Shown here: piece by piece, positions 1 to 64,000 of the stretch
How the letters are laid out: the number at the start of each line of letters is the position of its first letter
Position numbering within the stretch: position 1 is the stretch's first letter
NCBI GenBank assembly: GCA_965369865.1
Contig: CBDURU010000003.1
Span: forward strand, 36,560-100,559
DNA: 64,000 bases
Origin: an uncultured bacterium
Lineage (GTDB): Bacteria; JAJVIF01; JAPKYR01
Direction: 5' to 3'
The notes under the pieces: model-generated
Told to the model about the DNA's origin: nothing
Database searches by the model: none
What the model saw: the letters and a program-made list of their open reading frames with translations, nothing else
Made by a program: the position numbers and the translations under genes

Positions 1-41
1 CACTTCTCCTCGACCAGTTGGTAGTTATATTTCGGTTCCAT
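1..41 (-). CDS. Possible partial CDS running off the left edge (N-terminus MEPKYNYQLVEEK...). Function unknown.
   Basis: Minus-strand ATG at ~41 reading leftward out of the window, with an AAGGAG about 15 nt upstream (long spacing). Too short to classify. Confidence 0.25.
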   Translation of the reverse strand, partial: MEPKYNYQLVEEK

Positions 42-371
42 TGAAATCTCTGTAATCTCCTTAAAGAACTCGAACAGAAAACCATGGCGATGATTGGTTA
101 CTGATCCTGTTCGATATTATACTGATTTGGATGCGTCCTGTTATTGAAGGGGGGAACCGACGGACACGTGCCGGGGTTGTGCCTGGCCCACATCAACGGG
201 ATGCGGGCCGTAGAAGGTCGAGGTGAAGTACGAAGAAATTTGGAAACGGTTTCGACATTTTTATTTCACATAAATAGAATCCTGTTCCGTGGGTGTTATA
301 TACACTGATGAAACCGATGTGTCAAGGCTTTCAAGGCTTAAAATCAGGCAGGTCGGCAGCAGGATCGGAAA

Positions 372-497
372 CTTAGATGCTTTGAATTCATGGGGACGCT
401 TTTCCATGCTTCCAGCGTTGAAAGTGTCCCCATGAATTCTTAGTTACACGGGACACCTTCAATGCTGGAAGCATGGAAAGGCGTCCCTGAATCTAAG
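372..497. repeat. ~125-bp imperfect palindrome: two ~45-bp inverted arms with a 16-nt perfect core (tttccatgcttccagc), separated by a ~19-bp spacer.
   Basis: Seen directly. Arm 1 is gaattcatggggacgcttttccatgcttccagcgttgaaagtgtcccc; the reverse complement of arm 2 matches it at roughly 85%. The outer cttagat / atctaag pair extends the symmetry. Confidence 0.7.
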
Positions 498-540
498 ATT
501 GGTCTTACATCGAGGATGTTCCCATTCAATACCGAGTAAA

Positions 541-582
541 AAAAAATTCTAAAAACAAAAAACCGCTGGTGATTCAGCGGTT
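541..582 (-). terminator. Rho-independent terminator for marR. The + strand has a T-run at 583-590, so it may be bidirectional.
   Basis: GC hairpin aaccgctg-gtgattca-gcggtt (561-582). On the minus strand it is followed by TTTTTTGTTTTT (complement of 541-560), immediately 3' of the marR stop at 621. Confidence 0.6.
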
Positions 583-620
583 ACGTTTTTAGTCAAATTG
601 ATGAGTGGGAGAAATACCGG

Positions 621-1052
621 TCAGTTTTCAAGCTCGGTAACCTGTGCCATCAGACGTTTCAGGAGATGGTTTAGTTCCTTTTTGTCCTTGACATTGAAAC
701 CGTTGAACAGCCGGTCTCCCCATTGGTTCTTGACAGGCTGGATGTCGCGAAGAACTTTCTTGCCCTTCGCGGTGACGACTGCACGGATGACGCGCCGGTC
801 CTTGGGATCGTCCTTGCGTTTCGCAAGTCCATCCCTTTCCATTCTGTCAATCAAGCCGGTAATGTTACCCTTGGTGACATCGAGGTGCTTACCGAGCTCG
901 CTTAACGGGATCCCTGTCGATCCGGAATCGTTAAGAATGTCCAGAACAGCCCACTGCTGCTGGGTAGCTCCGAGTACTCCGGCAATCCTGTTGCCCATGC
1001 GACGAAGCATGTTGTCAAGTTTGAAGATCGTCGAGATGATTTCTTCTTCCAT
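621..1052 (-). CDS. MarR-family winged-helix transcriptional regulator
   Basis: 143 aa. Carries the MarR wHTH signature (…LSELGKHLDVTKGNITGLIDRMERDGLAKRKDDPKDRRVIRAVVTAKGKK…). ATG start at 1052. Confidence 0.85.
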   Translation of the reverse strand: MEEEIISTIFKLDNMLRRMGNRIAGVLGATQQQWAVLDILNDSGSTGIPLSELGKHLDVTKGNITGLIDRMERDGLAKRKDDPKDRRVIRAVVTAKGKKVLRDIQPVKNQWGDRLFNGFNVKDKKELNHLLKRLMAQVTELEN

Positions 1053-1542
1053 TGTGCTCTCTCATTTCATTTTACCGGGAACTGTGTCCCGGTAATATAT
1101 ATTTTTATCCTGACACATCTATTAAAGATGCCGGATGAAATCCATAAAAAAAATCTTAATTCCCCAACATAATTTCTATTAATACCAGAAGGTTTATACT
1201 CCTATCGGCCCGTCAACCGGACAGTATTCTATCACGTAATGTCCAAGATGTCAGTATATAATTCCAGATTTTTAATATTATTTATCAAGCAAACTGTCAA
1301 TGTACATTTTGAACGATGATTCAAGGTAAATGCGCGACCTGACCCGGTTTATGCCTGTTCCAAAGGGATTTCAGGGATTCCTGGCGAGCCGATCCCGCTA
1401 ATTGCCCGTATTGATCGGGAAAGCTCAGAAGCGGAAGGTACTCATGATAATTAATGCGGAAGATCGCTTATGTAAATTTGTGACATATTTATTTTAAACT
1501 ATGGGATGGAAGTAATGGTGCCGTTTAACCATGGTCCCGGTG

Positions 1543-3264
1543 TTACAGAACACGTCTTGCGCACACGAACCGGTCGTTGTAATAACCGGTGTCCAGCGGG
1601 CTTATAACAACACCGCCGCGGTGGCTTGAAGAGTGAATAAAATCACCGTTTCCGATATATAAACCAACGTGGCTGATTCCTGTTCGGGTGGTGTGGAACA
1701 GGACAATGTCGCCGGGGAGCAGGTCGGAATAGTCAACAGAAGCGCCATGGTCGGCCTGTTCGACGGCGCGATGAGGGAGGGAAACGCTGAACATCGAGTA
1801 AAGGGCCATGGTAAACCCGGAACAATCGACGCCACCGGTCAGGCTCGTGCCCGCCCAGACATAAGGCGTGCCAAGATATTTAATAGCTTCCTCGACAACC
1901 GCCTGACCGGTCGATGAACCGGAGCCGGAGCCGATTGGGGTATCCGGGGCGCCATAGTTGACATTCCCCGATGAAGGCGCGGGGACAGGTGGACGGGGCA
2001 GCGGTATCCTGAGGTCGCGCCCGATCCTCAGGGATGTCCTGATATCAAGTCCGTTCCGGTCCTTCAGTTCACTCTGCGTGATTTCGAACGCATGAGCGAC
2101 TTCACTGATCGTGTCTCCGCGGCGTACGGTATAGAGATGGTAGGGGGTTCCGTCACTGAATGTCCCGTCATTTGACAGACCATCTTCCGATACAGGCGAT
2201 GGGTCCGGTGTTGAAAGTTCAGGAGGCGTGATGAGGGTAAAATCGAATATTTCAGAATGCCAGCCCGTTAGATCCTCGAACTGATCGATTGGTTCCTCAA
2301 TGACAATGGGCTGCAATGGTTGCAGCTCGTCGGAGTAATCCTCGGGTGGATCGGGGACGATCGGGTCAGGCTGTGATTTAACTATCGGAGCTGACCGGTA
2401 GGTAGGAACTACAAGCTCGGACCCTTCGCGCAATAAACTGTCCACCATGAGATTATTGGCCTCGGTCAGGGCAGCGAGTGAGATTTCGTTACGTTCCGCG
2501 ATTTCGCTGAGCGTATCCCCTGAAATGACAATATAACTTTCCCAGGTCGAGGATCGTGACTGGAGGTTGTCGAGGTCAGCGGGGATCAGGAGTTCATCAC
2601 CGACATGCAGGATCGCACCCTCGGTGAGATTATTATATGAAAGAACCGTTTGGACGCCGACCCCGAACTCCCGGGCGATTGTCCACGGGTTATCTCCCGC
2701 TTGTACCTGGTAGCGCAGGGGTTCGGGTAGCGGTTCGGAAATTTCTTCTGTATCCTCAGCGGATTCAGCGTTCCCCTGGTATTCATAATCGGAAGGAGGA
2801 ATACTCAGCATCTGACCCGGCTGGATGAGGTCATCTTCGGTAAGGTCGTTGAATTCGAGAAGGACAAGCGTGCCGATCTGGAAACGGTGCGCGATCATGT
2901 AGGGGTTATCGCCGTGTTGGACGATATAGGTCGTTTCCCTGGTGGATTCCGATTCTTCATTATCCGTTTCGGTGTCCGTGGAATCCTCGCCGCGATCGGA
3001 TGGGATTGCGACGCACTGTCCAATCTGCAGAACCGGGTTTTCATCGGATGCCCATCCGTTGGCGGCGTAAAGATCGCCCAGGCCGACGCCGAACCGTAAG
3101 GCAATCGACCAGGCTGAATCGCCGTCCTCAACAACGTAGATAACGTCCGCCGAAACGGGCCCGGCAAGCATAAGCCAGATGAAAATTGGCAGCAGGCAGA
3201 ACAATAATCCCCGCCTGCCGTTAAATTGATTGGATTTACGTATCAAAATACGCTTAACCTTCAA
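1543..3264 (-). CDS. Secreted cell-wall hydrolase: four LysM repeats plus a C-terminal NlpC/P60 cysteine peptidase domain
   Basis: 573 aa. N-terminal signal/TM segment. LysM motifs recur (YVVEDGDSAWSIALRFG, YIVQHGDNPYMIAHRF, YQVQAGDNPWTIAREFG, YTVRRGDTISEVAHAF). The C-terminus has the NlpC/P60 Cys-His core (…GVDCSGFTMALYSMF…GDIVLFH…ISHVGLYIGNGDFIHS). Confidence 0.85.
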   Translation of the reverse strand: MKVKRILIRKSNQFNGRRGLLFCLLPIFIWLMLAGPVSADVIYVVEDGDSAWSIALRFGVGLGDLYAANGWASDENPVLQIGQCVAIPSDRGEDSTDTETDNEESESTRETTYIVQHGDNPYMIAHRFQIGTLVLLEFNDLTEDDLIQPGQMLSIPPSDYEYQGNAESAEDTEEISEPLPEPLRYQVQAGDNPWTIAREFGVGVQTVLSYNNLTEGAILHVGDELLIPADLDNLQSRSSTWESYIVISGDTLSEIAERNEISLAALTEANNLMVDSLLREGSELVVPTYRSAPIVKSQPDPIVPDPPEDYSDELQPLQPIVIEEPIDQFEDLTGWHSEIFDFTLITPPELSTPDPSPVSEDGLSNDGTFSDGTPYHLYTVRRGDTISEVAHAFEITQSELKDRNGLDIRTSLRIGRDLRIPLPRPPVPAPSSGNVNYGAPDTPIGSGSGSSTGQAVVEEAIKYLGTPYVWAGTSLTGGVDCSGFTMALYSMFSVSLPHRAVEQADHGASVDYSDLLPGDIVLFHTTRTGISHVGLYIGNGDFIHSSSHRGGVVISPLDTGYYNDRFVCARRVL

Positions 3265-3576
3265 CAGGTAAATTTTTTACACCCACCCATTCATCCTGGT
3301 CCGTTCAAAAATCGAACAAGAAAGCGTATCATCGGCAAGCCTGAAAATCAAATCGGATGGATTTCAAACAAGCCAAATCCTGATAGTCGTCAATGACGGC
3401 TATCTATACATATTATCGGCAGTGAATTGAAATTTTGGCGCGGTACGTACTTATGACGCATTAATTTCAGACAGTAAATGAAGGATCCTTATCCAATTAT
3501 GATTGCCCGGATTCACTCGCGGTGGTAATCTAACCCGATCTGACAATGTCCCTTTCCTTAACTAAGGCATCCATAC

Positions 3577-5415
3577 ATGAAACGCCTCAGGGAACAATTT
3601 AAAATTTTCCGCAGCCGGCCCGACTTGCCCTTCTTTCAGAAGGTCTGGAAATTAATAGCCGGCACGCTCGATGCACACCATCTTCACCTGTCCGAAAGCG
3701 CTGTAACCAACATTTTGGCGATCGTTGTCGGGATCATGTCGGGTTATGGTGCTGTTATTTTCCGCTGGATGTTGATAACAGTCACGGATTTCTGGGGAAG
3801 CTCAGGGAATCCGATGTTAGAAAGCTGGTTCCCGTGGCTTGGGAAATTCGCGTTTGTGCCGGTACCGATAATCGGCATGGTTCTAGTCGCACTGCTGGTC
3901 CGGTACGTGGCGCCGGAAGTCGGTGGCAGCGGGATTCCGGAAGTGATGGAATCGGTCGCGATGAAATCAGGGAGGATCAGGGGTCGGGTGGGAGTCGTAA
4001 AAGCAATCGCCAGTTCAATATGTATCGGGTTCGGAGGATCGGCGGGACGCGAGGGACCGATTGTCCAGATCGGAGCGACACTTGGGTCGGTGTTTGCCGG
4101 TGTTTTGAAAATGTCCAGCGAACGGCGTCGATGGCTGGTGGCGTGCGGCGCGGGCGCCGGGATCGCGGCAACATTCAATACGCCGATCGCCGGAGTAATT
4201 TTCGCGATGGAGGTTATCCTACACGGTTCGACACTACGGAGTTTCGCATCGGTTGTTCTCGCTACTGTTTCGGGATCGGTAATCGGACGAATGTATTTCG
4301 GTGACGGGTCCACGTTTGATTTCCTACCCTACGCTTTCGAAAGCAATGTCGAAGTTATCTGGTACGTGATTCTTGGGGTCGCGGCCGGAGCGGTCGGCAT
4401 TCTTTACACAAAATCAATTTACTGGGTAGCGGGGATCATGGATTATTTTAAAAAAGTCCCATTTGTCGTAAAAGCCGCGATAGCAGGGCTTCTGATTGGA
4501 ATCGTGGCGTCAATCTATCCCGAAGTCAGGGGTGTCGGCTATGAAGCGATTTCCGAGGCGGTTAATACGAATCTTGTTTTGCAGACAATGCTGGTCCTGA
4601 TGGTCGTGAAAATTATCGCCACGGCATTGACTATCGGTTCCGGTGGATCGGGTGGAGTTTTTGCACCTGCGTTGTTTATCGGAGCCATGGTCGGCGGGGT
4701 TTGCGGTAACGTGTTTGAGGCAATCGCACCGGAACACACCGCGGGAAGTCCCCCATATGTTATGGTCGGAATGGCGGCGGTATTTTCCGCGGTCACCCAT
4801 GCCCCATTAACGGCAATTTTCGCACTGTTCGAGATGACGGGGGATTACAATATGATCCTGCCGCTGATGGCCTCGGTTGTGATTGCGACGATGCTTTCAA
4901 ACCATTTTGTACATGAGTCCGTGTTCACGATGAAACTGGTCAGGAGAGGTGTCAGGCTGCGATGGGGAGCTAATGTCGATTTACTGGAGAGCCTGAAAGT
5001 CAGGGATGTAATGAAAATTGATGTACATACGGTCCTTGAAAATACCACGAAAAGCGAGTTGTATGAATTATTCACTGAGTTACACCACAACGGATTTCCG
5101 GTCCTGGATATAAAAGGACGTCTTGTCGGTGTGGTAACTTTGACCGATTTTTACAACGCAGCCCATTATCCGGAATTCACCCCTGTGGATAAATTCTGCT
5201 CTCATAAACCACTGACCGTGTCGCCTGAAGACGATCTCAGCGGGGCTTTGAAAAAGATGAGTATTAGGGATATCGGCAGGCTTCCGGTTGTCTCCGACCA
5301 GGACCCGACTCATATGGTCGGGATAATTACCAGGTCGGATGTTCTGCAGGCGTATGAAATGGCCCTCCGACGCCAGCAGTCGGACGATGCTGAGATGAGC
5401 ATGACCGATGAGTAA
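3577..5415 (+). CDS. ClC-family voltage-gated chloride channel / H+-Cl- antiporter with a C-terminal CBS-domain pair
   Basis: 612 aa. ClC selectivity motifs GSGIPE, GREGP and GSGGSGGVFAP are present, followed by two CBS-like repeats (VRDVMKIDVHTV…, …GRLPVVSDQDPTHMVGIITRSDVL). Confidence 0.9.
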   Translation: MKRLREQFKIFRSRPDLPFFQKVWKLIAGTLDAHHLHLSESAVTNILAIVVGIMSGYGAVIFRWMLITVTDFWGSSGNPMLESWFPWLGKFAFVPVPIIGMVLVALLVRYVAPEVGGSGIPEVMESVAMKSGRIRGRVGVVKAIASSICIGFGGSAGREGPIVQIGATLGSVFAGVLKMSSERRRWLVACGAGAGIAATFNTPIAGVIFAMEVILHGSTLRSFASVVLATVSGSVIGRMYFGDGSTFDFLPYAFESNVEVIWYVILGVAAGAVGILYTKSIYWVAGIMDYFKKVPFVVKAAIAGLLIGIVASIYPEVRGVGYEAISEAVNTNLVLQTMLVLMVVKIIATALTIGSGGSGGVFAPALFIGAMVGGVCGNVFEAIAPEHTAGSPPYVMVGMAAVFSAVTHAPLTAIFALFEMTGDYNMILPLMASVVIATMLSNHFVHESVFTMKLVRRGVRLRWGANVDLLESLKVRDVMKIDVHTVLENTTKSELYELFTELHHNGFPVLDIKGRLVGVVTLTDFYNAAHYPEFTPVDKFCSHKPLTVSPEDDLSGALKKMSIRDIGRLPVVSDQDPTHMVGIITRSDVLQAYEMALRRQQSDDAEMSMTDE

Positions 5416-5498
5416 AGAATTTCATTAATTGGTATAATTTCAACGAACGCTGAAACTGGTATTATTAGTGGAAAAAGTGGACAATCTTTAACCAGACC

Positions 5499-7946
5499 AT
5501 GCCTGACGAATTCCCGTCCAATAAGAAAAAAAAATTTCAAGTCGACTGGTGGCTCGTAGCGGTGCTGCTGGTGCCAGTTATCTATTTTCTCCCTGAAATT
5601 CTCGGGCTGAATGTGTTCGCCGGGATCGATTCGTCCAGGCTTAACATGCCGTTCAGGTTATTCGACCGCGAGGCGTTCGCGGCGGGACACCTTCCACTCT
5701 GGAACCCCTATATGTACGCGGGTTTCCCACATCTCGCGGAAAGCGAATCGGGCTTATTTTATCCTGGAAATATTTTCATCCATCTCCCCGGAGATTTTTT
5801 TCACTGGTATTCAATAGAGGTCGTGGCGCATTTTATGATAGCCGCATCGGGATTTTATACATGGATGCGATTTCGACGCCATGAGAAACTGACATCCGCG
5901 TTTCTCGCGATAACGTACTCGACAACACCGTTCCTGATTTTTCATATAACAACCCTGGGACTTTTCACATCGATAGTGTGGCTGCCATGGTTCTTCCTGA
6001 TTTTCGATAAAGGCATAATCAGCAGACAACCACTTAGATTCGGATTGTGGCTATCATTAATATTTGGAATCATGCTCATGAGCGGATCGATCCATGCCGC
6101 TTTCCTCAGTATAACCGGGCTGGTTTTATACGGCCTTGGGAAAATTATCGCGTCCGGCGGCCGCCGCCCAAGGTTAAATTTATTCTGGAGAATTATACCG
6201 GTGCTTGTCCCGATCATTCTCGCCCCGGTAATTGCAGCGATCCAGATACTGCCGACCCTTGAGCTTACCCAGTTCTCCGAACGGTCGGCATCCGACCTGA
6301 TTGAATTTTATGACATGGGCACGTGGTTAAATATTCCAAGGCTCAGATCACTCGTAACTTTTCCAGCTCTCGATAATCCGGCGGATATCCAGCACTACGG
6401 AAGCAGCCTATGTTACCTGGGCGCCCTTCCGTTCATTTTCGCATTATCATCACTTGCATTCTGGAAGGAGAAACGCTGGGAACTGCTTCCATTAGTACTG
6501 ACTGGAATTGTGACGCTGCTTCTCGCATTCGGGCGTAATCTTCCCGGTTATGATTTACTGGTTCAAATTCCACCATTCTCGATGTTCCGGTATCCGGGAC
6601 GGATGGCCCATGTAGCCTTGACGGTATTTCTCATCCTTGCCGCGCCCGGACTGGATTATCTTTTAGGAAAAATTAATAATAATGAAACCAGGGGCAATCG
6701 AAACTGGTGGCCACTGATGGTGGTTGGGACCGGGATCATTATTCTCACAGGAATTTATGGGGTGGTAAAAGGCGGGATCGTTCAGGCCGGCAGCGCTCCC
6801 GTATTATTTTTTGGAATCCTGCTCGCCATGTTTTCAGTAGCTTTACGCCCAGTAAACAATGAACTAAAAAATAAAAAGCTGGCGGGAATAATTCTCGGTT
6901 CATTACTGATATTAAGTATCGTCGCCCAGGTTGTGCTTACCTACCCATTCAGCAGGCTACTCGTACAGAACCGGCCAAAATTCGACGAGTCACTTCAATT
7001 TTTCGATGACATCAAGGCCGAATTTCCATCCGATGATGAAATCCCACGGGTCCTTCTCGCGGGAAGCCATTACCTGATGGACCCGAATGCCATGGATCAT
7101 CTTGGATTCAAGGCTCTGGATAATGTCTGGGATAACATGTCGGGAAACGCGTCCGGACTCAGAAACGTGACCGCGCTCCGCGGTCTCACGCCGCTCAACC
7201 AGAATGACTGGAAGGTTATCCTCCGCGACACCCTTCAAGCCAAAATGGATACAGTGCTGGCACAAGCCCGGGAATTTGGCGAGGCGAAAATCCCCGATGC
7301 GATCTCAATGAAAATTATCCGTATGCTGGGCACGGATATCCTCCTTCTTGAAGGTGATGACTGGGAGGTCCCGGGATATGAATTGTGGCGAACCGATCTT
7401 GGGCTTCCTTATCATGACGGCTTGTGCGCGTACCGTGCCGAGGGCGGGATGATCGTGGATGCTTATTTTGTGGATATCGCTTATTTCAATTTTTATGACG
7501 GCTATGCAGGTTACCTCAGATGGCTGTCAGATGAATACATCGATATCGGAAAAAATGCAGGGATTGAAATGAGTGCGAACGGGGGTAATGAAACAATTTT
7601 CTACAGGAGTGGAATGTCAAATGTCATCGATCGCGATCGGGGTTACAACCGGATGACGTTCGATGTGTCTGTCGGCGGGGAAGGCGGCTTTTTAGTGACC
7701 GGTGAAAATTTCTATCCCGGCTGGAAAGCGTACATCGATGGTGACGAACTTGAGATCCACAAAACTAATTACCTTCTCATGGGGATCGAAGTTCCGGCAG
7801 GCGAGCATAAAATCGAATTTCGATACCAGCCGCGATCGGTGCCGGTCGGAATGATAGGGTCACTGTCGGGATTAATAATATGGGCAATTCTGATGGGTTT
7901 AACGATTCTGATATCCCGAAAAAGAACCGGTATGAGAAGGGTTTAA
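5499..7946 (+). CDS. YfhO-like polytopic membrane protein (GT-C-type glycosyltransferase-like), paralog 1
   Basis: 815 aa. More than 10 predicted TM helices in the N-terminal ~450 aa. Conserved N-terminal block LNVFAGIDSSRLNMPF…LWNPYMYAGFPHLAESESGLFYPGNIF. C-terminal soluble domain ends …GENFYPGWKAYIDGDELEIHKTNYLLMGIEVPAGEHKIEFRYQP plus one TM. The YfhO assignment is from memory of that family's C-terminal motif. Confidence 0.5.
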   Translation: MPDEFPSNKKKKFQVDWWLVAVLLVPVIYFLPEILGLNVFAGIDSSRLNMPFRLFDREAFAAGHLPLWNPYMYAGFPHLAESESGLFYPGNIFIHLPGDFFHWYSIEVVAHFMIAASGFYTWMRFRRHEKLTSAFLAITYSTTPFLIFHITTLGLFTSIVWLPWFFLIFDKGIISRQPLRFGLWLSLIFGIMLMSGSIHAAFLSITGLVLYGLGKIIASGGRRPRLNLFWRIIPVLVPIILAPVIAAIQILPTLELTQFSERSASDLIEFYDMGTWLNIPRLRSLVTFPALDNPADIQHYGSSLCYLGALPFIFALSSLAFWKEKRWELLPLVLTGIVTLLLAFGRNLPGYDLLVQIPPFSMFRYPGRMAHVALTVFLILAAPGLDYLLGKINNNETRGNRNWWPLMVVGTGIIILTGIYGVVKGGIVQAGSAPVLFFGILLAMFSVALRPVNNELKNKKLAGIILGSLLILSIVAQVVLTYPFSRLLVQNRPKFDESLQFFDDIKAEFPSDDEIPRVLLAGSHYLMDPNAMDHLGFKALDNVWDNMSGNASGLRNVTALRGLTPLNQNDWKVILRDTLQAKMDTVLAQAREFGEAKIPDAISMKIIRMLGTDILLLEGDDWEVPGYELWRTDLGLPYHDGLCAYRAEGGMIVDAYFVDIAYFNFYDGYAGYLRWLSDEYIDIGKNAGIEMSANGGNETIFYRSGMSNVIDRDRGYNRMTFDVSVGGEGGFLVTGENFYPGWKAYIDGDELEIHKTNYLLMGIEVPAGEHKIEFRYQPRSVPVGMIGSLSGLIIWAILMGLTILISRKRTGMRRV

Positions 7947-7950
7947 AGGC

Positions 7951-10440
7951 ATGAAAAAAGCGGACACGAAATCGGAATTTATACCGCTGCTCGGGCCGAT
8001 TCTTCTCCCGCTCATTTTTTTCTGGCGTGAACTTACCGGTCTGAACGTGTTCGCCGGATTTGATTTCACTCACCTGATACTACCCTTTCACCATTACGCG
8101 AGAGACGCATACAGCCACGGATTCCTGCCGGAATGGAATCCGTTCATGTTTGGTGGATTCCCACAGATCGCGGAAGGCGAGGGCGGGTTTTTTTATCCGG
8201 GAAACTGGATGATGCTCGCGTCGGGGGACCAGTCGGTGCTTCTTTCATGGAATGTCGTGCTGCACCTGATACTCACCGGGTGCCTGATGTACATGTACCT
8301 TCGAAACCGCGGCGCGACCCGTGCGACATCGGGCTGGCTTTCAATAATATACCAGTTTCTGCCGGGACTGATTTTAAGAATGGAAACGGTCGGGCTTTTC
8401 CAGGCGGTCTGCTGGCTTCCAGGATTTTTCTGGATGCTGGAACGCAGTGTGAATTCAGCAATCACGGGGAAGGACCTGAAATCGGCCTTGAAATCCGGCT
8501 GGCACAGGTGGATGTTATACGCTTCCGTGATTGTAGCGTTCATGCTTCTCGCCGGATCGAGCCAGATAGCGTTTTACGCGATGGTCGGAGGGTTTCTATA
8601 CCTGTGCGGATTTTCTTTATCCGGACCCCATCCCGGGCGGCGTGCGGGCTGGGCCGGAGCGATATTTGTGTCGATTACAATTTTCTCCGTGGTCCTGTCG
8701 GCGGTGCAATTGATCCCGACCGCGTTATTTTCCGAACTTTCGTGGCGAGTGAATGAAGCCGGGTACAGCTATTACAGGATCGGGACCTGGATCACACTGC
8801 CGCGTCTCTCAAGCCTTTTCATGTTCCCGGCCGTTAACGATACGAGTGAAATTCTCTATTATGTCACATCGCTTGGGTACATTGGACTGCTGCCGCTTTT
8901 GCTTGTTGGTGTCGCGATAAACCGGTACAAAAGATTCATGAATCCCCTGCTCCCTCCATTTTTCCTCTTGTTTTTCGGACTAATGCTCTCGTTCGGACTG
9001 AATTTTTTCATCAACGAAGACCTGATCGTATTTCCGGGATTCAATTTGTTCCGGGCGATGGGACGTATGATTCTCCCGACCGTCATCGCGTTATTCGCGA
9101 TCGCCGCGATGGGGCTTGATTCGTTGTTTCAACTTACCCGGAATGTAAAGAACGGGAAGGTTTGCCTGCATGGGATTTATGGAACGGTAATAATTTCGGT
9201 AATTCTTCTTGTATGGCTCATATTTTTTGAAAATGGAAATCATCCGGGTCTTTTTATTCCCGGTCTGGCAGGACTTGTAGTTCTTTCGGTCCTGGTTGCC
9301 GCGTTCCTTGCCGGATTCTTCCGAAAGCCTAATAAAAACTGGCTCATAGGGCTTCTGGCAGCCTGGTTCACGATCCATTTCGTAATGCTGATCCCATTGA
9401 AATCCGCAATCACCATGAACCGAAGCGCTTTCGTTCGAATGCTTGGTGAAATTACTCAAAACGATGGCATTTATCGAAATCAGGATTTTGAATATGCGTG
9501 GCCGCGGGTTCTGATTTCATATGAGGAGAATGTCTGGGAACCTTTACTCGAAAGAATTTCCACAAAGCCATTTTCGACAGGCGATCGACTTCCAATCCCG
9601 GCGACAGGAAATGAAATCACGATGGGGAAAATCGGGGTGCTGAACGCATATACCCCGCTCGTCACCGACCGATGGCACGAGGTTGCGAGGGAATATGCCG
9701 CCAGGGGTTTAGACGATATCGAAATCGCCAGCGATCGTCTTGTAAAAGTTCTCGCACTCATGCGTGCCAGCGCGATTATCGCTCCTGGAACATTTCATGG
9801 CGGTGACGGTTTCAGCGAAGTATCGACCCGGATTCTCGATATGTTCCCTGAAGGCTGGCATGTACTCTCGACTCCGGAACCTGTGCCGTATGTCAGCATC
9901 CCCGGTTATATCGAGGGCTGGGATGAAAATCACTGGGAGTGGTTCAAGTACTGGATCACGCAGGAAGATTATGAAACCGGCGACTGGGTATGTGTTGAAG
10001 TTGACGAGACCTTTGAATTTCCGGAGGGTTTCCAATGGGGGGATGTGCTTACACCCGTTGAGGAATTCCAGCCGGCAATTCCCGCGATCGGCGGTAATGA
10101 ACTCGATCCGGAACTGTCGCATGAACTAACAGCAATTACGCGGGATATCCGTGGCGCGCCGATTTTATATATCACTGTAAATACCGATGAACCGTGCTGG
10201 GTCATTGTCCGCGAAAGCAACATGCCCGGATGGACCGCGACCGTGGATCGGGAAACGGTTCAGATCGCGACGGCGGATTACCTTTTCATGGGGATTCCGG
10301 TACCCGAGGGTCAGCATGAGATCAGGCTTGAATACAAAACACCGGGGCTGGCGACAGGAGGGTGGATTTCGGGTATCGGGTGGCTGATTTTTTTGATAAC
10401 TATGGTTTTCCCGGTAGTATTTCGCGCGAAAAAATCATAG
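7951..10440 (+). CDS. YfhO-like polytopic membrane protein, paralog 2 (4 bp downstream of paralog 1)
   Basis: 829 aa. Homologous N-terminal block [16 protein letters not shown]…[28 protein letters not shown]-terminal …[40 protein letters not shown] plus a TM anchor. Confidence 0.5.
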
Positions 10441-10501
10441 GATACATCCTTTGCAGGCGTTCTTGAAAATACACGAGATTCCCGAGGAGATTTCTCGCTA
10501 T

Positions 10502-12526
10502 ATGACCAAAAAACCAGATGGAATAGATGGACTTTGCATCAACACTCTCAGAACTCTCTCAATCGACATGATCCAGAAGGCGAATTCGGGCCACCCCGGG
10601 CTCCCGCTCGGCGCCTCGCCATTCGCATATGTCCTGTGGACGAAATTTCTGAAGCAGAATCCCGGCAATCCCGACTGGCCGGATCGCGACCGTTTCGTTA
10701 TGTCGGCAGGCCACGGAAGCGCGCTTCTGTATTCGCTTCTCCACATGGTGGGTTATGACCTTACTCTCGATGACCTCAGAAATTTCAGGCAATGGAACAG
10801 CAGGACGCCCGGCCATCCGGAATCCTTTATGACCGAGGGTGTTGAGGCCACAACCGGGCCTCTCGGACAGGGGACGGCAAACGCGGTCGGAATGGCGATC
10901 GCGGAGAGAGTACTCGCGAACCGCTTCAACCGTCCCGATCATAAAATTATCGATCATTTCACGTACACGCTTGTCGGTGATGGAGACCTGATGGAAGGGA
11001 TCTCCGCCGAGGCTTCATCGCTTGCCGGACACCTGAAGCTCGGAAAATTGATTTTCCTGTACGATTCGAATGATATTTCTCTCGACGGTCCGACCTCGCT
11101 TTCGTTCACCGGTGAGGATGTTCTCAGGCGGTATGAAGCGTATGGATGGCAGGCAATTCGTGTCGAAGACGCTAATAACGATCTGAAAGGTATTGAGGTC
11201 GCCCTGAACCTGGCGAAATCCGACCTCTCGAAACCTTCGATAATTGAATTTAAAACGACGATCGGATATGGATCGCCGAATAAATCCGGCTCGGAAGCGG
11301 CGCACGGCGCTCCACTTGGTGAGGATGAAGCCATCCTGACTAAAAAGGCGATTGGATGGGAATGGCCGGACGAGACATTTTATGTCCCCGACAAGGCACG
11401 CGAGCATTTTCAAAATTCCACTACCAGGTGGATGGATGCCAATAATGAGTGGCAGAAGGTTTTCGATTCTTACACTGAAAAATTCCCGGAGCTAGGGAAC
11501 GAATTTAACCAGGCGATAAACGGTGATCTTCCCGATGGCTGGGATTCTGATTTACCGACTTACTCGACCGGTGAAAAAATCGCTACCCGTATCGCGGGAA
11601 GTGAAACGTTAAACGCGATCGGCGCGAAAGTGCCGTACATTTTTGGTGCGGACGCGGATTTGTCCTGTTCCACCAAAGGAAAGATCAACGATGGAGGTTC
11701 GTTCGATGGTGATACCGGCGAGGGTCGGAATCTCAGGTGCGGTGTTCGCGAACACGCGATGGCGGCGATCGCGAACGGAATCTGCTGGCACAAGGGACTC
11801 AGGCCGTTCACATCGACATTTTTCGTTTTTTCGGACTACATGAAACCGTCGATCAGGCTGGCCGCGATGAACAACCTGCCTGTTATATACATCTGGACGC
11901 ACGATTCAATCGGGGTCGGCGAGGACGGGCCTACTCATCAACCCGTTGAACACCTTGGGGCGTTGAGGGTAATCCCCAACCTGTCAGTCGTGCGTCCGGC
12001 TGATGCCAATGAAACTGTCGAGGCCTGGAAATGGGCAATTCAACAGAGCAACAATCCTGTCGCTCTTATTTTAACGAGACAGGGGGTTCCTGTATTTGAC
12101 CGCGAGAAATATGAGTGCGCATCGAACCTGAAATTCGGCGCGTACGTGATTTCCGATTGCGGCGATGATGAACCCGACGCGATTATCATCGCGACAGGCT
12201 CGGAGGTTGAACTCGCTCTTGAAGCACAGGAAATCCTGTCGGGAGACGGTATCCGGGTCAGAGTTGTATCTATGCCGTGCATGGAGGAGTTCAGTTTACA
12301 GGACGAAGGTTATATAAAATCAGTGCTCCCGCCCCAGATTAAAAACCGCATTTCGATTGAAGCGGGATCGACATACGGATGGAAAAAGTGGGTGGGCGAC
12401 CAGGGGATATGTATCGGGATCGACAAGTTCGGCGCGTCCGCACCGGGGAAAGTCGTGTTCGGGAAGTATGGAATTACCGCGGAGAGACTGGTCAGCGAGG
12501 TCAAGCGGATGGTCCTTCAACGATAA
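10502..12526 (+). CDS. tkt: Transketolase
   Basis: Hallmark TPP-binding N-terminus (…[20 protein letters not shown]…[20 protein letters not shown]…) and full-length homology. The ORF opens at a TTG at 10451. The ATG at 10502 with GAGGAG upstream is the more likely start. Confidence 0.9.
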
Positions 12527-12550
12527 CAGCGATTTTCGATTATACCTGGC

Positions 12551-13009
12551 GTGCATAAAGGAGGCTGTACAATGACCGGGAAACCGGAGTGCACATATTT
12601 CGCTTATGGATCGAACATGGACCCGTCCCAGATGGAATTCCGATGTCCCGGCGCAAGCCCCATCGGTATCGGAATCCTCAAAAATTTCCGGTTCCTTATA
12701 AATTCCCGTGGTGTGGCAACGATCGCCCGTGATGAAGGAAAATCGGTTTACGGCGTGCTGTGGTCTATCGGCGAGGAACATGAACGCACACTGGATAAAT
12801 GCGAAGGGGTTAAATCGAATATCTATTACAGAGATTTCGTATCAGTCGAAACATCTTCAGGTGGAACAGAAGAGGCCCTGGTTTATATTGATCCCGTAAC
12901 CGATCCGGGGCCGCCTAAAGATGGTTATCTCGAAAAAATCCTCACGGGCGCACGCCATTTCAATCTGCCTGAAAAATATATTGAGGACTTATCATTATGG
13001 GCGGGTTGA
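12551..13009 (+). CDS. Gamma-glutamylcyclotransferase-like (AIG2/GGCT fold) protein
   Basis: 152 aa. N-terminal YFAYGSNMDPSQM motif typical of the GGCT/AIG2 family. The true start may be the internal Met (MTGKPE…). Confidence 0.65.
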   Translation: MHKGGCTMTGKPECTYFAYGSNMDPSQMEFRCPGASPIGIGILKNFRFLINSRGVATIARDEGKSVYGVLWSIGEEHERTLDKCEGVKSNIYYRDFVSVETSSGGTEEALVYIDPVTDPGPPKDGYLEKILTGARHFNLPEKYIEDLSLWAG

Positions 13010-13256
13010 AAATTTTTTAATGGCTGGCTGGGAGATCACCAACAAGCTTGTATGGCTGGAAGCCAAACGTCGCATGTTGGCGGCACCCAGGCTAAATCCA
13101 TCAAAATCGGATTTAATTTTATTTAATAAGGGTTAATAAATATGGGCTGGAATGCCAACCCCGTCCCGCGGTTGGAATTTTGACCGGTGCCGACCGCGTC
13201 CTGGAGTTGTTGATAAAGTGAAAAATCATCTTGGACAGCAGTGAAGTACTATAATT

Positions 13257-15680
13257 CTATTCCTGTTTTGACGATTGATCGTTTATTTTTATATTGATAC
13301 TTCGATGAGTGATGAAAATCCCGATTACTACCCAGGCAAAAATACTGATCATCGCCACTGACATGCCCTCTTTCAAGCCTGGCATGAGGTAGCGAAATTC
13401 TACCGTATGCTCGCCGCTCCCGATCTCAACAGCCATCGCAAAATTCCCGTGCACTTTCATTTCACGCGCTTCTCCATCGACCTCAACCGTCCATCCGGGC
13501 GCATATCCTTCATTGAGAACGAGAAGACCGGGAAAATCATAGCGGGTCTCAGCCGCAAAAAATCCCGGTTCATCCAGTCTTATTTCAGGCTGGGATAATA
13601 AATTAGGATCGTTGCTCCCGCTCTCAACATATGCTTCATCAGATGGAATGATAGATAGCCTTGTCGGCGGTTGTGCTGTATAACCCGGTTGGTCATACAA
13701 GTCATAAACAAAAAAATTATCGCTCTCACTTTTTGGAATAAGACCCTCGATGCTGGAATCAGACAGGACATATCTGATACCCATGTCAAATAGCCTTCTG
13801 TCGTAAAGATCAACCGGGGGAGTGAAAAAAGCGATTCCACGCCGCTTGATGACTGACTCCTCCTGGATATCCCTGAGCAGATCAAACCGGGATTTCGGGA
13901 CAAGGTTGTGGTATCCAAAAGCGTCGGGTATCCCGAAGAACGTCCCAAGGTTCGGGTAAAAGTTGTATGGCTGGTCTTCCAGCGATGCAGGATTTGCCGA
14001 ATTGTTCGCGTAGCGGATGATCCGTCCCCATTGGCCACCAGCCTCCGGACTGATCATTCTTTGCAGGCTTTGGATCGTCTCGGTTGCAGGTATTGGATTT
14101 CTTGAATAAGGGGATTTGAAATCTGACAGGACGAATGTTCCTGACATGATTGCCGAGTATATGAAACAGGCCGATAGAAGGGTGATTCCGAAGTAAATGT
14201 ATTTTTTTGAGATGGTATAGAACGCCGAGAAGATTATCACCGCTCCCGCAATTGTAAGGACATACGGATCGCCAGTTGGGATTAGCAAGCTACGGTCTGT
14301 AAGAAGAATGCCCGCGAGCGCAATTACAATTCCAATTAAAGCGGGAATGAGCGCGACAGAGTGCGTCACGCCAACCGGTTTATCGAGCGCGGCGATTTTT
14401 TTCCAGTGTTTCACTCCGATCGCAGAGAATATCAGAATAATGAATCCCAATATCTCCAGGGGCTGTGTCGGTAGGATAAAGATCGCTCTCGTTGGGATGC
14501 TTAGAAGGTTATTCAATGTCGGGTTAAGAGCAAAAGGTGTGATTATCAGCGCGATAATTGCAAGTGATCTCGGAAAATCAAGTTGTCGCCAGTTAACTAA
14601 TCCCAAAAGCGCAAAGGTAAAAGGGATAACCCCGACATATCCGCTGTAATGGGGGTAATAAAATCCAAGCCTGAGTGGGAGAATTGGCTGCAGAAGACGC
14701 TGGAAATGATTCTGCCATGGTTCGGTGAATTGAAGAGCGGTCGTGTATTCCGTCATCATTTGCTGAAACGATTGGAAAGCGATACGGTCGCTTAGTGCTG
14801 AAGCCATAAGGGTCGGGATGTTCTGCACCATGGAAATCCCGAGACCTAGAATGAACGGCCATACCAGAATTTTTAGTGATGCTTTCCATGATGGTCTAAT
14901 AACGCGATCGATCATCCTTCCTCGAATGAAAAACCATACTGCGGTGAAAAGCCCAAAATGCACCAAAAGCGTTGGATAGCCTGCAAGTAGAGGAACTGAC
15001 CAGCATAGAGCCATCCATAATCCTGCCCACGGGTTTTGATGTTTCAGCCATCTTTCATGGAAGAACCATATTCCCGGGAAAAAGGCCATCGTCATCGGCC
15101 AGGGCTGGTAGTACGGGGTGGGAAGAAGGGAGACCACGAGAAAACTAGCTGCTGCCCATGATGCTATACGGCATGCGAGCCATTCCTTCAGAAAAAGATA
15201 AAAGAAAATCGCCATGATCAGGGTGTGAAGAACGCCCGATGCACCGAGAATCATAAGAGGCGGGAATAACCACGCTATAAGGGCATAAACAGGGTAGTAC
15301 ACCGGAACGAGATGATTTTGAAGTAAAGGGACTCCGCTAAGACAGTACGGGTCCCAGGCAGGGATATTTCCTTTACGAAGCTCGTCGTGCGCGATTTTAT
15401 TCCACGGGCTATACATCAAAACCGCGTCGAAATTCGTATGAAGGATATTGGGATCATCATGCCCAGAGAAGCCAAGTTCGCTATTCCAGGGTTCCAGTCG
15501 CTCCCATGAGTCGGGCATAACGGGTTTACCCAGCAGGAGCGGATAGTAAAGAGCGAGTCCCAGAAGAATCAAGCCTAGGATTGGAGCCAGATCAGCCAGA
15601 GCAAACGCCCTTTGGATTCCGGTTGTCTCTTTAAAACCAGTATTGTCTTTCTGATCGGACATCCGGGATGATTTTATCAC
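13257..15680 (-). CDS. YfhO-like polytopic membrane protein, paralog 3
   Basis: 807 aa. Many TM helices. C-terminus …NEGYAPGWTVEVDGEAREMKVHGNFAMAVEIGSGEHTVEFRYLMP plus a TM, matching the other two paralogs. GTG at 15680 or ATG at 15662. Confidence 0.5.
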   Translation of the reverse strand: MIKSSRMSDQKDNTGFKETTGIQRAFALADLAPILGLILLGLALYYPLLLGKPVMPDSWERLEPWNSELGFSGHDDPNILHTNFDAVLMYSPWNKIAHDELRKGNIPAWDPYCLSGVPLLQNHLVPVYYPVYALIAWLFPPLMILGASGVLHTLIMAIFFYLFLKEWLACRIASWAAASFLVVSLLPTPYYQPWPMTMAFFPGIWFFHERWLKHQNPWAGLWMALCWSVPLLAGYPTLLVHFGLFTAVWFFIRGRMIDRVIRPSWKASLKILVWPFILGLGISMVQNIPTLMASALSDRIAFQSFQQMMTEYTTALQFTEPWQNHFQRLLQPILPLRLGFYYPHYSGYVGVIPFTFALLGLVNWRQLDFPRSLAIIALIITPFALNPTLNNLLSIPTRAIFILPTQPLEILGFIILIFSAIGVKHWKKIAALDKPVGVTHSVALIPALIGIVIALAGILLTDRSLLIPTGDPYVLTIAGAVIIFSAFYTISKKYIYFGITLLSACFIYSAIMSGTFVLSDFKSPYSRNPIPATETIQSLQRMISPEAGGQWGRIIRYANNSANPASLEDQPYNFYPNLGTFFGIPDAFGYHNLVPKSRFDLLRDIQEESVIKRRGIAFFTPPVDLYDRRLFDMGIRYVLSDSSIEGLIPKSESDNFFVYDLYDQPGYTAQPPTRLSIIPSDEAYVESGSNDPNLLSQPEIRLDEPGFFAAETRYDFPGLLVLNEGYAPGWTVEVDGEAREMKVHGNFAMAVEIGSGEHTVEFRYLMPGLKEGMSVAMISIFAWVVIGIFITHRSINIKINDQSSKQE

Positions 15681-15848
15681 TTATGGGTATCAGTTACACC
15701 CAAGTGCCGCCCGCAGTTCGCCGCAGGCGAGATGTGGATGTCCGGAATATTTCCTATTTTTCCGAATCACCCAAATCCTGCGCTACGCTCGTATCAAGGC
15801 GCCACAGGTCTATTTAATTCTCAAATCTACGCTTGTTTAAGCTACCTG

Positions 15849-16922
15849 TTATTCCAGTTCTTCCTGCTGTTTGTTTTTCTTTTCCCTCGACTTTTTTACC
15901 CGCGTTTCCGCACTCTCATACGCTTCCACGATCAGTTGGACGAGCGAATGGCGGACGATATCAGTCTCATCGAGATTTACCAGCGCGATCCCACCGATGT
16001 GCGACAGGATATTCAACGCGTGCGCGAGTCCGGAGGTCTCCCGTGTGCCGAGATCGACCTGGCTTGGGTCGCCGGTAATCACCATCCTGGATCGGGGGCC
16101 CATCCTGGTCAGGAACATTTTCATCTGGCCCGCGGTGGTGTTCTGCGCCTCATCGAGAATAATGTAGCTTTTATTTAATGTCCTTCCACGCATATACGCG
16201 AGCGGTGCGATCTCGATGACCTCCCTCTCAATCAGGCGACGGGTTTTTTCAACGCCAAGCATTTCGTAAAGGGCGTCGTAAAGCGGACGGAAGTACGGGT
16301 CGACCTTGTCGAGGAAAGTTCCCGGCAGATATCCAAGGCTCTCACCGGCTTCGACCGCGGGTCGGGTCAGGATAATTCGCTGGACCGTTCCCCTGCTCAG
16401 AGTATTAACCGCCATAGCGACCGCGAGGTATGTTTTTCCGGTACCGGCTGGTCCCGCGCAGAAAGTGATGGCGTTATCCTTCATCGACTGGACATAATTG
16501 GCCTGTCCTTCTGTCCGGGGACGGATTTTGAGCAATCCACCGTTGATAACAAGTCCATCGAACGCATGATCGTTTTTTTTCGCAGGCGCCTGTTCTTCCA
16601 GGCCATCATCGAGAGGAATCTCCGTCTCAACTTCCCTGCTTCGCTCCTGGTGGTAGAATCGCTCGATATCATCCTCCGACAATTCATCGCCGGCCTGTGC
16701 CCTTTTTACGAGCAGACCGAGGAGTTGCTGAACGAGGGCGACCTCATTAGAAGGCCCGGTGATCCTGACCGACGATCCGCGCGGGACAACCCGTGCAGGG
16801 GTATTCTGCTGGATCACCCTGAGATTACGGTCCGCAACACCGAGAACCTGTACCGCTTCGAGATCGTTCCTGAAATGGAAAGTCAGAGTTGTAACTTCAT
16901 CGTCCTTAAGACGTTTTGCCAA
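15849..16922 (-). CDS. phoH: PhoH-like ATPase (PhoH/YbeZ family)
   Basis: 357 aa. Walker A GPAGTGKTYLAVAMAV. Conserved PhoH core (…ILTRPAVEAGESLGYLPGTFLDKVDPYFRPLYDAL…ILDEAQNTT…ITGDPSQVDL). TTG start with a GGAGGA RBS. Confidence 0.9.
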   Translation of the reverse strand: MAKRLKDDEVTTLTFHFRNDLEAVQVLGVADRNLRVIQQNTPARVVPRGSSVRITGPSNEVALVQQLLGLLVKRAQAGDELSEDDIERFYHQERSREVETEIPLDDGLEEQAPAKKNDHAFDGLVINGGLLKIRPRTEGQANYVQSMKDNAITFCAGPAGTGKTYLAVAMAVNTLSRGTVQRIILTRPAVEAGESLGYLPGTFLDKVDPYFRPLYDALYEMLGVEKTRRLIEREVIEIAPLAYMRGRTLNKSYIILDEAQNTTAGQMKMFLTRMGPRSRMVITGDPSQVDLGTRETSGLAHALNILSHIGGIALVNLDETDIVRHSLVQLIVEAYESAETRVKKSREKKNKQQEELE

Positions 16923-17032
16923 AATAAATCATCCTCCATAAATGAAAGCACCGTTCATCTATATTAGAATATTATCATATTTCCTGTATCAGCACGATTA
17001 CGTCTATTATTTTGAATACCAGGCATAATCCA

Positions 17033-20000
17033 TCAGTACAAATCGAAAACCTTGAGACCTCTTCCCCCGGTGCCAAGGTACAGGTAGCCGTCAAGTGTTA
17101 CCAGATCACTTGGCGCCCATGTCATACCATCATACAGGTAGCCAAGTTTGGCGGGACAATCGGGCGGCCAGATTGAACAAATTTCCGGAATTCGATAGAA
17201 GCCATACGCATACGCATAGTATCCATCGACATAAATTTCGCTCAGCCAGTTTACACCCGGAAGGGGCAGGGCGGCAACGTGCACGGGGACATCCGGATTG
17301 GTCAGGTCCGTAATTTGAAGCTCGCCACTAGTCATGATATACATTTTGGATCCATAAGAGGTCAGGTCATAATGAATGTCCAGCGAGTTAGAATATGAAC
17401 CAACATATGCAGGCGGCATCGGAGCGTCAGCGGTATAAATTTCTATGCTATTCTGCAAGGCATAATACATATTGGGGGAATAATACATGATGTCTCTGAC
17501 GGCCGAAGGAAAGGTGATCGAAGTTACATATACGGGTGCGGATGGAATAGCGACGGAATAAATTCTGACCGTTTTGGCCGGATCATTAATTGCGACATAA
17601 GCATGATCTCCCTGTAAAAGTATCTGATTGATATCATGTGTTTCAACGGTGTATGCCAGATCAGTGATTGCGAGCGGGTCAGTCGCGTCGTTCAGGCTCC
17701 AGTGCTTGCCGCCGGCGGTCATGAGTAAGTTCTGGTCCAGAGACATATCCCTCAGGACATCATTCACCCAGAATTCAGCGGCGACATATACATTGGCGGG
17801 GTTGGAAATATCAATGGTTTTAACAGCCTTATTGTAATCGACAACCAAGAGGTATCCATCTTTAATGACAAGTGATATGCAGTAATTAACGACTTTCTGC
17901 CGTGACAGTGAAGGAGATCCTGGCGGGTTGATGCTGAAAATTTCAAGACCCTGGCTGTTGGGAATGATGTAAGCATAGTCCCCAACCGCGGCTACATCCT
18001 TACCATCGGTCACCATCGGGACAGTGCTGTCGTATTGTGGATTATCCGGATCGGTCGCATCGCAGACCGAAAAGCCGGCGGGTCCATCTCCGATTGTCAC
18101 ATACGGCCAGGAAATATCAATACTCCTGGCGGTTCCCGGTACGTTAACGCTTCCTTTAGGAGTCAGGATATTCGTATTGAGGATGTGTGTATAGCCCTGA
18201 TGGACAATCGTGTCATAAACGGCGGTATAGATATACCCATCGTTGACAACAGTTTCCTGGATCACATTATTCGCAGGATAAGTGTGTGTCGCAAGTAATT
18301 GGGGGTTTAATGGATCTTCGATAAGGTATGAATAAAGTTCATTGTAGATCGTCATTAAGAGGGATGTTGCGGGTCCTTCAGGATCCATGAGATCCAGATC
18401 ATCACAACTGTAAGGTGCGACGAAGTTATGAAGTTCGATCGGATTCGTGGGATCTGAAGAGATGTCATAGAACAACAAGTAATAATCCCCCATAGGATTG
18501 TCGAACCACGATAAATACAGGTGGGTTGAATTCGAGCACATACTGTATAACAGGGACCAGGAATCAAAGGTGATAATATCAGGATAAGAAACCGGTGCTT
18601 CAGGAGTTGTCAGATCCAGCAAGGAAAGATCATTGTTGTCGCTGTAGTAAAGATACGGATAATTAAACGTGGCATAATCATTTATGGTGTAATCAAAAGC
18701 CTGCAGGAACAAGGGATTCGAAGGATTCGAGATATCGTAAATCCAAAGCCTGTCTCCCCCCATGATCGCGTAATTGTCATGAATCCAGATGAAGGTCGGC
18801 TCAAGAAATAATCCGTCCGGAGTGATATCTACCGGGTTATCCGGGGACGCGAAAGGCCCGGTCAGTTTCAATACATAAGGTGCGATCTGGGAAGGGTTAC
18901 TAGTGTAAACACGAATGAAATACTGCCCCGTTTCCATGCCTGGATCAGACAATGGGATGGTTGCAGAACCTCCAACGACATCATCTTCGCTTACAAGCGT
19001 ATGCGTGCTGTCATATAATCCCACCTTAGTCAGGGATACATCGCAGAATAGTTCAATTTTCGCATCGTAAGCATAACCGCCAGTGATCTGAAACTCGTAA
19101 AAATCCTTGTAATCATTCGGGAGACATACCTGGTCATATATTTCAGAATCGAAACTGACAGGAAAAGCTTCCATGAAGTCATTGTTAGCGTCGGGGTCAC
19201 AGGTAACCTCCGGGATATCGAGAATGAGTGTCTGCCAAGCAGCGACAGAAGTATCCGGGGCCGGATAGGTAAACCCCTGGTTGTAATCAGGTCCGCCCGC
19301 TGATTTTACTTTCACGGCAACAAGGACCTCCCCTGCCGAGGCGGGTAAAGCGGTGCCGGTGAGATCGGCAGTGTAAGATGCTTTCAGAGCGGTTTGTGAA
19401 TCGAAAATCGCACTAACTCCACCGGGGAACAAATCGGGCGAAAAAATCCTCACGCTCTCAACCTGTGCAGCGATGTCGCCCAGAGCCTGTCCCTGCCAGT
19501 CATGGACATTTAATTTCAATTGAAGGACGCCACCACCGACCCCATTATCAACATCATAGTAAAGGGTGTTGACCTTATCGACTAATACAAGATTGAAAGC
19601 TTCGGGTTGATTGGCTTCAATGGGAAAATCATCCGGAACCTCAAGCGGAGGATTAGGTGCCGGTAAGGCCCAGCAGGCATCGATTACATACGAGAATCGA
19701 AAATCGGGTGCAGGAAGCATCGGGAAGCGAACATTGTAGCGTCTTGTGTTAGCGGTCCCGGTGGTGAAAACACCCCTGCCCATATCGTTGTTCAGTGGTT
19801 CTAAAAAAACAGGCTGCAGACCTTCCAAATTATCAAGGATATCTGCGAAATACCGGTACGGGTTAACCGACGCGGTCAGTTCGGCACCGGGAGTATTTGC
19901 AAACTGGTTTTCGATGTACCCGAAAACACCGGATTGAGTAAATTCTGCAGGATTCCACCAGCGCGTGAACCCGTCGGCATTTTCAAGTTGGGTTTCATCG

Positions 20001-20440
20001 ACATCGGAGAAAAATAATGAACCGATCGGGAGAGTTCCCGGAGCCATTACGATGCCTTTAACATCAAAAATTGTGAACTCCGTTTCGGTGTCGAACGGGT
20101 GGGTGAGAGTAAAATCGACAACAAAAAGACCGTTTGGCGGGTCCGATTGCCCCGGCGGCAGAACGACAGACAGGCTGAAAGTGTCGATGAAGATTTTCGT
20201 CAGGTTGAAGTGGAAATCTGTAGACCTGTCCGGGATTGTATTAACCTGATTGGTCCCGGCCTTGATAACTATGTCGTACGAGCCCAGCATTTGATGGTTA
20301 TTCACATTACTGCTGGAATTTGTTAATCCTGAATCCTGGCCGGTGCTCACTGAGGGTGTTACCGGATTTTTCGAGCATCCCGGAGATGCAAACACGCCAG
20401 CCAGTAAAAAAATAATTAGAGTCAGGGCGATTCTGTTCAT
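17033..20440 (-). CDS. Giant surface lipoprotein, array copy 4 (most downstream on the minus strand). Architecture: conserved N-terminal module, PPC domain, LVIVD-like beta-propeller.
   Basis: 1135 aa. Signal peptide with Cys22 (…LAGVFASPGCS). The N-terminal ~380 aa is shared with the three upstream genes and with 47591..49537. PPC-like segment CDPDANNDF…DYKDFYEF…GQYFIRVYT…YVLKL. The C-terminal half has repeats such as GDYAYIIPNSQGLEIFSINP and DGYLYLGTGGRGLKVFDLY. GGAG RBS. Confidence 0.7.
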   Translation of the reverse strand: MNRIALTLIIFLLAGVFASPGCSKNPVTPSVSTGQDSGLTNSSSNVNNHQMLGSYDIVIKAGTNQVNTIPDRSTDFHFNLTKIFIDTFSLSVVLPPGQSDPPNGLFVVDFTLTHPFDTETEFTIFDVKGIVMAPGTLPIGSLFFSDVDETQLENADGFTRWWNPAEFTQSGVFGYIENQFANTPGAELTASVNPYRYFADILDNLEGLQPVFLEPLNNDMGRGVFTTGTANTRRYNVRFPMLPAPDFRFSYVIDACWALPAPNPPLEVPDDFPIEANQPEAFNLVLVDKVNTLYYDVDNGVGGGVLQLKLNVHDWQGQALGDIAAQVESVRIFSPDLFPGGVSAIFDSQTALKASYTADLTGTALPASAGEVLVAVKVKSAGGPDYNQGFTYPAPDTSVAAWQTLILDIPEVTCDPDANNDFMEAFPVSFDSEIYDQVCLPNDYKDFYEFQITGGYAYDAKIELFCDVSLTKVGLYDSTHTLVSEDDVVGGSATIPLSDPGMETGQYFIRVYTSNPSQIAPYVLKLTGPFASPDNPVDITPDGLFLEPTFIWIHDNYAIMGGDRLWIYDISNPSNPLFLQAFDYTINDYATFNYPYLYYSDNNDLSLLDLTTPEAPVSYPDIITFDSWSLLYSMCSNSTHLYLSWFDNPMGDYYLLFYDISSDPTNPIELHNFVAPYSCDDLDLMDPEGPATSLLMTIYNELYSYLIEDPLNPQLLATHTYPANNVIQETVVNDGYIYTAVYDTIVHQGYTHILNTNILTPKGSVNVPGTARSIDISWPYVTIGDGPAGFSVCDATDPDNPQYDSTVPMVTDGKDVAAVGDYAYIIPNSQGLEIFSINPPGSPSLSRQKVVNYCISLVIKDGYLLVVDYNKAVKTIDISNPANVYVAAEFWVNDVLRDMSLDQNLLMTAGGKHWSLNDATDPLAITDLAYTVETHDINQILLQGDHAYVAINDPAKTVRIYSVAIPSAPVYVTSITFPSAVRDIMYYSPNMYYALQNSIEIYTADAPMPPAYVGSYSNSLDIHYDLTSYGSKMYIMTSGELQITDLTNPDVPVHVAALPLPGVNWLSEIYVDGYYAYAYGFYRIPEICSIWPPDCPAKLGYLYDGMTWAPSDLVTLDGYLYLGTGGRGLKVFDLY
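18851..19207 (-). other. PPC (bacterial pre-peptidase C-terminal)-like domain inside array copy 4. Approximate boundaries, residues ~412-530.
   Basis: DANNDF…DxxDFYxF…(G)xYxxRVxxxxxxxxxYxL pattern characteristic of PPC domains. An equivalent segment occurs in the other three array members (e.g. CHGDANNDFADAF…DYRDFYFF…). Confidence 0.5.
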
Positions 20441-20501
20441 AACTACACTCCGCTAGTGAATTATTTTTATTCTGCCAATATAAATGGACTAATTGTTTAA
20501 C

Positions 20502-23500
20502 TCAATACAGGTCATAGATACTTAAACCAGTATCCCCGGAAGCCAGGTAAATAAGATCATCTACAATAACCATATCGGTTGTATAGTAACCATGATCTCC
20601 GAACAGTATTCCCAGGTTGACCGCTTCTTCCGGCGGCCACACATTACATAGATACGCAGGGGAAAGTCCACTTGCGTAAGCGAACTGCCCGTCAACCTCA
20701 ATTTCCATTAAATAGGAGGGTGGCCCCGATGTAAGCAGAACGGAATTTATGAACGTTGGATTGAGCATATTGCTCGCGTCGACAATCTCAATCCTGTCAA
20801 GCGCCGCAATATACATTATGTCATTTTGAACAATCGCCTTCGTTGGCACGTTGGATGGGGTGTAAGTAGCGACATGATTAGGCAGTGCGGGATTCAGAAG
20901 TGAGTATATCTCAAGGTTACCGCTGGGAATTATCATGTCATCCCCGTAAAAAGAAATACTTGCGGGATTTGTACCGGGGAGGGTGATTGTGTTGACCAGG
21001 ACAGGGGGATCGAACATGTTCAACTCGAAGATATGCAACGAGGCAAACCCGGCTTCCGTTGTTATGTAAAGATAATCATTGTAAATGTTCATGGTCCGGG
21101 TCGGGTTGGGAAGCGAACCGGAGGCGATCTGTGTAATTAAGGCGGGATTGCTGACATTAAGGAACTCCCAGCCATTAGTGCCTACCAGGGCGGCCATGCG
21201 TCCGTTATCATAAGCCAGGAAATTAATCTTTCCTAATGATGTCAGGTATTCGGTTTCGAGGAAAATATTTTCGGGATCGGAGATGTTTACAATTTTAATC
21301 GCATGGTAGCCAAATGAAAATTCAGCGGTATATAAGTAGTCTCCATCGATAAAAATCATACCAGCCTGGTTAAGGACTTCGAGCCGTCCCAGGTCCTGGG
21401 GTGAAACCGGATTGCTGACATTAAAAACCTGCATTCCCGCATCATAGGGAATAATGCAAAGAATATCTCCATTTACCGCAAGGTCAATGCCGATGGAAAC
21501 CAGGGGTACCGATGTAAGCAGGATTGGTGATCCGGGATTTGTCAAATCTATAGTGGCCAGGCCGCCAGTATGATCGGCAATGTATGCGTACGGCCATTCA
21601 GCGTCAATGCCACACGCTAATCCGGGAGTTGCGGTTTCTCCAAGTTCGCTGAAACCACCAATTAAATCGAACTCGAGAATGAACATGCTTTCTGTAATAT
21701 TCGGATTGGTGCCTGTGGCAATTACATATTTATCGCTGAGGGCAAAATCATAGATGGCCGCGGTTGAATGATTGTCCAGATATATAGTTGATGATGGGTT
21801 CTCAACATCAATAGCGGTAAAATTATTCTCACTCGCGCTTATGAGGATCGGTTTGGTGGCTTCGGGATACATGAGATCGAGTTGTCTGACATCTATGATC
21901 GGGCTTCCAAAGGAGCCTGCCTCAAAAGGGTAAAGAGGGTCGGTCGACCAGTTAAAGATTGTGTACTGTGTTGCTACCGGGTTATCGAAATCAGCCACGT
22001 ACAGGTGTGATGAATTCATGCAGATATCGCCGACGTCATACCCGAGGTAAGCAACGTTTTCGTGAAATACCGGGTTGGATTTATTGCTGACATCGATCAT
22101 GTTTATCTGGCCCAGCTCAGGCTCGGGGTAAGAAATGTAGTAAATGAAATTACCATAATGAGCCGATATGATTTTGGGGCCGAAAGAACCTCTTATTTTA
22201 AAAACCTGGACAGGGTTCGATGGAATTGTCATGTCGTAGATCCAAAAGAACCTGCTGTTCAATAAATATATGTAATCACCTTCCCACCAGATTTTGTATG
22301 GGTTGACATATAAGCCGCTGCCGGTAAGCACGACAGGATTGGGGGTCATATCGGTGGCAATGACATTAAAATCCAGTTCGTATGGGGCAAGTTCGGTAGG
22401 ATTGGATGTATAAACCCTGAGGTAATATATATCCGGCATCAGGTTGAGTGAATCGACATCAATAGAAGCAAGGCCGGCAGCTACAACGCTTTCAATAATA
22501 AGGCCTTGATCGGGATCGTAAAGCCCGAGTTTGGTGGGACCGGCATCGCAATGCAGATCCACATGACCCGACACTTCGAATCCGGATGGTATTTCAAAGA
22601 AATAGAAATCCCGGTAATCATCCGGGAGGCATACCTGGCCGTCGATCGTAGAACCGTAATTGATTTCAAATGCATCCGCGAAATCGTTATTCGCGTCGCC
22701 ATGGCAGTTAAGGTCGGGAATATCAAGAATCAGAGTTTGCCATGCGGCTAATGGTGCAGTGGGTGCAGGATATGACAGCCCCTGGTCGTATGCCGGTCCT
22801 CCGGACGAAACAACTTCGACAGCGAGTAAACATTCTCCGGCCTGCGCGGGATTTGCAATACCGGTAAGGTCGACCGTGTATCGCGCTTTGACAGGAGTCT
22901 GATCAAGATATGCCATTTCGATTCCACCGGGAAATAAATCGGGCGCATAGACCTTCACGCTGCCGACCTGCGACGCAATATCACCGCTGTCCTGACCCTG
23001 CCAGTCGTGGACATTCACCTGTAGTTTGAGGATCCCGGCTCCAGTCCCGGAATTACTGGAATAGTAGAGAGTGTCCGCTTTTTTTGCCAACGCGAGATGA
23101 AAAGCTTCTGGCTGGTTAGCTTGAATCGGGAAATCATCGGGCACAGCGGATGGTGGATTGGGATCGGGTATTGCCCAGCATCCGTCTATAACATAAGAAA
23201 ACCTGAAATCCGGAGACGGTAACATCTGGAATTTTACGATGTACCGGCGTGTATTGCTGCTGCCGGTTTTAAACACACCCCTCCCGTTGTTACTGGTAAG
23301 CGCCTCTGAATAAACAGGCTGCATACCGTCGGTCGGGTCGAGGATATCGGCGAAATATTTATACGGATTGATATTAGCAGTCAGCAGGCCGCCGGTTGTA
23401 TTTGTAAACAGGCCGTCCATGTAGCCGAAAATGCCCGGCTGGGTGAATTCTGTTGGATTCCACCATCGTGTGTACCCATCCGCATTGTCAACCCGGGTCT

Positions 23501-23945
23501 CAGAGGGTCCGGTAAACATCGCGGAGCCAATGTTGAGCGTCCCGGGCGTCATCACGATTCCCTTTACATCAAAAATAGTGTACTCAGTCTCGGTAGTGAA
23601 AGGGTGAGTAATCGTGAAATCAACGGCAAAGACCCCGTTAGGAGGATCGGACTCGCCTGGTATTAATGCGATAGACAGGTTTAGCGTATTTACAAAAATT
23701 TTCGTCAGGTTGAGATGGAGATCCGATGATCTATTGGGCAGAATTTCCGCTTCCATGCCGACCGGGTCCAAAGAAATATCATAGGAACCCAGGCACAGAT
23801 GGTTTAATTGATTGCCCTGTACCAGGTTTTGAGGCTCTCCCAGGATTAACCCGGGATCGGGTGTCGATGGATTTCCATGACAACCCTGGATTGCTACTAG
23901 AATGATCGTAAAAATTAGTACCAGCCACGGAAATTTCCGGCTCAT
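20502..23945 (-). CDS. Giant surface lipoprotein, array copy 3
   Basis: 1147 aa. Signal peptide plus Cys (…VAIQGCHGNP). Conserved N-terminal module (LGSYDISLDP…NLTKIFVNTLNLSIALIPGESDPPNGVFAVDFTITHPF…NADGYTRWWNPTEFTQPGIFGYMDG…), a PPC-like segment, and a divergent LVIVD-like C-terminal half ending DTGLSIYDLY. GAGGTG RBS. Confidence 0.7.
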   Translation of the reverse strand: MSRKFPWLVLIFTIILVAIQGCHGNPSTPDPGLILGEPQNLVQGNQLNHLCLGSYDISLDPVGMEAEILPNRSSDLHLNLTKIFVNTLNLSIALIPGESDPPNGVFAVDFTITHPFTTETEYTIFDVKGIVMTPGTLNIGSAMFTGPSETRVDNADGYTRWWNPTEFTQPGIFGYMDGLFTNTTGGLLTANINPYKYFADILDPTDGMQPVYSEALTSNNGRGVFKTGSSNTRRYIVKFQMLPSPDFRFSYVIDGCWAIPDPNPPSAVPDDFPIQANQPEAFHLALAKKADTLYYSSNSGTGAGILKLQVNVHDWQGQDSGDIASQVGSVKVYAPDLFPGGIEMAYLDQTPVKARYTVDLTGIANPAQAGECLLAVEVVSSGGPAYDQGLSYPAPTAPLAAWQTLILDIPDLNCHGDANNDFADAFEINYGSTIDGQVCLPDDYRDFYFFEIPSGFEVSGHVDLHCDAGPTKLGLYDPDQGLIIESVVAAGLASIDVDSLNLMPDIYYLRVYTSNPTELAPYELDFNVIATDMTPNPVVLTGSGLYVNPYKIWWEGDYIYLLNSRFFWIYDMTIPSNPVQVFKIRGSFGPKIISAHYGNFIYYISYPEPELGQINMIDVSNKSNPVFHENVAYLGYDVGDICMNSSHLYVADFDNPVATQYTIFNWSTDPLYPFEAGSFGSPIIDVRQLDLMYPEATKPILISASENNFTAIDVENPSSTIYLDNHSTAAIYDFALSDKYVIATGTNPNITESMFILEFDLIGGFSELGETATPGLACGIDAEWPYAYIADHTGGLATIDLTNPGSPILLTSVPLVSIGIDLAVNGDILCIIPYDAGMQVFNVSNPVSPQDLGRLEVLNQAGMIFIDGDYLYTAEFSFGYHAIKIVNISDPENIFLETEYLTSLGKINFLAYDNGRMAALVGTNGWEFLNVSNPALITQIASGSLPNPTRTMNIYNDYLYITTEAGFASLHIFELNMFDPPVLVNTITLPGTNPASISFYGDDMIIPSGNLEIYSLLNPALPNHVATYTPSNVPTKAIVQNDIMYIAALDRIEIVDASNMLNPTFINSVLLTSGPPSYLMEIEVDGQFAYASGLSPAYLCNVWPPEEAVNLGILFGDHGYYTTDMVIVDDLIYLASGDTGLSIYDLY

Positions 23946-23996
23946 GATTCACCTCGGTACTCCGGTAATTTATTTGTGCTAATGATATTTATCCGA

Positions 23997-26900
23997 CTAG
24001 TACAGATCGTAAATCCTCAGACCGGAACCTAAGTGCATGACATATAAAATCCCGTCTTCAACAAGGAGATTCAGAATAAACCCATAATTATTAGGACCGA
24101 ATGGCTCACTGTAGACGGCAGGCGTTTCGGGCGGCCACAAATTTACAATTACCGGATTATGTCCCATGTCAGAAACATAGGCGAACTGGTGTTCTACAGC
24201 CATAAATTGCATATTGGGTGCATATGGTAATCCGGTGTACCAAATAGCAACAGGTTGCCCCGAACCATCGAGTTCTACCGTTTCAAAGTAATCGGTATTG
24301 CAGACATAAAGGTAATCGTTCTGTATCGCGATATCCCGCACGGTTGCTGTCGAGGTGAAATCGCCAACATATACCGGGATCAGGTTTGATGTGATATCAA
24401 CAATTTTCACATCATCGAGCGCGTACGCATACAGGTAGTCTAAATCGGTTGACAGGGTTAACCCATGAAGTTCAGAAGTCCATGATGGATCAGGGACAGG
24501 GATCACACCAGGAAAAGTAGCCAGGTCGTAAACCTTGATTGTGCCGTTCGATAAGGTGGCATAAGCAGCCCAGTATGTGACTGCGACTGATTGCACGTAC
24601 GAGGGAAAAGTCTCTGAATACGCGAGTACCGGGTTGTACAGGTCTGTGCACTCGTACAGCGAGAATTTTTGATCGAGTGTTCCGACAGCCAGAATATTAT
24701 GTGCCCCCAGGTACAGTGCCATGCACATTGGTGAATCATCAAGCAAAACTTCCCCTTCTATGGTTGGGTTAGCGGGATCGGTCAAATCAAGGATTTTAAT
24801 AGCGTTATAGGATCCCCCTGATTCAATGAAATACCCTGTATCCCACCTGATCCTTCCATCAACAGGAATGTTAAGGCAAAGGACCCTGGCTGTTTCGGTC
24901 AGGAGAATCGTGTCTGATGCGTCATAAATTGAAAAACCGGCGTGTTCAGGGATATTCAGTAATTTATCCTGGTCGATCAGAATACTACATGATTCCGATA
25001 CAGTGGGAACTGTGCTGTTGATTGCCAGCGCTGAGAGGTTTGAAAAATCGACCACTGTAATTCCTATATTGTCAGCGATATATGCAGTATTTACCTTGGC
25101 GTCGATATTGTAACCGTACCCGGGGATAGGCAGTACATCCTTTGGAGAGAAGCCCAGCAGGTCGAGGTATGTATAGGATGAGATATAACCATCGGGAACC
25201 CCGTCAATATGTGTTTTCAAAATCTCGTTACCTACAATTGCTATATCAAGATTATACGTACCAAGCGCCGCAGGATGTGTGGCTTTTAATACTGGCAAAA
25301 CAGGATTTTCGACGTTGTATGCTCTCATGTCCTGACTTGTCATAACGATCAGGGCGGTTACGGGACCATCTGTATCGTATATGCCAAGCTTTAAAACGTT
25401 GTGCTGGCAATTAAAGTGGTTAATTTCCTGCAGATCGAGCGGGTCGGTGTAATCGTAAATATATATCCATGAACCCACCCCATCATCGAAAGCGATAAAC
25501 ATATACTCTGAATCAATCGTAATAAATTCGATTTGGCCTGGCAGTGACAGGATGTTCTCATGGAGAACCGGGCTGGATGGATTGCTGTAATCAACCATGT
25601 TAAGTATTGCAGGATTTTCAGTCCATCCTCCCCAGTAGTAAACCCTTCCATCGTATTCCGCAGGGGTCGCCCCCACCTGATCGTAGATTCTGGACAGAAA
25701 AACAGGATTGTAGAGATCGCTGGTGTCATATGCCCATGAACCCCTGGGTCCGGTCAGGATTGCAGTATCACCATGTGTTGTCAGCCAGCTTGCATCAAGG
25801 TCAAGGTTGTTTGGAGTAATGTCAACAGGATTTATTGGGGTGATATTTACCGTTTCAAGGTCCAAATTCAACTGGTATAAAAATGGATTCGGCTGAGATG
25901 ATTCTGTAACCTCAAGGTAATACCAACCGGGATCGGGCTTCCACCCGACAAGTTCTAATTTCACAACTCCATTGTTAGGGGTGTCTCCATCAAGAAGGTT
26001 TAAGTCCTGATCCCACAGAATCAACTTGGAAGTGGGCACATCGGAATATAAATAGACCCAGCCGTCGATATGGGTACCGGGTAGAATTTGAAACATGTAA
26101 AAATCGGAACTGTCGACAGAACTGCACAAGGTTCCAATCACCGTGTCCTGGAACGAAACCAGCTCCGCTTCAAGATGTGAATTGTTCGCATCCCCGACGC
26201 ATTCAGGATCGGTTATATCAACGGTAATGACCTGGTAGGCTGAGATATCAGCCGAGGGGGCGGGTGCCGTGCCCTGCTGGTAACTCGGTCCACCTTTGGA
26301 ACCAACCCTTGCGACAACCTGTGCCTGACCGGCATGTGTCGGAACAGCCAGGGAATATAAATCAGAAGTGAATCTGGCTTTGAAGTCATTTTGATCGAGG
26401 AAGGTTGCAGTGACACCGGTGCCCATTAAATCCGGAGAGAAAATCCGGACAGCATCAATCTGGTTCTCAAAATTTCCCGCCATCTGTCCCTGCCAGTCAT
26501 GGACATTTATCTGGAGTTTAAGTATTCCACCCCCGGTAGCGGTCTCAATGTCATAGTAGAGAGTGTTGATTTTTTCAGCCAGTGCAACATGATATGCTTC
26601 AGGCTGGTTCGCCTCGATCGGGAAATCGCTTGGCACGTCATCAGGCGGGTTCGGAACCGGGAGATCCCAGGAACCATCAATTACAAACGCAAACTTAAAA
26701 TTGGGTGTAGGCGTCATCTGGAACAAAACCTCGTATCTCCTGGTGACGAAGCTTCCCGGAGTAAAAATACCTCTGCCCTGGCTGCTGGCGAGATGTTCCA
26801 AGTAGACAAGGTTCATTGGGTCCTCAGGGCCGAGAATATCGGCAAAATATTTATATGGGTTAACCGTCGCTGTGAGCTGTCCACTTTCAGCATTAGTGAA

Positions 26901-27431
26901 CAGCCCATCCGTGTAACCGAAAATACCCGCCTTGGTGAATTCAGTCGGGTTCCACCACCGGGTATAACCATCAGCATTCAACACCTGGGTTTCATTGGTA
27001 TCCGAGAACATCGTTGCTCCGACCGCGAGTGACCCAGGGACCATTACGATGCCTTTAACATCGAATATGCTGAACTGGATCTCAGTTGTGAATGGATGTG
27101 TGAGTGTAAAGTCCACAACAAACAATCCGTTTGGGGGGTCCGACGCACCCTGGTCGAGTACGACTTCCAGGTTCATGGTGTCCAAAAAGATTTTTGTAAG
27201 GTTCAGATGCAGCTCACCGATCCGAAGCGGGATTGCTTCGATTGACATATCCAATGGATTGATCTCGATATCATAGGCGCCAAGATTGATGCGATTACCA
27301 GTGCTTGATTGATCTTTTAAAGACCCTGCAGGATCCCCGGTTGAAGGACTTGCAGGATTGCCCTGGCAGCCAAGTGAAACTATTAGCAAAAGAATTACTA
27401 CCAGTGAGAAAAATGTTCGTTGCTGATACAT
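23997..27431 (-). CDS. Giant surface lipoprotein, array copy 2
   Basis: ORF-track start is 27446. The first Met codon sits inside the AAGGAGG RBS, so the start is more likely the Met at 27431 (MYQQRTFFSLVVILLLIVSLGCQGNP). Conserved N-terminal module, PPC-like segment (CVGDANNSHLEAE…DSSDFYMFQ…GWYYLEV), divergent propeller-like C-terminus ending GSGLRIYDLY. Confidence 0.7.
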   Translation of the reverse strand: MYQQRTFFSLVVILLLIVSLGCQGNPASPSTGDPAGSLKDQSSTGNRINLGAYDIEINPLDMSIEAIPLRIGELHLNLTKIFLDTMNLEVVLDQGASDPPNGLFVVDFTLTHPFTTEIQFSIFDVKGIVMVPGSLAVGATMFSDTNETQVLNADGYTRWWNPTEFTKAGIFGYTDGLFTNAESGQLTATVNPYKYFADILGPEDPMNLVYLEHLASSQGRGIFTPGSFVTRRYEVLFQMTPTPNFKFAFVIDGSWDLPVPNPPDDVPSDFPIEANQPEAYHVALAEKINTLYYDIETATGGGILKLQINVHDWQGQMAGNFENQIDAVRIFSPDLMGTGVTATFLDQNDFKARFTSDLYSLAVPTHAGQAQVVARVGSKGGPSYQQGTAPAPSADISAYQVITVDITDPECVGDANNSHLEAELVSFQDTVIGTLCSSVDSSDFYMFQILPGTHIDGWVYLYSDVPTSKLILWDQDLNLLDGDTPNNGVVKLELVGWKPDPGWYYLEVTESSQPNPFLYQLNLDLETVNITPINPVDITPNNLDLDASWLTTHGDTAILTGPRGSWAYDTSDLYNPVFLSRIYDQVGATPAEYDGRVYYWGGWTENPAILNMVDYSNPSSPVLHENILSLPGQIEFITIDSEYMFIAFDDGVGSWIYIYDYTDPLDLQEINHFNCQHNVLKLGIYDTDGPVTALIVMTSQDMRAYNVENPVLPVLKATHPAALGTYNLDIAIVGNEILKTHIDGVPDGYISSYTYLDLLGFSPKDVLPIPGYGYNIDAKVNTAYIADNIGITVVDFSNLSALAINSTVPTVSESCSILIDQDKLLNIPEHAGFSIYDASDTILLTETARVLCLNIPVDGRIRWDTGYFIESGGSYNAIKILDLTDPANPTIEGEVLLDDSPMCMALYLGAHNILAVGTLDQKFSLYECTDLYNPVLAYSETFPSYVQSVAVTYWAAYATLSNGTIKVYDLATFPGVIPVPDPSWTSELHGLTLSTDLDYLYAYALDDVKIVDITSNLIPVYVGDFTSTATVRDIAIQNDYLYVCNTDYFETVELDGSGQPVAIWYTGLPYAPNMQFMAVEHQFAYVSDMGHNPVIVNLWPPETPAVYSEPFGPNNYGFILNLLVEDGILYVMHLGSGLRIYDLY

Positions 27432-27461
27432 GTATTCCTCCTTCAAATTTCAAATTATTAA

Positions 27462-30400
27462 TCAGTACAGGTCCCAGATTCTTAATCCGAAACCTGAAGC
27501 ACGTTCGTAGTAATAGCCGTTATTAATTAAAACCTGGTTTGGTTTTACCTCGAAATCGGTACTATATAATGGGCCTATAACTGTTGGTGCATCGGGAGGC
27601 CAAATTCTCATTACCGTTGGTGGAGTCCACCAGTAGGGTTGACAAATAGCGAACTGGTTATCGACCGCAAGGTACTCTCCGTGTGGAGCATCAGGATGAG
27701 TTTCATGGGAAAGGTATACAGGTGATTGCGGAATGGAAATATCCGCAATTTCGAGAGTGTCACTGGTAGCTATGATCAGGTAGTCACCATACACCTCGAT
27801 ATTTTTAGCGTAGCTCAGAGGTACGTATGTTACCTGGTAAATCGGGTTGAGTGGATTAACAATCGAGTAAACAAGGATTTCACCACCGGCAAGCACATAC
27901 ATTATGTCACCTTTGAATTTAATACTCATTGGGATGCTGGTAGTAGCCAAACCGGTTTGATATGTTAACAATGTCCAAACCGACAAATCCCATACACTGA
28001 TCTGTGGTACGTTATTACCGACATATAATGCGTCCCCATTTAAGGCAAGGCAGGAAACATCGCTGGCGGCTGCGTACGGTCCATCCACCGTCATGGACCA
28101 AGGGTCGGGGCAATCAATTGCCAAGAGGAAAGGACCGCTCGTGGCGACTATCAGTCGATCCCCGTCTACTGCAATCCTTGACGGGTCATAATCGATTCTC
28201 TGCACCATGGTTAAAGCCGCATTAGCAGGATTGCCAATATTAAACACTTTAATTGCGTGGTATAGATTGCTGGATTCGATGGTATACAGGTAACTGCCGC
28301 TTATGACCATATCTTTGGGACTGGCCAGTCCGACGACACTCCCGGAACCGGTAACACTAAAGGGGTCGCCAATATCATAAGTGATCACCCCTGCCCTTCT
28401 ACACGCAGTGTAAAGCGTTCCATTCTCAAAGACTATATCACCAATATTTATTGGCAGGGGAAACGAGAGATTACCCCAAAATAATGGGAGATCCGGATTC
28501 GTAACATCAATAATCGAAATAGTTTCATCGCTGTTTAGACACAATGCGTAATTCCCATCTGTCTCTACAATGTTGGTTTCCTGGAACAGCAGGATGTTAC
28601 CGCCAGCGGTTATACCTCCAGTCTCAATTTTTAATGAACTGAAGTAATATTGCCAGGTAGAAGTGGATTGGCGGAGGACGAAGACGTAATTATCCCTGGT
28701 ACAGATGTCGATTATGTCCATATTCGTCCATGTGAAGACATCCGGTTTCGGGATCGAACTTTTGTCAGTGACATTGAAGAGATCAAGCCTTGCATTGTCA
28801 TACAAAACCGCAAGCCAGTAATCAGGTCCGACGCTATCGTTCACGAAATCAAGTTGATCGGGTTGACCGTTGATGGCAAGTTTGTGGATAAGCTCGGGTA
28901 CTTCTGGATTGTTGAAAATATAGTATATATCGATCGCGAAACCGGGGCTCGAATTGTAAGCTACGTAAAGGTAATCCGTTTCCCTCGCTATACAGTATAC
29001 GGCGGTTGTGTAATGCAATACATCAGGATACAGGACCTCATTTGTCGGGTCGGTGATATCGTACATTTCAATATTTGTATCACCTGGGCTTAATTCATGG
29101 ACAGAATAAATTTCGGTTATGCTGAAAGCCGGGTGTTCACTGTTGTAGATTTCAAAAAAGTTAAGGAATTCTGGTTGCAGTTTGTCTGTATGGTCGTAGA
29201 TCCAAACGCCGCCTTCAGTTTCTGTAAACACGAGGTCACCGGCAACAGCAATTTGTTGCGGGTAAAAAAACAGATCTTCGGGAGTCACATTAACCGGGTT
29301 ATCGGGAGTTACATTCGTAAGATAAATATCCGGTTCGATCATATACAGGAATGCCTGGCCTGATGTCTGGGTCAGCACCCGAACATAATATTCACCCGGC
29401 ATAATTCCCAGTAAAAATAGATCAATCACCGCGTATCCGCCTGATACAGCTTCCTCGTATATCAGAGATTCAGTATCGTCGTAAAGGCTGAAAGTAGTCG
29501 GTTCAGCATCACAGAAAAGTGTCAGGTCGCCATATACATCGCTACCAAGCGGCAGCGACAACAGGTAAAAGTCCTTGTAATCACCGGGCGCACATAACTG
29601 ATCGATTGTCGGATTCTCGAGGTCGAGAAGTAATGCCTCGCTGAAATCGTTATTTGTATCAGCCGAACACTCCGGGTCGGGAATGTCCAGGATCAATGTT
29701 TCCCATGCAGCGACCGAATTATCAGGTGCCGGATTGCCGGTTCCCTGGTCGTAATTCGGACCGCCTGCCGATGTCGCCTTCACGGCCAGAAGAGTTTCTC
29801 CGGAATGTGTTGGCGCGGCGATTCCAGTCAGATCGGCTGTATACCTTGCCTTGATCTCGAGTTCGTCCATGAACAATGCATCTGCTCCGCCTGAGAAAAG
29901 GTCCGGAGAATATATCCTTACGCCGTCAATTTCCGCCGCGATCGCGGCCGCATTCTGCCCCTGCCAGTCATGAACATTCACCTGCAGGCGAAGGACACCA
30001 CCGCCTGTACCCGATTCACTGTCATAATAAAGTGAATTGACTTTATCAGCGAGTACTAAGTCATATGCTTCAGGCTGGTTCGCCTCGATTGGAAAATCAT
30101 CAGGAACCGCATCTGGCGGATTCGGGACTGGTATATCCCAGCAGCCATTGATCACGTAACCGAATAATATGGTCGTAGCAGGTGCACCCGGAAAACGGAG
30201 GTTGTATCTCCTCGTGTTGCTGGCTCCATCTGTGAAAACCCCCCTGCCCATATCGTTATCAAGTGGTTCATAATAGACCGCGCTTAAAGGGTCTTCGGCG
30301 CCAAGGATATCCGCGAAATATTTATACGGGTTCACAGTCGCCGTAAGCTGGCCGGCGGTAGTATTAGTAAACAAGCCGTCCGTATATCCGAATATGCCCG

Positions 30401-30908
30401 GCTGGGTGAATTCTGTTGGATTCCACCATCGAGTATACCCGTCGGCGTTTTCGAGACGTGTTTCACCCGCATCCGCAAATAGCAGGGGTCCGATATTCAA
30501 TGTTCCGGGGGTCAAAACAATTCCCTTCACATCAAATATTGAGAATTCATTCTGTTCATCTAACGGGTGGGTCAATGTGAAATCCAGAACGAACAGCCCG
30601 TTCGGAGGATCGGACAGGCCGGGGATAACCACAATGTCAAGGCCCATCATATTTACGAAAATTTTAGTCAGGTTAAGGTGGAGATCGCTTGACCTCAGCG
30701 GCAGGATTTCGACAGTCGAATCCCGGGTGTTGAGTTCAACCAGGTACGATCCAAGGCTGTGGTGGGACCTGACATCAGACTGTGATTCCCTTGACGTTAA
30801 ATCGGATTGCTGCTGGATATCCGGCGATGCCGGGTGTCCCTGGCATCCGATCAGCACGATTATGCTAAAAAGAACCAGAATTATCAGGGGATTTTGCGAA
30901 CGATACAT
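27462..30908 (-). CDS. Giant surface lipoprotein, array copy 1 (first gene of the array)
   Basis: ORF-track start is 30950. I prefer the Met at 30908 (MYRSQNPLIILVLFSIIVLIGCQGHP) because a strong AGGAGG lies 6 nt upstream. Same module order as the other copies, C-terminal …SGFGLRIWDLY. A ~385-bp untranslated leader lies upstream. Confidence 0.7.
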   Translation of the reverse strand: MYRSQNPLIILVLFSIIVLIGCQGHPASPDIQQQSDLTSRESQSDVRSHHSLGSYLVELNTRDSTVEILPLRSSDLHLNLTKIFVNMMGLDIVVIPGLSDPPNGLFVLDFTLTHPLDEQNEFSIFDVKGIVLTPGTLNIGPLLFADAGETRLENADGYTRWWNPTEFTQPGIFGYTDGLFTNTTAGQLTATVNPYKYFADILGAEDPLSAVYYEPLDNDMGRGVFTDGASNTRRYNLRFPGAPATTILFGYVINGCWDIPVPNPPDAVPDDFPIEANQPEAYDLVLADKVNSLYYDSESGTGGGVLRLQVNVHDWQGQNAAAIAAEIDGVRIYSPDLFSGGADALFMDELEIKARYTADLTGIAAPTHSGETLLAVKATSAGGPNYDQGTGNPAPDNSVAAWETLILDIPDPECSADTNNDFSEALLLDLENPTIDQLCAPGDYKDFYLLSLPLGSDVYGDLTLFCDAEPTTFSLYDDTESLIYEEAVSGGYAVIDLFLLGIMPGEYYVRVLTQTSGQAFLYMIEPDIYLTNVTPDNPVNVTPEDLFFYPQQIAVAGDLVFTETEGGVWIYDHTDKLQPEFLNFFEIYNSEHPAFSITEIYSVHELSPGDTNIEMYDITDPTNEVLYPDVLHYTTAVYCIARETDYLYVAYNSSPGFAIDIYYIFNNPEVPELIHKLAINGQPDQLDFVNDSVGPDYWLAVLYDNARLDLFNVTDKSSIPKPDVFTWTNMDIIDICTRDNYVFVLRQSTSTWQYYFSSLKIETGGITAGGNILLFQETNIVETDGNYALCLNSDETISIIDVTNPDLPLFWGNLSFPLPINIGDIVFENGTLYTACRRAGVITYDIGDPFSVTGSGSVVGLASPKDMVISGSYLYTIESSNLYHAIKVFNIGNPANAALTMVQRIDYDPSRIAVDGDRLIVATSGPFLLAIDCPDPWSMTVDGPYAAASDVSCLALNGDALYVGNNVPQISVWDLSVWTLLTYQTGLATTSIPMSIKFKGDIMYVLAGGEILVYSIVNPLNPIYQVTYVPLSYAKNIEVYGDYLIIATSDTLEIADISIPQSPVYLSHETHPDAPHGEYLAVDNQFAICQPYWWTPPTVMRIWPPDAPTVIGPLYSTDFEVKPNQVLINNGYYYERASGFGLRIWDLY

Positions 30909-31293
30909 TTTATGCCTCCTAATCCGGAACATCTCAGTTCGGATAGACATTAGTTGGATCTAACAATTTTTCCCGAGGATTAAAACCGTAAAGCTTGATA
31001 AAATCAGGGGGTCCTGGCTCGTCATATCGCAATAGCCCGTTGATATGATCCTCCATGAAACCATATTTCATTGTATTGAAAGAAAGTTTCAATACATTAT
31101 GAAGCTTTAAGTCACCAGTAGTCAATTGAAATATTGATATATGGAAAATTCCTGTCGTGTCCCGTTCAGGGATTAGAAATGGCCTTGCGGGGTATTCGCC
31201 TTCGCTGTGTTGTAATTTATACTTGCATTTTAAGACCGTTATGTATTATTATGCATAACGACTTGTACGGATTGTGACCCGATTAATTAAGGA

Positions 31294-32166
31294 GTGAAAT
31301 CGATGATGATTCCCACAGTTTTCCAAAGGATGATTTTTTTTACCCTGGTCATTATGGTACTTTGCTCCGCCACAGGTGGATGTTCAAAGTCAATTGATTC
31401 CGATTCCAAAACTCCGGTTGAAACTGCGAGTGGCCGCGTAGCTATTAAACTTGCCACAACCACCAGCCTTGATAATTCAGGTTTGCTCGCTCACATTCTG
31501 CCCGTATTCACCGAAGAAACCGGTATTGAAGTTGACATAATCGCTGTTGGCACCGGAAAGGCGCTCGAGCTGGGCCGTGCGGGCGATGTTGATGTTTTAC
31601 TGGTCCATGCCCCGGATGCCGAGGAAGAATTTATCTCGGAGGGTTATGGATTGGATCGGTATTATGTGGCCCAGAACGAGTTTGTGATAGTTGGACCTCA
31701 GGCTGACCCGGCTGGAGTTGGAGAATCGAGCGGTATTGTCGATGCGTTTGGGAAAATCCATGACATTGAAGCGGTTTTTATTTCGCGCGGCGATCAATCC
31801 GGTACTCATAAGCGTGAACTTATAATCTGGGATGAAGCCGGGCTGGATCCCGAAGGCGCCTGGTATATCGAGGCGGGGCAGGGAATGGGGGCTGTACTCA
31901 CCATGGCCAGCGAACTTGAGGCGTACGCACTCAGTGATATCGGGACATTTTATTCAATGGAAGATCATCTCGACCTTGTCATCGTCCATTCAGGCGACGA
32001 GTTACTTGAGAATATTTACTCGGTGATTCCATTGAACGCGGATTTATATCCGGATCTTAAACACGAACAGGTAGCCGGGTTAATCGAATGGCTTACCGGT
32101 CCGGTTTGCGGAAATTTAATTAATCGATATGAAGTCAACGGTCACAAGCTTTTTGACGTCAGATAA
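31294..32166 (+). CDS. tupA: Tungstate (W/Mo oxyanion) ABC transporter substrate-binding protein, TupA-like
   Basis: 290 aa, signal peptide. PBP-fold SBP carrying the ATTTS motif (…IKLATTTSLDNSGLL…) typical of TupA/WtpA-type tungstate binders. GGAG RBS. First gene of an operon with 4-nt overlaps downstream. Confidence 0.7.
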   Translation: MKSMMIPTVFQRMIFFTLVIMVLCSATGGCSKSIDSDSKTPVETASGRVAIKLATTTSLDNSGLLAHILPVFTEETGIEVDIIAVGTGKALELGRAGDVDVLLVHAPDAEEEFISEGYGLDRYYVAQNEFVIVGPQADPAGVGESSGIVDAFGKIHDIEAVFISRGDQSGTHKRELIIWDEAGLDPEGAWYIEAGQGMGAVLTMASELEAYALSDIGTFYSMEDHLDLVIVHSGDELLENIYSVIPLNADLYPDLKHEQVAGLIEWLTGPVCGNLINRYEVNGHKLFDVR

Positions 32167-32199
32167 ATGTAATTAAATAAACAGGAGTGAGAATAATAG

Positions 32200-32895
32200 T
32201 TGGATGAATTAACAGTACAAAGTGTCGAAACGGTCGGTTACCTGTCGATGTTTAACGGGGACATCGTCGCACTTATCGGGACATCGTTCAACCTGTCCCT
32301 GTGGTCGACATCGATCGCCGCACTGATCGGCTTCCCGCTTGGGGTCTTAATCGGACTGTCCGAATTCAAAGGAAGAAGAACTGTTGATATCATTCTGAAT
32401 ACTCTTCTTTTCCTGCCGACTGTTGTGGTCGGGCACCTGGTTTACATGGCACTTACCAGGGAAGGATTTTTAGGGGATTTCCAACTACTTTTCACCCGTC
32501 CCGCAATTATTATAGGGCAGGTAATCCTTGCCACCCCAATAATCCTGACCATGGTTTCCAATACAGTACGGCTGGCGGACCGGCGGATCATTCCGACAGC
32601 ATTATCGATGGGGGCCAGTCGAATCAGGGCATATCTGCTTCTACTTGGTGAGGTGCGGGCTCTGGTGGTTCTCTCGCTGCTTGCGGCTTTCGCACGTGTT
32701 ATCTCGGAAGTCGGCGTTTCGATGATGCTGGGCGGGAATATTTTTGGAAAAACCCGGACGATTACCACGGGAATTGCCCTGCTTACCAGCCAGGGTGAAT
32801 TTTCCCAGGCAACGGTCCTCGGGCTTGTACTTCTGGTGATAGTTTTCGGAATCAATATTGTGGTTTACCAGGCTACACACAGGGTGTCTGCATGA
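32200..32895 (+). CDS. tupB: ABC transporter permease (TupB-like)
   Basis: 231 aa. About 5 TM segments and a binding-protein-dependent permease signature region. Overlaps the next gene by 4 nt. Confidence 0.7.
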   Translation: MDELTVQSVETVGYLSMFNGDIVALIGTSFNLSLWSTSIAALIGFPLGVLIGLSEFKGRRTVDIILNTLLFLPTVVVGHLVYMALTREGFLGDFQLLFTRPAIIIGQVILATPIILTMVSNTVRLADRRIIPTALSMGASRIRAYLLLLGEVRALVVLSLLAAFARVISEVGVSMMLGGNIFGKTRTITTGIALLTSQGEFSQATVLGLVLLVIVFGINIVVYQATHRVSA

Positions 32896-33935
32896 TTGTC
32901 ATGGAGTTTAAAACCTTGCAGCAAATCTATGATGATCGGGTTGTTCTCGATATCCCGTCGCTCTCGGTTGAACGCGGGAGTAAGGTCGCCCTGGTTGGAT
33001 CAAACGGCGCCGGCAAAACTACGTTATTGGAGATCGCGGCACTGCTCAAACGACCATCGTCCGGTGAAATATTCATCAATGGAAAACAGGTAGAATGGCA
33101 CTCATTGGATAATTACCGGTCGGATATCGCTTTTGTCGCACAGGATCCGTACTTTTTCACGGGGTCCCTTAATAAAAACATGGCATTCGCGCTTGCGGAT
33201 CAAAATTTATCACCCGATGCAAGAAACGCCCGGATAAAGAAATATCTTTCACTTCTTGGAATTGAGAAATTTGCCCATAGATCCCCCCGGACATTTTCCG
33301 CGGGCGAATTAAAACGCGCAGCGATCTCCCGGGCATTCTGCAGGGAAACTCCGATCATTCTTCTGGATGAACCATTCACGCACATCGACATCCCAAGTTC
33401 AACAATTCTGGAAGAGGTTATAAGTAATTTGCCCGATGACAGCACGGTAATTTTCTCGACCCATGAATTATCTCGCGCCAACCGTCTGGCCGATACCGTG
33501 ATTACTCTCGAAGCCGGGAAATTGTCGCCATGGACACCGGAAAACCTTTTCAGGATGACCGCTTATAAAGTCGATGACGGCATGGAGCTTGTAAGTAACG
33601 GATTTGGAAACGGAAATTCTACACAGGCGGAAAAGATCGCAATTTATTATCCGGGTGACCTCAGGGAAGGTTCCCAGTTCATGGTTTCCCTGAATCCTAA
33701 GGAAGTCCTTGTGTCGAAGGAACCTGTCAAATCATCGGCACGAAACAGTTACCGGGGATCGGTGAGGCAGATAAAAGCTGTAAATCCACGCAGCGTGCAT
33801 ATAACAGTTGAATGTCCGGGAAATTTTCCGCTCAGCGCGATTTTAACCGAAAGAGCTATGCGTGAGTTTGGAATAAGTGTGGGAGACGAGGTGTGGGTAC
33901 ATTTCAAATCATCGGCGGTGTATGTCCATGAATAA
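32892..33935 (+). CDS. tupC: ABC transporter ATP-binding protein with a C-terminal TOBE/Mop oxyanion-binding domain (TupC/ModC-like)
   Basis: 347 aa. Walker A GSNGAGKTTLL, signature FSAGELKRAAISRAF, Walker B ILLDEP. C-terminal TOBE-like segment (…SVRQIKAVNPRSVHITVECPGNFPLSAILTERAMREFGISVGDEVWVHFK). Confidence 0.8.
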   Translation: MIVMEFKTLQQIYDDRVVLDIPSLSVERGSKVALVGSNGAGKTTLLEIAALLKRPSSGEIFINGKQVEWHSLDNYRSDIAFVAQDPYFFTGSLNKNMAFALADQNLSPDARNARIKKYLSLLGIEKFAHRSPRTFSAGELKRAAISRAFCRETPIILLDEPFTHIDIPSSTILEEVISNLPDDSTVIFSTHELSRANRLADTVITLEAGKLSPWTPENLFRMTAYKVDDGMELVSNGFGNGNSTQAEKIAIYYPGDLREGSQFMVSLNPKEVLVSKEPVKSSARNSYRGSVRQIKAVNPRSVHITVECPGNFPLSAILTERAMREFGISVGDEVWVHFKSSAVYVHE

Positions 33936-35172
33936 AACCAGTGTACAAGTGAGTAAGGACTTGATTTCAATCAGCGAAGCGGTAGGGATGGTTCTTGATT
34001 CTGTAAAACCCTTGCCCTCAATGAAGGTGATGCTGCAGGGATCGAAGAACTACAGGCTATCACAACCGGTGTATGCGGATATGGACGCACCCTCGTTCGA
34101 CAGGGCCATGATGGATGGTTACGCGCTCAAGGCATCAACATCGGGAGAGGGAGTAGAGATTGAAATTGTCGGAGAAATCGCGGCGGGTAAACCCCGGTCC
34201 GAATCAGTCCCCGGTGGGAAAGCTGTCAAAATTATGACCGGCGCCCCGATGCCTGAGGGCGCCGATGCGGTAATCGAGGTCGAACTGACAGAAGTCGTCG
34301 GGGGTAACAAGGTGCGCCTGAATGCTGGTGTTAAACCCGGAAAAAATATTGCATTTAAGGGCGAGGAAATGAAGAGCGGCCAGGAGATTTTAAAAACCGG
34401 AACTTTTATCGACGCTCCGGTAGCCGCGGTTCTTGCGATGGCCGGGAAATCTATGGTCGATGTTTACAGCCTGCCGAGAATAGGAATCCTGGTAACCGGA
34501 ACGGAACTTATCGATCCCGGCAACCCGCTGAAGCCCGGGCAGATAAGGGAAACCAACACTTTCAGCCTTACGGCACAGTCCCTGATATGGGGAGGAATCC
34601 CGATCCGCCTTGGAAAAGCGGGCGACGATCCCGAAAGCCTGAAAGCAGGTATCCACCGTGGATTTGAATACGAAATCTTCACTATTACAGGTGGTGTCTC
34701 GATGGGTGATTACGATCTTGTCCCCGACATACTTCGTGAAATGGGAGTCGAGGTCCTGTTCCATAAAGTAGCCCAGAAACCGGGAAAGCCGATCCTGTAC
34801 GGGAAAAAAGGATCGACTCATATTTTCGGCCTTCCGGGAAATCCTGTCGCGGTTTTCATTGGATTTGAATTGTATGTCGGGCCGCTGATTCGGCAACTTG
34901 CGGGCGAGGGAAATTTCCAAACTAAATGGCATAAGGGTGTTTCGACCGCAGAATTCAAGGTAAATGGAGACCGGACAATATTCAAACCCGCGATAGTTGA
35001 ACCGGTGGATGGGTTATGGAAGGTCCAACCGGTCCCCAGTCACGGGTCGGCCGACATTTACAGCATCGTCGGCACTAACGCGTTCGCGAAATTCAAGGAA
35101 GGTAAATATTCCGTTCCTGAAGGGACGGAAGTCGAGTTCTTTTTCCACAGAGGCAAACCGTATGGAGCTTAG
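33922..35172 (+). CDS. moeA: Molybdopterin molybdenum/tungsten-transferase MoeA
   Basis: MoeA N-terminal and MoCF-binding domains (…GGVSMGDYDLVPD…GLPGNPVAVF…). The ORF opens at 33877 inside tupC. Met codons at 33922 and 33928 overlapping the tupC stop are the likely start. Confidence 0.85.
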   Translation: MSMNKTSVQVSKDLISISEAVGMVLDSVKPLPSMKVMLQGSKNYRLSQPVYADMDAPSFDRAMMDGYALKASTSGEGVEIEIVGEIAAGKPRSESVPGGKAVKIMTGAPMPEGADAVIEVELTEVVGGNKVRLNAGVKPGKNIAFKGEEMKSGQEILKTGTFIDAPVAAVLAMAGKSMVDVYSLPRIGILVTGTELIDPGNPLKPGQIRETNTFSLTAQSLIWGGIPIRLGKAGDDPESLKAGIHRGFEYEIFTITGGVSMGDYDLVPDILREMGVEVLFHKVAQKPGKPILYGKKGSTHIFGLPGNPVAVFIGFELYVGPLIRQLAGEGNFQTKWHKGVSTAEFKVNGDRTIFKPAIVEPVDGLWKVQPVPSHGSADIYSIVGTNAFAKFKEGKYSVPEGTEVEFFFHRGKPYGA

Positions 35173-36133
35173 AGACAAGCTGGGAAGAAAGATTAATTAC
35201 CTTCGCCTGTCGGTTACCGACCGCTGCAACCAGCGGTGTATTTACTGTATGCCGGAGGAGGGCATTGAGTTTACGGCGTACGATAAGGTACTCAGGCTTG
35301 AGGAACTCGCCGGGCTGGCCGCACGGTTCATAAGCCTTTTTGAGATCGATAAAATCCGGCTGACGGGTGGAGAGCCGCTGGTTCGCAAGAATGTGGAAGT
35401 CCTGGTTGAGATTCTCTCCGCGAATCCGGCACTTAAAGATTTAGCCCTGACGACAAACGGGAGCCGTCTTGCAGCGAAAGCAAAAGCCCTTTTGTCGGCA
35501 GGATTGCGAAGGATAAATGTCTCGCTGGATTCACTCAATGAGGATCGTTACCGGAAAGTTACCGGTGGAGGGAATCTCAGCGATGTTCTTGAAGGGCTTG
35601 AAGTCGCAAAGGACGCCGGGCTGACACCCATCAAAATAAATACTGTCCTGCTTGGGGATTTCGAAGAGGAATTTGAGCTTATCGAGTGGGCAAACCGCAA
35701 CGGGCACATCCTGCGATTCATTGAGCTGATGCCGCATTCGTCGGAAAATTCCGGGAGGTTGGGACAGGGGGGGGCAACCGAAGCGGAAATCCTTGCCCGG
35801 CTTGAAACAAAGGTTGGGGGAATTGAAAAAATAGAAAGCCATGAAACCAGGCCCGGCAATCATTCAAGCAAGTACATGGTTTCTGAACGAGACTGGGTTT
35901 TCGAGGTGATCCCGAGCGTATCCGCCCCGTTCTGCGATAAGTGCAACCGGATCAGGTTGGACTGCCAGGGGATTTTACGTCCCTGCCTTTACAGCTCCTC
36001 GACAATCCAATTACGGGACTACCTTCATCTGCCGGATGAGGATTTCATAAAGGTCGTTGAAAAATTTGTCGGTCGAAAAACCGGACGTGCATTCAAACAT
36101 ATCGGGAGCGACATGTCGTCGATTGGAGGATGA
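35162..36133 (+). CDS. moaA: GTP 3',8-cyclase MoaA (radical SAM)
   Basis: MELRDKLGRKINYLRLSVTDRCNQRCIYCMPEEG… carries the CxxxCxxC radical-SAM motif. The C-terminal second cluster is CDKCNRIRLDCQG. The start overlaps the moeA stop by 11 nt. Confidence 0.9.
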   Translation: MELRDKLGRKINYLRLSVTDRCNQRCIYCMPEEGIEFTAYDKVLRLEELAGLAARFISLFEIDKIRLTGGEPLVRKNVEVLVEILSANPALKDLALTTNGSRLAAKAKALLSAGLRRINVSLDSLNEDRYRKVTGGGNLSDVLEGLEVAKDAGLTPIKINTVLLGDFEEEFELIEWANRNGHILRFIELMPHSSENSGRLGQGGATEAEILARLETKVGGIEKIESHETRPGNHSSKYMVSERDWVFEVIPSVSAPFCDKCNRIRLDCQGILRPCLYSSSTIQLRDYLHLPDEDFIKVVEKFVGRKTGRAFKHIGSDMSSIGG

Positions 36134-36134
36134 A

Positions 36135-36611
36135 ATGGAACTGAGTCATCTAAATAAAAAGGGACACGCGCACATGGTCGATGTTTCCGAAAAAGACATC
36201 ACCAGACGTATCGCCATTGCCACTGGGTTTATTCATATGCAACCCGCAGTCATTGAAGCGGTTACATCGGGAAATATTCCAAAGGGTGATATTCTGGCCG
36301 CGGCGCGGATCGCAGGAATCCAGGCCGCAAAAAAGACAAGCGACCTGATCCCGCTCTGCCATCCCCTTCCGATCGACCAGGTGTTGGTTGATTTTTCAAT
36401 CGAAAAAAATGGGATTGCCGTAACCGCGAAAGTGACCTCAACTGGACGAACCGGTGTCGAGATGGAAGCGTTGACCGCGGTGTCAATCGCTTCGTTAACA
36501 ATCTACGACATGTGCAAGGCAGTCGATAAAGGAATAAAAATCAGCGATATCGGGTTGATGGAAAAATCCGGAGGACGATCGGGCCATTACATAAGGAGTG
36601 AAAAATCATGA
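36135..36611 (+). CDS. moaC: Cyclic pyranopterin monophosphate synthase MoaC
   Basis: MELSHLNKKGHAHMVDVSEKDITRRIAIATG… and …LIPLCHPLPI… are typical MoaC. The ORF opens at a TTG at 36057. The ATG at 36135 follows directly on the moaA stop. Confidence 0.9.
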   Translation: MELSHLNKKGHAHMVDVSEKDITRRIAIATGFIHMQPAVIEAVTSGNIPKGDILAAARIAGIQAAKKTSDLIPLCHPLPIDQVLVDFSIEKNGIAVTAKVTSTGRTGVEMEALTAVSIASLTIYDMCKAVDKGIKISDIGLMEKSGGRSGHYIRSEKS

Positions 36612-37039
36612 AAGCTGAAATTATCGCTACGTCAATCAGCGAAAATAAGGGAACATCGAAAACAAACGTTGAAACGATTACGCTGGTCGTGGAACTTGGA
36701 GTAAAGGACGACGCCCATGCCGGGCCGGGACTTCGACAAGTATCGCTTATCGGAATGGACACGATCAGAAAAATAAACGAGAAGGGTATAGATGTCGAAC
36801 CCGGCGGATTCGGTGAGAACATTACAACCGAGGGGGTTGTACTTTACGAACTCCCGGTCGGCACGAAGTTTATTATTGGCGATGTTGAAATGGAAGTTAC
36901 ACAGATCGGGAAAGAATGCCATGAAGCATGCGCGATCCGTAAAAAGGTGGGTGACTGCCCGATGCCCCGGGAGGGTATTTTCGCAAGAGTGATAAAAGGC
37001 GGTGATGTGAGTGCCGGAAGCACAATTGAAATCAGTTAA
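36608..37039 (+). CDS. MOSC-domain protein (MoCo sulfurase C-terminal-like beta-barrel)
   Basis: 143 aa. Similar to YiiM/MOSC family members (…RQVSLIGMDTIRKINEKGIDVEPGGFGENITTEG…). ATGA overlap with the moaC stop. Confidence 0.65.
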   Translation: MKAEIIATSISENKGTSKTNVETITLVVELGVKDDAHAGPGLRQVSLIGMDTIRKINEKGIDVEPGGFGENITTEGVVLYELPVGTKFIIGDVEMEVTQIGKECHEACAIRKKVGDCPMPREGIFARVIKGGDVSAGSTIEIS

Positions 37040-37562
37040 AGCCAGGATTGTTACGATGTCCGATTCCCGCTCGACCGGGGAACGAATCGATACGGTCGGT
37101 CCTATGCTGACTGAGAAACTACAATTTCTGGGTGCGGATATCGATCCACCCGTTGTAATTCCTGACGAAAAAGACGTTCTGATAAAAACTCTGTGTCAAT
37201 TATCCGACGATGATTGCATTGACCTGATTATCACGACCGGAGGGACAGGCCTGTCGCCGAGAGACATCACTCCGGACGCGACACGTGAAGTAATCGACAT
37301 GGATATTCCAGGTTTTGGCGAATTGATACGGTACGAGGGCGGCAAACAAACCTTGCGCGCGTACCTGTCGCGTGGAATCGCCGGGATCAGGGGCAGGAGC
37401 CTGATAATCAATCTGCCCGGAAGCGAACGCGGCGCGATGCATTCGCTCGAGGTCCTGATGCCGTTGATACCCCATGCATTAGAAACAATCAGAGGAGAAG
37501 CTCACGAGTGCGGCAGTAAGATCGGCGAAAAAGATCAAGTGCATACTCACGATCGCTCATGA
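37011..37562 (+). CDS. mogA: Molybdenum cofactor biosynthesis protein MogA/MoaB family (MPT adenylyltransferase)
   Basis: …ARIVTMSDSRSTGERIDTVGPML…DLIITTGGTGLSPRDITPDAT… is the MogA/MoaB signature. The start may be the internal Met at 37056. Confidence 0.8.
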   Translation: MPEAQLKSVKARIVTMSDSRSTGERIDTVGPMLTEKLQFLGADIDPPVVIPDEKDVLIKTLCQLSDDDCIDLIITTGGTGLSPRDITPDATREVIDMDIPGFGELIRYEGGKQTLRAYLSRGIAGIRGRSLIINLPGSERGAMHSLEVLMPLIPHALETIRGEAHECGSKIGEKDQVHTHDRS

Positions 37563-38134
37563 CAGAAACAGCAATCATACTAACAGGCGGCAAAAGCCTG
37601 CGCTACGGAAGTCCCAAGGGGCTTGAAAAGGTCGGTGACCGGACTTTGATAGGGAAACTGGCGCTGGAACTCCGTACGGCGGGGATCGATGACATTTATT
37701 TGTCCACCGATGATTATGAACGGTATGAATTCCTTGGGCTTCCGATTATTCCCGACCGCTTCAAGGGCGGCGGACCCCTCGCGGGAATTCACAGCGCTCT
37801 CCTTGAGACAGGAACCGAAAAACTGCTCGTGCTGCCCTGCGATTTACCGGGGCTGAAGTCGGTACAAATCAGGACCCTTCTGGATGCGGCGAATGAAAAA
37901 CCGGCACCGGTTGTGTTTGTAAAAACACCATCGCAGGAGCACCCGCTGTGTTCGGTAGTACGAAGCGATCTCCTTGAAAAATTGACTGAGACATTGTCGG
38001 ATGGAAAAAACGCGGCACTCAGATTTTTCAAGGACGTCGATCACAAAACTGTTTTTTTTGAAGATGAGACACCGTTTATGAACGTAAACACCCCGGAAGA
38101 TTTAAAGGTCTGGGAGGCGGATAATGTCGTCTGA
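37559..38134 (+). CDS. mobA: Molybdenum cofactor guanylyltransferase MobA
   Basis: 191 aa. N-terminal AIILTGGKSLRYG…PKGL and …LPCDLPGL… motifs of MobA-like NTP-transferases. ATGA overlap with mogA. Confidence 0.75.
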   Translation: MTETAIILTGGKSLRYGSPKGLEKVGDRTLIGKLALELRTAGIDDIYLSTDDYERYEFLGLPIIPDRFKGGGPLAGIHSALLETGTEKLLVLPCDLPGLKSVQIRTLLDAANEKPAPVVFVKTPSQEHPLCSVVRSDLLEKLTETLSDGKNAALRFFKDVDHKTVFFEDETPFMNVNTPEDLKVWEADNVV

Positions 38135-38918
38135 CGATTTATATGATGAGCTCGATACAGTTCGTTACAGCCCTAAACACGGGTTCCGGAAAATTGAGGA
38201 CCCGGTCGTTCGTGAAACTTCCCTCCGGGTTTTTGTGAATGACCTTGAAGTGGTGGTCATTCAATCCCTGAAACATGAAATCAGGGAACTGGCACTTGGA
38301 TTTTTATACACCGAGTGCGTGATAAATGATGTCAGTGCCGTGAAGGAAATCGAAGTGAACGACGGGCTGCATGCTGTGAAGGTTATAACATCCGAGAAAA
38401 TAACACAGGGAAATATCCCGTCAGTCAGGTCGATCACATCGGGATGCGGCGCCGAGGTTTCCTTTATTAATCCAATGCAGTCAAATCTTTTCAAGATATT
38501 GCAGTCGAAGGAAACCCTTAGAGTGGAGGTTATTTCAAAATTGATGCGAAAATTGATGAAAGCATCGAAGCTTTTTACTGAGACCGGAGCCGTACACATC
38601 GCGGCATTCAGCGATGGCGAAAAGCTGATTCATGTTTCAGAAGACATCGGCAGGCATAACTGCATCGACAAAATCATCGGCTGGAAACTCCTTAACAATA
38701 AATCCAGTTCCCATCTACGGTTGATTTTAGCCAGTGGAAGGCTGTCGAGTGATATCGTCGCGAAATCCATCCGGGGTGGTGTACCGATAGTAGTATCCCA
38801 TTCCGCTCCCACACGTGGGGCGATTCAGCTTGCCAAAGATTTTGGAATTACATTGATAGGTTTTGCCAGGGGAAGCAGATTTAATATTTATTCTCATGAG
38901 GAGCGAATAGTCCAATGA
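38124..38918 (+). CDS. fdhD: Formate dehydrogenase accessory sulfurtransferase FdhD
   Basis: 264 aa. FdhD signature …EDIGRHNCIDKIIGW… near the C-terminus. Overlaps mobA by 11 nt. Confidence 0.85.
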   Translation: MSSDDLYDELDTVRYSPKHGFRKIEDPVVRETSLRVFVNDLEVVVIQSLKHEIRELALGFLYTECVINDVSAVKEIEVNDGLHAVKVITSEKITQGNIPSVRSITSGCGAEVSFINPMQSNLFKILQSKETLRVEVISKLMRKLMKASKLFTETGAVHIAAFSDGEKLIHVSEDIGRHNCIDKIIGWKLLNNKSSSHLRLILASGRLSSDIVAKSIRGGVPIVVSHSAPTRGAIQLAKDFGITLIGFARGSRFNIYSHEERIVQ

Positions 38919-39226
38919 CAGATTCGAGTAAAGTTTTCTTGAACAATCCCACAGATGAGCAAAGGAACTCACTTGTAAAATTTTTCGATGACGCGGGGAT
39001 TTCGGTGGAATGGCTGGGTACATCCGATGGCGCCGATGTTACCGTTGACTGGCCGGATGACAAGGTTGTCTGTGAACGGGACAGTCTTCATGCCGGTGGA
39101 CGGATATCATGCCCAAACGCTTTTGTAATTGCCCGACGCCTGAAAATCAAACGGGGTTTGATTGGTAACTTGATGAATCACCTTGATATCAGAATTTATG
39201 GCTGCCAGCTTGGGTGTTTTAAATGA
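38915..39226 (+). CDS. Small Cys-containing hypothetical protein inside the Moco operon
   Basis: 103 aa. ATGA overlaps on both sides argue it is translated. Cys pairs (CERDSLHAGGRISC, GCQLGC). No family recognised. Confidence 0.4.
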   Translation: MTDSSKVFLNNPTDEQRNSLVKFFDDAGISVEWLGTSDGADVTVDWPDDKVVCERDSLHAGGRISCPNAFVIARRLKIKRGLIGNLMNHLDIRIYGCQLGCFK

Positions 39227-40020
39227 AAACCTGGCTAATAGCCGGAGCACAGTCGGGGGTCGGCAAGACTACCCTTGTCAGGAATTTAATGGAAATCCTG
39301 CCGAATTCCGAGTTCCTGAAAATCGGCCACAGCCCCAGGAGAAAAACAGGTCCTGCCAATTATTTCACATCTGCCGATAAGGCCCTTGATTTTATCAGCA
39401 GGCAGGAAGTCAGTTTCGATCATTGCGTTGTCGAATCGAATCGTCTTGTGGGCAAACTCGATGCCGATGTGGTGATTTTTCTCGATCGGGAGGAGGGCGA
39501 CCGCCGTCACGATGCAGACAGGCTCAGGAAATGCGCCGATATCATCCTCGGGTATCAAGGGAACAGGAATAAATGGGGGAAGGTTATTTCCGCACTTGAA
39601 CTTTCGCCGGATGTTTCGAATAGTGTTATAAAAGTATTTAAAGCACAGCACAAGTACCTCACGAGCAGCCGGATATCGTTAAGGACCAAAATCTGGTTGA
39701 GAAGGGATGGTAAAGTCGTTTTCGGTGAAGGTCTGGCAAGGCTGCTTTACGGGATCGATCACCTTGGGAGCCTCTCGAGGGCTGCGAAGGAGGAGGGAAC
39801 TTCGTATCGTCATGCATGGGGGGATATAAAAAGGGCGGAAGAACGGTTGGGATTTCCACTCCTGGAACGCTCGGTAGGCGGGGTAGCCGGGGGCGGTTCG
39901 CGATTAACGGAGAAAGGGCATCAACTCCTCAAGGGCTACGAAGCAATTAAACTGAGGAGCATTCGCGAAAGCGACCGCTGGTTCCGGGAACTATTTGGAA
40001 ATATTATCGATGGTTTATAA
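39223..40020 (+). CDS. Fusion protein: MobB-like P-loop NTPase domain plus a ModE-type N-terminal winged-HTH domain
   Basis: N-terminus IAGAQSGVGKTTLVRNL…LKIGHSP resembles MobB (GxxGxGKTTL…IKHxHH). Residues ~150-255 (LYGIDHLGSLSRAAKEEGTSYRHAWGDIKRAEERLGFPLLERSVGGVAGGGSRLTEKGHQLL) align with the ModE N-terminal DNA-binding domain (…SGSISQGAKDAGISYKSAWDAIN…ERATGGKGGGGAVLT…). Confidence 0.6.
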   Translation: MKTWLIAGAQSGVGKTTLVRNLMEILPNSEFLKIGHSPRRKTGPANYFTSADKALDFISRQEVSFDHCVVESNRLVGKLDADVVIFLDREEGDRRHDADRLRKCADIILGYQGNRNKWGKVISALELSPDVSNSVIKVFKAQHKYLTSSRISLRTKIWLRRDGKVVFGEGLARLLYGIDHLGSLSRAAKEEGTSYRHAWGDIKRAEERLGFPLLERSVGGVAGGGSRLTEKGHQLLKGYEAIKLRSIRESDRWFRELFGNIIDGL

Positions 40021-40091
40021 CCCAAAATCAGTCAATTCGTTGTATATTAAGTAAACACCAGTTTACCGCCGTTCTGGGGTTGAGTCGACCG

Positions 40092-41600
40092 ATGGAGCAG
40101 GTACAACTAAATCAGCCGGATCATGTTCTGTTAACGGGTGCCACGGGTTACATAGGGGGACGCCTGGCACCCCGCCTGCTTGATTCAGGATATTTTGTCA
40201 GGTGCCTCGTGCGAAATCCTCGCAAGCTGTCGGCTCGTCCCTGGGCGGAACATCCGCGTGTGGATAAAATCGGTGGCGATGCAGGGGATTTCAAGCGCCT
40301 GGTTGAGTCTATGAGAGGATGCAGTGCGGCATATTACCTGATCCATTCGATGGTTTCAGCCGGTCCGGAATACCGGAAGCACGATCGTCATCTGGCAGGT
40401 ATTTTTGCTAATGCTGCTCGGGAAGCCGGGGTTGGCAGAATTATTTATCTTGGTGGGCTTGGAGAAACCGGGGAGGGATTAAGTGAACACCTGTCATCAA
40501 GACGCGAGGTGGAGGAGGCCCTGGCATCCGGCCCGGTTCCCTTGACCGTGCTTCGCGCCGCGATGATAATCGGTTCCGGCTCGGCATCATACGAGATATT
40601 ACGCTACCTGGTTGAACGGCTGCCGGTAATTACCCCACCCCTGGCAATTAATACTCTCCAGCAACCAATTTCAGTTCGAAATGTTCTTAATTACCTGATT
40701 GATTGTCTGAGAACTCCGGAAACAATTGGGAAGATACTGGATATCGGTGGCCCGGACGTAATGTCATACCGGGAGATGATGCAGGTTATGGCGGAAGCTC
40801 ACGGTCTGGGCAATCGCCTTATCGTACCTGTTCCTGCTATTTCCCCCCGTCTTGCGGCATGGTGGATTCAGTTAATCACCCCAATCAGCCACAGAATTGC
40901 CCTTCCATTGAGCGAAGGAGTCAGGAACCAGGTTGTCTGCCGGAATGATGACGCTGTAAAATTAATGCCCCAGGAGCTTCTTAATATCCGGGAGTCGATA
41001 GCGGCGGCCGACGTTAGGATCAGCTCGAATTACATTGAGACCGCATGGTCGGACGCGGGAGTTATGCCCGGCGACCCTGATTGGTCCGGTGGGACAAATT
41101 ATAAAAATGTTTATCAAATCGATATCGATGCCACACCGGAGGAAGTTTACAAAGAGATCTCCTGTATTGGCGGGGAACACGGTTATTACGGGGCTGACTG
41201 GCTGTGGGCTTTACGTGGAATCATGGACCAGGTTATCGGAGGACCCGGTCTGAGACGCGGACGAAAGGATTCAAAGCATGTCGCATATGGCGATGCGATT
41301 GATTTCTGGCGTGTGATCGAAGTTGAGCCGGCAAAACGTCTTGTGTTACGGGCGGAAATGGCGCTTCCAGGCGATGCCGATCTGGAATTTGATATAAATC
41401 AGGGAGAGAGTAACCCCACACCAACCAGGCTGGTTTCAACCGCCAGGTTCAAACCAAGAGGACTCGCCGGGTTGATGTACTGGTTTTCCGTTCTCCCACT
41501 GCACCGTTTTGTGTTTCTGAAGATGTTGCATGGGATAAAACACGCGGTTGAATCCAAAGCTGTAAGAGTGATAACAAGACCCGAATCCGGAGACTGGTAA
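40092..41600 (+). CDS. NAD(P)H-binding NmrA/SDR-like protein with a C-terminal DUF2867-like domain
   Basis: Rossmann motif LLTGATGYIGGRL near the N-terminus. A long C-terminal domain of the DUF2867 type usually found fused to such SDRs. The ORF opens at a TTG at 40080; ATG at 40092. Confidence 0.7.
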   Translation: MEQVQLNQPDHVLLTGATGYIGGRLAPRLLDSGYFVRCLVRNPRKLSARPWAEHPRVDKIGGDAGDFKRLVESMRGCSAAYYLIHSMVSAGPEYRKHDRHLAGIFANAAREAGVGRIIYLGGLGETGEGLSEHLSSRREVEEALASGPVPLTVLRAAMIIGSGSASYEILRYLVERLPVITPPLAINTLQQPISVRNVLNYLIDCLRTPETIGKILDIGGPDVMSYREMMQVMAEAHGLGNRLIVPVPAISPRLAAWWIQLITPISHRIALPLSEGVRNQVVCRNDDAVKLMPQELLNIRESIAAADVRISSNYIETAWSDAGVMPGDPDWSGGTNYKNVYQIDIDATPEEVYKEISCIGGEHGYYGADWLWALRGIMDQVIGGPGLRRGRKDSKHVAYGDAIDFWRVIEVEPAKRLVLRAEMALPGDADLEFDINQGESNPTPTRLVSTARFKPRGLAGLMYWFSVLPLHRFVFLKMLHGIKHAVESKAVRVITRPESGDW

Positions 41601-41808
41601 ACCGGCGATACCGGCCTTTGACGATTATCCATTCTAGAAAGCCGTTAGTTCGATATATAAAACTAAATCAGCAGATTGAACACATGGAAATAATAGTGAT
41701 TTTCCTTGACATCTCGGGTCTGGAAAGGCATTTATATAGGCCAATGCCGGAATAGAAACTGCGAACCTGTGGGTTGATGAAATTACCTTCATTCCCAAGG
41801 TGGTAAAA

Positions 41809-43917
41809 ATGCTGGAATCCCTTCTTTATCCACAAAGTGTAGCTGTTATCGGTGCGTCGAGGACCCCGGGAAAGATAGGTTATGAAGTTCTTCGTAATCT
41901 GATAGAAGGTGGATTCAAGGGTGAGATAGTCCCAATAAACCCAAATGCGGATTCACTCCAGAATCTTAAGTGTTATCCAGATCTCAAAACGTATGGAAAG
42001 AAAATTGACCATAGTTTTATTGCTGTTCCGGCTGGAGAGGTTAAAGAGGCGGTCCAAAGCTCGATCAAGGCTGGTGTAAATGCGGTTATCATAATTGGTG
42101 CCGGGTTTAAGGAGGTCAGCATCGAAGGCGCGGAGTTGGAGAAAGAGATTGCGCAAATATGCAAAACCGCCGGGGTACGCATGCTCGGTCCGAACTCAAT
42201 GGGGCTGATAAACACCGAGCATAATTTCAACGCTTCATATTCCTCGCACATGCCCTTTAGCGGTGGAATATCAATTCTTTCTCAATCAGGCACCCTTTGT
42301 ACCGCGATAATCGACTGGGCCGCACGCCGACATCTCGGTATCGCCAAGTTCGTAAGTATGGGTAATAAAGCGGATCTGAACGAGGTCCATTTCCTTAAAG
42401 CTTTCACATCCGATGACCAGACAAAAGTAATCGTTGCATACCTTGAGACGATTACCAATGGCGATGAATTCGTCAAAGCCGCCGAAGCCGCCGCATCGGT
42501 CAAACCCGTTATAATTTTAAAAGTGGGGACTACGGAAGCCGGGGAAAAAGTGGCGACCAGACATACTGGCGAGTTGTCCGGGACCGACATCGGCTATGGT
42601 GCCGCCCTGAAACGATCGGGTGTTATCAGGGCAAAAACTTTTGAGACACTCCTCGATTACGCCGTTGCCCTGGGATTGCAGCCGTTACCCGATGGCGACC
42701 GGATCGCGGTAATAACCAATGCCGGCGGTCCCGGAATCATGGCGGTAGACGCAATAGTGGAATCTGGCATGCAGGTAGCTAAACTCTCCACTGAAACAAT
42801 GAAAGCCTTGAGTGAGAAACTTCCGGAGGCCGTTGGCCTTTCAAATCCAATCGATCTGAACGCTTTTGCCGATCCCGATCAATACTCAATAGCAGTGAGA
42901 GCAACCCTTGAAGATGATCTGGTCGATGCCCTGATAGTTGTGCTGGCCCCCCAGGGGTTGTCGCAGCCCGCTGAAACCGCTAAGGCTATCGCTGGTTGTA
43001 TTGATGGAAATAAACCGGTTCTAGCAGCTTTCATGGGCGGAAAGGATGTTCTACCGGGACGAGAGGAGCTGGCAGCCAGCAACATCCCCTGGTTCAACGT
43101 TCCAGAGAAAGCGGTTGAAGCGATGAAGGCCATGGTTGATTATGCGGCCTGGAAACGTCAGCCGCCACGGGTTGTTACACGATTCCCGGTACATCGCCGA
43201 CGGGTTGAACGGGTTATCTCGCGACATTTGAAAAGAGGTCATCGGGAAATCAGCGAAGTCCAGGCCAAGGAAATTCTCCGCGCGTACGACTTCAATGTAC
43301 CCGAAGGATTTATAACGGGCAACCCGGAAGAGGCGGTTGAGGTTGCGGAGAAGATCGGTTATCCGGTGGCGATGAAAATCGCATCCTACGATATCATCCA
43401 TAAATCCCAGGTCGGGGGAGTGAAATTAAACATCGCCACCGCCGAGGGTGTTCGGGATACTTTCGAGCTGATGATTTCTCGTGTTAACAGGCGCGCGGCA
43501 AACGCAAGAGTTGAAGGCGTATATGTAGAACAAATGTGTCCCCCGGGACTCGGAGTGATCATCGGGATGAGAACCGATCCGGAATTCGGACCGATGCTCA
43601 TGTTCGGGTTAGGGGGTATTTTCGTGGAAGTACTGGAGGACATTACTTTCCACCTCGCGCCAATAACCGAGGATGAAGCGATTCAGATGCTTTTGGGGTC
43701 CCGATCGTATTCGATGCTCATCGAACGCCGGGGACAGGGAAGCATCGATCTCCACGCGGTAGCTAACGGCCTGCAGCATATCAGCCAGCTCGTTACCGAT
43801 TTCCCGCAAATAGCCGAGCTGGATATTAATCCATTCCTGGTCGGTCAGGTAGGTTCAATGCCGATCGTGGTGGATGCCAGAATCATTCTGTCAGGAGCGG
43901 ACAAGAAAAATGAATGA
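41809..43917 (+). CDS. ADP-forming acetyl-CoA synthetase (NDP-forming acyl-CoA synthetase, fused alpha/beta domains)
   Basis: CoA-binding N-terminus (SVAVIGASRTPGKIGYEV…), a succinyl-CoA-synthetase-like ligase domain, and a C-terminal ATP-grasp domain (…GYPVAMKIASYDIIHKSQVGGVKLNI…). ATG at 41809 is preceded by AAGGTGG. The ORF track opens at 41800. Confidence 0.85.
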   Translation: MLESLLYPQSVAVIGASRTPGKIGYEVLRNLIEGGFKGEIVPINPNADSLQNLKCYPDLKTYGKKIDHSFIAVPAGEVKEAVQSSIKAGVNAVIIIGAGFKEVSIEGAELEKEIAQICKTAGVRMLGPNSMGLINTEHNFNASYSSHMPFSGGISILSQSGTLCTAIIDWAARRHLGIAKFVSMGNKADLNEVHFLKAFTSDDQTKVIVAYLETITNGDEFVKAAEAAASVKPVIILKVGTTEAGEKVATRHTGELSGTDIGYGAALKRSGVIRAKTFETLLDYAVALGLQPLPDGDRIAVITNAGGPGIMAVDAIVESGMQVAKLSTETMKALSEKLPEAVGLSNPIDLNAFADPDQYSIAVRATLEDDLVDALIVVLAPQGLSQPAETAKAIAGCIDGNKPVLAAFMGGKDVLPGREELAASNIPWFNVPEKAVEAMKAMVDYAAWKRQPPRVVTRFPVHRRRVERVISRHLKRGHREISEVQAKEILRAYDFNVPEGFITGNPEEAVEVAEKIGYPVAMKIASYDIIHKSQVGGVKLNIATAEGVRDTFELMISRVNRRAANARVEGVYVEQMCPPGLGVIIGMRTDPEFGPMLMFGLGGIFVEVLEDITFHLAPITEDEAIQMLLGSRSYSMLIERRGQGSIDLHAVANGLQHISQLVTDFPQIAELDINPFLVGQVGSMPIVVDARIILSGADKKNE

Positions 43918-45787
43918 GCGGTCTAAAGGCATCTACGATCCCGACTGGCAAAATCGATACGACAGTTTGGTCGCGACCGCAGCGGAAGCGGTTTCGCGCA
44001 TCCAGCCGGGCAACAGGGTATTTATCGGAACCGGTTGCGCGCAGCCTCTTGCATTGGTGAGCGCACTGACCGACCGGGCCGGGGAACTGGCCGATACCAA
44101 GATCGTTCATCTGCTGACCAAAGGCGATGCTCCTTATGCCGACGAGGCACTCACTGAAAATTTCCGGATCAACAGCTTCTTTATTTCTGAAAGTACCAGG
44201 GGTTTGATCAGGGAAGGTCTGGGCGATTATACACCGATCTCCCTCTCTGACATTCCTCGGCTTTTCAGCTCAGGGCAGCTCCCGCTCGATGCCGCTCTGA
44301 TTCAGGTCACTCCGCCGGATGATCGCGGGATGTGCAGCCTGGGGATATCAGTGGATATTGTCAGAAGCGCGGCCGAAAACGCGTCTCTTGTGATTGCCCA
44401 GGTCAATCCGAACATGCCCAGAACCCTCGGCGACAGTTTTATCCATGTACATGATATAGACTACCTTGTGCCTGCCGACCTTCCGCTACTTGAAATACAA
44501 CCCCCCGAAACAACGGAGGTTACAAGGCAGATCGGAGAGAACGTCGCGGCTCTTATTGAGAATGGGTCCACTATCGAACTTGGGATCGGAAGCGTATCCC
44601 AGTCGGTGCTGGGATTTCTGAAAGGCAAGCAGGACCTTGGGGTCCACACCGAAACTTTCACCGACAGCATTATCGACCTTATTGAGTCGGGTGCGATAAC
44701 CGGGACCCATAAATCAACGGACCGAGGGAAAGTTGTCGCCAGCTTCTGCATGGGTACGCAAAGGCTTTACGATTATATAAATAACAATCCGGTATTTTCG
44801 TTTCGACCGACCGAATATGTTAACGATCCATTAGTAATCGGCAAGCAGAATAAACAGGTCGCGGTCAATTCAGCTCTCGAAGTCGACCTCACCGGACAGA
44901 TTTGTGCCGATTCACTCGGTGATGAATTTTATTCCGGTATCGGTGGCCAGGTGGATTTTAACCGCGGTGCCGCGAGGTCTCCCGGCGGCAAGGCGATAAT
45001 CGCGCTTCCATCGACCGCGAAAAACGGGACCATCTCACGCATTGTCACCAGGCTCAGTCCGGGTGCCGGCATAGTGACCCCGCGTGGGGATGTGCATTAC
45101 GTAGTCACAGAATACGGTGTCGCATACCTCCACGGTAAAAGCATCCAGGAACGGGCACTGGGGTTAATCAGTATCGCCCACCCGGATTACAGGGTAAACC
45201 TCCTGAGCGAAGCGATCGAGGCGAAACTTCTGCACGAGGGAATGTCCGACATTGAAGGACGGTTTAATATCGGTTCACCGGAATTACGGGGATCGATGCT
45301 ACAGGACGATGGAATCCTGATCAACTTCAGGCCGATTCATCCCACCGATCCGGAACGCATTAAGGATATGTTCTATACCCTTTCTGAAGAGAGCGTTTAT
45401 TTACGATTCATGCAGAAATTGAAAAGGATTCAAGAAAAGCAAATTCATGATTTCGTGTTTATCGATCATCGTAACGAGGTGACGATAGTTGGCACTGTTC
45501 CCGAAGCGCACGGCGAAGATATAATCGCGATGGGCGGTTACTATCTCGATCCCAAAATAAACAGGGCCGAGGTAGCGTTTCTTGTCAGGGACGGGTGGCA
45601 GGGGAAGAAAATCGCCACTTACCTTCTCAAGCATCTGACAAATATCGCAAGGCGAAGCGGAATAGCGGGGTTTGTAGCTGAAACCCTCCCCCAGAACAAG
45701 GCGATGCAATCCGTTTTCAACAACAGCGGCCTGAAGGTCAAAAGCAAACTTGAAGATGGAATGTATGTCTACGAGATGGATTTTTAG
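43913..45787 (+). CDS. Acetyl-CoA hydrolase/transferase-family domain fused to a C-terminal GNAT acetyltransferase domain
   Basis: N-terminal ~430 aa match the acetyl-CoA hydrolase/4-hydroxybutyrate CoA-transferase family (…NRVFIGTGCAQP…, …GIGSVSQSVLGFL…, …EVDLTGQICADSLGDEFYSGIGGQVDF…). The C-terminal ~170 aa is GNAT-like (…VAFLVRDGWQGKKIATYLLKHLTNIARRSGIAGFVAETLPQNKAM…). Start overlaps the upstream stop by 4 nt (ATGA-type coupling). Confidence 0.75.
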   Translation, partial: NERSKGIYDPDWQNRYDSLVATAAEAVSRIQPGNRVFIGTGCAQPLALVSALTDRAGELADTKIVHLLTKGDAPYADEALTENFRINSFFISESTRGLIREGLGDYTPISLSDIPRLFSSGQLPLDAALIQVTPPDDRGMCSLGISVDIVRSAAENASLVIAQVNPNMPRTLGDSFIHVHDIDYLVPADLPLLEIQPPETTEVTRQIGENVAALIENGSTIELGIGSVSQSVLGFLKGKQDLGVHTETFTDSIIDLIESGAITGTHKSTDRGKVVASFCMGTQRLYDYINNNPVFSFRPTEYVNDPLVIGKQNKQVAVNSALEVDLTGQICADSLGDEFYSGIGGQVDFNRGAARSPGGKAIIALPSTAKNGTISRIVTRLSPGAGIVTPRGDVHYVVTEYGVAYLHGKSIQERALGLISIAHPDYRVNLLSEAIEAKLLHEGMSDIEGRFNIGSPELRGSMLQDDGILINFRPIHPTDPERIKDMFYTLSEESVYLRFMQKLKRIQEKQIHDFVFIDHRNEVTIVGTVPEAHGEDIIAMGGYYLDPKINRAEVAFLVRDGWQGKKIATYLLKHLTNIARRSGIAGFVAETLPQNKAMQSVFNNSGLKVKSKLEDGMYVYEMDF

Positions 45788-45810
45788 AGCACTGCAGCAG
45801 TTATTAAATA

Positions 45811-45985
45811 GGCCTAAGCCCTCCCTGACGGGGCTGTTGAAAAAGTACTAAATCCCGTAGCGCAGGACGCCGGCCTGCAGTATCGCGGACGGCCCGTCCG
45901 CATAGGGAGCGGTATCGAAAGTTTTGATCCCTTGTGATTTTTCAGTTTAACTACTTTTTCAACAGCCCCGTCAGGGAGGGCTTAG
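45811..45985. repeat. Perfect 33-bp inverted-repeat pair (ctaagccctccctgacggggctgttgaaaaagt / actttttcaacagccccgtcagggagggcttag) bracketing ~106 bp, followed by a T-run. MITE-like or structured RNA/terminator element.
   Basis: Seen directly. The arms are exact reverse complements. An internal hairpin gcggacggcccgtccgc lies in the spacer. TGCTTTTTATT follows the right arm. It sits between convergent genes. Confidence 0.7.
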
Positions 45986-46023
45986 TGCTTTTTATTCAGA
46001 TTACTTCTGATACCAGCCAGAGA

Positions 46024-46791
46024 TTATTCACCCAATTTCTTCGATGGGCCTTGAAGGAAGGGTCTTATGAGATCGATCGGGAGCGGGAAGATTGTGGTTG
46101 AATTTTTCTCTGCCGCGACCTCGACCAAAGTCTGAAGGTATCTCAACTGCAATGTAACCTCGTTCTGGCTCATGACATCCGCGGCTTCCTTCAATTTCTG
46201 CGACGCCTGGAATTCACCTTCGGCTGCAATGATCTTCGCCCGACGTTCACGCTCGGCCTCAGCCTGTTTCGCCATCGCACGTTTCATTGTCTCCGGAAGC
46301 TCAACGTCCTTGATTTCGACCATAGAGACCTTGATTCCCCACGGATCGGTCTGGGTATCGATGATCGACTGGAGGGTCTGGTTGATTTTTTCACGGCTGG
46401 ACAGAAGTTCATCCAGCTCGTGCTCACCGAGAACCGATCGCAGGGTTGTCTGCGCGATCTGGCTCGTCGCCAGGTTGAAATTCCGTACGTTGTTGATAGC
46501 TTTGTTCGGGTCGAGAACCTGGTAGTAGATAACCGCATTAACCCTGATAGTTACGTTATCACGGGTGATGACCTCCTGTGATGGGACATCGAGTGTAATG
46601 ATGCGGATATCGACTTTCCGGACAGTCTGAAACACCGGGACAACAAAAACGATCCCGGGTCCACGTACACCCTGAAACCTTCCCAGTGTATACAGGACGA
46701 TCCGCTCGAACTGGTAGGCGATCTTAATGAACCAGCTGATGACGACAAGGATTGCGACAATTAGGATTATTATTGGGATGATTCCTTCCAT
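46024..46791 (-). CDS. SPFH/Band-7 (stomatin/prohibitin-like) membrane protein
   Basis: 255 aa. N-terminal TM segment, a Band-7 core (…RDNVTIRVNAVIYYQVLDPNKAINNV…), and a C-terminal coiled-coil rich in AEAERERRAKI. Confidence 0.85.
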   Translation of the reverse strand: MEGIIPIIILIVAILVVISWFIKIAYQFERIVLYTLGRFQGVRGPGIVFVVPVFQTVRKVDIRIITLDVPSQEVITRDNVTIRVNAVIYYQVLDPNKAINNVRNFNLATSQIAQTTLRSVLGEHELDELLSSREKINQTLQSIIDTQTDPWGIKVSMVEIKDVELPETMKRAMAKQAEAERERRAKIIAAEGEFQASQKLKEAADVMSQNEVTLQLRYLQTLVEVAAEKNSTTIFPLPIDLIRPFLQGPSKKLGE

Positions 46792-46863
46792 TGGTATTGC
46801 TCCTGTTCAGAAAATTACTAACGGTTATTTTAACAGTAGTGATATGTATCCGATCCTGTATGG

Positions 46864-47199
46864 TTATACTTTCGGATTTCCGATCAAATCTACTTTTGTG
46901 ACCACAAGAAATTTGTCCTTGACCCCGGTAACTCTTACATCATCACCCACGTTCGCATTCCCGTGCTCACATATCGCATTCCAGTACGCACCCGCGATAT
47001 AAACCTTGCCTCGCTGGTGAGGAGTACAATCTTTTTTTACCGTTCCAACCTCACCAATCAAATCGTCAGCAGGCTCGTAATGTCCCTTGATTGAAAAATA
47101 CTCCTTGAACATCCAGACAGTCAGAAAGATTGCGCCGATCAGGAATATTCCCAGACCGATCTGGAGCCAAATTGAAAATTGTGCGAACCACCAGGACAT
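46864..47199 (-). CDS. NfeD-like membrane protein (short form, C-terminal OB-fold), partner of the SPFH protein
   Basis: 111 aa. Two TM segments then a beta-rich C-terminus (…GEVGTVKKDC…GKVYIAGAYWNAICEHGNANVGDDVRVTGVKDKFLVV). Sits upstream of the SPFH gene on the same strand, the classic arrangement. Confidence 0.7.
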   Translation of the reverse strand: MSWWFAQFSIWLQIGLGIFLIGAIFLTVWMFKEYFSIKGHYEPADDLIGEVGTVKKDCTPHQRGKVYIAGAYWNAICEHGNANVGDDVRVTGVKDKFLVVTKVDLIGNPKV

Positions 47200-47590
47200 A
47201 ATGACCTCCGGTACTGCATAAGATACACTAAATCAGATTTAATCTCCACCCACAAGACCATACAGATGGGAGACAATGCAGATTATGGAAAGTTGCGTTT
47301 TCAACGATGTTAAACCTGGATTTCGACTTACAGGGATATTTCGTTGACAACTGATGGCAACCTTTCCTGAATCCTTACCTGGAACGGCGCGTATGCGGCT
47401 GATTCTCGCATACATTCTGGGAATCACAAGTAATTAATCCTGTATCGAACCACAAAATCAAGGGATGTGCGTCCGGGCCCCTAACAGGTTGGTGAACTTT
47501 AAGATATTAATGAATAAAAATTAAGTAGCAGTAAGTAAAAAAACATGATATCTTTATAGTATTGCCCATCCCAAGCTGGAGGAATGTATT

Positions 47591-49537
47591 ATGTTTTCTC
47601 GAGTCCTCATTGTATTTCTTATCATTATTGGTCTGCTTTTCTCTTTACTGGCGTGCGGACGAGGAGCCGACGTAAATACCCCTACCCCCATAACCGATTC
47701 AAAATTAACCGCATCAAGCACCAACGAGCGAATGCTCTGGGGAATGTGGGATATTACAATCGACGGTATTACAGGAGATGTAGATATCGTTCAGTCCCGC
47801 ACTGCAACATTCACCGCAAACATAACACGACTTATCCAACCCCCTGCATATCCGATGAGCCTTCTGCAAGTCAAAATGAATATTCCTGAATCGGATATCC
47901 TGGCAGGAAAACTGGTATTCGATCTTGGCCTGAGCCATCCACTCCTGAATGACCTCAGGTTCAGGGCATTCGACTGCCGGGGAATAATTATGGCTAGGGG
48001 AGGAAATGTGGGAATTTACGACCCAACTATCTTCTACCCGACCTCATCCCAAACGCACATGATCAACCCCGACGGGCACTCAAGATGGTGGAACCAGATA
48101 GAATTTACCACATACGAAACAATCTTTGGATACACTGAAGGTGTGCTTGCCCACAAGAGTTTCACTTCAACAAGCACGCTGAATCCTTACAAGCTGCATA
48201 CACCATCACTCGAACCCGCTCAACCTGTCTACCAGATGGACCTGGACGAGAGGGCGACATTCCCGGTCTCAACTCTGCCTCTTGCCCGAACGTACAAGAT
48301 GCAGTTTGATATATCCTCGTTTCCGGTATTCGGTTTCAAGTATTGTTTCGATATAAGCTGGGCGCTGCCGGATGAGGCTTATTGGCCAAATTTCCCGGTA
48401 GAAGCGTACCCCCCGGAGGCGAACTGCCAGGAAGCGTATTACTTACGAATCGAAGAATTCGAGGAGATCCCGTACTACGTCGATGAATGGGTCGGCGGTG
48501 GTGATCTCCAGTTCCTCCTGACGATAGGTGACTGGCAGGCTACCGGTGGAAATGTACTCAATGAAATTTCCCATGTCTGGATCGAATCACCAACCCTGTT
48601 CGGTATTCCGATCGATGTCCGTGACACGATGGAATTTGTCGGAAGTACTCATGACACAATGGCAACATACAGGATATTCATTGAGGACATGCTCCCGTCC
48701 GCACTGGAAGGCCAGCAGATTCTCATAACAGTGGAGAGCGCGGATCCGAATACATACGCCCCGCAAATCGGTAGCCCGGGTCCGTGGATATATCCCGCCT
48801 CACCACTAGCCGCATACTATTTCGCCGATGTGCCCATAACAAACCTCACCCCGGATGGTGATTACGCTTATGTCTATTTCGTTCCTGACTGGTGCGCGAC
48901 AATGCGGGTCCAGTGCACTAAAGACCAACAGGGCAACCAGGGCGGATCGGGCAACCAGCCACTTATAGCTAATATGATGAAACAGAACATCGAAGGGTAT
49001 TACAACGACTACACCCATGTACAGGTATGGGAAGGGAAGTTCGGTGGAACCGCGGGACAGAGTACGGCTGCGCTCCAGCAAACATGCACCAGTCTCGGTT
49101 ATTCGTTCGCGCGTACTTATAATCCCTATTTCGATCCAGCGAACAGCCGTGTTGTATTTGTTATCGGACTGTCAATACCCCTTGGCCCACCAAATCCTCC
49201 ATTCACGATTGAGGAAGCCAACGATATGCAGGAATTCATCGAGAACGGTGGAATCCTGATCTTCATGTGCGAGGCAAGTACGTATTTCTGGGTACAGGGA
49301 TTCGATGAACTCTTCGAATGGCTTGGCATGTTAATGCAATACGGCGGTGGAGCCACACCCGAATTCGGAGACGGTTACACGGAAAACATCACATGGCACT
49401 GGATGACGGACGGGATTGAGTTGTACCACTATTATTCAGTCGGCCAGTGGCTGACAGAGGACCCGCACGTTCTTACTCTGGTGGAAACGGAGTTTGACGA
49501 GAAACTGATATTAATCTATCCTCTTCCGTTGGAATAA
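47591..49537 (+). CDS. Fifth paralog of the surface-lipoprotein family: conserved N-terminal module only, with an unrelated C-terminal region
   Basis: 648 aa. Signal peptide plus Cys (…SLLACGRG). Shares the N-terminal module with the four array genes (…MWDITIDG…, …FDCRGIIMARGGNVGIYDP…NPDGHSRWWNQIEFTTYETIFGYTEGVL…LNPYKLH…). No PPC or propeller domain. GGAGG RBS. Confidence 0.6.
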   Translation: MFSRVLIVFLIIIGLLFSLLACGRGADVNTPTPITDSKLTASSTNERMLWGMWDITIDGITGDVDIVQSRTATFTANITRLIQPPAYPMSLLQVKMNIPESDILAGKLVFDLGLSHPLLNDLRFRAFDCRGIIMARGGNVGIYDPTIFYPTSSQTHMINPDGHSRWWNQIEFTTYETIFGYTEGVLAHKSFTSTSTLNPYKLHTPSLEPAQPVYQMDLDERATFPVSTLPLARTYKMQFDISSFPVFGFKYCFDISWALPDEAYWPNFPVEAYPPEANCQEAYYLRIEEFEEIPYYVDEWVGGGDLQFLLTIGDWQATGGNVLNEISHVWIESPTLFGIPIDVRDTMEFVGSTHDTMATYRIFIEDMLPSALEGQQILITVESADPNTYAPQIGSPGPWIYPASPLAAYYFADVPITNLTPDGDYAYVYFVPDWCATMRVQCTKDQQGNQGGSGNQPLIANMMKQNIEGYYNDYTHVQVWEGKFGGTAGQSTAALQQTCTSLGYSFARTYNPYFDPANSRVVFVIGLSIPLGPPNPPFTIEEANDMQEFIENGGILIFMCEASTYFWVQGFDELFEWLGMLMQYGGGATPEFGDGYTENITWHWMTDGIELYHYYSVGQWLTEDPHVLTLVETEFDEKLILIYPLPLE

Positions 49538-49586
49538 TAAAAAAAAGAAACCTTCCTGCCTGGAAGGATCTACCAGAAAAATTTTG

Positions 49587-49614
49587 GCCCGGGATCCTCC
49601 CCGGGCTTTTCTTT
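49587..49614 (+). terminator. Rho-independent terminator between convergent genes (hairpin gcccgggatcctccccgggc followed by TTTTCTTT)
   Basis: Seen directly. A-rich tract on the 5' side as well, so it may function bidirectionally. Confidence 0.55.
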
Positions 49615-49621
49615 AAACAGG

Positions 49622-50023
49622 TCAGGTTTCCCAGACACCGTCAGCCCATTCTTCATCCAGCGAACTACGGGCTTCCTCATACGCGACCGCTTCTTTGTCA
49701 TCAAGGAAATCTTCGAACTCCTCGTCGGTCATGTATTTCGCCAGTCCTTCCTGCAGCATCGCGATAATCAGGAGGTCCGGGTTGTTGAATGACCCCGATT
49801 TCCCCATTTGATCTTCAAGAATATGGTGTGCTTTGATTGCGCGGGTGCTTGGGTAAACACCGTCGAGTTGAACATCGAGTTCCAGGCTCTTATCGTCCTC
49901 GAGGCCCCACTCATCGGCAATGTGCTCGAGAATTTCACCGGCCGTTCCAGACATGCGCGGTGCAACTTCCAATTCTGGAAAAAGTCCGTCCAGTTCTAAT
50001 GAGAAAATATCCCGTTCGTCCAT
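49622..50023 (-). CDS. Acidic hypothetical protein
   Basis: 133 aa, very Asp/Glu-rich. No recognisable motif. Immediately downstream of hypC on the same strand. Confidence 0.4.
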   Translation of the reverse strand: MDERDIFSLELDGLFPELEVAPRMSGTAGEILEHIADEWGLEDDKSLELDVQLDGVYPSTRAIKAHHILEDQMGKSGSFNNPDLLIIAMLQEGLAKYMTDEEFEDFLDDKEAVAYEEARSSLDEEWADGVWET

Positions 50024-50079
50024 CCCAACTCACCTTGCAATTTCAGGTCAGTGAATCATATCATCCAGTGCATCGATAG

Positions 50080-50316
50080 TTACTCAATAATACTATCCTG
50101 GTACGCAGCCTCAATTTCATTAAATAACTTAATCGTCTTTTTTGCTTCCTCTTCGTCAAGTAATTCAATAGCGAATCCGGCATGGACAATCGCCCAGTCG
50201 CCCACCTTCGCACGAGGAACGAGCGACACCGATGCATGTACAGAAATACCACTGACCGTACAGTTCGCCATTTCATTTTCTATTGATATTATTTCCATTG
50301 GAACTGCAAGACACAT
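50080..50316 (-). CDS. hypC: [NiFe]-hydrogenase maturation chaperone HypC/HybG/HupF family
   Basis: 78 aa. Begins MCLAVP, the hallmark N-terminus of the HypC family (essential Cys2), with the expected OB-fold size. Confidence 0.8.
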   Translation of the reverse strand: MCLAVPMEIISIENEMANCTVSGISVHASVSLVPRAKVGDWAIVHAGFAIELLDEEEAKKTIKLFNEIEAAYQDSIIE

Positions 50317-50540
50317 AAAATTTTCCTTAATGGTTTCAAATTTACCTCACAGCTATTTTACTTCATATTTCTATCCTGGTCAGGTTAAAATGAAAAAAAT
50401 ACCATTCAAAATATTGGACAGTTTCGGCCTTGCCTGAACCGCCGACCTATGCTATTAAGCATACATGATATATCCTTGTTTTAACGATAATAGCGGACGG
50501 CGGTTTGAGCCTGGTGTAAAATCCCTGTTCCGATGATAAT

Positions 50541-51374
50541 ATGGACGAATTCACTATTAAAACCTCTGATGGCTTAAACCTCCACGCGCTCGTCCGCAGG
50601 CCGAAGGAGGATCCGAAAGCCTGTATCTCGATGGTTCACGGTATCGGCGAGCACGTCGGAAGGCATGAAGTAATCGCAAACCATTTTAATGAGTCGGGCT
50701 ATGCGACTCTCCAGTTCGACCTTCGCGGACATGGAAAATCGGAAGGTAAAAGGGGACATTCACCATCCTACGACAGGCTTCTCGATGATATCGCATTGAT
50801 GTTGTATGAAGCTGCGATTAGATTCTCAAAACTTCCACACTTATTATTCGGTCACTCGATGGGTGGCGCGCTGGTAATAAATTACTGCCTGAAAAGAAAA
50901 CCCGATCTTACAGGGGTCATTTCGGTCTCACCGGGTTTTCGCACCACGACTCCCACACCGGGCTGGAAAATTTCGATGGCGCGGATTTTCAGCACTGTGT
51001 GGCCTTCAATGACACTCTATAACGGGGTAAAAGCTGAAGACTTAACGAGGGATACTGAAATCGTACGAGTAACGCTTGAAGACCCGCTCTACCATTTCAA
51101 GATTTCAGCCAGGATGGGCCTTGATGTAATTACAGAGGGCGAGTGGGCGATTGAGAACGCATCGAAATGGGAACTGCCGCTTCTCCTGATGCATGGCACA
51201 GGCGACCGCCTGACATCGCATGAGGCATCGCGTGAGTTCGCGTCAAAAGCGGGAGATAATTGTTTTTACAAGTTGTGGGACAGCCTCTACCACGAGATGC
51301 ATAACGAGCCGGAAGGCAATGAGGTGCTTGCATATATTGTTGAATGGCTTAAAAAGCGCACGGCGGTATCATGA
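50541..51374 (+). CDS. Alpha/beta-hydrolase (lysophospholipase / monoacylglycerol-lipase-like)
   Basis: 277 aa. HG oxyanion motif (MVHGIGEH) and the nucleophile elbow GHSMGG. Asp/His downstream (…HGTGDRLT…, …YHEMHNE). Confidence 0.8.
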   Translation: MDEFTIKTSDGLNLHALVRRPKEDPKACISMVHGIGEHVGRHEVIANHFNESGYATLQFDLRGHGKSEGKRGHSPSYDRLLDDIALMLYEAAIRFSKLPHLLFGHSMGGALVINYCLKRKPDLTGVISVSPGFRTTTPTPGWKISMARIFSTVWPSMTLYNGVKAEDLTRDTEIVRVTLEDPLYHFKISARMGLDVITEGEWAIENASKWELPLLLMHGTGDRLTSHEASREFASKAGDNCFYKLWDSLYHEMHNEPEGNEVLAYIVEWLKKRTAVS

Positions 51375-51404
51375 TTTGCCTTTATCGGTTAGAATTTAGA
51401 GGTT

Positions 51405-52817
51405 ATGAAACTTCGCGAACCATATGAACAACTAGCAATTCCACCGACCGATTTCACGGCCGATCTTAATTTTCCGCCCCCAGAGAAGATTCGTATTTAC
51501 GACACGACACTTCGCGACGGTGAACAGGCTCCCGGCGTGATATTCACACCGTCCCAGAAATTCCACCTGGCCGGAACTCTTTCGGAGCTCGGTGTGCATA
51601 TCCTCGACCTTGGGTTCCCGGCGGTCGGCCCTTCCGAATGGGAAACCCTGAAGCTTGTAATTGAAGGAAAAAGGGCAGGACGGCTTAGATCCGATCTTGA
51701 ATTACTGGTGATGTCGCGCGCGCTTCCAGGGGATATCGACACCACCCTCAGGGTACTGAAGGAAACCGGTGTCGGGACCGATGAGATCACGTTGTTTATT
51801 TTCACTGCCGGATCGGATCTGCATGTGAAATACAAACTGGGGAAGATGCTCCTCAGGCAGAATTCAATCGACGAGAAGGAATGGTTGGATAGACCGGTGC
51901 AGTGGTACCGGGATGCGAACAAGCGTATGTTTGCCGACGCGATTAGTTATGCAAAAAGCCTGGGATTCAAAAAAATCGAGGCTGGGAACGCTGAAGATGG
52001 AAGCCGGGCTGATATTGAATATATAATCGAACTCGGGAAAGCAGCCATGGAAGCCGGCGCGATGCGTCAGGCATTCCCCGATACGGTCGGCGTCTTCACC
52101 CCTGAAGCGGTACGCCATTACACCAGCCGCCTGATTAAAGAGTTTCCGGACACCGATCTCGTGGTCCATTTCCATAACGATTTCGATCTCGCGACGATCA
52201 ACACTTTAACGGCTCTCAGTATCGGCGCGAATATAGCCACGGTAACCCTTGGTGGAATCGGTGAACGTGCCGGGAACGCCTCCCTGCATTCTCTGCTGGC
52301 GGCAATGAAAATGCTTTACGGAATCACCATCCCGAACTTCCGCTACGACAAGATCCGGGAGGCAACAATGCTCGCGAGCCGATTGTCCGGAATCCCGTTA
52401 CAACCCCACGAGCCGATTGTCGGATCGAATGTTTTCGCCCATGAATCGGGGATTCACACCGCTGGAATGGTCATCGATCCGAGGATTTACCAGGTAATCT
52501 ATCATAAGGATTTCGGAGGCAAGCGGAGGTTTGTCTTTGGTAAACATTCCGGAACCGCGATCGTGGAGCATGTATTGAAACTGCACAGCGATGAGCTGGA
52601 AGCGGCAGGGGTAAAGGTCACAGACGAGCTTGTGTCCCGTGTTTTGAACGAAATCAAGAAACTGAGGGAACAGCAGGCGGAGATGCGCCGCGTGGAGAAA
52701 CTTGTCGATTCGATTTACGAAAAAATGCTGCAGCTTGGAATCAGCGAACGCGATGTCGTCGCCCTTGCGAAGCAGCTTGCCAGGGACAGTGGGATTTCCG
52801 CGGCAACCTTCTGGTGA
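51405..52817 (+). CDS. HMGL-like family protein (2-isopropylmalate / homocitrate / citramalate synthase family)
   Basis: 470 aa. IYDTTLRDGEQAPGV and …HFHNDFDLATINTLTAL… are the diagnostic TIM-barrel motifs, with a C-terminal extension. I cannot decide substrate specificity from sequence alone. Confidence 0.8.
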   Translation: MKLREPYEQLAIPPTDFTADLNFPPPEKIRIYDTTLRDGEQAPGVIFTPSQKFHLAGTLSELGVHILDLGFPAVGPSEWETLKLVIEGKRAGRLRSDLELLVMSRALPGDIDTTLRVLKETGVGTDEITLFIFTAGSDLHVKYKLGKMLLRQNSIDEKEWLDRPVQWYRDANKRMFADAISYAKSLGFKKIEAGNAEDGSRADIEYIIELGKAAMEAGAMRQAFPDTVGVFTPEAVRHYTSRLIKEFPDTDLVVHFHNDFDLATINTLTALSIGANIATVTLGGIGERAGNASLHSLLAAMKMLYGITIPNFRYDKIREATMLASRLSGIPLQPHEPIVGSNVFAHESGIHTAGMVIDPRIYQVIYHKDFGGKRRFVFGKHSGTAIVEHVLKLHSDELEAAGVKVTDELVSRVLNEIKKLREQQAEMRRVEKLVDSIYEKMLQLGISERDVVALAKQLARDSGISAATFW

Positions 52818-52870
52818 TTAGCCCGAAAGATCTAAAAGTCTCTAACAAAATGAGTTTATGTTAAATTACT

Positions 52871-53102
52871 ACCGGGTGCCGCCCATAAGCGTTTAACTTG
52901 GCATTCAGGATTTCCCATATTCGATTAAAGGAACAAGAGAAGATTATAACGGATTATTTGATTTGAGCTTATGGGTGATTCGCGGTTTCAATCGACCTCA
53001 CCCACAAGCTTAGCGTGGAGTCAACTTATTAAAATCTCTCAATGACTAATCTTGATTTGAACGTTAACTCTACCTCGAACAACGCTTGTGGGCGGCACCC
53101 GG
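52871..53102. mobile_element. 232-bp repeat element R, copy 1. Terminal inverted repeats ccgggtgccgcccataagcgtt(t) … (c)aacgcttgtgggcggcacccgg. MITE-like.
   Basis: Seen directly. 100% identical to 54186..54417. ~22-bp TIRs with 2 mismatches. Internal symmetric segments (cccataagc…gcttatggg, cccacaagc…gcttgtggg). Confidence 0.75.
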
Positions 53103-53160
53103 CCAGGGACCGTGGGATTTCCGCGGCAACGTTCTGGTGATTAGCCCGAAAGATTTAAAA
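53103..53160. repeat. Diverged duplicate (A') of the last ~57 bp of the upstream synthase gene plus its downstream flank, sitting between R copy 1 and the secreted-protein gene
   Basis: ccagggaccgtgggatttccgcggcaacgttctggtgattagcccgaaagatttaaaa matches 52780..52838 (…ccagggacagtgggatttccgcggcaaccttctggtgattagcccgaaagatctaaaag) with 3 mismatches. Confidence 0.75.
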
Positions 53161-53177
53161 TAGCTCGTTAACCTCTA

Positions 53178-54044
53178 TTACATTATTGCCCTGAAGATGG
53201 AATTGGCAAGATCATTCTTGGCTTCCAGGGTGATGAATTTCCCAATGTGAGCTTCTTCGAATGGTTGAAAAGTGAAAATTGCAGTCTGTGTCTCACTCAA
53301 TATCACTTCAACCTGGTAATAGTTATTATCTAAAGGTTCGATAACAATCATACTTTCGTCCACCGAATAACCCATGGAATCCATCGTATTACCCAATGTA
53401 CTATTATTATCCCAGGTGTAATTTAAAAAACTGGACATAACCCGATTGGTATACCAATCATCAACCATAGCCTGCATTTCCTCTTCTGGAATATCCATTA
53501 TGGTCCCGGATTCCGCAGCATACACGGTTAAACTTGTACCAGCTTCGAGTACAGCACCGCTTCCCGAGATTGATCCACCGGCGAGAATACCTAGAACACT
53601 TAAACCAAGTATAACGGTGGTAGCAATCGAGGCTCCAGTCTGGCGACCACCATAATCACCCGCTTCACCCGAAAGGAGGATTGGCATGGAGTACAATGGA
53701 AAAATAGTGGTAATTTCAATATCCAGCATCCCGCTCCTGCCCCAACTTCTCGAAGGTCTTGCATTTGTCACATGCCCAAGTACGGGAGTGCCTTCGATTA
53801 AATATGTGCGACCCATCAGGACGACATCCTCAGCTATTGAAAAAACAATTTCATCTCCCTCCCGGTTTCGTTGCGAATAAAGCTGTTCCAACATAATCAA
53901 TCGAATTGGTGTACCAGGGGGAAGTGAAATAACATCAGCCTCATCCTGGCCATACAGTGGAACTCCCGGGCCGGTAAATATCACGCAAATACAAATAAAA
54001 AAAGTAACCAAATTACGAGTCATCGTGCAACCTCCAATAATCAT
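53178..54044 (-). CDS. Secreted hypothetical protein, the cargo between the two R copies
   Basis: 288 aa. N-terminal signal peptide (MTRNLVTFFICICVIFTGPGVPLYG; start probably the Met at 54023). Central Gly/Ser/Ala-rich hydrophobic stretch. No family recognised. Confidence 0.5.
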   Translation of the reverse strand: MIIGGCTMTRNLVTFFICICVIFTGPGVPLYGQDEADVISLPPGTPIRLIMLEQLYSQRNREGDEIVFSIAEDVVLMGRTYLIEGTPVLGHVTNARPSRSWGRSGMLDIEITTIFPLYSMPILLSGEAGDYGGRQTGASIATTVILGLSVLGILAGGSISGSGAVLEAGTSLTVYAAESGTIMDIPEEEMQAMVDDWYTNRVMSSFLNYTWDNNSTLGNTMDSMGYSVDESMIVIEPLDNNYYQVEVILSETQTAIFTFQPFEEAHIGKFITLEAKNDLANSIFRAIM

Positions 54045-54185
54045 TAGTATTCTAAGATTATTTTTATAATGTAAACCTTATACTGATGTCAATTTTAAAG
54101 CAATACCAATCCGGAAAATATCTGTAGCTTTCCGATCTTTTTGGACTTTGAAAACCTTTTAATTATTAATAAGCATGGACAACAT

Positions 54186-54417
54186 TACCGGGTGCCGCCC
54201 ATAAGCGTTTAACTTGGCATTCAGGATTTCCCATATTCGATTAAAGGAACAAGAGAAGATTATAACGGATTATTTGATTTGAGCTTATGGGTGATTCGCG
54301 GTTTCAATCGACCTCACCCACAAGCTTAGCGTGGAGTCAACTTATTAAAATCTCTCAATGACTAATCTTGATTTGAACGTTAACTCTACCTCGAACAACG
54401 CTTGTGGGCGGCACCCG
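54186..54417. mobile_element. 232-bp repeat element R, copy 2 (identical to copy 1), abutting the aroC stop
   Basis: Seen directly. Same TIR-bearing sequence. Followed immediately by cacccgcttataacat, the end of aroC on the minus strand. Confidence 0.75.
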
Positions 54418-54425
54418 GCACCCGC

Positions 54426-55619
54426 TTATAACATATCTATCTTATCCAAATACCTTTCATACGCTTCCTTAACTTCCCCCATCGAATCCCCGCCGAATTT
54501 TTCATTGTGAGCTTTAGCAATTTCGAGAGCTGCAACGGACTCGAGTACAACCGCTACCGATTCTACCGCCGATACATCCGTACGCTCTGTCGATTCCGGT
54601 TCAACAGGTTGACGGGTTTCGGGATCGACCGACATATGCGGCGGGTTAATGGTCGACAGAGGTTTCATCCATGCTTTCAGGCAGACCGGTTCGCCATTTG
54701 TAATCCCGCCCTCGATACCCCCGGCAAGATTGGTCTTTCGGGAGTACCAGGTTTTACGATCGGGATTATCAGCGATTGAGAATTCATCATGGGCTTCCCT
54801 GCCGCTCATGCGTGCCTGCTTTATCCCGGCACCGATTTCGACAGCCTTAATTCCCGGCACTCCCATCATCGCTTGAGCCAGTCTCGCGTCCAGACGTTCA
54901 TCCGGCAATGCGGTTGAGCCCAGCCCGGGAGGTACGTAAGCGGAAATTACCTGGACAACTCCACCGACCGTATTCCCGGTCTCCCGCGCATTTTCCACGA
55001 CACGGATAATTTTCGCGATCTGTGATTCTGTCAAATTTTTCAGTGATTCAAGTTTACCGGGACGATCCTCAATATCAAGCGAGGTCATTTGAATCGTTTC
55101 GTCATCGACAAGTAACTCCGACCCGTATTGAATTAACCTGCTACCGACGCAAGTACCGAAATTCCTCAGGTACAATTTCGCCAGGGCACCGATCGCGACT
55201 GTCATTGCGGTCGTACGTCCACTCGCGCGTTCGAGAACATTACGCGCATCGTCAAAGCCCCATTTCAGGATTCCCGCAAGGTCGGCGTGGCCTGGACGCG
55301 GATAAGTTTTTCGAATTGGGTCTCTGGAAGCCTTAAGCGGTTTGACAGACATTACATCGAGCCAGTTCCGGTGATCCTTATTTTCGATTCTGACGGCGAT
55401 CGGGCTGCCGGTTGTTATCCCGTGACGGATGCCCGAGAGAAATTCAGCGGTGTCGGATTCGATTTTCTGGCGCTCCGAACGCCCGATTCCACGCTGCCTT
55501 CGATGGAGTTCGGAATTTACAAAGTCAAAATCAATTTCAAGCCCTGCCGGGAATCCGGATATGATCCCGACCAGCGCCGGCCCGTGACTCTCCCCTGCTG
55601 TCATCCATTTTATTGCCAT
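54426..55619 (-). CDS. aroC: Chorismate synthase
   Basis: 397 aa. N-terminal …TAGESHGPAL… motif and full-length similarity to AroC (…RPGHADL…, …SGRETA-like region SGREAHDEF…). Confidence 0.9.
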   Translation of the reverse strand: MAIKWMTAGESHGPALVGIISGFPAGLEIDFDFVNSELHRRQRGIGRSERQKIESDTAEFLSGIRHGITTGSPIAVRIENKDHRNWLDVMSVKPLKASRDPIRKTYPRPGHADLAGILKWGFDDARNVLERASGRTTAMTVAIGALAKLYLRNFGTCVGSRLIQYGSELLVDDETIQMTSLDIEDRPGKLESLKNLTESQIAKIIRVVENARETGNTVGGVVQVISAYVPPGLGSTALPDERLDARLAQAMMGVPGIKAVEIGAGIKQARMSGREAHDEFSIADNPDRKTWYSRKTNLAGGIEGGITNGEPVCLKAWMKPLSTINPPHMSVDPETRQPVEPESTERTDVSAVESVAVVLESVAALEIAKAHNEKFGGDSMGEVKEAYERYLDKIDML

Positions 55620-55951
55620 TTTGATTTCCGAAAATTACAAAAGACCAGGGTGGAAATGAATTTCAAATAACTATTCGAATAATATTATAGCACTAAATAG
55701 TTGGATTCAAATGATGCCTGAATCGTTTTGGAAATTACGTTAATTTTATGAATTCTCCAATGCGAATCAAACTGAATTTCCATATCCATTCCCTTGCATT
55801 TTTTAATATTCTATAATATTATTTCATATTGACTCCTGGGTAAAAATCCTGATTGTTCGTTGTTAAAGGGACGATCCTGGTCGCCAGGTGTTATTTGTGT
55901 TGCGGTAACCACATCGACTTCTAAGATATAACCCTCACGGGGAGGTTTCAT

Positions 55952-56200
55952 ATGGCTTTACGGGATTTAGATTTGAGTAGCGAAAAAATCCAGAATCCGA
56001 ACGGTAAATTATCCTGCGAGGAGATCGGGCTGAGAATCGAGCATGCTGAGAGTACCGAACGTATCCAGTTTGAACAGGCACTGATTGTAGGATCGCATCT
56101 TTCAAGCTGCAATGAATGTGCTACGAGATACGGAAGCAGGCTGTTTCAGTTGCAGAAAAAACTCATAGCCCAGGTCGCGGAAGAAAACCTGGAAGATTAA
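55952..56200 (+). CDS. Small hypothetical protein (3 Cys, possible zinc-binding)
   Basis: 82 aa. GGAGG RBS upstream. Contains CEE…SSCNEC. No family recognised. Confidence 0.35.
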   Translation: MALRDLDLSSEKIQNPNGKLSCEEIGLRIEHAESTERIQFEQALIVGSHLSSCNECATRYGSRLFQLQKKLIAQVAEENLED

Positions 56201-56294
56201 CGGGTAAAATTCTGGCGGTAACCCACAGTAATAAAAGTTTAATCGGTGCCATCCCTTCCGTTTGCTCATGCATCTGGTCAGGGCCTGCCGATTG

Positions 56295-56789
56295 TCAGTT
56301 TCTACTCCTGGACGGATTAAAGAGGCCCCCTTCTATACGATCGTTCCGGTTGTAGAAGATGAATTCGCCGATCTTGAAGTTATCGGTTTCTTCATCAACC
56401 TCAGCAAGAATGAATAGCTGGCCCACATAAGTAGGTTCAAGGTAGCCTTCACGCCTGCATGAGATGGCGAAAGCCCTGAGAACTTTCTTTCCGAGAGTTT
56501 CCCACACCGCATTGTCCGTGCCCTCAACAAACTGGATCTTGATGATATTGTGGACCATTCTGAAACTCTCGATCATCGCTCGTTCCTCGACTGTCAGGGC
56601 ATTGACATCAGATGGATCGGCGGGGGCATCCAGGTAGGCCTGAACGTGCGCGATAATCGCCTCATTGGTCGGGGAAGTTTTCAGGCATCCGGAGGTAATC
56701 AGAACCAGAATGAAAGCAGTGCAAATAAGTACGGGTTGATACTTAAACATCTCATTGATCCTCCTTGAATGATAAATGGATTGTAACAA
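56295..56789 (-). CDS. Hypothetical lipoprotein
   Basis: Probable start at the internal Met (MFKYQPVLICTAFILVLITSGCLKTSP…), a signal peptide with the lipobox-like ITSGC. Confidence 0.45.
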   Translation of the reverse strand: MLQSIYHSRRINEMFKYQPVLICTAFILVLITSGCLKTSPTNEAIIAHVQAYLDAPADPSDVNALTVEERAMIESFRMVHNIIKIQFVEGTDNAVWETLGKKVLRAFAISCRREGYLEPTYVGQLFILAEVDEETDNFKIGEFIFYNRNDRIEGGLFNPSRSRN

Positions 56790-56867
56790 AGGGATTCGAA
56801 TCGGGCAAATAATTTGAGGGTAATCAGTTCTTTAAGGCTTATTCACAAATTAATAACCTAATGAGTT

Positions 56868-57254
56868 TCAAACATTGCTGAGTTCACCAATCACACTTAA
56901 CAACCGGTCAGGTCGAACAGGTTTGGTTATATAACGCACAGCCCCTGATTTTAACGCTTGTGAAATCTTATGCCTGTCTGTTTCAATACTAATAATTACT
57001 ATCCTGGCATCAGGAGCCCTGGATTTAATTTTTCTTGTGGCAGCGATTCCATCCAAATTAGGCATATTGATATCCATCAGGACAATCGACGGTGAATTTT
57101 CAAAAAAAAGTTTAACCGCCTCAATACCATCCCTGGCTATTCCAGCTATTTCATAACCATGCGTAATCAACAGCCTGGTAAGTGTCCGTATCATAACCGG
57201 GCAGTCTTCTGCAATCAGGATGCCTCCTGAGTTTTCTGTTCCAGGGTTGCTCAT
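56868..57254 (-). CDS. Stand-alone response-regulator receiver domain (CheY-like)
   Basis: 128 aa. Acidic pocket (ILIAEDC…), the phospho-acceptor in …IVLMDINMPNLDG…, and the conserved Lys in …YITKP…. Confidence 0.85.
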   Translation of the reverse strand: MSNPGTENSGGILIAEDCPVMIRTLTRLLITHGYEIAGIARDGIEAVKLFFENSPSIVLMDINMPNLDGIAATRKIKSRAPDARIVIISIETDRHKISQALKSGAVRYITKPVRPDRLLSVIGELSNV

Positions 57255-57336
57255 TCCTCATATAATATCCATGAAAGGTTGATAATACTGTCTAAAAAGA
57301 TTGAAGTCTTGAATTAAATATAAAAATTCCGGTATT

Positions 57337-59784
57337 TCAATCTTTTTCTCCTGTCAGTCTCCTGGCGCAGAAAATTACCAGGAGTCCGATCAGGTAGATC
57401 GCGACACCCGCGAAAAGTGTGAGCCTGTAACCGATACCGATCGCGATTGTTAAAGACAACGCGCTGCCAAGAACACTCGCTGCGCCGTTAACGCCCCACG
57501 CCCACGGTATTACTCCAAGGCCTTCACGGGCAATAATCCTGAGTCCAAGGGGGAATGGCTGGCCCATGAACCATCCGAGCGGGAAAACAAGCAAAATAGT
57601 AATCGCGATCCTTACGAGATCGGGCAGGACGATCAATGATTTAAAAATCGGGGGGAGAATGAAAATATATATGATCGAAACTATTGAAATTCCAATGATT
57701 GCGTTACGTATGCCGGTTTCAATTTTATCGTCTGTGATCCTTCCGCTCCAGCCCGACCCGAACCCGCTGAATAAGAGGAGGCTTGTCAGTACAGCCACGA
57801 GCGAATAGATCGGGTATCCAAGGAACAGAGTAAAATACTGCATAAGCCCTATTTCAACAGTAATAAACGCAAGACCAAGGCATATGAAATATCCGAGCAT
57901 GGTCAACTTCGACCCGCTTCGTTCGCGAATATCCACCCTTTTGAAAAGGAGCAAAGGAAGGATTATAAAAATCAGCACAACGGCGAAACTGATTATCAGA
58001 AGTGAGACCAGGGTGAAAATCGCGATGGAATTATATCCCGCGGCATGGCTTTTCCCGAACGCAAGGGCCTCCATGAATTCCGATGGCGGCAAGAGGTAAA
58101 AGAAAAACGGACGATTATCGGTTGTCGGACGAATATCCAGCGGATATCCCGCGAGAAATCCATCGAAATCATCGGTTGTCAGAAGCTCGTGATATATCTC
58201 TTCCGACTCCGTAACCGGCTCCCGACCCGGCATGTAAATGACATCGAAGCCAAGCTCCTCCACCACACCCATCATCGTGGATATCGCGTCCCCATCGAAT
58301 CCGGTTGGTTGTACCATTACATTGGCAAGTACTCCCTGCCTGATAACCATTACACACGATCCGGGATCGGTCACCCCGCGCCTTTCAAGGGCCTCACGGG
58401 CCAGTGCGACGACTTTCAGGGTCTCGCGCGGGGTATCGAATGCGAACCGCGACATCGAGAAAATACCGTCGGGAGAAAGATGGTCGTAATATTCCTCGAA
58501 TGCCTCAACGGTGTAAAGGTTATTTTCAGAAAGGGCATATGCACCGGTCGATGCCGCCGCCCATGTATCGATGAGGCTTATCTGCAAAAGATCGTACTTG
58601 TCACGGCTCCGGGAAATAAACGTCCTGCCCTCGGCTACAGTTACCGTTATCGGGTCCCGGTTATAAAGGTCCCCATTGAATTCCCTGAACTCGTTACGCA
58701 TCAGATCCGCAATGAGAGGATTAATCTCAACAGCATCGATTACCCTCGATTCGAACGCCAGGGCCGCTAGGATATCTTTTCCACCCCCCGGACCGACAAT
58801 AAGTACATGCTGATCGTCCAAAAGATAATGAGCTGCGGCGGTGACATCATTCCTCGACATCTCCAGTTCTGAGATGTCCCCGGTGAAATTTATGATCGGG
58901 GTGGCGGCAGTGTTATCAATCTGGAGGAAATGCTGCTCGGCAATGGTCTCGGGATCCCAGGCCTCCGATATCCCCCAGTTATGAATCCCGCCCTCGTAAT
59001 GCTGGAGCGGATTGTCCGCCCTGATTACAATAATCCTCGAAAATGCGTTCCAGCGGTCGTAGAGAATCCTGGCCGGTTCGATTGTATAACCTTTCGCATA
59101 GGTGATATTCACCACTTTCAATGATGGATTCAGAAAACCGAGAATTACTAACCCGATTCCAACGATAATTGAAAATACAACTCTGGATGCCGGTTTCCTG
59201 CCGGGGCTGGCTTTTTCGGATTCAATGTCGGGAAATCCTGTCGAAAATCCGCTGGAGGCAAAGTAAGCAAGTCCGGCGATTACCAGTATCGAACCCGGAC
59301 CTCCCGCGATCGCAAGGAGTGGAATTGTGATTGCCGCACCCAATGCCGCTCCTACAAGCGAAAAAAGGTAAAGCCTTGAAATATGTCGGCTCAACCTCTG
59401 GAAGAGAATCGCGAGGATCAGTCCGGCGAAGAAAAACGGCACACTTGTGCTCAGGTAGATGACGAGTAATTTAAGAAATTGCCTCGCTAACCCGGTATTT
59501 GGATTGAAATTGATTGAGAGACCGATATAGAGGGCGATGACCGCTGTTAGCCCCGCCCACATCGAAAGGTTCCCAAGGAGCAATCCCGTGTTTCCCTTTG
59601 AGAATTTATCTTTCCATATGTAAAGCACCACCCCGGATGCGCCGAATCCGAACATGGCGACACCGATTGCCAGGAAAGCAAAATGGTAGAACATCGTCAC
59701 GGAGAATATCCTGGTTATGGATATCTCCATCGCGAGTACAAACGCGTTTAATAAAAGCACGCTGATTTCGAGGCTTCGTTTCAT
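57337..59784 (-). CDS. Fused MFS-like membrane domain / spermidine-synthase-like (polyamine aminopropyltransferase fold) protein
   Basis: 815 aa. An N-terminal block of ~8-10 TM helices, a central SAM-MTase/spermidine-synthase-like fold (…VLIVGPGGGKDILAA…VIDAVEINPLIADLMRNEF…ISLIDTW…), then more C-terminal TM helices. Confidence 0.65.
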   Translation of the reverse strand: MKRSLEISVLLLNAFVLAMEISITRIFSVTMFYHFAFLAIGVAMFGFGASGVVLYIWKDKFSKGNTGLLLGNLSMWAGLTAVIALYIGLSINFNPNTGLARQFLKLLVIYLSTSVPFFFAGLILAILFQRLSRHISRLYLFSLVGAALGAAITIPLLAIAGGPGSILVIAGLAYFASSGFSTGFPDIESEKASPGRKPASRVVFSIIVGIGLVILGFLNPSLKVVNITYAKGYTIEPARILYDRWNAFSRIIVIRADNPLQHYEGGIHNWGISEAWDPETIAEQHFLQIDNTAATPIINFTGDISELEMSRNDVTAAAHYLLDDQHVLIVGPGGGKDILAALAFESRVIDAVEINPLIADLMRNEFREFNGDLYNRDPITVTVAEGRTFISRSRDKYDLLQISLIDTWAAASTGAYALSENNLYTVEAFEEYYDHLSPDGIFSMSRFAFDTPRETLKVVALAREALERRGVTDPGSCVMVIRQGVLANVMVQPTGFDGDAISTMMGVVEELGFDVIYMPGREPVTESEEIYHELLTTDDFDGFLAGYPLDIRPTTDNRPFFFYLLPPSEFMEALAFGKSHAAGYNSIAIFTLVSLLIISFAVVLIFIILPLLLFKRVDIRERSGSKLTMLGYFICLGLAFITVEIGLMQYFTLFLGYPIYSLVAVLTSLLLFSGFGSGWSGRITDDKIETGIRNAIIGISIVSIIYIFILPPIFKSLIVLPDLVRIAITILLVFPLGWFMGQPFPLGLRIIAREGLGVIPWAWGVNGAASVLGSALSLTIAIGIGYRLTLFAGVAIYLIGLLVIFCARRLTGEKD

Positions 59785-59930
59785 TAAGATTCAGTATCCT
59801 ATCACAATGATTTTCATCATTCTATTCTGACCGCCGCCGAAAGGGCCGGGCAGCCAATTTTACCTCTTACCCTCGCGCTTTCACTGGTGTATAGTATTTG
59901 TCAATCCGTTGAAATTTCACAGGTGATAAT

Positions 59931-60278
59931 ATGCTGAAGGGACACTACACCGACAGGGAAGCTATCCCGCAGTTGAAGTACGGGTCAACATACACCACGA
60001 TGCGATGGCTTCTGTCGCGGGAAGACGGTGCTGATAATTTCGCCATGAGGGTTGTCAGGATTGAGAAAGACGGTTTTGTGGGGATGCACCGCCATCCGTA
60101 CGAGCATGAGATTTTCATTCTCAGTGGAATTGGGATCGCGAAAGAAGCGACCGGGCAGGAGGAGGAAATTAATCCGGGAGACTTTATCCTTATTAAGCCC
60201 GATGTGGAACATTCGTTTATCAATACCGGCGATGAACCCCTGGAGTTAATCTGCTGTATCCCGGACAAGGATTATTAA
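59931..60278 (+). CDS. Cupin-domain protein
   Basis: 115 aa. Cupin motifs G(X)5HxH(X)3,4E(X)6G (…GMHRHPYEHEIFILSG…) and …PDVEHSF…. Confidence 0.75.
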   Translation: MLKGHYTDREAIPQLKYGSTYTTMRWLLSREDGADNFAMRVVRIEKDGFVGMHRHPYEHEIFILSGIGIAKEATGQEEEINPGDFILIKPDVEHSFINTGDEPLELICCIPDKDY

Positions 60279-60299
60279 TATCCCATTTGAGGAATTTTT

Positions 60300-61229
60300 A
60301 TGGCCGATAAAGCTTTGATAACAGGTGGCGCGGGATTTATTGGAAACCATGTAGCAAGGCTGCTCCTTGGTAAAGGCTGGGAGATCGTCTGCTATGATGA
60401 CCTTTCTGTCGGGAAGGGTAGTTACGTTCCCGACGGCGCCGAGTTGATTGTTGGCGACATCCGCGATGGTGAAAAATTGGCCGGTGCTATGCGTGGCGCC
60501 AGGCATGTCTACCATCTCGCGGCGCGGGTGAGCATCCGAAAAGCGGTGGATACATTCATCGATGACGCCGAGGTCAATACGCTGGGTTCCCTGATGGTTC
60601 TTAAAGCCGCGCGGGACACCGGTGTTGAAAGATTCCAGTACGCGTCGAGCATGGCGGTCTACGGGACGGTTGAATATTCACCCCAGGATGAAAATCACCC
60701 CATTAACCCGACAAGTCCGTACGGAATCGCGAAATTCGCGAGCGAACGTTATATTTTGACCATGGGTGAGCAGTGGGGAATCGAGCCGGTAATCTGCCGC
60801 TATTTCAATACGTACGGTCCGCGCCAGACCCCGTCGCCATATGTAGGGGTCATCACTATTTTCTGCCGGAAGCTGTTTACGGGTGAAACCCCAATTATTT
60901 TCGGCGACGGCGAACAGGTCAGGGATTTTATACATGTCGGGGACATCGCGAGAGGTTCGGTAATGGCTATTGAAAATGCCCCGTCGGGAAGTGTGATAAA
61001 TTTCGGGACCGGGATCGGGACAAGCGTGAACGAAGTCGCGAAAATTCTGTCCGATCATATAAATCCTGAGATCGAAGCCTCACATACCGATCCGGTACCG
61101 GGAGAACCGGGCGACAGTATCGCCGACGCGAAGCTGGCGAATGAACTGATCGGATGGAGTGCCGAAAAGAAACTGGGTGACGCGATTGTCGATGCGATAG
61201 AGTGGAATAAGGGGGAGATGAAAATTTAA
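60300..61229 (+). CDS. NAD-dependent epimerase/dehydratase (extended SDR; UDP-sugar 4-epimerase-like)
   Basis: 309 aa. ALITGGAGFIGNHV Rossmann motif. The catalytic YxxxK lies within …SPYGIAKFASERY…. Confidence 0.85.
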   Translation: MADKALITGGAGFIGNHVARLLLGKGWEIVCYDDLSVGKGSYVPDGAELIVGDIRDGEKLAGAMRGARHVYHLAARVSIRKAVDTFIDDAEVNTLGSLMVLKAARDTGVERFQYASSMAVYGTVEYSPQDENHPINPTSPYGIAKFASERYILTMGEQWGIEPVICRYFNTYGPRQTPSPYVGVITIFCRKLFTGETPIIFGDGEQVRDFIHVGDIARGSVMAIENAPSGSVINFGTGIGTSVNEVAKILSDHINPEIEASHTDPVPGEPGDSIADAKLANELIGWSAEKKLGDAIVDAIEWNKGEMKI

Positions 61230-61235
61230 ATTCAC

Positions 61236-62207
61236 GTGCAGAATGCGCGTGGGACTGAAAATCATGCGCAGAATGCACATGTTACAGAAATGACTTCGGT
61301 CTATTACATAGCAAAACGAACGCTTCTTGACATCCTCCGGACGCCGGTGTTCTGGGTGTCGCTGGCCCTTGCAGGGTTTATCTGTTTTTCCATTCTTTAT
61401 TGGGGGTGGCGTGACATACAAAGCGATATAAATATTGAAACGGGAATGGTAAAACTTGAACATCACGGTGGGCATGGTTTTCCGATGGGGGAAAATTTCG
61501 ATGAATTTGATCCGCTTTCGAATATCAAACCGGAAACGTTCATTCTCTGGTTTGTATACGGCATCACCATTGGACTCTCATCGCTGCTTGGTATTTATAT
61601 TATGCTCGGACTTATCGGCAGGGAGATGGACCGCCGCACGATCGATCTTCTCATCGCGAGGCCGGTGAGCCGCAGCCAGATCTATATGGGGAAACTTTTC
61701 GCCGGATGGATGTCGCTGGTTATTTTTATGGCCTTGATAGGTGCCTGGAGCCTTCTTTGTATGCAATTGGGCGGCATGGGTGTGCAGCGTAACTATGTTT
61801 CCGCGCTTGCGTACGGAACCCTGGCGCCGATTTTCATCTCAACTATAACGATGGTCTTTACCCTGTGGATGCATTGGATGGTTGCCGGGTTCCTGGCCAA
61901 CATAATTTTATTCGCGTCCAGCACCACGGGGCTTTTGATGATCAAGGTCCTCGGTATAGAAGTCCTGAAGATGAAAATGTCTGTACTGGTGATCTACAAA
62001 ATTCTCCCCCCGATGAATGTTATCGGCCAGCATGCCACGAACAACCTCGAAACCGACGCATGGTTCAGGATGGTGCAATGGTTTCTTGAGGGAATGGGCC
62101 CGACCGCCGCGGACGGTTTGTACACCGAAATGTGGCATGTGGGCGCCTACTTCGCGATCGTGTTCATCCTCGGCTGGCTGTCGTTCTTCCGAAGACAGTT
62201 TGCGTAA
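61236..62207 (+). CDS. Polytopic membrane protein (ABC-2-type permease-like). The true start is probably the Met at ~61290.
   Basis: About 6 TM helices. No ATPase partner in the window. The first 18 codons of the ORF-track call coincide with two 19-nt direct repeats and are probably non-coding. Confidence 0.45.
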   Translation: MQNARGTENHAQNAHVTEMTSVYYIAKRTLLDILRTPVFWVSLALAGFICFSILYWGWRDIQSDINIETGMVKLEHHGGHGFPMGENFDEFDPLSNIKPETFILWFVYGITIGLSSLLGIYIMLGLIGREMDRRTIDLLIARPVSRSQIYMGKLFAGWMSLVIFMALIGAWSLLCMQLGGMGVQRNYVSALAYGTLAPIFISTITMVFTLWMHWMVAGFLANIILFASSTTGLLMIKVLGIEVLKMKMSVLVIYKILPPMNVIGQHATNNLETDAWFRMVQWFLEGMGPTAADGLYTEMWHVGAYFAIVFILGWLSFFRRQFA

Positions 62208-62470
62208 CCTCATTGACATGCAAACTGGAAGTTAGGATTGAGCGCTGTTTCAGGCGTTTCCGGGGTATTGTTATTTGTAATTAGTACTAGTGGATTGGAT
62301 TGCGGGTCCTTCTACAGACTACAGGGACGGAGGAGGGGGGGATTTGACGAGGTGGGGGGAGGTGATTGTAGTAAGATGGATTTGCAGTGGTACGGTGACA
62401 ATCATATCCGGCTGTTAGTAAGACATAACATTTCATCGACAGCTGAGTTTAATAAAATAAATAGAATTTA

Positions 62471-62662
62471 TTAACTTTTCCTTTCAATTTTTTCGACATC
62501 ATCCCATTTTCTTTTTATTTTTCTTCCCAACCATCTGGACTCACCAGCTAGTTTATCTGGTTCACATCCACATGATCTTGGCTGACGAATCAGTTCAGTG
62601 GAACCGTCCTTTAGGGTAACTTTGTAAAGTGTCCTATCAGACTTGTCCTTCTTGCAAGCCAT
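62471..62662 (-). CDS. Small basic hypothetical protein in the AT-rich island
   Basis: 63 aa, Lys/Arg-rich with a CGC motif. No family recognised. AT-rich codon usage unlike the rest of the window. Confidence 0.3.
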   Translation of the reverse strand: MACKKDKSDRTLYKVTLKDGSTELIRQPRSCGCEPDKLAGESRWLGRKIKRKWDDVEKIERKS

Positions 62663-62926
62663 AATATGCCTCCTCGTGTGCTTTGATGTGTATTTTCAAT
62701 ATACCTCAAGTAATCATCCTTGACAAGGGGGCGGATGGGTTCAGGAAAATCCTACTCATCTCTCAGAAAAGGAATAACTTGGTGCTTGTTATAAGCGGAA
62801 TTTACACTGCTTATTCTAGATATTAAAAGTGATATCGACGAGCAACGGTGACAAGCACGTCCATCTGGGAGCCAGAATTTGCGTGTAACTGATGCCCAAG
62901 CAATGAAAATTTAATCCTGGATAATG

Positions 62927-63739
62927 TTAGTTACTAATCTCAAGCAGTTCACATAAGATGGTGTCAACGAAGTTCTTGATCGATACAACATCATCACGTG
63001 AGGTTTGACCGTGCGTGGAAGCTGATGATTGATCGTAAACAGATCTAACAAAGGAGCCTACTTTCTCTTCAACAACATCCACTGCCTTCGTGGTTGGTCC
63101 AATTACCCTTTTCGATTTATTTCGTGATTTTAGAATAAATACAGTCCTTTGCCTCATTCTTGGCTCCTTTTGGTCCTTATCTAACTTGAATCCTGGCTGG
63201 CTTTTCACAGCTTCATCAGGAGCAAGTTGATGAAGAACTTCCCTGAGTGCTTCACGGAACTCAGCCGCTGTTCCTCGCCATGATTTACGGTCCTTGCCGC
63301 TGAGATCTAAAACCCCTTGCTCGTAAGATGCTCCAGCACTTGGCCGCAAAGAATACAGGGTTTCGATTATTAGTTTGTCCTGAGAACCGATGTTATACTT
63401 TGAAGTTTTATTAAGCTTGTGTGCCGTCGTAAGCCCTTCGAACTCCAGCGAATCTAATATTTTGCTGATATTCTTGATGGTACTATTGTATAACTTGGAC
63501 AATGAGCGTCCTTGAGCGAAACGTAGGAGATTTTGGATTTCTTCATCAATAGGTATAAGAGAGCTATCATTGATGCCCTGCTTTTCGAAAATGGGACGAT
63601 AGTCTCGAAAATAGCCTGTCACAAATTGACGAACAAGTTGATTGTCTGAGTCCTTATTAACTTGTCTTGTTGTAATTCCTGAAAAGTGCTTCTGAAGAAT
63701 CTTCAAGCTTGAACGGAGTTTATTTAAGTGCTCGATCAC
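62927..63739 (-). CDS. Hypothetical protein in the AT-rich island (orphan; possibly defence-related)
   Basis: 270 aa ORF, clean over 813 nt in AT-rich DNA. No recognisable catalytic motif. Its context is low-GC DNA with a K-rich-tail ORF upstream. Confidence 0.45.
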   Translation of the reverse strand: MIEHLNKLRSSLKILQKHFSGITTRQVNKDSDNQLVRQFVTGYFRDYRPIFEKQGINDSSLIPIDEEIQNLLRFAQGRSLSKLYNSTIKNISKILDSLEFEGLTTAHKLNKTSKYNIGSQDKLIIETLYSLRPSAGASYEQGVLDLSGKDRKSWRGTAAEFREALREVLHQLAPDEAVKSQPGFKLDKDQKEPRMRQRTVFILKSRNKSKRVIGPTTKAVDVVEEKVGSFVRSVYDQSSASTHGQTSRDDVVSIKNFVDTILCELLEISN

Positions 63740-63786
63740 TTTTTCCCCTTGCTTCGTTTTGTCTTCTTGGACTTATTGGAGATTTT

Positions 63787-64000
63787 CTAAGATTTAACCT
63801 TCCTCTTGGTCTTTTCTAGTTTTTTTCTAGGTGTCTTTTTCTTGCTATTTCTTGTTTTGCGATTTTGAGCGGCTTTCTTGGTGGTTCTTGCTTTACGTTT
63901 TGTTGTGACCTTCTTAGATTCTGATTCTGTGCGTGGAAGATTGTGAACCACTAAATTATAGCCTACTGCGTTAAGCTTGAATTTTGCCTCCCCAACATTA
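63787..64000 (-). CDS. Partial CDS (3' end only; continues beyond the window) with an extremely Lys/Arg-rich C-terminal tail
   Basis: Minus-strand frame reads …VVHNLPRTESESKKVTTKRKARTTKKAAQNRKTRNSKKKTPRKKLEKTKRKVKS, stop at 63787-63789. Not in the ORF track because it is truncated by the window edge. Confidence 0.4.
   Translation of the reverse strand, partial: NVGEAKFKLNAVGYNLVVHNLPRTESESKKVTTKRKARTTKKAAQNRKTRNSKKKTPRKKLEKTKRKVKS

Follow-up and report, generated by a model that had tools for sequence, protein, structure and literature searches.

Three probable YfhO-family GT-C membrane glycosyltransferases, including a conserved tandem pair, in an uncultured diderm bacterium

In a stretch of 64,000 nucleotides from an uncultured bacterium (the window) three genes, here called A, B and C, were found whose products are quite probably YfhO-family (PF09586) membrane glycosyltransferases of the GT-C fold. 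The host is a diderm whose relatives are MAGs labelled Planctomycetota. Sequence comparison with these relatives indicates that A and B, about 28% identical, form a tandem pair that is ancient and conserved, and that C is an independent member of the family which lies next to an array of four lipoprotein genes only in this genome. The features concerned are as follows.

3577..5415, forward strand: ClC chloride channel/CBS gene (Pfam), the upstream neighbour of A-B
5499..7946, forward strand: paralog A, probable YfhO-family GT-C glycosyltransferase, 815 aa (PF09586, 51.6 bits)
5601..5795, forward strand: predicted first extracytoplasmic loop of A, residues 35-99, with Asp44 and the LPLWNPY..G.P motif
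6957..7835, forward strand: predicted periplasmic C-terminal domain of A, residues 487-779, delimited by DSSP of the AF2 model
7836..7922, forward strand: predicted C-terminal TM helix of A, residues 780-808, followed by the basic cytoplasmic tail RKRTGMRRV
7951..10440, forward strand: paralog B, YfhO-family, 829 aa (PF09586, 40.6 bits)
10451-12526: tkt, between B and C
12551-13009: GGACT/AIG2 gene, between B and C
13257..15680, reverse strand: paralog C, YfhO-family, 807 aa as an ORF (PF09586, 42.2 bits)
15849-16922: PhoH gene, between C and the lipoprotein array

In each of the three proteins a multi-TM N-terminal block precedes a hydrophilic region of about 290 aa, and the chain closes with a single C-terminal TM helix. 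A and B align over their full length with about 28-30% identity (BLASTP E 1e-73 to 2e-79), and A and C share 22-24% identity (BLASTP E 2e-13). The start of B lies 4 nt past the stop of A. The start of C is probably the ATG at 15662 (801 aa), as an identical database gene call (P0121) begins 6 codons downstream of the ORF start, and that of tkt is probably the ATG at 10502. A scan of positions 5300-17200 for promoters and terminators gave counts equal to the shuffled expectation and so did not define operons, and Rfam and tRNA scans of the 64-kb window gave no matches.

The family assignment rests on several searches. The PF09586 model scores above its gathering cutoff (28.5 bits) in all three proteins and is also matched by 58/58 aligned relatives. 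In A the best Pfam stretch comprises residues 739-785, that is, only the last 50 or so residues at the end of the periplasmic domain and TM14. The homology to YfhO proteins goes beyond this terminal motif, taking in the N-terminal TM block as well as the C-terminal domain: in BLASTP A aligned with one annotated YfhO protein (P0051) over residues 59-368 (E 2e-32) and 717-780, and with another (P0119) over residues 44-402 and 696-808. In an exhaustive search the matches typically fell into two stretches, the best-scoring being the N-terminal TM block (about residues 20-400). No Pfam match with E <= 0.01 to the other GT-C families (PMT/PMT_2/ArnT-like, STT3, DUF2723 and others) was obtained for A, B or C, and among the 58 relatives these families gave only sporadic single matches. 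The only NCBIfam matches were to the PgfM1 and PgfM2 equivalogs (NF047589/NF047590), confined to the C-terminal 60 or so residues and scoring 22.4-26.7 bits against cutoffs of 1400 and 1500; A, B and C are therefore not orthologs of PgfM1/PgfM2. Searched by sequence, the PDB gave no match, and no solved YfhO structure is detectable in this way. The family is very large, with tens of thousands of 50%-identity clusters, and the three proteins are ordinary members of it. Close homologs already carry the label "YfhO family protein" at NCBI.

The AF2 model of A (pLDDT 91.6, pTM 0.92) supports a GT-C fold, which would extend to B and C. When it was compared with the PDB by Foldseek, the top 15 matches were all GT-C enzymes, with AftD, AftA, STT3, PglB, AglB, EmbB and ALG12 at a probability of 1.00. 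E-values of the best matches ranged from 3e-8 to 6e-4, AftD being the best, with modest TM-scores of 0.34-0.48 and 10-12% sequence identity to the solved structures. AF2 secondary structure and hydropathy together give a topology for A of 13 TM helices, the domain of residues 487-779 and a final TM helix. The first loop is placed outside because it is net acidic and comes after TM1, which follows a K-rich N-terminal tail. This loop is the putative catalytic loop. Its Asp44 (codon at nt 5628-5630) is invariant in orthogroups A (16/16), B (8/8), C (18/18) and D (3/3), and G63, P66, W68, G75 and P89 are conserved in all four; beyond the loop, H111, R262, R517 and W742 are conserved across the four orthogroups together with D44 and W68. 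The predicted periplasmic domain, flanked by TM13 and TM14, is mixed alpha/beta, contains 47 D/E versus 28 K/R, and has at its end a beta-sandwich that bears the PGW...D...G.H...Y motif.

Much of what a sequence-only reading of this DNA had proposed is borne out by these results. It described three paralogous ORFs, which are present and mutually homologous by BLASTP, with tkt and a GGCT-like gene interleaved, as they are (the latter being the GGACT/AIG2 gene). Its YfhO identity, to be weighed against ArnT, PMT and AglB, agrees with a Pfam YfhO score above threshold and no competing GT-C family; the GT-C layout agrees with a model that matches GT-C enzymes only; and the conserved Asp loop is outside the membrane in a self-consistent positive-inside topology. 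The motifs it ascribed to all three proteins hold in part. The N-terminal LNVFAG...WNP..M..GFP...FYPGN is exact in A and B but degenerate in C (FD...AWDPYCLSGVP...YYP), and the C-terminal NFYPGWKA.IDG is exact in A, whereas B and C keep only the core common to the three, PGW...(V/I)D...G.H...Y.

By analogy with the characterised YfhO, PgtC2 and PgfM1 proteins and with GT-C enzymes in general, we infer the catalysis, the type of donor and the sidedness of the reaction. A cytoplasmic GT-A enzyme would load a sugar onto polyprenyl phosphate, the lipid-linked sugar would then be flipped across the membrane, and the YfhO protein would move it to an acceptor on the periplasmic face. Transfer would take place at the first outside loop (Asp44, WNP motif) together with the outside residues H111, Q249/P252/S260/R262 and R517, and the acceptor may be held by the periplasmic domain of about 290 aa between TM13 and the last TM helix. 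If the host is a diderm, teichoic acid cannot be the acceptor; candidates are an envelope glycan, a glycolipid or Ser/Thr-rich protein segments. Neither a CsbB/GtrB-like GT2 (PF00535) nor a GtrA flippase (PF04138) was matched in the ORFs of the 64-kb window or in the genes called in the flanks of relatives. With no such partner gene nearby, the three-component system is not seen as a locus, and the partners may be located elsewhere in the genome.

Orthologs of A (53-94% identity) occur in Planctomycetota-labelled MAGs, and those of B (49-71% identity) always adjoin them. The pair and its orientation are kept in at least 8 independent loci, and B overlaps the stop of A by 8-35 nt in 4/6 relatives with both gene calls. 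As the two genes usually overlap, translational coupling is probable, and A and B probably act in one pathway. In eight relatives' loci (L002, L003, L005, L010, L011, L013, L015 and L016) a ClC gene with 64-93% identity is the immediate upstream neighbour of A. A functional link to this channel was considered and rejected, the gene order being conserved in one lineage only and having no mechanistic rationale.

The orthologs of C (40-62% identity) form a separate orthogroup with no conserved neighbourhood; five different contexts were found. C shows only 21-25% identity to A, B or the third YfhO gene of the relatives; for this reason the convergent third gene of L001, L002, L014 and L015 was rejected as a C ortholog, being no closer to it than A or B. 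In one relative (L099) the C ortholog lies directly after lpxL-kdsB-waaA-lpxK, genes which show that the lineage makes lipid A. An ArnT-like modification of lipid A by C was rejected, as this context is 1 locus among five contexts.

The sequence-only reading had also placed the three genes directly upstream of the four lipoprotein genes and proposed a dedicated apparatus for glycosylation of the envelope or of surface proteins. As to the distance, only C is near the array, with the PhoH gene in between; A and B are on the opposite strand, at a distance of over 6.5 kb. As to the linkage, no four-gene lipoprotein array was found beside the YfhO genes in any of the YfhO loci of 16 non-redundant relatives (0/16, 259 kb). 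Their flanks hold 5 strong copies of this very abundant lipoprotein family, scattered singly, or about 1 per 50 kb. This is no enrichment over the background, which is 1 copy per 24.5 kb where index copies are over 3 kb away. In the opposite direction, an HMM search of 76 metagenome loci with members of this family (851,528 bp, 128 copies) recovered no YfhO ORF, while its positive control recovered 45/45. The YfhO genes and the lipoprotein family thus essentially do not co-occur in relatives, an outcome that the sequence-only reading had itself named as refuting its proposal, and the proposed apparatus is unsupported. The conserved N-terminal domain of the lipoproteins matched no Pfam family, gave only 12 matches in a word-indexed homolog search, and its AF2 model, built from 13 sequences, is poor (pLDDT 52.9).

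What the proteins act upon can be read in several ways. That the trio O-glycosylates the four adjacent giant lipoproteins, the genes being linked because they work together, seems to us very improbable, and as a claim about the locus it is close to refuted. It would account for C sharing a strand with the array (L4-L3-L2-L1-phoH), for a 503-aa protein of the lipoprotein family encoded 64 nt after the C ortholog, on the same strand, in one relative (L019), and for the short Ser/Thr/Pro-containing linkers that follow the lipobox Cys of these LVIVD lipoproteins. Against it stand the relatives, none with an array beside A-B or C and with lipoprotein-family genes at or below background density near the YfhO loci; the 852 kb of lipoprotein loci without a YfhO ORF despite a working control; the position of A+B, on the other strand and with tkt, GGACT, C and phoH between them and the array; and the linker of L2, which is not Ser/Thr-rich. 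A guilt-by-association link between the YfhO genes and the array, tempting though it is, lacks support and falls away. A genetically unlinked version, in which the enzymes would act in trans as a general O-glycosylation system on disordered, Ser/Thr-rich stretches in many proteins, periplasmic or membrane-anchored, possibly including the lipoprotein linkers, is a possibility of rather low probability. It has a precedent in the same Pfam family (PgtC2 of streptococci), an abundant lipoprotein family with N-terminal linkers to act on, and the sole, though very weak, NCBIfam matches to PgfM1 and PgfM2; these scores, however, fall short of the cutoffs by a factor of about 50, a glycan is an equally plausible ligand of the periplasmic domain, as the best structural match AftD is a polysaccharide arabinofuranosyltransferase, and one C ortholog directly follows lipid A/Kdo genes.

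An obligate GT-C heteromer of A and B glycosylating a periplasmic acceptor, possibly the Ser/Thr/Pro linkers of the massively expanded lipoprotein family, appears a long shot. A and B usually overlap and both are predicted to be catalytically intact. A parallel is PMT1-PMT2, a eukaryotic heteromer. With these linkers as its acceptor, the heteromer would be a general system of lipoprotein O-glycosylation outside Firmicutes. We regard it as extremely improbable that no sugar is transferred, whether because the proteins have another function (polymerase, flippase or scaffold) or because they are catalytically dead paralogs sharing a GT-C-like fold. The transferase activity of YfhO has been deduced genetically, a flippase role was raised by the authors of that work, and the family does not conserve the classical DXD motifs (PMC5836110); yet the outside-facing polar residues D44, H111, R262 and R517 are kept in all four orthogroups, which argues for an active site retained in each paralog, and the significant structural neighbours are all active GT-C transferases. 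We favour YfhO-family glycosyltransferases, of which A and B would serve one pathway.

The closest known systems include those of Firmicutes. YfhO of B. subtilis, S. aureus and L. monocytogenes is the GT-C component of the three-component CsbB-GtcA-YfhO system that glycosylates teichoic acids with GlcNAc. The B. subtilis protein has 13 TM helices and a large outside loop between the last two, csbB-yfhO is an operon, and the source paper gives no direct biochemical proof of transferase activity (PMC5836110). The proteins described here share with these YfhO proteins the Pfam family, the roughly 13 TM helices, the large extracytoplasmic domain before the last TM helix, the C-terminal PGW...G.H...Y motif, the GT-C fold and a conserved loop predicted outside. 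Unlike those bacteria, the host here belongs to a diderm lineage that has lipid A genes and in which teichoic acids are not known, and the acceptor should therefore differ; no csbB-like GT2 gene adjoins A, B or C, as csbB adjoins yfhO in B. subtilis; strong resemblance to the Pfam model is limited to the C-terminus; and there is a conserved tandem pair plus a third copy. GtcA is encoded elsewhere in the genome in Firmicutes.

In streptococci, surface and membrane proteins are O-glycosylated in Ser/Thr-rich regions by PgfM1/PgfM2 and PgtC2, GT-C enzymes with a YfhO domain. These enzymes belong to the same family, and their extracytoplasmic catalysis from undecaprenyl-phosphate sugars would, by analogy, be a further likeness to A, B and C; moreover, two YfhO-type paralogs are encoded together in both cases (here A and B). 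The pgf cluster differs in also encoding the GT-A enzyme PgfS, the epimerase PgfE and the substrate adhesins, a linkage that is not present here. The arabinofuranosyltransferases AftD and AftA of mycobacteria and the oligosaccharyltransferases STT3, PglB and AglB resemble our proteins in having a multi-TM core followed by a periplasmic domain, but the identity to them is 10-12%, there are no Pfam matches to their families, and A has an extra C-terminal TM helix after the soluble domain.

The YfhO family has been functionally characterised only in Firmicutes, whereas the copies described here belong to a lineage that makes lipid A, and their conserved overlapping A-B pair leads to the concrete hypothesis of a GT-C system that works with two enzymes or as a heteromer.

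Three genes encoding membrane proteins of the YfhO family (PF09586), designated A, B and C, lie on one side of phoH, and four large paralogous lipoprotein ORFs (L1-L4) lie on the other. Upstream of A are genes for a LysM-NlpC/P60 hydrolase and a ClC/CBS channel. The tkt and GGACT/AIG2-like genes were identified by domain search.

5499-7946, plus strand: YfhO-family gene A, ORF of 815 aa
7951-10440, plus strand: YfhO-family gene B, ORF of 829 aa
10451-12526: transketolase gene (tkt), between B and C
12551-13009: GGACT/AIG2-like gene, between B and C
13257-15680, minus strand: YfhO-family gene C, ORF of 807 aa
15849-16922, minus strand: phoH
17033-30950, minus strand: four paralogous lipoprotein ORFs of 1135-1162 aa, with signal peptide, a Cys in a lipobox-like context and an LVIVD repeat

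The mechanical ORF starts of C and tkt are probably too far upstream. An identical database gene call (P0121) places the start of C at ATG 15662 (801 aa), and the likeliest start of tkt is ATG 10502 (MTKKPDG...), the gap between B and tkt then being about 61 nt.

Beyond the lipoprotein genes, a complete-looking cluster for molybdate uptake and molybdenum cofactor synthesis (31294-38918, plus strand) encodes a periplasmic binding protein, an ABC ATPase with a TOBE domain, MoeA, MoaA, MoaC, MOSC, MogA/MoaB-like, MobA and FdhD proteins. An 815-aa polytopic membrane protein (57337-59784, minus strand), in which TM helices at either end flank a spermine/spermidine synthase-like domain (PF01564, E 6e-8) in the middle, is unrelated to A despite its equal length. 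At the window edge, a 270-aa ORF (62927-63739, minus strand) with a pPIWI-associating nuclease domain predicted by Pfam (PF18165, E 4e-11) possibly belongs to a prokaryotic Argonaute/pPIWI defence module running past the window.

A and B share about 28-30% identity over their full length; between A and C the figure is 22-24% (E about 2e-13). All three score above the gathering score of PF09586 (28.5 bits), with 51.6 bits for A, 40.6 for B and 42.2 for C, the best-scoring stretch being only the last ~50 residues. The homology nevertheless extends beyond this C-terminal tail, since residues ~44-400 and ~696-808 align with YfhO-annotated proteins in BLASTP, typical relatives in an exhaustive HMMER search have two matching stretches of which the N-terminal TM block scores best, and PF09586 was matched by all 58 members of an alignment of close and distant matches, among which no other GT-C family recurred in Pfam. 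The family is very large, as the HMMER search returned 39,377 cluster representatives at E <= 1e-3, of which 13,836 remain at E <= 1e-10. The only NCBIfam matches, PgfM1/PgfM2, reach 22-27 bits where the cutoffs are 1400-1500, and A, B and C are hence not orthologs of these proteins. The sequence-only reading was thus right to assign the three proteins to YfhO/GT-C, and their homologs are already annotated "YfhO family protein"; the N- and C-terminal motifs that it described are exact in A, largely kept in B and degenerate in C.

In relatives, orthogroups A (53-94% identity) and B (49-71%) separate cleanly, and their members are side by side in every relative with enough sequence (loci L001, L002, L003, L005, L008, L010, L013, L014 and L015), several of these MAGs being labelled Planctomycetota in NCBI record titles. 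The stop of A is overlapped by B by 8-35 nt in L001, L002, L003 and L005; the two genes are 4 nt apart in the window and 175 nt apart in L010, and in L008 they are separated by a 323-aa gene. The ClC/CBS gene is directly 5' of A in most loci. This ancient arrangement, conserved and in most cases with overlapping genes, makes it probable that A and B serve one pathway, as successive steps or as a complex. In four relatives a third, convergent YfhO gene (group D) abuts B:

L001, 14926-17523, minus strand
L002, 14927-17317, minus strand
L014, 13566-16094, minus strand
L015, 5926-8346, minus strand

No group D gene was seen in the window, and we rejected the possibility that group D is orthologous to C, to which it is no closer (21-25% identity) than to A or B.

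The orthologs of C form a set of their own (40-62% identity) and differ in gene neighbourhood: L019 and L021 have a 1200-aa Ser/Thr kinase-AAA-TPR gene there, and on a JGI contig two C genes stand in tandem. In L099 the ortholog (48% identity) ends a co-directional run (4238-12367) of lpxL-, kdsB-, waaA- and lpxK-like genes (lipid A acyltransferase, CMP-Kdo synthetase-like, Kdo transferase-like and LpxK), which also includes UDG and an M50 peptidase. This context, seen once only (contig L100 has the same gene order), hints that some C-type enzymes might act on LPS. It also shows that the lineage makes lipid A and is therefore diderm, without an obvious teichoic-acid acceptor.

The four lipoproteins and a fifth ORF (47591-49537, plus strand) belong to a highly expanded family whose shared, conserved N-terminal domain spans ~330 aa. 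No Pfam family was found for this domain, which has the motifs LG.YD, THP, DV(K/R)G, NADGYTRWWNP.EF, LNPYKYFAD and DWQ; its AF2 model is poor (pLDDT 52.9). The C-terminal parts are variable (LVIVD propeller, PKD). A pattern scan gave at least 529 confirmed matches in metagenome contigs, often in tandem arrays.

The proximity of these genes to A, B and C had suggested a dedicated apparatus for lipoprotein glycosylation, a proposal that did not withstand the synteny comparison put forward with it. When the 10-kb flanks of YfhO loci were searched by tblastn and with an HMM of the ~330-aa domain, L003, L008 and L010 each had a single copy and L019 two, of which one follows the C ortholog after 64 nt; none was found in L001, L002, L005, L014, L015 or L099, L021 gave only a marginal match (its 1008-aa LVIVD protein, E 7e-6), and no relative had an array. 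These 5 strong copies in 259 kb amount to about one per 50 kb, whereas the background, taken from 76 loci (128 copies) kept among the matches listed in the pattern scan, is one per 24.5 kb (7 copies over 171.6 kb of sequence lying beyond 3 kb of the index copy). At such a density in these genomes, any gene can be expected to have a family member nearby. Conversely, the 76 lipoprotein loci (851,528 bp) contained no ORF matching the YfhO HMM at E <= 1e-5, while the same HMM recovered 45/45 YfhO ORFs of the forward set. Chance is thus the best explanation for the adjacency, given how crowded the genome is with members of this lipoprotein family. A, B and C may still glycosylate the lipoprotein linkers in trans, as streptococcal PgtC2 and PgfM1, of the same family, glycosylate Ser/Thr-rich disordered regions (bioRxiv 10.1101/2024.05.05.592596), but nothing specific speaks for this, and the linker of L2 is not rich in Ser/Thr.

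In B. subtilis, a single transcript covers yfhO and csbB, the latter encoding a GT2 enzyme that makes C55-P-GlcNAc, and the GtrA-type flippase GtcA is encoded elsewhere (PMC5836110, PMC8035078). None of the ORFs scanned across the 64-kb window has a GT2 or GtrA domain, nor does any called gene in the relatives' flanks; the sole sugar-nucleotide gene in the window, an NAD-dependent epimerase/dehydratase (60300-61229), is 44 kb away. Family, fold, topology pattern, conserved residues and synteny are shown by the data; for the chemistry and its sidedness we infer as the most likely mechanism that a polyprenyl-phosphate sugar would be synthesised on the cytoplasmic face, flipped over the membrane and consumed by A, B and C on the periplasmic side, where the Asp44/WNP loop (EL1), together with the conserved residues facing outside, would make up the active site, and acceptor binding would fall to the periplasmic domain.

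Asp44, which directly follows TM1, is putatively catalytic by analogy with GT-C enzymes in general. It is invariant in 4/4 orthogroups, as are G63, P66, W68, G75, P89, H111, Q249, P252, S260, R262, G308, R517, G741 and W742, and hence no paralog resembles a degenerate pseudo-enzyme. Combining the helices of the AlphaFold model with hydropathy and charge, A has 13 TM helices followed by an acidic domain (487-779) and a fourteenth TM helix (780-808). All loops assigned to the cytoplasm are K/R-rich (N-terminal tail NKKKK; RFRRHEK 124-130; GGRRPR 219-225; KEKR 323-326; loops 393-402 and 449-458; C-terminal tail RKRTGMRRV), while loops 35-99 and 246-308, assigned outside, are net acidic. This architecture is the same as that published for B. 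subtilis YfhO (PMC5836110).

Follow-up and report, generated by a model that had tools for sequence, protein, structure and literature searches.

The variable surface lipoproteins of Mycoplasma (Vsp/Vlp) and Borrelia (Vmp/vls) are the products of multigene families, and TpsA/CdiA proteins, Rhs proteins and polymorphic toxins join a constant N-terminal trafficking module to exchangeable C-terminal domains. The first description of LVIVD repeats (PF08309) came from cell-surface proteins of archaea (Adindla et al. 2004, PMC2447325). Here we analysed a stretch of 64,000 nucleotides from an uncultured bacterium (the window), which carries four tandem genes for large predicted lipoproteins ending in LVIVD-type propellers.

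ORF calling confirmed the four co-oriented genes described in the first-pass annotation, all on the minus strand, encoding 1135-1162 aa each and separated by gaps of 15, 51 and 61 nt. In the direction of transcription these are G1 (27462-30950; 1162 aa), G2 (23997-27446; 1149 aa counted from a TTG start), G3 (20502-23945; 1147 aa) and G4 (17033-20440; 1135 aa). Judged against the starts of orthologues, an ATG at 30932 is a possible alternative start for G1, and G2 likely begins not at the TTG but at the ATG at 27431 (MYQQRTFF), which has GGAGG in front of it and gives a protein of 1144 aa. All four genes are complete, each with its own start and lipobox. Next to the G4 end of the array lies a PhoH gene (15849-16922, minus strand), on the same strand as previously noted. 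The three YfhO-like genes reported with it are present as well; all three lie downstream in the direction in which the array is transcribed, two of them on the plus strand. PhoH and YfhO are adjacent to the array in its closest relative only and are not conserved partners of the family. Family members in other genomes have varied neighbours (tRNA synthetase, FeoB, ferredoxin, peptidases), with no conserved partner gene (transporter, PhoH or YfhO) among them. Rfam and tRNA searches of the window returned zero matches, and the exact G1 product is not on record in public assemblies.

Domain mapping bore out the proposed architecture of a lipoprotein signal, a conserved module of ~380 aa, a PPC domain and an LVIVD propeller. 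In each protein, a signal peptide and lipobox cysteine are followed by a flexible Gly/Ser/Pro tether of ~30 aa, a conserved N-module of ~360 aa, a PPC-type domain and two LVIVD propellers. From the h-region of the signal peptide and the lipobox cysteine we infer that G1-G4 are bacterial lipoproteins, with lipidation and a location in the envelope as predicted features. The cysteine (G1 aa 36, 30843-30845; G2 27366-27368; G3 aa 22, 23880-23882; G4 20375-20377) is invariant in 66 aligned sequences, and a simple pattern, a hydrophobic stretch and then [GAS..]C, is found in 108 of 120 homologues; the -3/-2 positions are atypical in G3 (IQGC) and G4 (SPGC). A strict sorting motif after the cysteine (C-x-G-N-P-x-x-P) was dropped, as roughly half of the close family lack it and it is loose elsewhere, and is kept here as speculation.

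The C-terminal ~600 aa are modelled as two fused seven-bladed LVIVD beta-propellers that end the protein (G1 aa 555-1162, 27465-29288; G2 24000-25820; G3 aa 540-1147, 20505-22328; G4 17036-18826). The AlphaFold2 model of the propellers (aa 540-1147) is all-beta with ~56 strands at pLDDT >90, and in Foldseek it matches tandem double seven-bladed propellers (Utp21 4nsx, DDB1) with E values of 1e-20 to 1e-16. PF08309 scores above its gathering threshold of 20.2 bits in G3 (43.2) and G4 (29.2), and just below it in G2 (19.3) and G1 (18.3); a precomputed match exists for most homologues, and the repeats are strongly diverged, with Pfam finding one unit per protein only. Membership of TIGR04312 (choice-of-anchor B) was rejected, as its weak local match in a single paralogue (G3 propeller, aa 913-978) reaches 26 bits against a cutoff of 100. 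The PPC-type domain (G1 aa 428-546, 29313-29669; G2 25845-26201; G3 aa 414-532, 22350-22706; G4 18851-19201) is a beta-sandwich superposable on solved PPC/CBD domains of the ColG s3b type, with a phmmer E value of 4e-4 against ColG chains; the Pfam PPC model gave no score when the first 560 aa were searched at a threshold as loose as E<=10. Its NND and DDxRDxY motifs align with ColG, where we take these residues to be the Ca-binding ones. Across the 66 sequences, D417, D443 and D446 are invariant, and N419 and N420 nearly so.

The N-module (G1 aa 67-424, 29679-30752; G2 26211-27281; G3 aa 53-410, 22716-23789; G4 19211-20284) is without a counterpart in Pfam (searched with the first 560 aa of each of the four proteins, E<=10), in NCBIfam (E<=1) or, by profile search, among PDB sequences (E<=10), in line with the earlier remark that no characterised family has such an architecture. 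Its most conserved ~230 aa yielded a low-confidence AlphaFold2 model (pLDDT 30-60). A profile of the module retrieved 1647 representatives of 50%-identity clusters, in which it always occupies aa ~45-415 of proteins of 576-1874 aa, and where it is also fused to PQQ/BamB-like propellers, HExxH metzincin-like, beta-helix and anthrax-PA-like domains and Ig-like repeats. The window itself holds a fifth, distant member (47591-49537, plus strand), a 648-aa lipoprotein without a match in a Pfam search, in which the N-module (aa ~45-420; 27-33% identity in tblastn, E down to 7e-35) precedes a different, unrelated C-terminus of ~230 aa. Full-length relatives of the array proteins number 350, nearly all of 1135-1160 aa, with a lipobox and a C-terminus of the form ...RI[YFW]DLY. 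The best 80 of 399 genomic matches are spread over ten MAGs, and about ten MAGs is the range of the family as far as it was searched; the closest of these MAGs is classified as p__4484-113, a GTDB candidate phylum whose lineage bears the NCBI label 'Planctomycetota bacterium'. Arrays of 3 to 7 or more genes occur elsewhere, and one MAG has at least 26 N-module genes among the loci retrieved. With copies numbering in the tens or more per genome, often arrayed, the family appears to be among the largest gene families of 4484-113.

The pairwise similarity of the four ORFs, which the first-pass annotation had put forward as a test, is far above chance, and the contrast it drew between conserved N-terminal and divergent C-terminal halves holds, protein identity falling from 50-70% in aligned columns 100-400 to 15-35% over the C-terminal half. 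It had also reported identical stretches of 30-45 nt. One tract of this kind exists, of 38 nt, at 30400-30437 in G1 (position approximate) and 23437-23474 in G3, and encloses the 32-mer noted before, which is exact at 23437 and 30400; the description was nevertheless overstated, as this is the sole exact tract of at least 30 nt, the next two measure 27 and 26 nt, and in half of the six pairs no tract exceeds 17 nt. Set against codon-resampling simulations, the 38-, 27- and 26-nt tracts have P<0.002, P=0.004 and P=0.012, respectively. The tracts fall on the most conserved motifs, the longest encoding RWWNPTEFTQPG, which no other motif of the N-module surpasses in conservation, and both close relatives have this 38-nt tract in their G1-type orthologues. 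Shared in this way with orthologues in other genomes, the tracts are old.

Where the aligned amino acids are identical, the codon is identical too in a fraction of 0.38-0.44 of columns for every one of the six pairs, against 0.38 expected at synonymous saturation; codon identity is equal in the conserved and divergent halves, and synonymous sites are saturated between copies. Furthermore, each window copy has many nearer relatives in other genomes than its own neighbours, and when the 142-147 full-length homologues of each copy are ranked, the other three come only between 3rd and 97th, the opposite of what concerted evolution would produce. Saturation, these low ranks and the age and placement of the tracts do not support the proposal that the genes are kept similar by gene conversion within the window: the duplications are old, divergence came afterwards, and the copies are kept alike by selection on the protein, not by ongoing conversion. 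Between orthologues, dN/dS is 0.14-0.18 in the N-module, the lowest of the protein, and 0.27-0.44 in the propellers, compared with 0.08-0.27 in neighbouring genes. Being below 1, the propeller dN/dS gives no sign of positive diversifying selection.

Two close relatives were compared with the window, one at ~91-95% nucleotide identity and the other at ~87% protein identity. Orthologues include one of G1 in CSMAG_1386 (L007; ~87% identical over the full length), P0050/P0048 for G2 (91%) and P0003 for G4 (94%), the last followed by PhoH as in the window. Orthologues in both relatives are mosaic at the 5' end, and their breakpoints, which are sharp, fall within the N-module: one gene (E_g2) resembles G2 up to aligned nt ~800-830 and G1 beyond that point (Fisher p 6e-116), and another (C_G2) switches at aligned nt ~318 (p 2e-69). 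The exchanged segments are the 5' ends, not the variable heads. The suggested search for copy-number variation in related assemblies revealed five genes in relative E, on a single metagenomic contig, against four in the window. A weaker form of the conversion claim thus survives, namely recombination in the conserved 5' part, evident in the mosaics and the four-versus-five copies, with no homogenisation in the window. The paralogues recombine occasionally in this part, which reshuffles signal peptides and N-modules with respect to heads and alters copy number. Nucleotides 150-800 of G1 are orthologous to neither E gene, so that several events are superimposed, and the comparison favours neither a deletion in the window lineage nor an insertion in relative E.

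On balance, we consider it reasonably probable that G1-G4 are ancient paralogues of a lipid-anchored extracytoplasmic family specific to the lineage of 4484-113, in which a constant base carries diversified binding heads and the copies are expressed in parallel; surface exposure, ligand binding and co-transcription are what we infer for the four proteins and their genes. The N-module, on which purifying selection is strong, would act as a generic base for anchoring, presentation or export, and the same genomes also place it ahead of quite different C-terminal domains. The propeller pair would be the diversified ligand-binding head, in which case the four copies would give four binding specificities made in parallel rather than a switching repertoire. 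The genes probably form one transcription unit: the 15-61-nt gaps and the Shine-Dalgarno-like sequences ahead of G2, G3 and G4 (none is evident ahead of G1) suggest parallel expression. Hits in a terminator consensus scan did not exceed those in shuffled sequence, with none in the intergenic gaps, and a sigma-70 consensus scan was not enriched over shuffles.

A further, tentative reading, which we think rather unlikely, takes the N-module and a Cys-Gly/Ser-...-P-x-x-P tether together as a new lineage-specific lipoprotein 'handle' of 4484-113, which would be read by machinery that exports the cargo domains to the cell surface or docks them there, and whose DNA would serve as a homology platform for reshuffling heads and signal peptides. 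If this were true, an uncultured phylum would have in this family its main surface proteome, diversified by recombination, and the N-module would be a new sorting or anchoring domain with a role comparable to TPS or T9SS C-terminal domains.

It is also conceivable, if doubtful, that the proteins are envelope-tethered enzymes. The N-module would then be a catalytic domain of a new kind, a hydrolase or lyase with a polymer as its substrate, and the PPC domain and propellers would be appendages that bind this substrate. A set of polar and aromatic residues (D126, N154, D156, R160, W161, N163, E166, K196, R222, R233, N277, E280 and D314) is conserved superfamily-wide, the module has the lowest dN/dS of the protein, and a related MAG encodes a 1196-aa lipoprotein, similar in length, with a subtilase S8 domain N-terminal to LVIVD repeats, which leaves room for a catalytic N-module. 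However, no enzyme family matches the module in sequence or fold, and H77 and H114, invariant in the close family, are unconserved across the wider superfamily. The module is moreover found ahead of domains that would themselves be catalytic or pore-forming (HExxH peptidase-like, anthrax-PA-like), where a carrier fits better than a second enzyme. We note that such enzymes could be likened to secreted peptidases bearing PPC domains, and that the conserved Asp, Asn, Glu, Arg and Trp residues would equally suit an enzyme or a lectin.

We regard as improbable a system of surface variation based on gene conversion, which would keep the anchors alike and move variable exposed domains, resulting in antigenic or phase variation. 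A constant N-terminal and variable C-terminal part would accord with it, as would three exact tracts longer than codon resampling predicts and the recombination of paralogues seen in the mosaic 5' ends and copy-number difference of close relatives. That recombination, however, swaps 5' ends and not heads; synonymous saturation is as high in the conserved as in the divergent half, concerted evolution is absent, the tracts are old, and the four genes are complete with dN/dS <1 throughout. No silent or truncated cassettes accompany them: the window contains no partial or silent copies, no inverted-repeat pairs on either side of the upstream region or of the gaps between genes (just two pairs turned up, both weak at 75-80% complementarity and with arms 2-8 kb apart), no tandem repeats and, inside the array, no homopolymer or dinucleotide tracts. 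Without cassettes, invertible repeats or simple-sequence tracts, the surface-variation pattern first proposed for the array was not upheld; an adhesin-like role for G1-G4 is plausible as far as their sequences go.

Very improbable, in our view, are structural subunits of a cell coat resembling an S-layer, with the paralogues as alternative subunits. The proteins are large, beta-rich and envelope-anchored, they belong to a highly expanded family, and their LVIVD repeats were first reported from archaeal cell surfaces (PMC2447325); against this, they have no SLH match, LVIVD being the sole Pfam or NCBIfam family matched, and tens of divergent copies per genome on a base shared with peptidase- and toxin-like heads are unlike a lattice subunit. 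Finally, an assembly artefact of collapsed or duplicated repeats, against which the first-pass annotation had cautioned, has nothing further for it than the general risk for repeated genes in metagenome assemblies and is almost certainly not the explanation: the copies are too dissimilar for assembler confusion to be probable (just ~60% DNA identity in the most similar part, ~40% elsewhere), their ORFs are intact and under purifying selection, and the gene order and all junctions are seen again in independent assemblies of other samples (L007, L073, L075, L076), so that the array is genuine.

Candidate phylum 4484-113 is almost undescribed, with few mentions in the searched literature. The N-module is a sizeable conserved domain, absent from Pfam, NCBIfam and the PDB, and a target for the definition of a new family and for structure determination; annotation stands to gain a definable domain and the fixed order of N-module, PPC and double LVIVD propeller. 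Should the constant base with exchangeable heads prove true, the family would show by what means these sediment bacteria form an interface with substrates or other cells. It would also offer a natural case in which recombination at a conserved module shuffles heads and changes copy number.

As in described PF08309 proteins, the LVIVD repeats of G1-G4 lie in an extracytoplasmic context, here in the C-terminal ~600 aa, with a predicted beta-propeller fold; what differs is that a lipoprotein here ends in exactly two fused seven-bladed propellers, preceded by an undescribed module of 360 aa and a PPC domain. Unlike the collagen-binding domains of ColG and ColH, the PPC-type domain is internal and not C-terminal to a peptidase, has a conserved pair of cysteines (C414, C439) and has no Pfam PPC score; collagen binding is not expected for G1-G4 in their habitat. 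With Vsp/Vlp and Vmp/vls the array shares clustered lipoprotein paralogues, conserved 5' ends, divergent exposed parts and 5' recombination, whereas it is without silent cassettes, expression-site switching, invertible promoters and repeat slippage, and its paralogues, every one of them complete, diverged long ago and evolve under purifying selection. Compared with TpsA/CdiA proteins, Rhs proteins and polymorphic toxins, the anchor is a lipobox cysteine, the N-module is unrelated in sequence, no conserved transporter or immunity gene lies nearby, and the heads are mostly binding domains, not toxins. Yet, like those proteins, the family joins one N-terminal module to many unrelated C-terminal domains within the same genomes.

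The four tandem lipoprotein paralogues, numbered G1 to G4 along the direction of transcription, lie on the minus strand at 27462-30950 (G1, 1162-aa ORF), 23997-27446 (G2, 1149 aa), 20502-23945 (G3, 1147 aa) and 17033-20440 (G4, 1135 aa), and with intergenic gaps of 15, 51 and 61 nt they would probably be co-transcribed. The listed TTG start of G2 is probably wrong, the most likely start being the ATG at 27431, which has GGAGG ahead of it, as in the orthologues. G1 probably begins at its second ATG (30932), since in a close relative, E, an in-frame stop follows the position matching the first (30950). Two long plus-strand ORFs that face about the same stretch, the conserved N-module, of G2 and G1 (26499-27032, 177 aa, and 30394-30963, 189 aa) are probably by-products of codon composition. 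In all four proteins and 66 aligned homologues, an invariant Cys closes the hydrophobic N-terminus and a Gly/Ser/Pro-rich tether follows; the proteins would presumably reside in the envelope or at the cell surface. The N-module then spans residues ~53-410 (G3 numbering). AlphaFold2 gives a confident beta-sandwich for the second half of the module (~aa 280-410), and pLDDT 30-60 for the most conserved first ~230 aa, the RWWNPxEF motif included. Beyond the PPC domain, the prediction for residues 540-1147 reaches pLDDT >90 and contains about 56 beta-strands; this part matches tandem double seven-bladed propellers and bears Pfam LVIVD repeats. Almost without exception, family members end in ...G[LI]RI[YFW]DLY, read as the last propeller strand, and no C-terminal sorting domain was found in them. 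Over aligned columns 100-400 the G1-G4 proteins are 50-70% identical to one another; identity drops to 15-35% in the C-terminal half.

Neither Pfam, even at E<=10, nor NCBIfam gave a match to the N-module, and a profile of it found none among PDB sequences. Searching with G3 returned 350 relatives, nearly all of 1135-1160 aa and all unnamed, and contigs from one GTDB genome per species gave 399 matches, the best 80 of which come from ten MAGs whose label is either 'Planctomycetota bacterium' or 'bacterium'. Of the named relatives, CSMAG_1386 (DAOVJF01) is closest to the window. NCBI titles it 'Planctomycetota bacterium', whereas the cold-seep catalogue supplement (PMC10491686) assigns it to p__4484-113, a GTDB call with no lower ranks; the searchable literature hardly mentions this phylum. 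The loci retrieved already include at least 26 N-module genes from a single MAG, and several MAGs have co-oriented runs of 3 to 7 or more such genes. An N-module profile matched 1647 representatives of 50% clusters, 869 of them at E<=1e-30. These proteins are 576-1874 aa long, and the module invariably occupies aa ~45-415. Domains seen behind it, other than those of G1-G4, include PQQ/BamB-like propellers, HExxH metzincin-like domains, a beta-helix, Ig-like repeats and an anthrax-PA-like domain. In MAG CAZSPL01, two tandem genes (L064, 3082-5067 and 5743-7713) place the module ahead of HExxH metzincin-like domains, and the 1874-aa protein P0210 places it ahead of an anthrax protective-antigen-like Binary_toxB domain, which suggests that enzyme and pore-former cargos may ride on the same base. 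The window itself encodes a fifth, distant member 17 kb from the array (47591-49537, plus strand, 648 aa, 27-33% identity, E down to 7e-35), with an unrelated ~230-aa C-terminus lacking any Pfam match.

An anchoring or export role for the N-module seems plausible to us. The main rival is that it is a new catalytic domain, which we consider unlikely, albeit the strongest of the alternatives. In its favour, the residues conserved across the superfamily are polar and aromatic (Asp, Asn, Glu, Arg, Lys, Trp and Phe, histidines not being among them), and a related Lac Pavin MAG encodes a lipoprotein of similar length (L014, 6102-9692, minus strand, 1196 aa) in which a subtilase S8 domain lies N-terminal to C-terminal LVIVD repeats. 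Such repeats also occur with a very divergent N-module. The subtilase protein has a similar post-Cys tail, CSGKNNPAIPD; the pattern 'C-[GS]-...-P-x-x-P', loosely common to these putative exported lipoproteins and missing in the solute-binding lipoprotein at window position 31294, could be a sorting cue.

The first-pass annotation proposed that gene conversion keeps the N-terminal halves alike, as in surface-variation families. Within the window this does not hold. Where two copies share an amino acid, they also share its codon in a fraction of 0.38-0.44 of the columns, in every one of the six pairs; complete randomisation of synonymous codons under the same codon usage would give 0.38. Because synonymous codons are as randomised in the N-module as in the divergent C-half, the N-half is conserved at the protein level only. 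Moreover, ranked among 142-147 full-length homologues of each other, the window copies come 3rd to 97th, and each of them has many full-length relatives elsewhere that are nearer to it than its adjacent copies; the duplications are older than much of the spread of the family. The identical tract quoted in that annotation is real, lying within a 38-nt G1/G3 match that exceeds every one of 500 codon-resampling simulations. By the same measure, tracts of 27 nt (G1/G2, P=0.004) and 26 nt (G2/G4, P=0.012) come out rather long as well. All three, however, fall on the most conserved motifs (RWWNPTEFTQPG, ANQPEAY and HDWQGQ), recur in orthologues of two other genomes, are old and occupy <1% of gene length. 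The argument for surface variation from gene conversion fails within the window. A programmed variation system is improbable, more so than a catalytic module, and an S-layer role is also less likely than the latter; a search in and around the array for invertible repeats, tandem repeats, simple-sequence tracts and partial cassettes found none.

Comparison with two close relatives gave a different view of recombination. These were E (Logan contigs, run ERR10503156; flanks 91-95% identical to the window in DNA) and C (the cold-seep MAG CSMAG_1386; ~87-88% protein identity). Both reproduce the window gene order and every junction, which excludes an assembly artefact as the origin of the array. 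The 5' parts of orthologues are mosaic in these relatives. While G1 of the window and of C are about 90% identical along their whole length, the second gene of E is 93-98% identical to the window's G1 only from aligned nt ~800-830 on, being 40-80% identical before that, G2-like and with a different signal peptide (breakpoint, Fisher p 6e-116). The G2 orthologue of C is >=90% identical to the window's G2 from nt ~318 on and only ~50% identical over the first 300 nt, which resemble the second gene of E (p 2e-69). As read from a single contig, E carries five genes, the extra first gene (P0035) having a G1-type promoter-proximal end and signal peptide and a body only ~52% identical to G1; in the window and C, G2 directly follows G1. 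As the breakpoints fall within the N-module, recombination between paralogues, or between alleles of paralogues, has taken place there after these genomes split, swapping 5' ends relative to heads and altering copy number. Comparing the copies gave neither a polarity nor a relative timing for these events.

Between orthologues, purifying selection is evident, with dN/dS of 0.14-0.18 for the N-module, 0.12-0.41 for the PPC domain and 0.27-0.44 for the propellers (flanking genes, 0.08-0.27). Evolution of the heads is two to three times as fast as that of the base, orthologue dN/dS demonstrates no positive selection on them, and all four genes are functional.

The context of the array is ordinary chromosomal, with unremarkable base composition. 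PhoH follows on the same strand (15849-16922, minus), then YfhO-like genes at 13257-15680 (minus), 7951-10440 (plus) and 5499-7946 (plus), with a transketolase gene among them. Divergent genes upstream encode a solute-binding protein, ABC transporter and molybdenum-cofactor functions. The YfhO-like gene beside PhoH is missing in the closest relative, which has at this site 1.2 kb containing a 292-aa ORF of unknown function (window 13095-15839 versus L075 7646-8821), an indel or replacement. No neighbour gene was conserved across the family loci compared. The location beside molybdenum-cofactor genes seems old, because in a more distant Lac Pavin MAG (L005, 2512-6176) a family member adjoins a MoeA 64% identical to that of the window.

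The best-supported reading is that the lipid-anchored base, made up of N-module and PPC, is constant and under strong constraint and bears a diversified double-propeller head, so that G1-G4 would provide four binding specificities in parallel, the propellers presumably binding ligands. Clusters of paralogous surface proteins or lipoproteins that pair constant with variable parts are already known, as are LVIVD propellers and PPC domains. New are the N-module, a large and widespread domain missing from all libraries searched; its fixed architecture with PPC and double LVIVD propeller; and the expansion of the family in a candidate phylum that is all but undescribed, together with direct evidence that copies recombine at the conserved module.

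Follow-up and report, generated by a model that had tools for sequence, protein, structure and literature searches.

In most bacteria examined so far, Acs is under the control of Pat-type GNATs (PMC12184503). In the type I (class I-alpha) KATs Pat/PatZ/YfiQ of Salmonella and E. coli, a large N-terminal CoA-thioester-binding domain that resembles NDP-forming acyl-CoA synthetases (ACS) precedes the C-terminal GNAT; its catalytic histidine has been lost, as in SePat (PMC3195501). Type II is represented by S. lividans PatA (4nxy, 4u5y), which has an N-terminal GNAT followed by the ACS-like domain. Type III (class I-beta) KATs carry a small, non-enzymatic sensor before a C-terminal Pat-type GNAT. 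The regulatory domains named in PMC6456759 and PMC12184503 are ACT, cNMP-binding, and NADP+-binding, with M. tuberculosis and M. smegmatis Pat (cAMP-binding), Micromonospora AAPatA (ACT), and Myxococcus MxKat (NADP+-binding) as examples. In the B. subtilis acsA/acuABC system (PMC13121692), the stand-alone GNAT AcuA is accompanied by the deacetylase AcuC and AMP-forming Acs, giving a writer, eraser, and target.

Here we analyzed a 64,000-nt stretch of DNA (the window) that encodes an ADP-forming acyl-CoA synthetase (ACD) followed by a fusion of a class-I CoA-transferase with a Pat-type GNAT. The first-pass annotation named no characterized protein with this pairing, and we likewise found none in the literature searched, nor any experimentally tested member of the family. 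Neither the 2019 nor the 2025 KAT classification lists the architecture. In the published scheme, type III (class I-beta) would be its nearest place by analogy, since both have an N-terminal metabolite-binding domain and then a C-terminal Pat-type GNAT, although the fusion has a 430-residue enzyme domain in place of the sensor.

The gene pair and its junction

The coordinates of the locus are given in Table 1. The + strand carries two open reading frames, 41800..43917 and 43874..45787. The longest ACD frame begins at GTG 41800; ATG 41809, with a ribosome-binding site (AAGGTGG) immediately ahead of it, is most likely the start, giving 702 aa, so that the coordinates of the first-pass annotation stand and its length of 705 aa does not. 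For the fusion, ATG 43910 is most likely the start and replaces the earlier 43913 (or the frame start at 43874), given the AGGAG at 43893-43897 and homologue lengths of 624-627 aa. This ATG overlaps the ACD stop codon (TGA 43915-43917) by 8 nt, ATGAATGA, bearing out the description of a separate synthetase whose stop overlaps the next start. The estimated ACD-to-fusion gap was also negative in approximately 40 of 64 related loci. The two genes are probably translationally coupled, and a co-expressed two-gene operon is the best reading.

Table 1 Features of the ACD and CoA-transferase::GNAT locus in the window
Feature	Coordinates	Strand	Basis
Presumed promoter and 5' UTR, AT-rich intergenic	41601..41808	+	Sequence reading
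ACD gene (ADP-forming acyl-CoA synthetase, fused alpha-beta)	41809..43917	+	Pfam, PDB matches
Two-gene junction	43893..43917	+	Sequence reading
CoA-transferase::GNAT fusion gene, 625 aa	43910..45787	+	Pfam, PDB matches, homologues
Class-I CoA-transferase domain, residues ~12-445	43943..45244	+	Pfam, PDB, Foldseek
Interdomain linker, residues ~446-469 (~25 residues)	45245..45316	+	AF2 pLDDT
Pat-type GNAT domain, residues ~470-625	45317..45784	+	Alignments to SlPatA, PatZ, MtPat
Hairpin element, 190 nt	45805..45994	.	Folding; putative part of the operon

Upstream of the operon there is a TTGACA box at ~41706. A consensus promoter scan of 41601..41808 reported nothing, and an Rfam search of the same interval returned no match. 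Between the operon and a convergent SPFH gene sits a hairpin whose inverted-repeat arms are 48 nt long and enclose a 94-nt core. It folds at -104.5 kcal/mol (z-score -9.9) and may terminate transcription in both directions. In a close relative (L001), the core is inverted.

The ACD contains CoA_binding_2, Succ_CoA_lig, Ligase_CoA_2, and ATP-grasp_5 domains (Pfam). Its top hit in the PDB is the ADP-forming 4-hydroxybutyrate-CoA ligase 8wzu (7.5e-143), and it also matches PatZ at 1e-92. Both catalytic histidines, His255 (codon 42562-42564) and His534 (codon 43399-43401), are retained by 59/59 homologues; an active-type, catalytically competent enzyme is the best explanation of its sequence, unlike SePat, where the equivalent histidine is lost (PMC3195501). 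The first-pass description holds for the anatomy, and the GNAT is specifically Pat-type, but the synthetase is no Pat-like pseudo-enzyme. The locus shares with Pat/PatZ/YfiQ a tie to acetate and acetyl-CoA metabolism, but its active-type ACS homologue is a separate upstream gene.

The CoA-transferase and GNAT domains of the fusion

All three Pfam domains proposed for the fusion were found, and together with matches to solved structures they confirm a GNAT joined to an acetyl-CoA hydrolase/transferase-family domain. The N-terminal part matches AcetylCoA_hydro (4.2e-28) and AcetylCoA_hyd_C (2.5e-65), and aligns end to end with 4-hydroxybutyrate CoA-transferases (9vag, 1e-138; 3gk7, 1e-113). By these criteria the domain is a complete member of the 4-hydroxybutyrate-CoA-transferase family (class I), though at 293 bits it misses the NCBIfam equivalog cut-off of 675. 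The predicted catalytic Glu248 (codon 44651-44653) aligns with AbfT E238, and the GIGGQVDF motif at residues 343-350 is intact. In the family alignment, Glu248 is kept in 192/193 members and GGQxDF is nearly invariant. The AF2 model superposes on 3gk7 and 2oas with target-normalized TM-scores of 0.92-0.96 (Foldseek). The motif and fold are shared with AbfT and the butyryl-CoA:acetate CoA-transferases, although the known enzymes have no GNAT extension. The domain is apparently still catalytic, unlike the ACS-like domain of Pat, and the conservation of its residues in the clade speaks for a genuine catalytic function on top of any sensing. It is also the most conserved part of the fusion, with a median identity of 62% versus 44% for the GNAT.

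The C-terminal part does score as a GNAT, with Acetyltransf_1 at 8.7e-8 (32.9 bits vs. a cut-off of 20.7) and Acetyltransf_3 at 27.9 bits (cut-off 25.4). Among solved structures its closest GNAT match is S. lividans PatA, which aligns along the full domain at 5e-24; the GNATs of E. coli PatZ (4e-10) and M. tuberculosis Pat (2e-9) come next. The fusion scored 63.8 bits against the NCBIfam model “acetyltransferase Pat”, under its 460-bit cut-off. On these alignments, the domain groups with the Pat-type GNATs of known protein acetyltransferases. The expected catalytic residues are present: Glu554 (codon 45569-45571) aligns with the catalytic PatZ E809 and with MtPat E235, and R499 with the essential PatZ R754 (roles from PMC12184503). 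E554 is kept in 193/193 family members. The acetyl-CoA P-loop, Q564-A569 (45599-45616), reads QGKKIA in the window, against QNRGIG in the family consensus. Only 4/193 members have Lys567, and this Gly-to-Lys change at the PatZ G822 position could weaken acetyl-CoA binding. The AF2 model of the fusion has a mean pLDDT of 82.7, falling below 50 at linker residues 447-456. Confidence is also low exactly at residues 492-519, the counterpart of the PatZ mobile gating motif.

Distribution and gene neighborhoods

A genome scan turned up 170 relatives, and the pairing occurs widely among uncultured bacteria and Asgard archaea. Far from being peculiar to the window, it forms a large, strongly conserved family, whose members are annotated automatically as “GNAT family N-acetyltransferase”. 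Synteny was compared across 80 loci that span more than 10 phyla. Many are from Pirellulales and Sedimentisphaerales, and the counts are not phylogenetically independent. Of 68 assessable loci, 57 carry ACD immediately upstream of the fusion. A Hist_deacetyl (AcuC-like) gene accompanies it in 48/80, and in 35/75 this gene follows the fusion immediately, in the same orientation. An AMP-forming Acs ending in the acetylation motif PKTRSGKIMRR occurs in 33/80, a weaker link than that to ACD, and an MFS transporter in 28/80. In the Asgard archaeal loci there is no ACD, and Acs and MFS genes adjoin the fusion gene; in WOR-3, the ACD/fusion order is reversed and the genes are still adjacent. ACD and GNAT divergence co-vary (rho 0.78).

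Divergent fusions that lack the CoA-transferase Glu and GGQ motifs retain the GNAT motifs, and in one case 4 nt separate such a fusion from an intact ACD upstream. The GNAT is thus the constant element, and some lineages can do without CoA-transferase catalysis, much as the ACS-like domain of Pat has lost catalysis.

These loci resemble acsA/acuABC in having an acetyltransferase gene followed by an AcuC-type gene, with Acs nearby, often on the opposite strand. They differ in the added ADP-forming ACS, and no AcuB homologue was noticed among their recurrent neighbor clusters. No homologues of the deacetylase, AMP-forming Acs, or MFS transporter lie within the window, which differs from acsA/acuABC in this respect.

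Proposed function and alternatives

We slightly favor, at somewhat better than even chances, a lysine acetyltransferase of the Pat class with a CoA-transferase in place of the ACS-like domain, co-expressed with ACD and acting on Acs. From the observed domains, catalytic residues, overlap, and neighborhoods we infer the target, direction of regulation, and sensor role as follows. ACD would interconvert acetyl-CoA + ADP + Pi and acetate + ATP + CoA. The GNAT would probably switch off AMP-forming Acs, resembling PatZ/CobB and acsA/acuABC. Acs, the ATP-consuming uptake route, would be shut while ACD, the ATP-yielding excretion route, is expressed and acetyl-CoA is high, so that a futile cycle would be avoided. 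The CoA-transferase domain would bind or react with acyl-CoA and carboxylate, and could serve as sensor and scaffold like the acetyl-CoA-binding domain in PatZ; in the window's clade it probably still moves CoA between short-chain acids and acetyl-CoA. The related loci point to Acs as the likely target and to the AcuC-type deacetylase as the likely eraser. Since the window has no AMP-forming Acs, the sequence available does not encode the proposed target. The earlier alternative, a cassette that interconverts acetate and acetyl-CoA and carries its own regulation, comes close to this explanation.

The fusion might instead be a Pat assembled in trans, the rearranged Pat-like module of the first-pass annotation, binding the co-translated ACD and either acetylating it, which would tune acetate and ATP formation, or using it as a sensor of acetyl-CoA/ATP. 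ACD adjacency is the most conserved feature of the loci, often with overlapping genes; it persists beside a catalytically dead CoA-transferase and through the reversed order in WOR-3. The co-varying divergence also fits this reading, but may simply reflect co-inheritance of neighboring genes. Autoacetylation of PatZ drives its oligomerization, which documents the reaction for a Pat-type enzyme, in a passage of the review PMC6456759 that does not give the modified domain. However, Asgard loci pair the fusion with Acs and lack ACD, no control of an ADP-forming ACS by acetylation is described in the literature searched, and the deacetylase and Acs linkage is directly precedented by acuABC/acsA. 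On balance, this reading appears unlikely. The related loci give no specific support to the earlier proposal that the adjacent ACS is the target, which adjacency by itself makes possible.

Also to be weighed is a metabolic cassette that moves CoA from butyryl-, propionyl-, succinyl-, or 4-hydroxybutyryl-CoA to acetate, with ACD turning acetyl-CoA into ATP and the GNAT as an accessory, for example in self-regulation. Such a CoA-transferase/ACD cycle would be a counterpart of the known ASCT/SCS cycle. The intact, almost invariant Glu248 and GGQVDF, the near-identical fold to AbfT and 2oas, and the higher conservation of the CoA-transferase all fit such a role, as do the best structural matches of both proteins, which are 4-hydroxybutyrate enzymes (8wzu; 9vag/3gk7). 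We nevertheless regard it as quite improbable: several divergent fusions lost Glu and GGQ and kept the GNAT, one still adjoining ACD, and NCBIfam equivalog cut-offs are missed widely (293 vs. 675 bits; 577 vs. 1300). A purely metabolic role also leaves the invariant GNAT catalytic residues and the deacetylase and Acs neighbors unexplained. Two intact CoA-thioester-handling active sites on one polypeptide could alternatively channel a non-acetyl acyl-CoA from the CoA-transferase to the GNAT, which would pass the acyl group to a lysine or small-molecule amine. The grouping with Pat-type protein acetyltransferases, the retention of the GNAT beside dead CoA-transferases, and the flexible linker in the AF2 model make channeling very improbable.

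A canonical type I Pat with a degenerate ACS-like N-terminus can be discounted, as the N-terminal 445 residues are AcetylCoA_hydro and AcetylCoA_hyd_C, with no ACS-like domains.

If the fusion is indeed a Pat-class acetyltransferase acting on Acs, this locus would probably have a part in deciding between acetate production and acetate consumption.

Organization of the operon

The operon consists of two forward-strand genes, encoding an ADP-forming acyl-CoA synthetase (ACD) and a fusion of a CoA-transferase with a GNAT acetyltransferase domain. The gene junction reads ...CAGGAGCGGACAAGAAAAATGAATGAGCG..., with an AGGAG ahead of an ATG at 43910 that overlaps the ACD stop codon TGA (43915-43917) in ATGAATGA. 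Homologues of the fusion are 624-627 aa long and start at the equivalent position. Based on the AGGAG, the overlap, and this agreement in length and start, ATG 43910 was taken as the fusion start, giving a predicted protein of 625 aa. Residue numbers of the fusion count from this codon, except for the Pfam ranges in the table. The ACD start is most likely ATG 41809, with AAGGTGG just ahead. ORF calls and Pfam confirmed the ORFs and domains described in the first-pass annotation, with small coordinate corrections to the starts. A promoter and terminator consensus scan of 41400-46200 found nothing above shuffled background, and Rfam gave no match in this region.

Features of the operon and its surroundings in the window (Pfam residue ranges count from the longest ORF)
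Feature	Position	Strand	Description
ACD ORF	41800..43917	+	
Fusion ORF	43874..45787	+	
AcetylCoA_hydro (PF02550)	fusion residues 35-200		Pfam 4.2e-28
AcetylCoA_hyd_C (PF13336)	fusion residues 294-447		Pfam 2.5e-65
Acetyltransf_3	fusion residues 485-621		27.9 bits, cut-off 25.4
Acetyltransf_1	fusion residues 529-615		8.7e-8, 32.9 bits, cut-off 20.7
Three ORFs, ~810-830 aa	5499-10440 and 13257-15680	+ and -	each matches only the C-terminal end of the YfhO family
Four tandem paralogous ORFs, 1135-1162 aa	17033-30950	-	
Molybdate ABC-transporter and molybdenum-cofactor cluster	31294-40020		
506-aa fusion	40080-41600		NmrA/NAD(P)-binding domain and DUF2867; directly upstream of the operon
Hairpin element, 190 nt	45805-45994		separates the operon from the convergent SPFH gene; 48-nt inverted-repeat arms, 94-nt core
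648-aa protein	47591-49537		downstream of the operon; hydrophobic N-terminus, no Pfam match

The CoA-transferase half of the fusion

Residues ~12-445 of the fusion align end to end with solved 4-hydroxybutyrate CoA-transferases (9vag, 2e-138; 2oas, 2.5e-119; 3eh7, 9e-117; 3gk7, 5e-114). The AlphaFold2 model has a mean pLDDT of 82.7, with values above 90 across most of the CoA-transferase domain, and Foldseek comparison with 3gk7 and 2oas gave target-normalised TM-scores of 0.92-0.96 and an rmsd of 1.5-1.9 Å. Glu248, the Glu of the fusion's HTE motif, falls in the 3gk7 alignment on AbfT E238, the residue established in this enzyme family as forming the glutamyl-CoA thioester. The motif GIGGQVDF (GXGGQXDF in the family) is located at residues 343-350. 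Glu248 is kept in 192 of the 193 family sequences, and GGQxDF / GIGGQVDF is nearly invariant among them. With both Pfam domains, the fold, the catalytic Glu, and the motif all present, the predicted enzyme class is clear: a class I CoA-transferase of the AcetylCoA_hydro / 4-hydroxybutyrate CoA-transferase family. The butyryl-CoA:acetate CoA-transferase equivalog TIGR03948 scored 293.1 bits, under its cut-off of 674.8. Since the catalytic residues are strictly conserved in the window's own clade, CoA-transferase activity is likely retained there.

The N-terminal domain had been proposed to belong to the acetyl-CoA hydrolase/transferase family rather than to be a degenerate ACS-like domain, and Pfam, the structure matches, and Foldseek bear this out. 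The same three lines of evidence rule out a canonical Pat with a degenerate ACS-like N-terminal domain.

The GNAT half of the fusion

Both GNAT models of Pfam score above their curated thresholds, in agreement with the C-terminal GNAT domain claimed at first pass. Over the full length of the domain, residues ~470-625 align with the GNAT domains of S. lividans PatA (4nxy/4u5y, 5e-24), E. coli PatZ (9isq/9it0, 4e-10), M. tuberculosis Pat (4ava, 2e-9), and M. smegmatis Pat. The NCBIfam model 'acetyltransferase Pat' matches residues 466-607, under its cut-off. Counting along the alignments, Glu554 (in AEVAF) corresponds to PatZ/SePat E809, MtPat E235, and SlPatA E123, and Arg499 corresponds to PatZ R754, the gating-motif Arg. 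PatZ activity requires E809 and R754 (PMC12184503). Glu554 is kept in 193 of 193 family sequences, and Arg499 is invariant in a 75-sequence alignment. The model is of low confidence at residues 492-519, where PatZ has its mobile 'gating motif' (V746-T763).

In PatZ, the acetyl-CoA diphosphate is held by the P-loop G822-G824 (PMC12184503). The pyrophosphate-binding motif Q/R-x-x-G-x-G/A is matched by the family consensus QNRGIG, and the window protein and its nearest relatives read QGKKIA (residues 564-569, positions 45599-45616). Here Lys567, found in only 4 of the 193 sequences, replaces the Gly that corresponds to PatZ G822; Ala569 agrees with the motif. Lys567 may alter acetyl-CoA affinity in the window's lineage, and QGKKIA appears to be the sole feature urging caution about full activity of the window's own copy.

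The upstream acyl-CoA synthetase

The upstream protein contains CoA_binding_2, Succ_CoA_lig, Ligase_CoA_2, and ATP-grasp_5, the full Pfam set of a fused alpha-beta ADP-forming acyl-CoA synthetase. Among solved structures, it is closest to 8wzu, an ADP-forming 4-hydroxybutyrate-CoA ligase (7.5e-143, full length), and it also matches archaeal ACD1 subunits and, at 1e-92, the PatZ regulatory domain. His255 of the alpha part (family motif SHTGS, RHTGE here) and His534 of the beta part (IxHKSDVGGV) are present in all 59 of 59 homologues from related loci. In contrast, the ACS-like domain of Salmonella Pat is without the critical histidine and makes no acetyl-CoA (PMC3195501). Because both histidines are kept, the locus is predicted to encode an active ACD and a separate acetyltransferase, not a split Pat.

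Against the NCBIfam equivalogs for acetate-, 4-hydroxybutyrate-, and 3-hydroxypropionate-CoA ligases, the ACD missed every cut-off (501.7 vs 567, 576.6 vs 1300, 509 vs 1200, and 451 vs 1300 bits), and acetate as its substrate is therefore a default assumption. The '4-hydroxybutyrate' label shared by the best structure matches of both proteins was set aside as a substrate clue for the same reason.

Distribution of the family

A protein search returned at least 120 full-length homologues of 620-634 aa, plus one of 670 aa, with 63-96% identity and an identical precomputed domain set. Their database names are only 'GNAT family N-acetyltransferase', which conceals half of the protein, or 'acyl-CoA hydrolase/GNAT'. 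Scanning species-representative genomes gave 170 relatives, from which 80 loci were retained. A gene-fusion or assembly artefact is ruled out by these independent homologues of the same architecture together with the 80 genomic loci.

The loci are found in Planctomycetota (Pirellulales, Sedimentisphaerales, Phycisphaerae), Verrucomicrobiota, Kiritimatiellales, and Victivallaceae, as well as in an Acidobacteriota MAG, Nitrospiraceae, Hydrogenedentes, Myxococcales, Trueperaceae, WOR-3, and Thor- and Hermodarchaeota; the counts are dominated by few orders, and MAG taxonomic labels can be wrong. One Planctomycetota MAG locus (L001) is 97% identical and presumably comes from a close relative of the window's organism. 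Two loci labelled 'uncultured Bifidobacterium sp.' (L011 and L022) carry a Verrucomicrobiota-type cluster of ACD, fusion, deacetylase, and AMP-forming acetyl-CoA synthetase (Acs) at 66-67% identity, with an MFS transporter in L022; mis-binning or wrong taxonomy likely explains these labels.

Divergent members

The GNAT domain alone was searched against 1.8 billion cluster representatives, with 8583 hits at E<=1e-3, of which 2035 reached E<=1e-10. The best 150 matches include 50 CoA-transferase-GNAT proteins (fragments included), 60 short proteins, 28 GNAT-ACS-like proteins with the type II Pat layout, and one with the type I layout. Pfam confirms the CoA-transferase architecture in divergent members whose GNAT domain is only 33-44% identical. 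Across 20 full-length divergent representatives, the GNAT motifs A-E/D-V-A and Q-x-x-G-x-G persist. The catalytic Glu of the CoA-transferase is lost in several of them (HTA in P0125, HTC in P0158, HLA in P0166, HTQ in P0183, HTD in P0238, and QTD in P0247), and the GGQ motif is degenerate or deleted in several representatives. P0125 (locus L081, 6001-7836) nonetheless lies 4 nt downstream of a 704-aa ACD with both histidines, while P0158 (locus L084) stands alone.

From the persistence of the GNAT motifs, the loss of Glu or GGQ in several members, and the intact ACD next to P0125, we infer that the GNAT domain is the constant functional element of the family, that CoA-transferase catalysis is dispensable in some lineages, and that ACD linkage is independent of CoA-transferase chemistry. 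The CoA-transferase domain appears to be turning into a pseudo-enzyme in divergent members, which would parallel the fate of the ACS-like domain in Pat.

Two other matches differ in domain content. In P0234 (485 aa), the same GNAT subtype comes after two stretches that match a universal stress protein (Usp) domain. P0140 (625 aa) has a shortened ACS-like part, made up of Succ_CoA_lig, Ligase_CoA_2, and an incomplete ATP-grasp domain, ahead of its GNAT domain.

Gene neighbourhood in related loci

Of the 68 loci with sufficient upstream sequence, tblastn with the window ACD located a homologue directly upstream (<300 nt) and in the same orientation in 57. Gap estimates between ACD and fusion are negative, indicating overlapping genes, in ~40 of 64 cases. 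Three loci, from WOR-3 and an unclassified bacterium, have the ACD directly downstream of the fusion, and the same search found no homologue in the six archaeal loci. Across loci, the identity of the ACD to the window correlates with that of the GNAT domain (Spearman rho 0.78, n=61); since the loci share phylogenetic history, this value serves only as a description.

When all neighbouring ORFs were clustered, three neighbours recurred. An AcuC-like deacetylase (Hist_deacetyl, 378 aa, 3.8e-82) occurs in 48 of 80 loci, and in 35 of 75 its gene follows the fusion directly on the same strand, at a median distance of 13 nt. An AMP-forming Acs (ACAS_N, AMP-binding, AMP-binding_C) occurs in 33 of 80, the representative ending in ...PKTRSGKIMRR, the motif acetylated by Pat enzymes, and an MFS transporter occurs in 28 of 80. 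In some Verrucomicrobiota, ACD, fusion, deacetylase, Acs, and MFS form five consecutive genes on one strand. Four Asgard loci from Thor- and Hermodarchaeota MAGs (L066, L071, L073, and L077) encode a full fusion at 49-52% identity without ACD, with MFS and Acs immediately upstream on the opposite strand. A search of the whole window found no deacetylase, AMP-forming Acs, or MFS homologue, and the window has the minimal two-gene form typical of the 63-69%-identity group. Unlike an acsA/acuABC-like locus, it does not hold writer, eraser, and target together, whereas many related loci have the deacetylase or Acs.

Surroundings of the operon

The genes on either side of the operon are unrelated to it: those upstream are for molybdate transport and the molybdenum cofactor, and those downstream, on the opposite strand, are SPFH/NfeD genes. 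The molybdenum cluster encodes a PBP-like protein, an ABC ATPase with TOBE, MoeA, MoaA, MoaC, MoCF_biosynth, a MobA-like protein, and FdhD. At its end are a 265-aa protein with a weak N-terminal P-loop (CbiA-like) match and a LysR-type HTH, and a 103-aa ORF without a family match. Two of the four tandem paralogous ORFs (17033-20440 and 20502-23945) were scanned, and their only matches were weak ones to LVIVD repeats; the set probably encodes large secreted or surface beta-propeller proteins.

The arms of the hairpin element are 90% complementary, and its predicted fold has an energy of -104.5 kcal/mol (z-score -9.9). At 7890-8038 of the Planctomycetota locus L001, the left arm is conserved and the core has the opposite orientation, with 89% identity to the reverse complement of the window, which makes this an inversion polymorphism. 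The element could be an invertible switch, or could reflect recombination within a bidirectional terminator hairpin.

Comparison with known acetyltransferases and proposed function

Bacterial lysine acetyltransferases (KATs) are classed by the domain fused to GNAT. Published schemes list NDP-forming-ACS-like domains (types I and II), and ACT, cNMP-binding, and NADP+-binding domains (type III); a CoA-transferase is absent from both the 2019 and 2025 classifications (PMC6456759, PMC12184503). A full-text search of the open-access literature found no paper describing the CoA-transferase and GNAT pairing, in line with the first-pass view that it is not known from characterised proteins. Class I-alpha (type I/II) Pat is defined by an ACS-like domain fused to GNAT, whereas this fusion is without one and the ACS homologue is a separate gene. 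The fusion fits the broad idea of class I-beta/type III, but its partner domain is new and is predicted to be an enzymatically intact CoA-transferase. The architecture therefore appears new to KAT classification, with its support coming from comparative genomics, although the sequences are already public under generic names.

What the sequence shows is two overlapping frames, one for an ACD of the active type and one that joins an active-type CoA-transferase to a Pat-type GNAT whose catalytic residues are present. Based on the neighbourhoods of related loci and the known biology of Pat, PatZ, and AcuA (PMC12184503, PMC13121692), we propose that the GNAT domain would acetylate the PX4GK active-site lysine of AMP-forming Acs, and possibly that of other acyl-CoA synthetases, and that the AcuC-type deacetylase would reverse this. 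With the writer gene tied to that of the ACD, the uptake route would stay closed for as long as acetate is being formed with a gain of ATP; both routes at once would waste one phosphoanhydride bond per turn. More speculatively, the CoA-transferase domain would replace the acetyl-CoA-binding regulatory domain of PatZ as sensor and scaffold, and in the window's clade it may also exchange CoA reversibly between acetate and other short-chain acids. Taken as a whole, we consider this picture somewhat probable.

Other readings assign the parts differently. The ACD, whose gene overlaps that of the fusion in the window and in many related loci and is missing from the archaeal ones, could itself be the acetylation target or partner, although we regard this as unlikely. 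A narrower form of the sensor idea makes the CoA-transferase a reaction-based sensor that gates GNAT and, with the co-translated ACD, forms a Pat-like holoenzyme in trans. The covalent glutamyl-CoA state may then report the ratio of acyl-CoA to carboxylate. This is doubtful as well. Both enzymes of the window have their catalytic residues, and the unit could mainly run a metabolic CoA-transferase/ACD cycle; in a family that keeps its GNAT motifs where CoA-transferase residues are lost, we find this improbable. Channelling of acyl-CoA to GNAT seems very improbable.

The CoA-transferase-GNAT architecture is widespread among little-studied lineages, most of them anaerobic, including Planctomycetota, Verrucomicrobiota, Hydrogenedentes, WOR-3, and Thor- and Hermodarchaeota, many of which are thought to ferment to acetate. 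If the CoA-transferase is indeed a gating sensor, the family would represent an enzyme recruited as a regulatory domain, ranging from catalytically intact forms, as in the window, to dead ones, and a new KAT type shared by Asgard archaea and several bacterial phyla, Planctomycetota and Verrucomicrobiota above all. If the proposed acetylation of Acs holds, the acetate switch would gain a new regulatory input, and protein acetylation would link the ADP-forming and AMP-forming acetyl-CoA synthetases. These proteins would then also provide a set in which an enzyme domain is apparently becoming a regulatory pseudo-enzyme, which may inform how Pat arose.

Follow-up and report, generated by a model that had tools for sequence, protein, structure and literature searches.

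The analysed stretch of DNA, referred to as the window, comprises 64,000 nucleotides of an uncultured bacterium. Towards its right end, an HMGL-like (homocitrate-synthase-like) gene on the plus strand (51405..52817, stop at 52817) and the chorismate synthase gene aroC on the minus strand (54426..55604, stop codon 54426-54428) enclose a minus-strand gene for a conserved hypothetical protein of 288 amino acids with an N-terminal signal-like segment (53178..54044) and two copies of a repeat, R1 (52872..53102) and R2 (54188..54418), which are identical and 231 nt long. R1 is bracketed by a 58-bp duplication. Its left copy, a58 (52780..52837, plus strand), consists of the last 12 codons of the HMGL-like gene, the stop codon and 20 nt downstream, and is separated from R1 by a 34-nt filler, n34 (52838..52871); the right copy, a58' (53103..53160, plus strand), adjoins R1 exactly and differs from a58 at 3 of 58 positions. 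A repeat search placed the two repeat copies at 52870-53103 and 54186-54419, with 234 nt each, 100% identity and a distance of 1316 nt; R proper, measured from tag to tag, makes up 231 nt of this full identical repeat of 234 nt. These results confirmed the two perfect direct copies described in a first-pass annotation of the sequence, as well as the duplicated 3' end of the HMGL-like gene with its three mismatches. The terminal inverted repeats of about 22 bp reported there were also recovered, as 22-nt arms (CCGGGTGCCGCCCATAAGCGTT / AACGCTTGTGGGCGGCACCCGG) that are 95% complementary with one mismatch. If up to three mismatches are allowed, the terminal 22-mer has four sites in the 64-kb window, all of them ends of R1 or R2, compared to none in shuffled sequences. 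R contains no credible ORF, in line with the lack of coding capacity noted earlier.

Two inverted hairpin units in each repeat

A single hairpin unit, CCGGGTGCCG-CCCAYAAGC-loop-GCTTRTGGG-TGA, is present twice in R, in inverted orientation. It is composed of a 10-nt tag that stays unpaired (CCGGGTGCCG), a 9-bp stem (CCCAYAAGC / GCTTRTGGG) around the loop, and the short tail TGA. The left unit of R1 (52872..52978, plus strand) starts with the tag CCGGGTGCCG at 52872-52881, followed by the 5' arm CCCATAAGC (52882-52890), a loop of 76 nt, the 3' arm GCTTATGGG (52967-52975) and the tail TGA; its arms form Watson-Crick pairs at 9 of 9 positions. The right unit (52998..53102, minus strand) is built in the same way, with 5' arm CCCACAAGC, 3' arm GCTTGTGGG and 74 nt of loop between them. 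The left unit lies 54 nt 3' of the stop of the HMGL-like gene and the right one about 78 nt 3' of that of the 288-aa gene, each in the orientation of the respective gene. In R2, the left unit occupies 54188..54294 (plus strand) and the right unit 54314..54418 (minus strand), the tag of the latter ending 7 nt from the co-oriented aroC stop codon. Directly upstream of this minus-strand tag lies a partial tag copy, GCGGGTG (54419..54425, minus strand). A third, degenerate occurrence, a single unit at 13036..13092 on the minus strand (CTGGGTGCCG-CCAACATGC, 24-nt loop, GCTTGTTGG-TGA), brings the number of REP (repetitive extragenic palindrome) units in the window to five. The reported terminal inverted repeats are the outward-facing halves of a pair of REP hairpins in inverted orientation. 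Together with the absence of target duplications in the family, this argues against the MITE proposed in the first-pass annotation.

The hairpin family and its RAYT genes

The hairpin unit of R was also found between genes at 38 metagenome loci and on one MAG contig, the surrounding contexts being unrelated; the repeat does have relatives elsewhere. The metagenome scan used one strict pattern, chosen after a loose two-arm pattern had given chance matches; the two matches of the loose pattern on viral contigs both lay inside coding regions and were discarded as chance. The pattern applied to the genome collection required ...GCGTT and was too strict, and its single match therefore says nothing on the rarity of the family in GTDB genomes. 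A blastn comparison of R with plasmids gave no match, and a full-text literature search for the motif sequence returned no paper containing it.

Family members are found singly, as tail-to-tail doublets or in tandem arrays, and their loops measure 2-76 nt; single units are far commoner than doublets. Doublets were seen in L005, L007, L008/L016, L021, L029, L034, L038, L039 and L048 and tandem arrays in L024 (period 129) and L023 (period 128), and L005 gives an example of unit density with four units in 4.6 kb. The 9-bp stem and the 10-nt tag are present in about 60 units. At the variable stem position, 31 units have C:G and 8 have T:A, with no discordant case (Fisher p = 1.6e-8), and further stems are compensated in other ways (CCTACAAGC/GCTTGTAGG, CCCACAATC/GATTGTGGG, CCTACAAAA/TTTTGTAGG and CCCACAAGA/TCTTGTGGG). 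G.T wobbles were met in five cases, on the tag strand only. In doublets, pairing within each unit is perfect where end-to-end pairing is imperfect. These compensatory changes indicate that pairing is favoured within each hairpin and not from end to end. In 18 of 61 family tags, a partial tag copy lies at most 20 nt upstream. With respect to neighbouring genes, 25 units lie within 150 nt 3' of the stop of a co-oriented ORF compared to 5 in the opposite sense, and no protein family recurs beside the units among the family loci. A truncated N-terminus at L002 may resemble that of a transposase; the 44-aa peptide gave no match to Pfam.

Three further doublets, in L007, L034 and L038, are long-looped like R. 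They measure 217-219 nt and have both loops in common with R, at a rough identity of 60-70% as estimated by eye. R and these three relatives thus form doublets of about 220-230 nt with hairpin loops of 64-76 nt and the tags at the outer ends. In a consensus folding of the four, the conserved arms alone pair and the loops have no conserved structure. The loops of R had no other copy in the sequences compared for loop origin.

Small non-coding repeats of the REP kind are known in bacteria to be spread by a dedicated enzyme, the REP-associated tyrosine transposase (RAYT). RAYT genes of one clade have an R-type hairpin directly beside them at four loci. In L033, the hairpin lies 30 nt upstream of the RAYT start, and the same placement is found in L058, whose RAYT is 85% identical to that of L033. 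The RAYTs of L059/L060 and L061 are 63% and 64% identical, respectively; the former has two units upstream and the latter one, and both have two inverted units downstream. In 2 of the 4 loci, the RAYT gene is therefore bracketed by inverted copies of the hairpin. The proteins of L033, L058 and L059 scored above the NCBIfam REP_Tyr_transpos cut-off and below the IS200 cut-off, the NF047646 scores of these three, to which the scan was applied, being 82-101 bits where the cut-off is 80. For the L061 protein (P0067), there is a precomputed Pfam Y1_Tnp match. The motifs HVHIL and YIxNNPV are visible, and in the PDB, the L033 protein is matched best by TnpArep of E. coli (4ER8). According to the MAG labels, on which the taxonomy rests entirely, the same tag and stem stand beside RAYTs in Planctomycetota and Chloroflexota. 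With regard to the cognate transposase sought for R, a RAYT flanked by the same repeats was found in related loci, and no RAYT gene was found in the 64 kb of the window; we infer that the cognate RAYT is encoded elsewhere in the genome.

Taken together, the two inverted units, the family-wide hairpin and the adjacency of RAYT genes lead us to regard R as, very probably, a non-autonomous tail-to-tail REP doublet of REPIN-like type, whose tag is new and whose loops, at 76 and 74 nt, are unusually long. It would be an ordinary kind of element in a long-looped form not previously described. The earlier view of R as a small, structured, non-coding repeat of a mobile kind is supported by these data.

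Related contigs and alternative explanations

R1 has no counterpart in any of six related contigs of about 95% identity (L045, L053-L057), and R2 has none in the four that reach its site (L045, L053-L055). Sites lacking the repeat thus exist, but that of R2 is not a clean empty site, as these four contigs carry 24 nt and a divergent aroC tail instead. In all six, the 288-aa gene (called there as 282 aa) lies between the same two genes at about 95% identity; its position is the same in L045 and L053-L056, and in L057 it is cut by the contig end. The encoded protein has 36 homologues and no match in Pfam. Since relatives without R carry the gene at the same place, it is, judging from these alignments, a resident and not a captured or bracketed cargo gene as first proposed. 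The last 52 coding nucleotides of aroC (54429-54480 region) cannot be aligned with the DNA of the relatives, and the encoded tail resembles outgroup tails. An import of this tail together with R2 was considered and rejected, because homologues of 64-68% identity make the window tail look ancestral and that of the relatives odd. Of the two copies, R2, 7 nt from the aroC stop, is possibly the older. R1 with the 34-nt filler and the 58-bp duplication is probably a lineage-specific insertion.

The 58-bp segment is single-copy in all six relatives, and n34 is absent from them, with no second copy in the window or in any fetched locus. No other family member has a flanking 58-bp duplication or a filler, and we know of no case in which REP or REPIN mobility created either. 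Of the three a58/a58' mismatches, that at position 9 varies between A and C in related contigs, whereas each of the remaining two is confined to a single copy. The mismatches therefore need not date the duplication, and the older event read from them in the first-pass annotation need not follow. The start of a58', CCAGGGACCG, matches the REP tag at 7 of 10 positions (compared by eye), so that the junction between R1 and a58' falls exactly at a tag-like sequence. Speculatively, this junction would fit a RAYT-type cut-and-join or a replication template switch.

Some of this layout could stem from the assembly. The two-copy arrangement or the 58-bp duplication, though not R itself, which would be real, may represent a chimeric path through a strain-mixed assembly graph, for example with HMGL-n34-R-aroC in one strain and an allele containing the 288-aa gene in another. 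The source is a short-read metagenome scaffold, strains closely related to it and lacking R are present in public data, and an independent assembly of the same sample (Logan contig L044), in which n34 is contiguous with the HMGL-like gene, ends 6 nt into R1. One of the three mismatches between a58 and a58', that at position 9, matches the population polymorphism. In such a scaffold, perfect identity over 231 nt is also what repeat collapse would produce; the identity of R1 and R2 may be an assembly effect, and it need not imply the recent event that had been deduced from it. On the other hand, any alternative path has no more than 1-2 nt in common with the junction between the right end of R and a58', which must therefore exist in reads of some genome, and four contigs were reported with the same gene and the same neighbours. 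We consider a chimera unlikely. About equally unlikely is that R is mainly an RNA element, a bidirectional 3'-end hairpin acting as terminator or stabiliser for convergent genes, with its spread being secondary. REPs have been reported to act as such elements in other bacteria (PMC3733652), and this explanation would account for the strong bias of the units to positions 3-150 nt after a co-oriented stop codon, for the restriction of wobbles to the tag strand and for the folding of R, which is well beyond that of shuffles on both strands (z = -6.9 and -7.6). However, an intrinsic-terminator scan detected no T-run terminator at the hairpin units, the only terminator-like match near R (54174-54203, minus strand) running across the left-end boundary of R2. 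At gathering score, Rfam 15 gave no match in the window, and a scan of 52700-54500 at E <= 10 gave only chance-level snoRNA matches (E > 2). Together with the long loops devoid of conserved structure, this also disfavours the free-standing small RNA gene considered in the first-pass annotation. Recognition at the DNA level is indicated by the tag stutters, by the RAYT genes next to units and by the conserved 10-nt tag, which is unpaired. A role in RNA is nonetheless compatible with a REP doublet and does not exclude it, and co-transcription of R as a 3'-UTR hairpin is plausible.

Much less probable is that R serves as a recombination site, where a circle carrying R and a58'-gene288 integrated into an R already present, much as an IS26 translocatable unit or a cassette would. 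Such an integration would leave direct copies of R around an imported gene. The direct identical copies around a gene, the lack of a short target duplication, the exact abutment of a58' on R1 and the tandem units of hairpin plus flank in L023, L024 and L059 agree with it. Yet six relatives that lack R have the 288-aa gene and its upstream region at the same position and with the same left junction, the identity of these parts, about 95%, is that of the flanking genes, the hypothetical recipient allele HMGL-n34-R-aroC was not found, and there is no recombinase within about 10 kb of R. An integron-like cassette, as also suggested, would show attC sites, which have the core consensus RYYYAAC ... 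GTTRRRY, in one orientation and with mobile gene cassettes, in an array that lies near an intI integrase or derives from one; on reading, R lacks this consensus, it is two-fold symmetric, no integrase lies within about 10 kb, and the enclosed gene is a resident in relatives. The least probable explanation, to which we give hardly any weight, would make R a classical MITE belonging to a family of DDE transposons, with the 58-bp repeat as target-site duplication. Long and variable target duplications are made by elements of the IS1634/IS1549 type, R has 22-nt terminal inverted repeats, and the direct repeat does bracket R1. Against this, the filler offsets the duplication on one side by 34 nt, flanking repeats at R2 and at eight other doublets do not exceed matches of 9 nt, which are at chance level, and single units far outnumber doublets. 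The enzyme associated with the family is a Y1/HUH RAYT and not a DDE transposase, and neither a parent element nor a DDE gene with these ends was found; the only DDE element seen, an IS481-family element inside a hairpin loop of L024, has its own ends.

Known systems, proposed mechanism and implications

As a REP doublet, R is closest to the REP/REPIN-RAYT systems, such as E. coli REP/BIME with TnpArep and the REPINs of Pseudomonas fluorescens (PMC3116915, PMC5581495, PMC3479197), with which it has in common a short hairpin and a conserved unpaired tag. In both, the repeats are extragenic and near gene 3' ends, occur as singles, inverted doublets and clusters, vary in presence between close relatives, and can enclose a Y1/HUH RAYT gene between inverted copies of the same hairpin. 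The family of R differs in its 10-nt tag CCGGGTGCCG, which is not GTAG, in the 64-76-nt loops of R and three relatives, and in the occurrence of its tag and stem beside RAYTs in MAGs labelled as different phyla. With the GTAG and CGTC REP super-families and their HH/TT dimers (Di Nocera et al. 2013, PMC3733652), it shares the modular build of tag, stem, loop and tail, TT dimers, G.T pairs in the stem, sub-families with compensated stems and IS elements inserted in repeats. Those REPs have stems of 5-13 bp, loops of 2-20 nt and TT dimer spacers of 20-100 bp (PMC3733652). R, in contrast, has neither tag consensus, its loops of 74-76 nt are far beyond the range of 2-20 nt, and the strings CACAAGC and GGGTGCC are absent from that paper (PMC3733652). 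R is outside the described GTAG and CGTC families; the tag defines those families, not REPs as a kind.

The proteins linked to the family belong to the same Y1 HUH enzyme superfamily as those of IS200/IS605 elements. Recognition of hairpins on single strands would be a further common trait, and a short target duplication is lacking in both. The end hairpins of IS200/IS605, however, have the same orientation on one strand and surround the transposase gene, and the three R-linked proteins scanned score below the IS200 and above the RAYT cut-off. Correia and NEMIS elements resemble R in size (~100-250 bp), terminal inverted repeats, intergenic location and likely co-transcription with their neighbours. 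They have TA target duplications and DDE-type parents, whereas the inverted ends of R are REP halves and its family has no target duplication.

By analogy with the known biochemistry of RAYT and IS200/IS605 enzymes, a RAYT (Y1/HUH) encoded elsewhere in the genome would recognise the folded hairpin together with the tag on single-stranded DNA, cut next to the tag and rejoin the ends. Such cutting and rejoining would spread or duplicate REP units. Once placed, the units would belong to the 3' untranslated regions of their neighbouring genes and, to judge from their position and orientation, probably give the transcripts 3' hairpins. A wider reading appears improbable to us: the RAYT of this clade would cut the tag and tag-like sites, join these ends to other 3' ends and so duplicate or move adjacent host DNA in addition to hairpins, and the ~220-nt long-loop doublet, conserved in four unrelated contigs, would be a distinct structured element with functional loops. 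The 1316-bp unit (a58'-gene288-R), the tandem units of 129 nt in L024 and the tag stutters would then be possible traces of such a process, and genes could be bracketed and mobilised by REP doublets.

Most work on REP-RAYT systems concerns Proteobacteria. The present family, which comes from uncultivated bacteria of sediments and the subsurface, adds a new recognition tag and a separate RAYT clade, and its long-loop doublets suggest that the REP hairpin tolerates about 75 nt of loop. For annotation, it matters that repeats of this type interrupt assemblies and, when they surround a resident gene, can be mistaken for a composite transposon. Published descriptions of REPIN-RAYT systems give them vertical inheritance and lineage specificity (PMC5581495; bioRxiv 10.1101/2021.07.10.451892). 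Should the labels Planctomycetota and Chloroflexota hold, the REP family of R would be either very old or moving horizontally.

Layout and anatomy of the repeat

A repeat search of the window returned two 234-nt copies with 100% identity (52870-53103 and 54186-54419), as proposed in the first-pass annotation, and the element proper, R, comprises 231 nt in both (R1, 52872-53102; R2, 54188-54418). The 22-nt ends of R are inverted repeats, again as annotated, and differ by one mismatch; no further sites for the terminal 22-mer with up to 3 mismatches were found in the window (0 in shuffled sequences). R1 is abutted by a58' (53103-53160), a 58-bp copy, with 3 mismatches, of the segment 52780-52837, which covers the final 12 codons of an HMGL-like gene, its stop and a further 20 nt; the duplication had been noted before. 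The interval between R1 and R2 holds a minus-strand ORF of 288 aa for which Pfam gave no match, and R2 is followed, after 7 nt, by the stop codon of the chorismate synthase gene (aroC). The RNA folding that had been suggested showed R to fold far better than shuffled sequences on each strand (z = -6.9 and -7.6), and an Rfam search returned no matching family. Elsewhere in the window, four adjacent minus-strand ORFs of 1135-1162 aa (17033-30950), two with LVIVD repeats and two without Pfam match, appear to be paralogues arrayed in tandem, and two adjacent plus-strand ORFs of ~820 aa (5499-10440) match the YfhO membrane-protein family, but solely the C-terminal end of that family; a third YfhO match was present among the 27 ORFs scanned.

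R consists of one unit present twice, the copies being inverted. The left unit reads CCGGGTGCCG-CCCATAAGC-(76 nt)-GCTTATGGG-TGA on the plus strand and the right unit CCGGGTGCCG-CCCACAAGC-(74 nt)-GCTTGTGGG-TGA on the minus strand, i.e. an unpaired 10-nt tag, a 9-bp stem, a loop and a tail. Thus, the 'terminal inverted repeats' are the two tags plus 5' arms, and the annotated internal symmetric block is formed by the 3' arms of both units, which face each other tail to tail. Where the halves differ by A/G, the change is compensated inside each half: all 9 of 9 pairs within each unit are Watson-Crick, whereas pairing end to end gives wobble or mismatch. The same applies to the doublets on contigs L008 and L039.

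The dispersed hairpin family and associated transposase genes

Scanning metagenome contigs with the first 20 nt of the unit yielded 38 loci, compared to a roughly estimated chance expectation of ~7 for this pattern, and a genome scan with a stricter pattern gave one contig, from a MAG labelled Planctomycetota; a search for copies outside the window had been proposed. In nearly all matched loci, the 3' arm GCTTRTGGG-TG, which the metagenome pattern did not demand, follows after a 2-76-nt loop. Covariation between the Y of the 5' arm and the R of the 3' arm was perfect (C:G 31, T:A 8, discordant 0; Fisher p = 1.6e-8), and compensated stems were also found in units outside the pattern selection (CCTACAAGC/GCTTGTAGG, CCCACAATC/GATTGTGGG, CCCACAAAC/GTTTGTGGG, CCTACAAAA/TTTTGTAGG and CCCACAAGA/TCTTGTGGG). 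Five units have a G.T stem pair, which on the opposite strand would be a C.A mismatch. With ORFs called crudely, the stop of a co-oriented ORF precedes 25 units by at most 150 nt, against 5 units in the opposite sense; the unit contexts are unrelated, with no recurring protein family beside them. The family includes single units, R-like tail-to-tail doublets (L005, L007, L008/L016, L021, L029, L034, L038, L039 and L048) and arrays in which hairpin and flank are repeated in tandem (three units with a period of 129 on L024; period 128 on L023). The window itself holds a degenerate single unit on the minus strand (13036-13092; CTGGGTGCCG-CCAACATGC, 24-nt loop, GCTTGTTGG-TGA) with one compensated stem change; it is found 169 nt downstream of ORF 13257-15680, which has the same orientation.

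Pfam Y1_Tnp matched 2 of the 136 ORFs near units. On L033, a hairpin precedes the start codon of the Y1_Tnp gene by 30 nt, and L058, whose protein is 85% identical, has a hairpin at the same upstream position. The genes of L059/L060 (63% identical to the L033 protein) and L061 (64%; MAG labelled Chloroflexota) have two and one unit upstream, respectively, and each two inverted units downstream; throughout these contigs, the tag is invariant and the stems vary with compensation. The proteins of L033, L058 and L059, which were those scanned with NCBIfam NF047646 ('REP-associated tyrosine transposase', RAYT), scored 83-101 bits against a curated cut-off of 80 and stayed under the IS200 cut-off, and the L061 protein has a precomputed Pfam Y1_Tnp match. 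An HUH (HVHIL) and a Tyr (YIxNNPV) motif can be seen, and among solved structures E. coli TnpArep (4ER8) is closest to the L033 protein. REP-RAYT systems are defined by a RAYT gene with the same hairpins adjoining it (PMC3116915, PMC5581495, PMC3733652), and the arrangement on these contigs matches the defining one. A candidate for the cognate enzyme, suggested to be sought elsewhere, is present beside the hairpin on L033, L058, L059/L060 and L061; no RAYT is encoded within the 64-kb window. R is a doublet of REPIN-like type, with its units tail to tail, and belongs to a REP family associated with RAYT genes. The earlier MITE idea was right in spirit only.

Several further loci were observed. 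On L022 (6650-7660), a second Y1/RAYT-like gene is flanked by several copies of a different palindrome (GGTGGCACGCTTAGA...TCTAAGCGTGAC); its hairpin, GGTGGC-ACGCTTAGA...TCTAAGCGT-GAC, is similar to the R unit in tag/stem/tail layout but differs in itself. On L061 (5790-5912), the upstream region and first codons of the RAYT gene are partly copied downstream of it, followed by a further inverted hairpin. An IS481-family element (HTH_32, rve and LZ_Tnp_IS481 domains) has inserted into the third hairpin of the 129-nt tandem array, inside its loop (L024 376-1700); IS elements that target REPs are known from Pseudomonas (PMC8450116). Tandem 49-nt units on L010 (519-700), starting with CCGGGTGCC and continuing with ACTGACAAG(T/C)CCGGCT, may be another hairpin variant that has the tag in common with the R unit. 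On L002 (1170-1500; MAG CSMAG_1386, Planctomycetota-labelled), a short ORF (MPKEIRADYDTNLLFPPSLENWVPDDHPARFVREIVDFMDPG) ends where a bare tag CCGGGTGCCG starts, and a full long-loop unit follows 90 nt further on; the peptide, which we take to resemble a transposase N-terminus, had no Pfam match.

History of the locus and its junctions

Six contigs from other samples (L045 and L053-L057) carry the HMGL-like gene with 95-96% identity to the window and, where they reach far enough, the 288-aa gene (95-96%) and aroC (93-94%); L054 and the hairpin-bearing L002 come from one MAG. In all six, the HMGL-like gene is directly followed by the 288-aa gene (truncated where the contig ends in L056 and L057), aroC comes next in the four that reach it (L045, L053-L055), and R is absent. 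Since the 288-aa gene has the same neighbours in these R-less relatives, it is resident rather than cargo; the proposed capture or cassette is not supported. Compared to the relatives, R1 is accompanied by a 34-nt filler (52838-52871) for which no source was found, and the 58 bp, of which the relatives have a single copy, occur twice, once to each side of R1 plus filler. At the R2 site, the relatives have 24 unrelated nt, and the last 17 aroC codons (window 54426-54480 versus L053 3975-4039) are unalignable as DNA despite the 93-94% identity, the encoded tails being similar in pattern. Because the aroC tail of the window (GEVKEAYERYLDKIDML) is like outgroup tails and that of the relatives is not, the relatives, although devoid of R, offer no clean empty site for R2 of the kind that had been suggested as a search target. 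R2 may be older than the split from the relatives, and R1 a later local copy.

The start of a58', CCAGGGACCG, matches the tag at 7 of 10 positions precisely at the R1 junction, and a partial tag copy lies just upstream of 18 of 61 family tags versus ~5 by chance, including the aroC side of R2. Copies of the 10-nt tag, partial or in tandem, occur directly upstream of full units at L005 3526-3555, L017, L023 935-985, L059 10596-10760 and window 54419-54425; on L059, a 15-nt unit containing the tag is itself repeated. The tag-like start of a58' and these upstream copies may point to cut-and-join events at the boundary of the tag. After cutting, HUH enzymes stay bound to the newly made 5' end, which they can join to a different 3' end. 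Alternatively, a replication template switch could have made the R1/a58' junction; both routes are speculative.

The window scaffold is a short-read assembly, and the contig of another assembler ends 6 nt inside R1. R1 and R2 are perfectly identical, which was read before as a recent event, and a58' has 3 mismatches, read as an older duplication; repeat collapse and strain mixing may account for the identity and the mismatch mosaic. The junction of R with a58' must exist in the reads, because it has almost no sequence in common with the alternative paths.

Long loops compared to described REPs

REPs described so far have loops of 2-20 nt and the tag GTAG or CGTC (PMC3733652), whereas R has loops of 76 and 74 nt and the tag CCGGGTGCCG. 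An R-like layout is also present on L007 (217 nt), L034 (219 nt) and L038 (218 nt), both loops of which are homologous to those of R side for side with ~60-70% identity (a rough estimate by eye); RNAalifold found no conserved pairing within the long loops. Judged by the layout and loops that these doublets share with it, R is not a one-off. It represents a new family of an already known kind, in an unusual form with long loops.
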